Assembly (NCBI GenBank): GCA_002269645.1
Contig: NIVC01001017.1
Coordinates: 1 to 28,446 of the forward strand
Direction: 5' to 3'
Source of the DNA: Macrostomum lignano
Lineage: Eukaryota
DNA length: 28,446 nucleotides
The notes under the pieces were generated by a model. The model was not told the origin of the DNA and did not search any database. It saw only the letters and a program-made list of their open reading frames with translations. This document shows positions 1 to 28,446 of this stretch, piece by piece. Position 1 is the stretch's first letter, and every line of letters begins with the position of its first letter. Both the position numbers and the translations under genes were made by a program.

Positions 1-125
1 CCAAATCCAATGCTCCCTAATCCTACTAATCCCTAACCTCAATGCTCCCTAATCCTACTAATCCCAAATCTAATGCTAATGTTCCCCAATCCTACTAATT
101 CCTAATCTAATGCTCCTAACTAAAT
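1..125. repeat. Degenerate ~31-bp tandem repeat (CCAAATCCAATGCTCCCTAATCCTACTAATC-like), truncated by window edge
   Basis: AATGCTCCCTAATCCTACTAATCC recurs at about 9, 41 and, degenerate, 78; 3-4 units visible. Confidence 0.75.
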
Positions 126-871
126 CTGTGATTAAATTATTAATGGAAGATGAAGACTTCTCTTCTTCGCTCCTTCGAATCTCAATCCTTCTCAATTCTA
201 GACCAATACTATGCTGCGCCTACCCATGACCTATAGAATCGCATAGTGCATCAGATAATTTCGCACAAAGAGAAAAACAAACACAGGGACAGGCGAGTCG
301 TTAAGACTAAACCCTCCCCAAGCCAAGAAAGGGCACAGGCAAAGATGCTGCGTGGAAACAGGAGCTGGCGAAAATAAAACTGAAACCCTCCGGGTGTGAG
401 GCGAGCAAAGGAGACAAAATTGGGAGTTGTTGAAAGAGTGCGCGTGCATGCAAGTCACGCACAATGATTCGCTCCAAAGGAAGGAAACAAGATGCACTCA
501 GCCTCCCGCGCCATCCTAAAAACAAGACACACACAAAGGGCATTCAAACAAGCAATGCAGAGCCCGACAACAAGAAATCAATAGAGGCAGCTTTTAACCT
601 AGTAATCAAGTAAACGTGGGGCTTGAATAACATTTTGACTTACAGGAGCAGCTTAATAATGCTAGTGAAACTGTGTATAGGCCTTAAGCTTATGTCATCT
701 TATTTGTTATACGAACGTATACTTTAACTAATTCTCAAAGAGCGAAATCAGCTAGAAAAATTCTCAAACTAGAAATGATAGTATTACTAGGGCTTGAGTT
801 AGAAACTTGAATTCTATAAGCAGAGTGTTTACAAGAAAAAGAGAAAGGTGAAAGAAATACTAAATAGTACT

Positions 872-1150
872 GGGAGGTGCAATGGGAGATGAAGGGGAGT
901 CAAACGGGAGATGAAGGGGAGTCAAACGGGAGATGAAGGGAGTCAAACGGGAGATGAAGGAAGTCAAACGGGAGATAAAGGGGAATGCAATGGGAGATGA
1001 AGGGAGTGCAATGGGAGATGAAGGGAGTGCAATGGGAGATGAAGGGAGTGCAATGAGAGATGAAAGGGAGTGCAATGGGAGATGAAGGAGTGCAATGAGA
1101 GATGAAGGGGAGTGCAATGAGAGATGAAGGCGAGTCAAACGCATGGGAGG
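872..1150. repeat. Purine-rich 21-22-bp minisatellite (GGGAGATGAAGGGAGTGCAAT / GGGAGATGAAGGGGAGTCAAAC)
   Basis: About 13 tandem units in two variant blocks; explains the spurious ORF 860..1162. Confidence 0.95.
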
Positions 1151-1574
1151 TGATGTCAACACGAACCTAAGGGCGATAATTCAAATCAGCCATTTCAGTT
1201 CCAATGCATGTGGACGACAATACATATTACAACTAGTAGCTGGCAAATTAAAGTTTATTCAGGACTATTCGTACTTGGACTTCAGCTACTAGCGGCAATA
1301 CCAAACGACAGAGAATTTATCCTCAAATTGAGAAGTTACGCTCGTTAGGATCTATTTGAGAAGAGGTGGCCGGGAATCAATCGTAGTATATTTTCAAACT
1401 ATGGTAGGTACCTACCGAAAGCCACCAATACAAGTACTCGTACACGCAGTTCGCAGAGGGGCCCTCGTGGGCCAACGGCTGTCAACAGGCCAATTTTCGT
1501 GCACGAGCCACAAATTAATGTGGCCGGGCAAGGAATCAAACTCACAAGGATTTTGGCGGAAGATTCACTAGTCC

Positions 1575-2521
1575 CCTACCGCTGAGCTACTCTGACCCCC
1601 CCCCCCCTACCGCTGAGCTACTCTGCCTTCTAGCGCTGAGCTACTCTGCCCTTCTCTAGCGCTGAGCTACTCTGCCCTCTAGCGCTGAGCTACTCTGCCT
1701 TCTAGCGCTGAGCTACTCTGCTTCTAGCGCTGAGCTACTCTGCCCTCTAGCGCTGAGCTACTCTGCCCTCTAGCACTGAGCTACTCTGCCTTCTAGCGCT
1801 GAGCTACTCTGCCTTCTAGTGCTGAGCTACTCTGCCCTCTAGCGCTGAGCTACTCTGCCCTCTAGCGCTGAGCTACTCTGCCCTCCTCTAGCGCTGAGCT
1901 ACTCTGCCCTCCTCTAGCGCTGAGCTACTCTGCCTTCTAGCGCTGAGCTACTCTGCCTTCTAGCGCTGAGCTACTCTGCCTTCTAGCGCTGAGCTACTCT
2001 GCATTCTAGCGCTGAGCTACTCTGCATTCTAGCGCTGAGCTACTCTGCCTTCTAGCGCTGAGCTACTCTGCCTTCTAGCGCTGAGCTACTCTGCCTTCTA
2101 GCGCTGAGCTACTCTGCCTTCTAGCGCTGAGCTACTCTGCCTTCTAGCGCTGAGCTACTCTGCCTTCTAGCGCTGAGCTACTCTGCATTCTAGCGCTGAG
2201 CTACTCTGCCTTCTAGCGCTGAGCTACTCTGCCTTCTAGTGCTGAGCTACTCTGTCTTCTAGCGCTGAGCTACTCTGCCCCCTCCCCCTCCCTACCGCTG
2301 AGCTACTCTGACCCCCCCCTACCGCTGAGCTACTCTGCCCCCCCTCCTACCGCTGAGCTACTCTGCCCCCTCCTACCGCTGAGCTACTCTTCCCCCCTCT
2401 ACCGCTGAGCTATTCTTCCCTCCTATCGCTGAGCTACTCTGCCCTGTACTGCTGAGCTGCTTTGCCCCCTACTGCTGGGCTACTCTGTCCCATACCAGTG
2501 AGCTACTCTGCCCCTGAGCTA
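1575..2521. repeat. ~23-bp minisatellite, core GCTGAGCTACTCTGCC with TTCTAGC or C-rich linkers, about 40 units, in OSBP intron 2
   Basis: Direct reading of units; homogeneous centre, C-tract variants at both ends. Confidence 0.97.
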
Positions 2522-2570
2522 CTTTACGATAACTCAACAGCTGACAAGTACATTCTCCTCGCCAACGTAC

Positions 2571-2776
2571 CAGCATCGCGAATGGCTGGCGCTTTCGACT
2601 TGGCCAATTCAAGCGCAGTCACCCAGCGCTGCCTGTCAACTTCGGACGGCGCCTTCAAATGGAACACTTGGGTGCCGCTGTTCTTGATGATGAATGTGCA
2701 CGAATCGTATGGAAGAATCTGGGCGCTGGCTAAGTTGATGGTGCCGCGACAAGTGTGCGACATCTCGGCGTGATTT
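2571..2776 (-). CDS. OSBP: Oxysterol-binding protein, coding exon 2 (C-terminal half of PH domain)
   Basis: Translation NHAEMSHTCRGTINLASAQILPYDSCTFIIKNSGTQVFHLKAPSEVDRQRWVTALELAKSKA closely resembles the OSBP1 PH domain as I recall it; acceptor atacag at 2777, donor GTACGT at 2570; splices in frame (CG|A = Arg) to the exon at 5389-5516. Remaining exons lie outside the window. Confidence 0.95.
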
Positions 2777-3739
2777 CTGTATGAAGGTGACGATGAAAAT
2801 TAAAGTAATATTAGAGATATGAGGTAATATATAGCAATTGAATAAAGTTGAACAGATTAAGTTGCGAAAGCAGAGGTAATTTACTTTAACTTTACATTGC
2901 TTGAGAATGATGTGAGTTGATTGAAATGCATTGCAATTAATTAATCAAACCTCATTTTGATGATTTATTTTCTTTTTAATAGTCTCCTATGCTGGTCAAT
3001 TGCTTGTAGAATTTGGCCAGCATTTGTGCCCATGTAGAACAGCACTTGTCTTTGCTAGGCCAAGTCCCTGACACCCAAGGCATTAATAAAGCATAGGAAC
3101 CATGAAGACCAATCCTCCCACCATGATGCAAGCATGTGTGATTCTCTGTTAACATTGAATGGCTTAGGTAGAGGCAGTTATAGTTTAATAGCCATTGCTT
3201 CACTTGCAATGTTAATGTAGTTACTGGTATAAAGCCAAGATAATTTACTAAGACTTTGGCCCCAAGTTGGGCATATATTTAATAGCAAACCTAAGGGCTC
3301 AATACAAAAGAAATATATATCGCATTATACATATACCAACTTTGCACATATATCAGCTCAATGTGCAATTGGAACAAAATAGCCTGCACAGAGAAATGAG
3401 GGTGGCTGGGTACAAAAATAACAAACATTACAAATTTAAACTACATAACTTTTATAATTTTACTTTATATTTTTTATTTTGAAAACATTTTAGATGGCTA
3501 TCATATTATCTTTTGAAATTATTTACAAAAATAAGGCTTATAATTTGGTACATTTCTGTAAAAATTCTAGGCTTCACTTAACAATTAGATAAATTTGGCA
3601 ATTAAGACCATTTTCCGTTTCTTTGGAACAATTTAACATAAAGCCTTGGGGCTATTTTTTATATGCATAAATTAGCATAAAATGAAGAATTCATGCCAAA
3701 TTCTTTCTAGCATATGGCCAATATAATCTAGACTATAGG

Positions 3740-3865
3740 CCATACTCCCAAAGATAATGTTTTGTAGGGAAAATTCTTGTATGTAACAAGGTTGTAGGTA
3801 GTCTAGCACTGCATATACAATGTGTATGAAAGAGTTGACAAAGTTTTTTGGTATGCTTTGTGTAA
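3740..3865. repeat. Dispersed repeat, diverged copy of 7032-7160
   Basis: CCATACTCCCAAAGATAATGTTTTGTAGGGAAAATTCTTGTATGTAACAAGG vs CCTTACTCCCAAAGATGCTGTTTTTAGGGGAAATTCTTGTATGCAACAAGG, and AAGAGTTG(A/G)CAAAGTTTTTTGGT further on. Confidence 0.8.
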
Positions 3866-5388
3866 CAATGTTGTTTTGTTAGTATGCCACCATTGTCAAA
3901 GCAATGTAAAATGCTAAAAAGGGTCTTTTATTCTGCAATACCCCTTGGTCCATTGGTGTATAGGCCTACTTGGTAGATTAAATCCAAAGTCCAAATGTCC
4001 CATATGCAGTGTATAAGGCAAAATTCATATGCATTATGCATACTTAGGATAGTAGCAAGTCAATTTGTGGTAAGTTGATTTACCAAAAGTCAATTCACCA
4101 AAAGCAGGTTGTTTTGCCAAATAAATAAACAGCAAACATAAATGTTTCCAATGTAATCAATGAAAAAACAAAAAAATCAAAGTCCCAACTTAACTAGGTT
4201 TATTTTTTTGCAATGAGTATGCATATCTAGCCTAAATTTTAAAATCACACCTTGAAATTGAAAAGTGGGTGTGGTTTAAGTACAGCCTCATAACCTATTC
4301 CACTAAAGCCTTATTTGCACTGCCTTGAAATAAGAAAAAATAGAAATTATGCTTTAAGCCTTAAAATTTCACCCTGAAAATGAGCATAGGATGCAATTTT
4401 GCACCTTGTTTCTGGCGAAAAAGAAAACCCTGCAACCTTATACACTTTTAAGTCTGAAGATTGCTGTTTAAGCTGAGAAAAATATATATACAGGCCTAAA
4501 CTGGCCCAGTTAGAGATGATGTATTTGAGGTTCTTAAGTAAGCAATACAATGTACATGAATCATGTTAACCAAAATGTACATTTATATTAGAATGTAACT
4601 CACTCACTTAGAACAATGAGTGATATATTACATCAGTTTTTGAATTGGTGAATATCAAATTCCCAATCAGTTCATTTGATCATTTCAATGGGCAACATAT
4701 GTTTAGATGATTGTAAACTGAAGGTGAAATATAAGGTGCTACAACAATCTTATTATCTTTTGAAATAAACAAAGTCAGTTTGCTAACATTTGATTTCGTT
4801 TCATTGGAAACTATAAATTTTATGTCTTACAATTGTTTTTTTGATGATTGTCATTGTTTAAGGTGATTGTCACTGTTTGGGGTGATCTTAAACTAAAGGA
4901 ATGCCCTATGATCTTTATATAATATAATTAAATAAATAGCAAAATTATTTTTATAGTTATTAGATATAGGAAGCAATATGGCTATTTTTATGGTCATATA
5001 AAAGAAAATTCGTTTAAATTAGAATTTAATAGTCAACAATTACCTAAAGTAAACTAGCTTGCCAACAGCATAAGCAATAACAAGAACTATTGGTAAAAGT
5101 TAACATTTAAATTTTTATCAAAATATTTATAAATAATTTATTTCTTTATTTTTTTAATTAAACCAACTTAGCTTATACTATAGTTCATTACTTCATTTAG
5201 ATCTATATAGTAGAACTGTTTTAAGTGTTCACTATAAAAATAACCATCTCGCTATTTACATGGTCACCAAGCATAGAACTGCCTAGGCCTAGCCTATTAT
5301 TAAGCCTTAGCCAAGTAGCCAACCATTGTAATGTAAGCAAAATTTTTTAATTTTAGAGTAAATAAATTAAATCATGCTAAAAACCTAC

Positions 5389-5516
5389 CGATAGTACGAT
5401 AGAAGTCCATTTTGAAGGACAAACCAACGTTTTTGATAGCCTCTAAGATAGTTTGTCCACTTATATAGCCATCCTTTGTACTGAGTTGATTGATCACGAT
5501 TTCCAGGCTCATTCAT
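5389..5516 (-). CDS. OSBP: Oxysterol-binding protein, first coding exon (N-terminal half of PH domain); not in the ORF track
   Basis: [43 protein letters not shown]; KWTNY..GYQ.RWFVL..GLLSYY is the OSBP PH signature; donor GTAGGT at 5388; possible acceptor tatag just upstream at 5525, so a 5' exon may exist. Confidence 0.93.
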
Positions 5517-5524
5517 TGCTATGC

Positions 5525-6202
5525 CTATAGAATTCATTTATTCAAAAAGTCCCAAACTAGAACTTAAGTAATAAAAAATATTGTAGTTTGAATTTGAATT
5601 CAGTCACACAGCCTTAGCCTTTAGGCTTATACCGTTTGCTAATACTGAATTGAAAATGAAAATTTGGAGCAAAGAATGTATTGTAAGCCCTGCTCTGGTA
5701 GTAAAGGAGTCAAAAAACACAATAATGCAAGTGGAACATTTCACATTGAATAAGTGCAACAAAATCTTCAAAAGTATTACTATCTTAGCGAGTAAGTGTT
5801 ATAAAGAAACGTAATGCCGATCACAATCACGTTACTAGCCAACGACCTGCATGTCATGATGTCACTGTTCAAAGAAATGACTGTTCAAAAAAGAGACTGT
5901 GCTCTCTGATGTTAAAAGTTTACGTAAAGTAAAAAACCACTTTAAATTAATTACAGAAATTCTATTGAAAAAAAACTGAAAACATTTTTAAAATGTAATA
6001 ATATATTGATTTTGTTTTTTTCTTATAGGGAATATTTTTAAACCTTGATGACATCAACCGGTGAACAAAAAATTCTTCAGACAGAAAGAAGCAATTACTA
6101 TTTTGTCCGCACGCTGAGGATAGGCCGCACAGTTTTCCAATCGAGCGGTATTTTTTTCACTGTATATTACTCGCTGTTGACTAGGTTAATTTAGGACTAG
6201 CA
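5525..6202. promoter_or_regulatory. Probable bidirectional promoter / 5' UTR region between divergent OSBP and ARF
   Basis: Start codons at 5516 (minus) and 6203 (plus) under 700 bp apart; about 16 CpG in 5790-6260 versus about 7 in 2800-5380 (manual count). No TSS data. Confidence 0.65.
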
Positions 6203-6269
6203 ATGGGTCTTACGTTGGGCTCCTTGTTTAACCGTCTTTTTGGAAAGAAGCACATGCGAATTTTAATGG
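6203..6269 (+). CDS. ARF4: Class II ADP-ribosylation factor (ARF4/5-like), exon 1; not in the ORF track
   Basis: MGLTLGSLFNRLFGKKHMRILM + G|gtaagt; myristoylation Gly2; phase-1 junction matches the acceptor at 15695 (G|TC = Val). Confidence 0.95.
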
Positions 6270-6457
6270 GTAAGTTGTATTGTGATTGATTGTAGGCCTA
6301 TGTACTGAAGAAAATGCCTAATTAGAGACATCGGTAAGAAGTTCTGTTTTTAATTTTTAATAATTGAATTTTCTAATTGAAACAGTTGTTGCCAAAAGGC
6401 AAAATGATCTATTTATTACTAGGCCTAATACTAAAATTGATTATTGTCCTTACTCCC

Positions 6458-7031
6458 CAGGATGGAATTCTTGCTTGGGGGTAGGAAAAATACGTGCGCA
6501 CGTTTTTGGAACAGTGCGCAAGCGCACACGCTAGCTATAAAAATAAGTCATGCAGATCATGGCCCATGCACTAAAAAATGAAATATAGTTTTTAAATTCT
6601 ATGCCAACATGAATTAAAAAGTTTTACTTTAAGTTTAGAGTAGCTTGTACACTATATTTTTTTAAAGAAAATATTCTTTAGTAGTTATAAGAGTTTCACT
6701 AAACTTTAAAGTTACTGTTTTTTCCTAAGAAAATACTTTGTTTTACTTTTGTTTTGAAATTTTCCAGCGTAAAAACAACCTTCCAGGCTATGAAAAGTAG
6801 AACTTAAGTGCACATACACCACCTGGCACATAACCATGTTAAATGTGTGTAAAAGTCAAATCCTGTCTATGATTCTACAGCAAACAGCTTCTTGTGCAAG
6901 TGCATATGATAGAACGCGTACACATCTCCTTTAAAAGCATACAAGTAGGCTCCTTTTCAGTGTGCAAGTGCGCACGAATTTGACAAGCGTACACAAATGC
7001 GTATCAACTTTTGTGTAAAAATTCCATCCTG
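6458..7031. mobile_element. 574-bp MITE, 12-bp perfect TIR CAGGATGGAATT, 10-bp TSD CCTTACTCCC
   Basis: TIRs 6458-6469 and 7020-7031; direct repeat 6448-6457 and 7032-7041; no ORF; paralogous empty site at 3740. Confidence 0.88.
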
Positions 7032-7265
7032 CCTTACTCCCAAAGATGCTGTTTTTAGGGGAAATTCTTGTATGCAACAAGGTCCCAGGGAGCCTAGTAG
7101 GCCTATTACATGCATACTTGCATCTAAGAGTTGGCAAAGTTTTTTTGGTGTGCTTAATGCAGCAGCATTATATATACAGAATACTTATAGGCACGGTGGC
7201 TGTGTCTATAATATTTGAGCTTATAGGCATGGCTATAATCATCAATATAAAATGTGTGTTCTGTA

Positions 7266-8191
7266 ACGTATTGGTTTCCCGATAAACATTCAAACAGACA
7301 TTCAGAAATCGTTCAGTAAATGATTAACAAAATTGTCTATTTATTACGCAAGATACTGTGTATTTATAGAAACTTTTATGCATGTCTCTTCTTTAAAAAG
7401 ACACCTTAGACACACACAAAGACGCTTTACAAGCTGAGATATTCCCTAGCAACTGTTGTTACGACATTTCCCAATGTACCAAATATTGTATGTAGTAGTT
7501 TTTTGAGAAGCCGCTACATTGTCCCACTTTGGTCTTTCTGTATGAAATTTGCATAGCAAAAAGTAAGCCCGTGTTCTTGAATTTCGTGTGCCCGCGTTGC
7601 TCCATGTTGGCGCGTAAAAAATTATGTCAGGGGTGGGGGATTCCCTGTTCTACTGTTAATAATAGAACAGTAATATTATTATATAGTAATAAAAGGAATA
7701 CAGTAATACGATCGTAATAATCTTATTATCATTATTAATAGTAATAATTTCAATAATAGTATTAATAATATTGTAATAATAATACATTCAGTATTTTTAG
7801 AAAATGTCGTGACAACATTTGCTAAGGAATATCTCAGCTTGTGAAGCGTCTTTGTGTATGTCTGAGGTGTCTTTTTAAAGCAGAGACATGCGTAAAACAG
7901 CTGTGCAAATTTCATGCAGAAAGACCAAAGTGGGACGATGTAGCGGCTTCTCAAAAAACTACTACATACAATATTCGGTACATTGGGAAACGTCGTAACA
8001 ACAGTTGCTAGGGAATATCTCAGCTTGTAAAGCATCTTTGTGTGTGTCTAAGGTGTCTTTTTAAAGAAGAGACATGCATAAAAGTTTCTATAAATACACA
8101 GTATCTTGCGTAATAAATAGACAATTTTGTTAATCATTTACTGAATGATTTCTGAATGTCTGTCTGAATGTCTGTCGGGAAACCAATATAT
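7266..8191. mobile_element. Foldback / MULE-like non-autonomous element, ~290-bp inverted arms, 9-bp TSD TGTTCTGTA
   Basis: 7266-7557 is the reverse complement of 7900-8191 with 12 substitutions and no indels; TSD at 7257-7265 and 8192-8200; diverged internal ~186-bp-period subrepeat (7800-7895 vs 7985-8082); AAT-rich centre 7655-7790. Confidence 0.93.
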
Positions 8192-8220
8192 TGTTCTGTA
8201 GGACCTTCTCTCAAGCAAGT

Positions 8221-8280
8221 GGTGGCTTAGTGGATATGTTGATTCCTTATGATTGCGTGTACCTAGGTTCAAATCCCAAG
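8221..8280 (+). mobile_element. tRNA-derived SINE-like head (Pol III A and B boxes)
   Basis: A box TGGCTTAGTGG 8223-8233 and B box GGTTCAAATCC 8266-8276 at tRNA-like spacing; no convincing cloverleaf. Confidence 0.5.
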
Positions 8281-8435
8281 TGGTTGGAGTTTTTTAGACC
8301 TTAATTTGATTTTTTAACAAACAAAAAATTTTCCATCTTGAACTTTTCATGTTTTTTAATTAAAAAAAGTAAATTAAATTATTTTTTAATAAGAATAAAT
8401 ATTATTGAAAATGACACTGAAAATTTTATTTTTCT

Positions 8436-8530
8436 ATTGTGTCTCTAAGTGTGAACCTATTCAATATTAACAACATGGCCACCCATTGTGTCTCTAAGTG
8501 TAAACCCATTCAATATTAACATTATGGCTG
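8436..8530. repeat. 49-bp tandem duplication
   Basis: ATTGTGTCTCTAAGTGT(G/A)AACC(T/C)ATTCAATATTAACA at 8436 and 8485. Confidence 0.9.
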
Positions 8531-8577
8531 CTGTGCAAGTTTAATTGACACGGCAGCCATGTCTCTAATAGTGACTA

Positions 8578-8658
8578 GGTCCATACTTATAGACATGGCA
8601 GCCATGCTTATAATGCGGAAACTTATAGACATGGCGGCCGTGTCTATAAGTATGGACC
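8578..8658. repeat. Hairpin-forming inverted repeat, 22-bp stem with one CpG mismatch
   Basis: GGTCCATACTTATAGACATGGC (8578-8599) vs GCCGTGTCTATAAGTATGGACC (8637-8658). Confidence 0.9.
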
Positions 8659-9137
8659 AGTATAAGTATGTGACAATGTAATTATCACAATGTAATTTTC
8701 CACTATAAATAGTATCACTAAAAAAGCATAAAAATCAACCAAATTATCTGCTAATAAGGGTTTATTATGCAATTTAGAAAAGGTCATTCATTATCACAAT
8801 GTAAAAAGGTCATTTATTGTTGCAACATTGGCATATTTTTAAAAATGGGCATGCAGTACATTTTTTGGAATGCATTTATAATTATTCAATTTTTGTTCAA
8901 TTGTGCATCTAGCATGATCTGGACTATGGCATGTTCATTGCATCATGTGGATTCTTTTAGTTCATTTTCTAAAAATACAACAATACATCCAATACATTGT
9001 TCTGCAAGACTAACATTCTAGAACAATGAGTAAACTTTCAAATACCATTGACTTCATTAGTGCATACACAAAAAACAGTTCTAAGATCTAACTTTTTGCC
9101 TTGCATTTATGGAACTCCATCATGGACTTTTTTAATA

Positions 9138-10446
9138 CATCGTGTGTCAGAAAAGTTCTGGGACTGTGCTTATAAAAAATTTATTAATAAAAATCACTCA
9201 GAACCAAAGCTGGCCCCTTCAAAGTAATCCCCACTGAGACGAACGCACTTGTCCATCCGTCTCTGCCAGGCATCCATGCAGCTCTGAAAGGCTTCTTCAA
9301 AAATGCTCCGCAGTTGCGTCGTCGTGGCCCTTCTGATGGCATCTACATCAGGAAATCGAGTACCTTTGAGGACTCCTTGAGCTTGGGAAATAGGAAAAAA
9401 TCACATGGAGCCAGATCTGGTGAGTATAGAGGCTGGTCCAACACTGTGACATTCCTATCCGCCAGATACTCCCTGACATTAAGAGCATTGTGAGATGGCG
9501 CATTGTCCTGATGGAGGAACCATGACTTGGCCTCCCACAAATCATGTCTCTTGTCTTGCACTGAGCAAAGCAGCCGCTGCAGATCTCCTTGTACATATGC
9601 TGATTGATGGTGTGACCTTTGGGCAGGAACTCATGTGCACAATGCCTTTGACATCAAAGAATGCGATGAGCATAAGCTTGACCTTCGACCTTGATTGTCG
9701 CGCCTTCACTGGTCTTGGTGATCCTGGTCGCTGCCATTCACCACTCTGCCGCTTGGTCTCCGGGCCGTACTCAAAAATCCACAACTCATCACCAGTAATC
9801 ACTCTGTGCCATAAGCTTGGATCAGCTTCAATGTGTTCAAGGATGTCCTGGCACACCTGCAGTTGTCGTTCCTTCTGGTCCTCGCTCAGCAACTTTGGAA
9901 CCATTTTGGCACAAATCTTGTGCATCCCCAGATCCTCAGTCAGAATCTTATGAACATTGTCATGATTCAAGCTCAACTTGTCTGCAATCAAGCGAACAGT
10001 CAGCCAATGGTCGCTACGAAGCAACATCGCCACTTGCTCCACATTTTCTTCCGTCCTGCTCATTGAAAGTCTTCCACTCCTGGCGTTGTCCTTGACCTCC
10101 TCCCGCCCCTCTTTGAATCGCTTGTGCCACTCAAAAACGCGGGAGCGAGACATGGCTTCAGCCCCATACACTTGCTGCAGCAGTTCAAGCGCTTCCGAGG
10201 CTGATTTCCCCAATCAAACAAGGAACTTCAGATTGATTCGTTGCTCGGTACTCATGGCACGACGGTTGTTAGAGAACTTGCCAAACGTTAATCCTAGCAC
10301 AAGTTCCTAGGAAAATGTTGATTAGCTGATATTGCAGGACAAAGCACCTGTTATATGCTGCTAAAGCCTACCACAAACTGCTAATTCATAGTGCACCCAG
10401 AAGCCAAGCTGTAGGCTCAGTCCTGGAACTTTTCTGACACACCTCA
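9138..10446 (-). mobile_element. Full-length mariner (Tc1/mariner, DD34D), 1309 bp, TA TSD
   Basis: TIRs ..GTGTGTCAGAAAAGTTC(TG/CA)GGACTG at both ends, TA at 9136-9137 and 10447-10448; transposase motifs; canonical ~1.3 kb length. Confidence 0.96.
9198..10255 (-). pseudogene. Mariner transposase, inactivated (irritans-subfamily-like by recalled motifs)
   Basis: MSTEQRINLKFLV*LGKS..., AKMVPKLLS, ITGDE, HQDNAPSH, YSPDLAPCDF (34 residues between D2 and D3), GDYFEG; TGA at 10214-10216; single-base frameshifts near 9634, 9581 and 9373. Confidence 0.93.
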
Positions 10447-11270
10447 TAAGTAAACAGTTAAACAAAACAAAGAAAATTTTATCTACTACATCTTAAATAT
10501 TTATAAAACAAATTTTAAACATACAGAAAAATACTTCTTTTATTACAAAACAAACAACTCACCTACATTAATGAGAGTATTAATTCTGTTTGATTGATTT
10601 TCTATTTGGTTGTGATTATAAATTCAATTAGAGTAAAAATGATTTATGAGCAACATTGCACACTTTATGCTACATGCCAACTCCATGTAGCAGCATACAA
10701 TTTGCTGTTTGCACAAAGCACATGGCTATATGTTGGTGAAAATGGATCTTGGCCAAGCTATGCGTAATGCAATATTTATAGGGCCATCCACATAGGAATT
10801 TTCACCAAAAAAGGAAATCTACAAGACTATGGGCCTTTCCTACAGATACTATAATAACTAGATAGGCCACTTAACATATGCTAGCATTCTAATTTTAGTT
10901 CATTAGAAATATAAATAATTTTTTGATTTTTGCCATAAAATATATAATCTTGGTAAATAAAAATATTGTGATGTTATGCAAACAAATTAACTTTTTAAAA
11001 AGGATAAGTATGATATTTTTACATTGCCATTGTGAGTAAAATGCATATCACAAACAAAAGTAGATATACAAAAATGAGCAATTCAAAGATACATTTTATT
11101 ATAAAATTAGATGATAAAAGTCATATGAAGTACAAAATAGACACTGGCTAAAAAAATAATAAACAGTATCAAAATTTGTCTTACAAGGCAAATTTTGTCA
11201 ACAAAATTTGGGACCAAATTCCAAAATAGCAGCAAACCATTAATGTAAAAAGTATAGTTAATGCAAATAT

Positions 11271-12032
11271 CTAGTTAAATTTCTTGACTTTTTGCAATGC
11301 AGAGTACTTAGAATGGACATCTAGGGGCATTCTACATTGGCACAATGGTGTAAATGCAGACATAAAAATGCTTTAAATAAATGGTCTTGCACTTGTTGGA
11401 AATGCATTTTACAAGCTAGGAAGGAAATTGCAGATCAAAGAAAATTTGTTTTACTTGGAATACAACTTTTGGCTACACAATGAAGGCTGCTGATTGAGCA
11501 CTGAAGATGGCTTCCATTTTGTTAAAGCTTTGCAATGTAGTTGGCAAAGGCAGTTTTAGACCACTGACTGTATAAAAGCATCTTATGCTGTAGATGCATT
11601 CTAGTAGGATTTGTAATAGTCAAAACCAACTTGCAGCTCTGTCATTCTAGAATGCCACTCTTATTGAGCATAAAGCCACCTATGTACTTAGTTGTTTCTT
11701 CTAGAACTGAATCATCAGCTGGTTGCTCTTGTATTAAGACTTTGGAAATAGTCGCATTGCCCAATCATCAGCCTTTAAATCACTTGTTGCAGATGTGCTA
11801 GTTGTGCTGAGTTCAATGGCTGCATAGTCTGCTATGATTGCATCTACGCAGCTATTGTCTTTGCAGTTTCTGACTCTGGATCTGGATCTGGATCTGGCTG
11901 GGACAGATTGCAGCTACAGATAGATAGATGCAGTTATCTATTGGCAGCTACAGATTGCAGTGCCCCAACAAACATTGAAATCTCTGGCTTTTTGTTAAAG
12001 CCATTGTGGCCACGGATGATGCAGAATAGATT
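11271..12032 (-). pseudogene. P-element/THAP9-like transposase remnant, last exon
   Basis: NLFCIIRGHNGFNKKP continues QDHV(E) across the intron; YIGGFMLNK...*QSC, SGLKLP, MEAIF, FYVCIY, ends QKVKKFN*; acceptor ttgcag at 12033. Confidence 0.82.
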
Positions 12033-12246
12033 CTGCAATTCAAGATTTTTGCATGTATTTTACATTAAATAAAATTTACAACTAAGATATTTATATTCAT
12101 ACTCAATGAATATTTTTATAACTATAATAATTTACTATAATAATATGGTATATTTAAAGTACATATTATAGCTATAAATAAAATTTCTTTGTATTTGTGA
12201 TTATACAATTTTAAAATGTTTGATTTAAAAAATTGAGGTAACTCAC

Positions 12247-12901
12247 CTTAACATGATCCTGTGTTAGTCTTTGCATGCACAATAACTTGTTGTGCTCATC
12301 TTGAATCAACACTATGCTAGCTGCCATATTGCAGAAGTTGACAGAATCAATGCCTCTTTGAATTTAATAGAGACCTTTATTGATTTCCTGCTACTAGGAA
12401 GGAACTGCCAGCTTCCAATGAAGGCTTTGATGCTACGCAACTTGACAATCTTTTCTTCAAGCAAATTTCATATGATTGGCTGCTTAAATTCTTTGTCAAA
12501 AATGTGCATAAAATTCAACAAGTTGAATGCATCATTAACTCTCTGCACAAAATCTGCTATCTGCAAGGCATCAATATTCAATAGGCAGTTCTGATGCACT
12601 AGTGTCTTGATTTTGCTAGCAACCAAGTGACTAAAGATCAGAGTGGCTAGGTAGACTTCATTTTCTGGCCCAATTGGAGGTTGAAGTGTGCATCACTCAG
12701 CTAACTCGCCAGTCTAATGATCAGCTGCTGTCCCTTTTGTAGAAGTTGACCAAAGTCTTGCATCTTGCTTGCTTGTCTCTATCAAAATGATGTTGTTCTT
12801 AATGAGGGTATTTGCACATTCTTTAGGCATGTGGGATTGATGATCACAAATATGGGTTTTTGTGTCACAGGATAGTTTAGAAATGGAGCTGTAGGAGTTA
12901 C
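12247..12901 (-). pseudogene. P-element/THAP9-like transposase remnant, exon with GTP-binding insertion region
   Basis: FVIINPTCLKNV (D..HL.KN.RN motif), KMK/V.LATLIFSH.VAS, ADFVQRVNDAFNLLN, QRLTQDHVK (T.RL.QD.LE motif); acceptor tttag at 12902, donor GTGAGT at 12246. Confidence 0.88.
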
Positions 12902-13090
12902 CTAAACAAATAAAAAGTTCAAGGCCTTAAATAAACAAAATGTTTACTAGCACAAACTGATTTTTTTGAAGACTTGAAGTTTCAAATCAAAACAATAGCA
13001 ATAGAATTTTAGTACAAAATAAATTATTTTATATTTCAAACTTTGTTTTAATTTTTATAAGGCATTATATCATTTAAGTACTCAACTCAC

Positions 13091-13595
13091 CAGTTTGGGA
13101 TAGGCCTTTTGCAGAGCAAAGGCACTGTCTATTGCAGACTTGAATTGAAGCTGACCAAAGGTTCTATGTACTTGATAGTATGCAATTAGTTGCTTCCAGT
13201 TGCTCCAGATTCCACTAAGAATAGCAACAACTGCTTTGTTTATGGATCTTTGAAGATTTTGCTCAAGGTCATAGCCTACAACTTAGTCACCATGGTGGTT
13301 GTAGCAGATGCTAGCTAATAAACTCATGCGATCCAAGCAAAGGGTTGCTAGTTGCTATGGCTTGGGGTCATTAGCAAGCTTTTCATGCAACAGTTTGATT
13401 GTTTTCTGGCAGACTCCAGGGGATGAAAAGAACTGGCAGGTTGACTGCTTCAACAATATCTTAGATAGAAGTAGAAACTTCACTTGTTGCTCAACATTTG
13501 GTAGGCAGCTAGGCTCTTGTAGTGTAGCTAGATGGATTTGGAATTTTTTTGACCATATATTCCACGGGAATCAAGAAACTGCTGCTTATACTACT
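13091..13595 (-). pseudogene. P-element/THAP9-like transposase remnant, exon with first catalytic Asp
   Basis: LHYKS.AAY.ML, TLCLD(R)MSL...YNHHGD*VVGYD, SGIWSNWKQLIAYY; acceptor ttcag at 13596, donor GTGAGT at 13090; stops and frameshifts. Confidence 0.82.
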
Positions 13596-15642
13596 CTGAA
13601 TTTTATCTTAATTTTTTTTTCATTTTTAATGAAGAAATCTATATGATATCTTATATTAATAAAGTAAAGCAGGCACTTTAAGTCGAGAAAACAAACAGAG
13701 CTTGTCTTGTATTTGCTAAATCTAGTCAGTTTATAGTATCTGTGGTGGGCCAATAAGCTAGATGATTGAGATCTTATCTTAATTCTTTCCTCACTTCCTA
13801 TTTGCTTATATAGCGACCCTTATACCCCCCCACTCTAATTTTGCATGCCTATATAGATATTACCCTTTACAGTTAACCCCCACCCTTTTTATTTCCTCAC
13901 CAAGTGCTCTCTTGTTGATTGCTATATATTCATACATTTTAGTGGCATTAGCCAATGTACATTTAGCTGAACCAATTAAGTTGTTTGCATGTCTGCATGC
14001 TCCACTTGTAAACTATACCAGCCATATAAACTGTTGTTATACATAATATAGCTAATGAATTCTTTATTTGCTATTGAACTAAAAGTAGAAAAATAAAAAA
14101 CTAAGGACATTTGCCTTAAGTGGCCTATCTAGCTATTATAGTTTCTGTGGCCTTTCCTAAATATAAAGAACTAGTAGTATAGCTAGGGAGGGATATAGGG
14201 ATATATCCCCCCCCATTTTGATGATTTATGAGAAACAAAAATAAGGTTTTTTGAAGAAAAAAAGCAAAATAAGTGGCTTAGACTTAGCAAAATTGCCAAA
14301 AATGGTCTATTTCATTTATAAATTACTAAGAGAATGTTTTAAATGATATTTCCGCAAATCCCTAGTTCCTAAAATGCTCTAATCAGGATAGATGTCTGCC
14401 AGTTTTATTCTGATTTTAACAAAGTAAAGTAAAGTGTAACAGAAAAAACTTTTGTGATGTCTTAATTTATAGTCCAATTTGTTTTAAAGTGTAAGGCTGC
14501 TAGGCATTATAATATATGTTTTAGGGAAACCTAGTACATGTTTTAAAGAGATTGATTGTTGCAGTGCCTCAACTTGCAACCTTCTTTCTTAGGATTTATT
14601 GGCGCATACTTAGTGGATTTAATCCAACCTTCCTATGTGTAGTATGCAAAGCAAAAAAAAACTGGTGCATATGCATTGTGCATACTTGGGACTATGGATT
14701 ATTGTAAAAAATGGACCAAATTCCTAATATTAATATAGATTGGAATTTTTATGAAAATAACTAATATTTATATTCTCTGATAGCCAAAACTTTTCATTGC
14801 ATCTAGCTAATTTAGTAAGATAAAGATTTAGTATATTTAGATTAAAGCCAAAGGTTGTTATGATGCAATCTTAATTAAAACGTTAGAACTTAACTAGCCA
14901 AAGGAATATTATGCATAGTTGATCATTGCTAATAAAAGGTAAATAGGATGATAAATTTTAGAGATGTTCTAGAATTTCAATTTCAATTTTCTAAATTTTG
15001 GGATTTTTAAAAGCAAATTTTGATTTAAAAAATTAAAAAGTAAAAATTTTGAAAGTTTCTAGTTTTTGCATGCATTTTTTATCTAATTTCAATATTATTG
15101 GTACTTTGTTATTGTCCTGTAAATCAGTGATATTATTATGATTTTTTAAAGTATTTGAATTTGTTAAAACTGTTATATACATGTAGCATGTTTGTGGAAC
15201 TATAAATTTTCTTAAATTTTGTAAAACTTAAATTTAAAAAGCTATAAAAGTGTTTGCTAATATATTTATATTTTGCGCATACTATTGTTCGAAAGATACA
15301 TATACATATATGGTTTACAAGATCACATTTATCGTTAGTTGAAGCATCTTTCTAGCTATAGATATAGCTATTCCATGCTGAGTTTGTGTTAGCATGTGTC
15401 ATGACAAAGTTACTTTTGGAATTCTAAATTTAGACCTTAGAAGATGTCAATTTGGCTATTTATTTTTTTCTAAGCTTGATGTCATTTAGTTTAAGATCTG
15501 TATTTGCTATTTTGATTCATATTTCATTTGAAGCACCAATAATATGAATCAAATTTCAAATTTAAACAATCTGTAAGTGTTGAGTCTGTAGACTTGCAAC
15601 TTCTGCGAGAATAGCATAGAGATGTTGGTATTTTATTTCTAA

Positions 15643-17075
<1,433 letters not shown>

Positions 17076-17120
17076 GAACCGCTATTTTTTAACTATAAAC
17101 TATGCTGTAACAAATTGCAG

Positions 17121-17210
17121 TGGTACATCCAACAGACTTGCGCCACGCAGGGCCAAGGCCTGTACGAAGGTCTGGACTGGCTGTCGAACGAACTGTCCAA
17201 ACGAGGCTAG
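17121..17210 (+). CDS. ARF4: Class II ARF, exon 3 with stop
   Basis: [29 protein letters not shown]; ATQG and SNELSKR are class II traits; acceptor ttgcag at 17120. Confidence 0.96.
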
Positions 17211-17268
17211 ATGTTCAGCGCAGGTAAACTTCTCGTTAATAATGAGTAAACGAGAGAAGGTAATTAAT

Positions 17269-17310
17269 AATAAAAACAATATTTGCCTACTAAAGTCTAT
17301 TTATAATAAA
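17269..17310 (+). terminator. Candidate polyadenylation signals for ARF
   Basis: AATAAA at 17269-17274 and 17305-17310, 60-100 nt after the stop; AT-rich context, so could be chance. Confidence 0.45.
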
Positions 17311-17726
17311 AATTATAATAAGTAGTATAGGCGAATAATCTGTGAGAAAACCTTGATTTTTGCATAAGCATACCCTACTGTTTTGGTGTTGACTCACCTA
17401 CCTGCGACTGAGTGATTGGCTGACTTCTGCCTACGTGTCTAACATTGTCATTGCTTTATTTGTGTCTCTCTTAATCCATAGAATACTTTGTTGATCATAT
17501 TAATTTTATTGATCCTTTGTTCTCTCTTTTTGCAAATTGAGTTTCATTTAACATTTTGCTTGTTTCCGGGGGGGGGGATAATTGGCCTGTGGGGGTAGTC
17601 GGCAGTCTTTCTCCCCGCCAAATTCTCCCAACACGCCACCAAGCTGTCGTTTACATTTCAGCAGTGTTGACCTGCCATGATTTATTTTTGGACATGCTGA
17701 ATGTTAAATATATATACTTAGTATAT

Positions 17727-17907
17727 CAGGGGTCGGCAAACTCTCGCCCGCGAAGCCTCTCTATCCGGCCCTCGGGTCCTTTGAAACCTCACAATGATCT
17801 ACCCTCCTCTCGCCTCTCCTCTCACCTCTCCCTATCTCTTCTCATTTGGTCATGCGCTAGCTTCTATATCTGGCCGGTTAAGTTAAAAGAGAGTCTGCCG
17901 ACCCCCG
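17727..17907. mobile_element. 181-bp hAT (Charlie-like) MITE
   Basis: CAGGGGTCGGCAAACT and AGTCTGCCGACCCCCG are 14/16 inverted repeats of the CAGGGGT-type terminus; flanking 8-mers do not match, so no TSD support. Confidence 0.65.
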
Positions 17908-18517
17908 ATCTATAAATCATTATTCTTTGTCCCCAAAGCGAGTGAGAGCGCTTATTGTTAATTTGTTGAGTTATCATTTAATTTTTGCACCTAATCTATA
18001 TAATTAGTTAAGCGGGTTTTTAGAATTGTTGCTTATTCAGCCCCGATTTTGTTGTCTGTACTTTTCGCTGTTGCTTTTTTCCTCTGTCTCATAGTTTTCT
18101 CTTTTTGTTACAATTGGTGATTGTCCCGGGGCAATAGGCTTATTTATTACTCTGTATGTACCTCTTTCCATTAGTTAGTACGTTATTATTGCTTCGGTAT
18201 AAAACTTGCATAATGTCTTTATTATATGGTAGAGACTTCAGTGAGTTGCGTCATTTTGGCATTCTTCCAAAATCGATATATGCTATTGTTCATTGTATAA
18301 TTAGAAAAGATTCGGGCAGTCTCAGACTTAGTAGATGTCCTTGAACTGTTTAGTCGTCGTGGACTTATGCAATTTTTTATTGTCCTGTTGCTTTATCTAT
18401 ATCTGCTATGCTGCTGCTGCTCTTTTCTCTGTCTATCTGGTTATTTGCTCCCCCACAATGAACGGAATGGGTTGAATCAAATTTTTATTGCCAGTCTGGT
18501 CTGCTTCCCGAGCCTTG

Positions 18518-18555
18518 CTCTCCCTCTCTCTTTCTCTCTATCTCTCTCTCTGTCC
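18518..18555. repeat. Imperfect (CT)n microsatellite
   Basis: CTCTCCCTCTCTCTTTCTCTCTATCTCTCTCTCTGTCC. Confidence 0.7.
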
Positions 18556-19762
18556 TTTGCTCTAACTATTGTTGAAGTAATCAATAAATGCCAATTTAAT
18601 AAAGACTTGCACAACAAACTGGGATTTTGCTCGTGGAATTGTCGTCCGAATGTGTCGAAATAAAAAAAACTATAAGAAAAGTAATGGACTTTATGCGCGA
18701 GTTTAGTTGTTCTTCTAATTTTCCGGAAGGGTCAGCTATGCAGCCTCGTGGAAGCGGCGGTATTGCTGAAATTTGGGGTTCGCAAAGTCAAGCATGAGTT
18801 TTTTGATTCCGCTGTCTAGCGCCCCGAGTAGTTCAGTTCACAGATCGATTCTGTAGGAAGAGCGGGAAATCCGCTTAGCGCTCTAGACTGACTGGAGAAC
18901 AGAACTGCTGTGGGATCGATATTTTTTCTTTCAAAAAAATCCCTGTACTCACTGCATGCACCAATTGGTAGATTGCAACTGCTGCATTGACGTGCTGCAC
19001 TCAAAGTGACGACGAATGGGGCCAATCATTTCTAGCTTATGGCTATGCACACTCCGCTAGCTTGTCACTACTATAGCTGTATGAGAGATGTCCGTCCGGT
19101 TTTATCGAAGTTTAACCAGAGTGCTTTGACTTGACGTGTACGGCGGCCCTGACTTTCTAATCGTCAGGTGTGTACACTCTGTGCTTTGGTGTTTGACCCT
19201 CTTGGGTGTGAATCAAGGTCCCAAATGAATGTCCTCAAAGCGCACGGAATCGAACTAGGGGCTCATGCATAACAGTCAAGTGCATAAGTTGCAAAGTATT
19301 CATTACTTGCTTGCAGGGGCGCTAAAAATGACACTTTAGTCTGCAGATGTGGCAGCGCTGTACGCATACGGAGTCGCGAGTTTACTGTATACGTCGGATG
19401 AGAGTAGGCCGACGCGTGTTGTTATTCATCAGAACTTACTGAAGAGTACATGTAAGTAGCAAGAAACGAATGTTAAAGGAAGTTTTTTGCTTGTGCAAAA
19501 AAGCTAGTTATACGGGCTATATAGAATTCTTTAAAGATTTGTCTGAGCCCATCACAGTTAACAATTGTTAATAGGTAAGATAAGAACTCAGACAGCGGTC
19601 CAGGGCTATCGCAAGTTCGAATCTCACTTTCGGGCACACAGTATAGAAGCTAATGTGAACTACAAGTTTTTTAAGACTGCAACGGTCAGCAAGCAGTACG
19701 CTTTCATGCTTCGCAAACTGTTTTGATTGTTTGCGTTTTTAATTAAATTTTGCATGTGCCAA

Positions 19763-19768
19763 TTTATT
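19763..19768 (-). terminator. Candidate polyadenylation signal of the death-domain gene
   Basis: AATAAA on the minus strand about 170 nt downstream of the stop at 19935. Confidence 0.4.
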
Positions 19769-19934
19769 CAAACAGTTTGTTTCGCCTGTAGCAATGAGAG
19801 TCTGTTTCTATATCGAAAACTTATTAAGAAAATAAAAAGAAGAGCAGTTTATTTGCAAGGCCATAAAACTAGCAGAGAAACGAGAAGTCGTGCGTGCTAC
19901 TTTATCGGTGACTTCGACTGCTAATTGCATGTTA

Positions 19935-20365
19935 TTAATTTACAACGTCGTGCTGCTGCGAATCGGCCGGCTCCAGATGTCGGTAGAACGCCATCAGCTG
20001 CTTGTCAAGATGTTCCGGCAGCGGATCATTGTGCTTGTCGTCCTTCGCCGACCGGGGCTCGCCGTCCGGTGGCCGCAGGAAGGCGTCGATATCGTCGACA
20101 ACGTCCCCGCGCCGCATGCGCTCGAGAGCGGACCGCAGCTCCAGCAGCTTGGCCCGCCGGTGATAGCGCCGCCAGCGTTGGATAGCCCGCCAGGCGCACT
20201 CGAACAGCGAATCGGCAACAAAACTGCGCTGCAACTCGGCGATGTCCCGGTCGATGGTCTCCCGACTGCGCTGCGGCACAAACGGCAGTGCCCGGTAGAG
20301 CCGCTTCCAGTCGCGCTCAATTTTGTGCGCCACAAGCAAACAGACCTGATCGAATGCGCTGCCGG
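19935..20365 (-). CDS. Last exon of coiled-coil/death-domain protein (death domain)
   Basis: AFDQVCLLVAHKIERDWKRLYRALP...AWRAIQRWRRYHRRAKLLELRSALERMRRGDVVDDI fits the death-fold pattern (W..L.R.L, L..W, L..AL....R.D); acceptor caattttag at 20366; in frame with upstream exon (G|CC). Confidence 0.85.
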
Positions 20366-20783
20366 CTAAAATTGAGTAAATGAAAATATTTATTAGCTGA
20401 TTTTTTAGCTTAACTGTCAACAGCTGTTCAAAATTACCATTTATTTCAGCCGTCTCCGAACGACGCATTCTTTTGTCGCCTGAAAAAAGATTATTTGGAA
20501 GCATTCGTAAAGAGCAAAGTGTAAGTTGCTAAAGCTCGAGTGGAAGTGCTCGGTTTGTCAAATGTAAGAAGCGAATTGATGGCAACTCTTCCCCACCGGG
20601 CATCAACCAAAACGAAACAAAACGGACATTAACAATAGTTGAACTTTGAATACTCCAAGGATACCCTTAAAAAGATACATTTTCAGTCAGACCAGTTGAC
20701 TAGAGACGCCCAGACATCCCCATCCAGGTTCCTCACTTAAGCTCCCAGGGGACATGCGCTCGTGGAATTTTGATTCCAATCGC

Positions 20784-20868
20784 TTTTGGTCTGAAGCTTT
20801 ACTTCGAGCTTTATTCTGGTGCTTAAGTTGACATCCCCAACCGACTAACCACAAGCAAACAGACCTGA
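20784..20868. repeat. Intronic chimeric duplication: 67-bp exact copy of the splice-donor region fused to a 20-bp copy of the downstream exon
   Basis: 20784-20850 identical to 21314-21380; 20849-20868 identical to 20330-20349. Confidence 0.95.
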
Positions 20869-21379
20869 GCGATATGAATTACGCTATAAACGCTCAATCG
20901 CCGGCGGCGGGCCCCCGACCGCTTTGTTCCGTGACCGACCATCACGTGTCATTGTTTGAAATGTTACGACATGCTAAACAGCCTCTGATAACACTATAGC
21001 GTATGTTCTCGCCTCGGCTCCTTGACAACAAAGTATTAGGAAATCTTCTTACTGTTCGTATCAATGTTCACGTCACTCCCGTTACAGAGGGACATGACGT
21101 AGCCCCAGTCAAAGCTTGTCACACTAGTGTATAGTCTATGGCTATATCTCCCACTCTACAGTTCCCTCGGTCGCATACCATCGTTAATATCCACCGTTCT
21201 GTCTTTTAATCTTATACTAATATGCTTGCTCATCTTTGATCTTAAGCACTGAAATACATTAGTATGTATTAGTATGTATATACATTAGCTAATCCGTTGT
21301 TCCGGTCACCACATTTTGGTCTGAAGCTTTACTTCGAGCTTTATTCTGGTGCTTAAGTTGACATCCCCAACCGACTAAC

Positions 21380-22931
21380 CAACTGTGCTTGCAGTTGACG
21401 ATGCATTCGCATGGTGCCCAAACGGAGTTGCGGAGGGAATCTCTCCGCCTCTTGACGACAACTGAGAAGGGCCGCTGCCTGGCGCAGACTGGCTCTTCCC
21501 ACCGTTTGCGTTCATGGACTGCTGCTGCTGCGTAGATTTCTGTTGCTCCTTTTCCAGACCGTCGAGCGGCAGGCCGAAGAAGATTCTCTCTGGCGTTTCT
21601 GCACTCATCTTCAATCGGTAAATTTCGGCGCAGCGTTCAAGCGTTTGCTCCGCCTTCTGCAGTTGTGCGCCAGCGTCAGACACCTCGGCACGCAGCTTCG
21701 TCATCAGTGCCTCCGTGTCGTTGAGCGCCGTAGTAACTTCGGCGAAGCGTTTCTGCTTTTCCTCGATGACAACTAGCTTGGAGCGCAGGCTGACCAGCTT
21801 CCGCTCCATCTGCGGCATGTCCGACCGGAGCCTTCGAAGCTGCTCTGTTAGGCTGGACAGCTCCGCGTCCATTGCGGCCGCATTCGAGGCGCTGGTGCTT
21901 TCTTTGACCTCTCGGCGTAGCTCCTCCTTGCGAAATTCCTTGATCTCGAGGTCCAACTTGGCATTTCCCAGATCCTGTTGGAGCTGCTCTTCTTCAAAAA
22001 GCAATTCAGCCTCTCTGTCTGCCATCGCTTGAAGCTCGACGTGAAGCTTTGCCTTTTCCGATTGCAGAGATTTGCTGCGGTACTGCGCCATATGCAGCTG
22101 GTGTCGCTGCGCTTTCGCCAGTTTTTCCAGCTCCACTCGATTCTTGTCCAGCGTCGACAAGTCGATCTTCAGTCTCACCGGGTAGTTCCTGTCCGAGCTG
22201 ATCCAATCAACCAGAGAGTCCAGGCTTGCGCGCAGGTTCTCGCAGGCGTCAGCGAACAGACCGAGGAACGGCGCCGAGGAAGCGTCTGCCCGGCGCAGGA
22301 GATCGGTTGCGCCTCGCGCTAGCCGGCTGACGCTGAGGGACTCGTGCAGGAATAGGTGGGAATTGTACAGCACTGCTTTTGCCCTCTCGGCAGCCTGATT
22401 TGCCCAGGTACGACGGCTAAGCATGTACTTCTGAGCCGTGTCGATTTGGTACGGAGAGTCGCTGCTATGAAATGACAGAAGGTATTTTTCGCACAGACTG
22501 TGCACGCGTCCCAGCTTGTCCATGACTAGAGTGAAGCGTCCTGGCATGAAAGCTAATAGTTTGTTCTGCAGCTGGCAAAGCTGAGCGCACGTGTCCGGCC
22601 CGACCGGTGTCAGGCCCGGGTACATCTCCTTCACGTCGGGGTCGCGGGACAGGAAGATGACTGATTGAATCTGGCGCAGGGAGTTGAGCTCAGCCAGATT
22701 GTGGCAGCGCATGGCCTCGCGAACCACCGGCATCCAGCGGGAAACGAATTCCAGGGAGCTGGCATCCTCGTAGAACTCCTTGTCGAGCAGGCCGAGCTCC
22801 TTACGAATAACACGCACCTCGTCAAGCAACGCGGCGTACAACTGCTGAGCATTCTTCGGCGGACTAGTGAGCATAGAGTCGACTGTCGCCTTGGCAGCCG
22901 TTTTATCGTCTCCGCCGCGTCTTTCCACCAT
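21380..22931 (-). CDS. Large first coding exon of a 660-aa coiled-coil plus death-domain protein
   Basis: 517-codon GC-rich ORF, GCCATGG start context, long heptad-rich E/K/L/Q segment, donor GTTAGT at 21379; pyrimidine-rich acceptor at 22943 upstream of ATG implies an upstream exon or trans-splicing. Confidence 0.9.
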
Positions 22932-23951
22932 GGCGCCGATGACTGGTGGCCAAGCGGGAAAACGGAAGCAGAAAATTTTTCAGCGTCTTTTCGGATCCGA
23001 GGTTTAGGATATTATAGTTGTTTTTGAAAAAAGAGCCATACTTATCTTACTTTCCAATAGTGCCTTGTTACAAGAGATAGCTATACGCCTTTTTTATCCT
23101 GAGTCCTCAGCCCAAATAAGCATAGCTATGGAAAATTCTATCGTCTCTGCCAATCCTAAGCCAGCGCTAAGACCGTCCATTTGTGAGCAGTGGAGTGGCG
23201 CACACTTGGATACCATGCATAAATAATTCAAAATGGCTCTGGCTCATCGGAGTTTTTCTGTACATTGCGGATGATCTCACTGCACTGAGCGGACTACTAC
23301 CGGTATATTTGACAATGGACCTATGGCTGCATGGATACTCAAGCGAGAAGTCTCAAGTTGCCTAGGCTACGCGGCCTCGCAACAACTGCAGAATAGTGAT
23401 TTGCGTCTAATTCCGTATTTCTCACGCGTATTGAGGAAGAGTCAAAGCTGATGAACTGATGAATATTGTTTTTTATGCATGCAAGTGTTGCTGCTGTTGA
23501 AAAGGGCTGTGGTCCGGTGGTCCGGACGGGCGTAACAAACGCGGGGGTCCAGTGGGAACCGCTTTCTGGGCCAGTGGTTTGGTTGGACGGTACAGGGTCT
23601 GCCGGGATCCGGATAGGGCTGCTGAGGTGCCGACAAGATCAGGCTGGAGCACGCCAAGAGTTGCCGGACAAACGGGGGTTAATCTCTGCTAACCCAGACA
23701 GGACTTGTTTATCACCGCTGAGAGGTTCAGATAAAGTTAGCCTTAGACAGGCGGGTTCCGGGTTTGTGAAATCCAGGAGTGCAGAAAAAGCATGATATTG
23801 GGTATATCGTTGTGGGAACCGCCGATTCTTTTGCATCTTCTTCTCTAGACCAAAGTTTAGAGCCTATAGAGCGTCGGATATGATGGTTGAAATTAAGAAT
23901 AGAGACGATGAAGCGAGGTTTTTGCCTGCATATTGGATGGACAGCGACAAC

Positions 23952-28446: not shown

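What the first reader, a model, noticed from the sequence alone, without database searches (positions are those of the whole stretch)
7266..8191. Foldback arms record a pure C>T/G>A mutation spectrum, including non-CpG (CAG) sites: methylation- or RIP-like repeat decay in an animal
Seen: aligning the two ~290-bp arms by hand gives 12 mismatches, no indels, no transversions. Seven are at CpG (including CG>TA at the terminus), four at the C or G of CAG (for example GACAGAC>GATAAAC, CACAG>CATAG) and one at GCA>GTA. Both arms carry derived T/A alleles. Established: 5mC deamination gives CpG transitions; CHG methylation is a plant trait and CpA>TpA RIP is fungal; animal 5mC is mostly CpG. Inference: repeats here may be hit by CpG methylation plus a CpA/CWG-directed process. 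Supporting hints: excess TAG stops in the P-element and apparent CG>TA double hits. Caveat: n=12, and CAG/CTG remain common in the P-element.
Basis: partly seen in the sequence, partly recalled or inferred. Interest (0 to 1): 0.85.

Follow-up and report, generated by a model that had tools for sequence, protein, structure and literature searches.

The report
Foldback transposon arms showing CpG decay
A 926-bp hairpin-shaped, non-coding transposon copy in what is probably a free-living flatworm genome has two arms differing by 12 transitions, mostly ordinary decay of methylated CpG, and the proposed second plant- or fungus-like mutation process is not supported.

Summary
Element 7266-8191 has two 292-bp inverted arms flanked by a 9-bp target-site duplication (TGTTCTGTA). 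The arms differ at 12 sites, all transitions, with no indels. Seven are at CpG, four at CAG/CTG and one at GCA.

The CpG part is significant: 0.175 versus 0.009 changes per site per arm, about 19-fold, p = 3e-6. It fits the CpG-depleted neighbourhood, so 5mC deamination is the best explanation.

The non-CpG part rests on five sites. Three lie within 11 bp inside a subterminal 12-bp tandem repeat where 8 of 11 C/G are CAG/CTG anyway, so they are probably not independent. Counted as one event, the enrichment is not significant (p about 0.07-0.08).

Controls in the same window show no CAG/CTG or CpA targeting:
- Tandem arrays have fewer transitions at CWG (1.2%) than at other non-CpG sites (3.1%).
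- (GACA)n carries more transversions than transitions.
- CAG/CTG is not depleted (o/e 1.06).
- The old P-like element has excess CpA+TpG, the opposite of RIP, and no TAG-specific stop excess.

The nearest named relative of a neighbouring gene is Macrostomum lignano, a flatworm reported to retain DNMT1 and DNMT3. No other copies of the family could be retrieved, so mutation direction stays largely unresolved.

The parts
7257..7265 (.). Left target-site duplication, TGTTCTGTA
   Evidence: Identical 9-mer directly abuts both element ends.
7266..7557 (+). Left arm (292 bp) of the foldback element
   Evidence: Ungapped reverse-complement match to 7900-8191. The repeat finder reports 289 nt at 97%; there are 12 transition mismatches over 292 nt.
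7281..7315 (+). Subterminal tandem subrepeats in the left arm: GATAAACATTCA / AACAGACATTCA / GAAATCGTTCA. They hold mismatches 7283, 7285, 7293 and 7311.
   Evidence: Read directly from the alignment. The right-arm counterpart has two perfect GACAGACATTCA units.
7558..7779 (.). Spacer: a CpG-rich unique segment (about 7558-7650) followed by an AT-rich TAATAA-like stretch
   Evidence: Sequence. The loop has CpG o/e 1.34 and 11 CpG. No coding capacity beyond spurious ORFs.
7780..7897 (-). Third, partial and older copy of the inner arm, in the same orientation as the right arm
   Evidence: 88-90% identical to 7983-8083 and to 7374-7474 in reverse complement. Serves as an outgroup for 7423, 7466 and 7481.
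7900..8191 (-). Right arm (292 bp)
8142..8176 (-). Subterminal tandem subrepeats in the right arm: GACAGACATTCA x2 plus GAAATCATTCA
8192..8200 (.). Right target-site duplication, TGTTCTGTA

Best explanation
This is one copy of a non-autonomous, foldback-type (long-TIR) DNA transposon that inserted with a 9-bp target-site duplication. It lies in a CpG-depleted, repeat-rich stretch of an animal genome, most likely a free-living flatworm related to Macrostomum. Since insertion, or since the arms were last homogenised, the arms have accumulated point substitutions. About 60% are CpG>TpG/CpA transitions from spontaneous deamination of germline 5-methylcytosine. The other five are ordinary non-CpG transitions. 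Three of those fall in a subterminal 12-bp tandem repeat that consists mostly of CAG. They may be one local event (unit conversion or slippage) or an inherited difference between the two ends. No separate CWG- or CpA-directed process is needed. Shown: the anatomy, the spectrum, the CpG excess, the clustering and the negative controls. Inferred: methylation as the cause, the direction of most changes, the taxon, and the transposon superfamily.
For: Anatomy: 292-bp arms, 9-bp TSD, non-coding loop, and a DNA hairpin of -351 kcal/mol, z=-50. CpG excess: 7 changes at 20 CpG positions vs 5 at 272 others, 0.175 vs 0.0092 per site per arm, about 19-fold, p=2.6e-6. Six of 10 inferred ancestral CpG dinucleotides are hit. 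Outgroup: at 7423 the ancestor is C with T derived on the right arm; at 7481 the ancestor is G with A derived on the left arm. Regional signature: CpG o/e is 0.12-0.5 over 2-14 kb with TpG/CpA at 1.2-1.5, against about 1.0-1.1 over the gene at 18-24 kb. The old P-like copy has CpG o/e 0.10, while the foldback is still at 0.96 and therefore young. The small palindromic repeat family flanking the element differs almost only by CG/TG/CA (family D2). Non-CpG part: 3 of 5 hits lie within 11 bp (p about 0.025-0.03), in a repeat where 8 of 11 C/G are CWG. With the cluster counted once, P(>=2 of 3 in CWG) = 0.07-0.08. Controls: in tandem arrays, transitions per site are CWG 9/758, CHH 29/928, CG 6/219; (GACA)n has 8 transitions vs 33 transversions at 581 CWG site-copies. 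The inner copy vs the arm has 8 non-CpG transitions, only 2 of them in CWG. CAG/CTG o/e is 1.06. TAG/CAG is 1.53 against TAT/CAT 1.50 in the P-like copy. (CpA+TpG)/(ApC+GpT) is 1.68 in the P-like copy. Taxon: a two-exon gene at 19935-22931(-) matches the M. lignano protein PAA81666.1 at 44% and 58% identity. M. lignano is reported to keep DNMT1 and DNMT3 with low 5mC (PMC11292947, PMC9246332).
Against: If the five non-CpG changes are treated as independent, 4 of 5 in CWG is nominally significant (p=0.003-0.009). All 12 differences are transitions, whereas older repeat pairs in the window have roughly 1:1 to 2:1 ts:tv. Tandem arrays show little CpG hypermutability (6/219), so CpG decay is not uniform across repeats here. 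At 7466 the outgroup carries A, so that CpG difference could be a gain rather than a loss. No other family copies were available to polarise the changes. Methylation itself was not measured.
Confidence: 0.75

Rival explanations
1. A real second process targets non-CpG cytosines at CAG/CTG (or CpA) in repeats. It could be DNMT3-type non-CpG methylation followed by deamination, or a repeat-directed deaminase or RIP-like system.
For: Four of 5 non-CpG transitions are in CWG, which makes up 16-23% of eligible sites (p=0.003-0.009 if independent). There are no transversions among the 12 differences. CAG-preferring non-CpG methylation exists in some animal cell types (PMC3950701). The nearest named relative retains DNMT3 (PMC9246332).
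Against: Three of the four hits form one 11-bp cluster in a CAG-rich tandem repeat, and the context was chosen post hoc. CpA shows no preference (p=0.66). Window arrays have a lower CWG transition rate than CHH. CAG/CTG is not depleted. The old P-like copy has excess CpA+TpG and no TAG-specific excess. The clustered changes mix C>T and G>A on one strand, so they are not deaminase-like strand-coordinated changes.
Confidence: 0.07
2. Some mismatches are not post-insertion mutations. The two ends of the family were never identical (asymmetric outer termini and heterogeneous subterminal subrepeats), or one arm's subrepeats were homogenised by unit conversion or slippage.
For: The right arm has two perfect GACAGACATTCA units while the left has GATAAACATTCA and AACAGACATTCA. 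One conversion plus one substitution explains 7283, 7285 and 7293 with 2 events instead of 3. The CG/TA difference sits at nucleotides 2-3 of the termini. In the Tm1 Mutator/Foldback family the outer 7-bp motifs of the two TIRs are asymmetric, and TIRs of one element average 93% identity (PMC3169594).
Against: All of these differences are still transitions, which conversion alone does not predict. No second copy was available to show that the differences are shared by the family.
Confidence: 0.15
3. The mismatches are consensus or basecalling errors, for example methylation-sensitive long-read errors that differ by strand and therefore between inverted arms.
For: Nothing direct. Such an artefact would produce transitions at modified motifs.
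Against: There is not a single indel between the arms across several A/T homopolymer runs, which argues for an accurate consensus. The CpG decay pattern matches the regional CpG depletion, which cannot be a read artefact.
Confidence: 0.03

Closest known systems
Foldback / Mutator-like foldback transposons (Drosophila FB; Tm1 of root-knot nematodes, PMC3169594)
   Same: Long composite inverted arms with short subterminal tandem subrepeats. A 9-bp target-site duplication. Small non-coding MITE-like copies. Arms of one element a few percent diverged.
   Different: No sequence similarity was tested or found. No linked transposase was identified. The arms are mostly unique sequence with only about 3 subrepeat units. 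Copy number is unknown.
CpG decay of methylated repeats by 5mC deamination (as in vertebrate and some invertebrate transposons)
   Same: A transition-only excess at CpG affecting both strands and both arms. The surrounding DNA is CpG-depleted with TpG/CpA excess. Older repeats are almost CpG-free.
   Different: Methylation was not measured here. The host appears to be a flatworm, a group in which genome-wide methylation patterns were described as unknown for free-living species (PMC9246332). Tandem arrays in the same window show little CpG decay.
Fungal repeat-induced point mutation (RIP)
   Same: C>T/G>A transitions in duplicated DNA, with both copies affected.
   Different: No CpA preference. 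CpA+TpG is not depleted and is in excess in the oldest repeat. The mutation density is far lower than typical RIP. Long near-identical tandem arrays are untouched. A RID/Masc1 homologue could not be tested.
Non-CpG (CAG-preferring) methylation by DNMT3 in mammalian pluripotent cells and oocytes (PMC3950701)
   Same: The CAG context of 4 of the 5 non-CpG differences.
   Different: There is no evidence that this leaves a heritable mutational footprint here. The window-wide controls are negative.

Membership tests
Foldback-type / MITE-like class II transposon | Long terminal inverted repeats able to fold back | tested here: met
   292-bp arms at 96% identity. Hairpin dG -351 kcal/mol, z -50.
Foldback-type / MITE-like class II transposon | Target-site duplication of fixed length directly flanking the arms (9 bp for FB/Mutator-like) | tested here: met
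   TGTTCTGTA at 7257-7265 and 8192-8200. A 9-bp TSD is reported for Tm1/FB in PMC3169594.
Foldback-type / MITE-like class II transposon | Arms built from tandem subrepeats | tested here: inconclusive
   Only about 3 subterminal 11-12-bp units, plus one partial arm duplication at 7780-7897.
Foldback-type / MITE-like class II transposon | Multiple dispersed copies, and a related autonomous element with a transposase | not testable with these tools
   No further copy in the window, in metagenome or prokaryote collections or as called ORFs. The host species is absent from the protein collections.
5mC-driven CpG decay | Transition rate at CpG far above non-CpG | tested here: met
   0.175 vs 0.0092 per site per arm, p=2.6e-6.
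5mC-driven CpG decay | Regional CpG depletion with TpG/CpA excess | tested here: met
   CpG o/e 0.12-0.5 over 2-14 kb with TG/CA at 1.2-1.5. P-like copy at 0.10.
5mC-driven CpG decay | DNMT1/DNMT3 present and CpG methylation measured in the germline | not testable with these tools
   Literature on the nearest named relative only: M. lignano keeps DNMT1 and DNMT3 (PMC11292947, PMC9246332).
RIP (fungal repeat-induced point mutation) | C>T preferentially at CpA | tested here: not met
   CpA 3/41 vs CpT+CpC 2/46, p=0.66.
RIP (fungal repeat-induced point mutation) | Depletion of CpA+TpG and gain of TpA in repeats (RIP indices) | tested here: not met
   (CpA+TpG)/(ApC+GpT) is 1.02-1.13 in the arms, similar to the left flank (1.18), and 1.68 in the old P-like copy.
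RIP (fungal repeat-induced point mutation) | RID/Masc1-type methyltransferase | not testable with these tools
   The proteome of the species is not available.
Plant-type CHG (CWG) methylation decay | Elevated C>T at CWG relative to other CH contexts across repeats | tested here: not met
   In the arms, 4/20 vs 1/68, but clustered. In arrays, 9/758 vs 29/928. Inner copy vs arm, 2 of 8.
Plant-type CHG (CWG) methylation decay | CAG/CTG under-representation | tested here: not met
   o/e 1.06 in non-satellite DNA.
AID/APOBEC-type editing cluster | Strand-coordinated C>T (or G>A) runs in a TC or WRC context | tested here: not met
   The cluster at 7283/7285/7293 mixes a pyrimidine and two purine changes on one strand, and its contexts are ACA and CAG.

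The most novel reading that the evidence does not exclude
In a free-living flatworm that retains DNMT1 and DNMT3, hairpin-forming repeats attract non-CpG (CAG/CTG) cytosine methylation or deamination in the germline. This would leave a heritable CWG>TWG/CWA footprint in addition to CpG decay.
Probability: 0.06. Interest if true: 0.7.

Novelty: new member of a known kind. Interest (0 to 1): 0.15.

Why it matters
As it stands the finding is ordinary: a young foldback transposon copy decaying at methylated CpGs. Two modest points are worth keeping. First, the window gives sequence-level evidence for strong, regionally mosaic CpG hypermutability in a probable macrostomid-like flatworm. The decay covers transposon-rich DNA: the P-like remnant has CpG o/e 0.10, while a neighbouring gene is at 1.1. 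Genome-wide methylation patterns in free-living flatworms were described as unknown in the 2022 review PMC9246332. Second, arm-versus-arm comparison of foldback elements is a cheap internal clock for mutation spectra. It only becomes informative when many elements are pooled and polarised. A real CWG-directed process in an animal would be notable, but the present data do not call for one.

Tried and rejected
1. Looking for other copies of the family. Exact look-up of two window ORFs found nothing. A protein search with the 118-aa ORF spanning arm and loop found nothing. Two metagenome scans and one prokaryote-genome scan with conserved arm motifs gave zero matches. A window self-BLAST found only the three arm copies.
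2. Sampling the same genome through mariner copies. The best hits are only 69-72% identical, so the species is not in the collection.
3. The word-indexed search with the 518-aa ORF found nothing. Only the full HMMER scan did.
4. Selection for an RNA hairpin, with G.U wobble tolerated. Rejected: mismatches are 6 G.U and 6 A.C on either strand.
5. APOBEC-like cluster. Rejected because the changes are not strand-coordinated.
6. A link between the foldback and the P-like element in the window. The termini are unrelated: ACGTATTGG versus ACAGAWACTAT.
7. Rfam and tRNA scans of the window found nothing.
8. Direct Pfam scanning of raw frames failed because of stop codons. It was redone with stops masked.
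9. The Wasik et al. 2015 M. lignano genome paper is not held.

Full report
**What is there.** Positions 7266-8191 form a 926-bp element with two 292-bp inverted arms (7266-7557 and 7900-8191). The arms align without a single gap. A perfect 9-bp direct repeat, TGTTCTGTA, abuts both ends (7257-7265 and 8192-8200).

- The 342-bp loop holds a CpG-rich unique segment, an AT-rich TAATAA-like stretch, and a third, older partial copy of the inner arm (7780-7897). That copy is 88-90% identical to the arms.
- Only short spurious ORFs are present.
- As single-stranded DNA the element folds into a near-perfect hairpin (-351 kcal/mol, z = -50).
- Each arm begins with about 3 tandem 11-12-bp subrepeats. The right arm has GACAGACATTCA twice, then GAAATCATTCA. 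The left arm has GATAAACATTCA, AACAGACATTCA, GAAATCGTTCA.
- Long composite arms, subterminal subrepeats, a 9-bp duplication and a non-coding body are the anatomy of Foldback / Mutator-like foldback elements such as Tm1 (PMC3169594). Superfamily membership cannot be shown, because no transposase or second copy is available.

**The observation.** There are 12 arm-to-arm mismatches, all transitions. Seven are at CpG (7267, 7268, 7311, 7423, 7466, 7481, 7520), four at the C or G of CAG/CTG (7283, 7285, 7293, 7554), and one at GCA (7541).

**Is it more than chance?**

- The CpG excess clearly is. There are 7 changes at 20 CpG positions against 5 at 272 other positions. That is 0.175 versus 0.0092 per site per arm, about 19-fold, with p = 2.6e-6.
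- The inner copy polarises two of the CpG changes as CpG losses: at 7423 T is derived on the right arm, and at 7481 A is derived on the left arm. At 7466 the inner copy carries A, which means either a CpG gain on the right arm or parallel decay.
- For the non-CpG sites, five of five transitions is not remarkable on its own (p = 0.03-0.24, depending on the transition fraction).
- Four of five in CWG is nominally significant if the sites are independent: Fisher p = 0.009, and p = 0.003-0.004 under a direction-free null.
- Three of those four lie within 11 bp (7283, 7285, 7293). The probability of such clustering is about 0.025-0.03.
- The cluster sits inside the subterminal tandem repeat, where 8 of 11 C/G positions are CAG/CTG by construction. 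Any local event there would therefore score as 'CAG'.
- One unit conversion or slippage that homogenised the right arm, plus one substitution, explains the cluster in two events rather than three.
- CpA, the RIP context, is not preferred (3/41 vs 2/46, p = 0.66).

**Independent controls within the window.**

| Control | Result |
|---|---|
| Eight tandem arrays, copy vs consensus, transitions per site-copy | CWG 9/758 (1.2%), other CH 29/928 (3.1%), CpG 6/219; transversions at least as common as transitions |
| (GACA)n array, where every C and G is in CWG | 8 transitions vs 33 transversions at 581 site-copies |
| Inner copy vs left arm | 9 transitions, 4 transversions; of 8 non-CpG transitions only 2 are in CWG, the rest in CAC, CAA, CCT and similar |
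| Two other dispersed pairs | 11:9 and 3:8 ts:tv |
| CAG/CTG frequency in non-satellite DNA | o/e 1.06 (TAG 1.02) |
| P-like element 10842-14148, ratios | TAG/CAG 1.53, TAT/CAT 1.50, TAC/CAC 1.36 |
| P-like element, stops over three frames | TAA 86, TAG 67, TGA 59, so no TAG excess |
| P-like element, (CpA+TpG)/(ApC+GpT) | 1.68, an excess as CpG decay predicts and the opposite of RIP |

The P-like element was identified from the TNP-like RNase H domain (E = 1e-12) and the GTP-binding insertion domain (E = 1e-4). None of these controls shows a CWG- or CpA-directed process.

**Methylation signature and host.**

- CpG o/e is mosaic: 0.12-0.5 across 2-14 kb, with TpG/CpA at 1.2-1.5, and about 1.0-1.1 across 18-24 kb.
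- The foldback still has CpG o/e 0.96, between flanks at 0.48-0.61. The old P-like copy is at 0.10. The foldback is thus a young insertion in a region that loses CpGs quickly.
- A small palindromic repeat family on both sides of it differs almost only by CG/TG/CA (family D2).
- The only sizeable gene in the window has two exons on the minus strand (22931-21375 and 20504-19935). Its best relative among 1.8 billion representatives is the Macrostomum lignano protein PAA81666.1, at 44% identity over about 500 aa and 58% over the death domain. All other hits are at 35% or below.
- The host is therefore probably a free-living flatworm related to M. lignano but distinct from it. The species itself is absent from the searchable collections.
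- M. lignano is reported to retain DNMT1 and DNMT3 with low 5mC, and methylation patterns in free-living flatworms were described as unknown (PMC11292947, PMC9246332). CpG decay here is consistent with that toolkit.

**Mechanism.** The best-supported account is as follows. A non-autonomous foldback-type transposon inserted with a 9-bp duplication. The region is CpG-methylated in the germline. 5mC deamination then produced T:G mismatches that became fixed independently in each arm. A handful of background transitions were added, some in the unstable subterminal repeat.

- The terminal CG/TA difference lies at nucleotides 2-3 of the element. In Tm1 the outer motifs of the two ends are asymmetric in the family itself (PMC3169594), so this 'double hit' may never have been a mutation.
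- Selection for an RNA hairpin is not indicated: mismatches are 6 G.U and 6 A.C.
- Read error is unlikely, given zero indels across homopolymer runs, but it cannot be excluded without reads.

**Comparison with known systems and verdict.**

- The element is a new, unclassified member of the familiar foldback/MITE kind.
- The mutation pattern is the familiar CpG decay.
- RIP, plant-type CHG decay and APOBEC-type editing each fail at least one defining feature tested here.
- CAG-preferring non-CpG methylation does exist in animals (PMC3950701). The novel reading is therefore not impossible, but I put it at about 6%.
- The decisive test is a genome-wide, polarised and opportunity-normalised spectrum together with a germline methylome. 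It needs the species' assembly and could not be run here.

Noticed in passing
window 10842-14148 (minus-strand coding remnant about 12476-13423): A decayed P-element-like (THAP9/TNP-like) transposon. It matches the RNase H N-terminal domain (E=1e-12) and the GTP-binding insertion domain (E=1e-4). Its inverted termini are ACAGAWACTATAATA..., and GGCCTTTCCT is directly repeated on both flanks (8-10 bp TSD). CpG o/e is only 0.10.
   Followed up: partly
window 19935-20504 and 21375-22931, minus strand: A two-exon gene encoding a coiled-coil plus death-domain protein, orthologous to Macrostomum lignano PAA81666.1 (44% and 58% identity). This is the only clue to the host taxon. The word-indexed protein search missed it; only the full HMMER scan found it.
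   Followed up: yes
window 2000-15600 versus 18000-24000: Mosaic CpG depletion. The transposon-rich, AT-rich DNA has CpG o/e 0.12-0.5, while the death-domain gene has about 1.1. For this gene that is the reverse of the usual invertebrate pattern of gene-body methylation. It may mean transposon or intergenic methylation in this flatworm-like genome, or that the 2-15 kb stretch is intronic to a methylated gene.
   Followed up: partly
window 7374-7474 versus 7797-7897: All 8 transitions between the left arm and the inner partial copy in the ungapped core (9 in the gapped alignment) are C/T on the same strand, with no A/G. Post hoc p is about 0.004. The younger arm-to-arm comparison shows no such asymmetry (6:6). 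Unexplained.
   Followed up: partly
window 20784-20851 and 21314-21381: A perfect 68-bp direct repeat spaced 530 bp apart. One copy overlaps the 3' end of the 518-codon exon, the other lies in the intron. It could be a recent local duplication or an assembly artefact.
   Followed up: no
window 7181-7234 and 8544-8658: A short palindromic repeat family (consensus about ATAGACACGGCGGCCGTGTCTAT) on both sides of the foldback. Its copies differ almost exclusively by CG>TG/CA. The foldback may have inserted into or beside another repeat cluster.
   Followed up: partly
window 9343-10213, minus strand: A mariner/Mos1-type transposase remnant (HTH_48, HTH_32 and a partial DDE domain). The best database relatives are only 69-72% identical and come from crustaceans, hagfish and unnamed environmental contigs.
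   Followed up: partly
window 872-1135, 1607-2514, 16149-17078, 23960-24734, 25228-25364, 25909-26231, 27145-28308: About 4.5 kb of the window (roughly 16%) is tandem satellite with unit lengths 21, 23, 31, 14/29, 14, 16 and 4 (GACA) bp. The 14-mer array recurs inverted at 25228-25364. Their CpGs are largely intact, unlike those of dispersed repeats.
   Followed up: partly
window 15646-16131 (+) and 2524-2763 (-): A large Arf-family GTPase exon (Pfam Arf, E=1.6e-63). Also a short ORF that I recall, from memory only, as resembling the C-terminal part of a PH domain of the OSBP/CERT type; this was not tested. The foldback lies between these two divergently oriented coding pieces.
   Followed up: no
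window 8200-8290: A tRNA-like stretch (GTGGCTTAGTGGATA...GGTTCAAATCC) immediately right of the foldback insertion site, possibly a tRNA-derived SINE. ARAGORN and Rfam do not call it.
   Followed up: no
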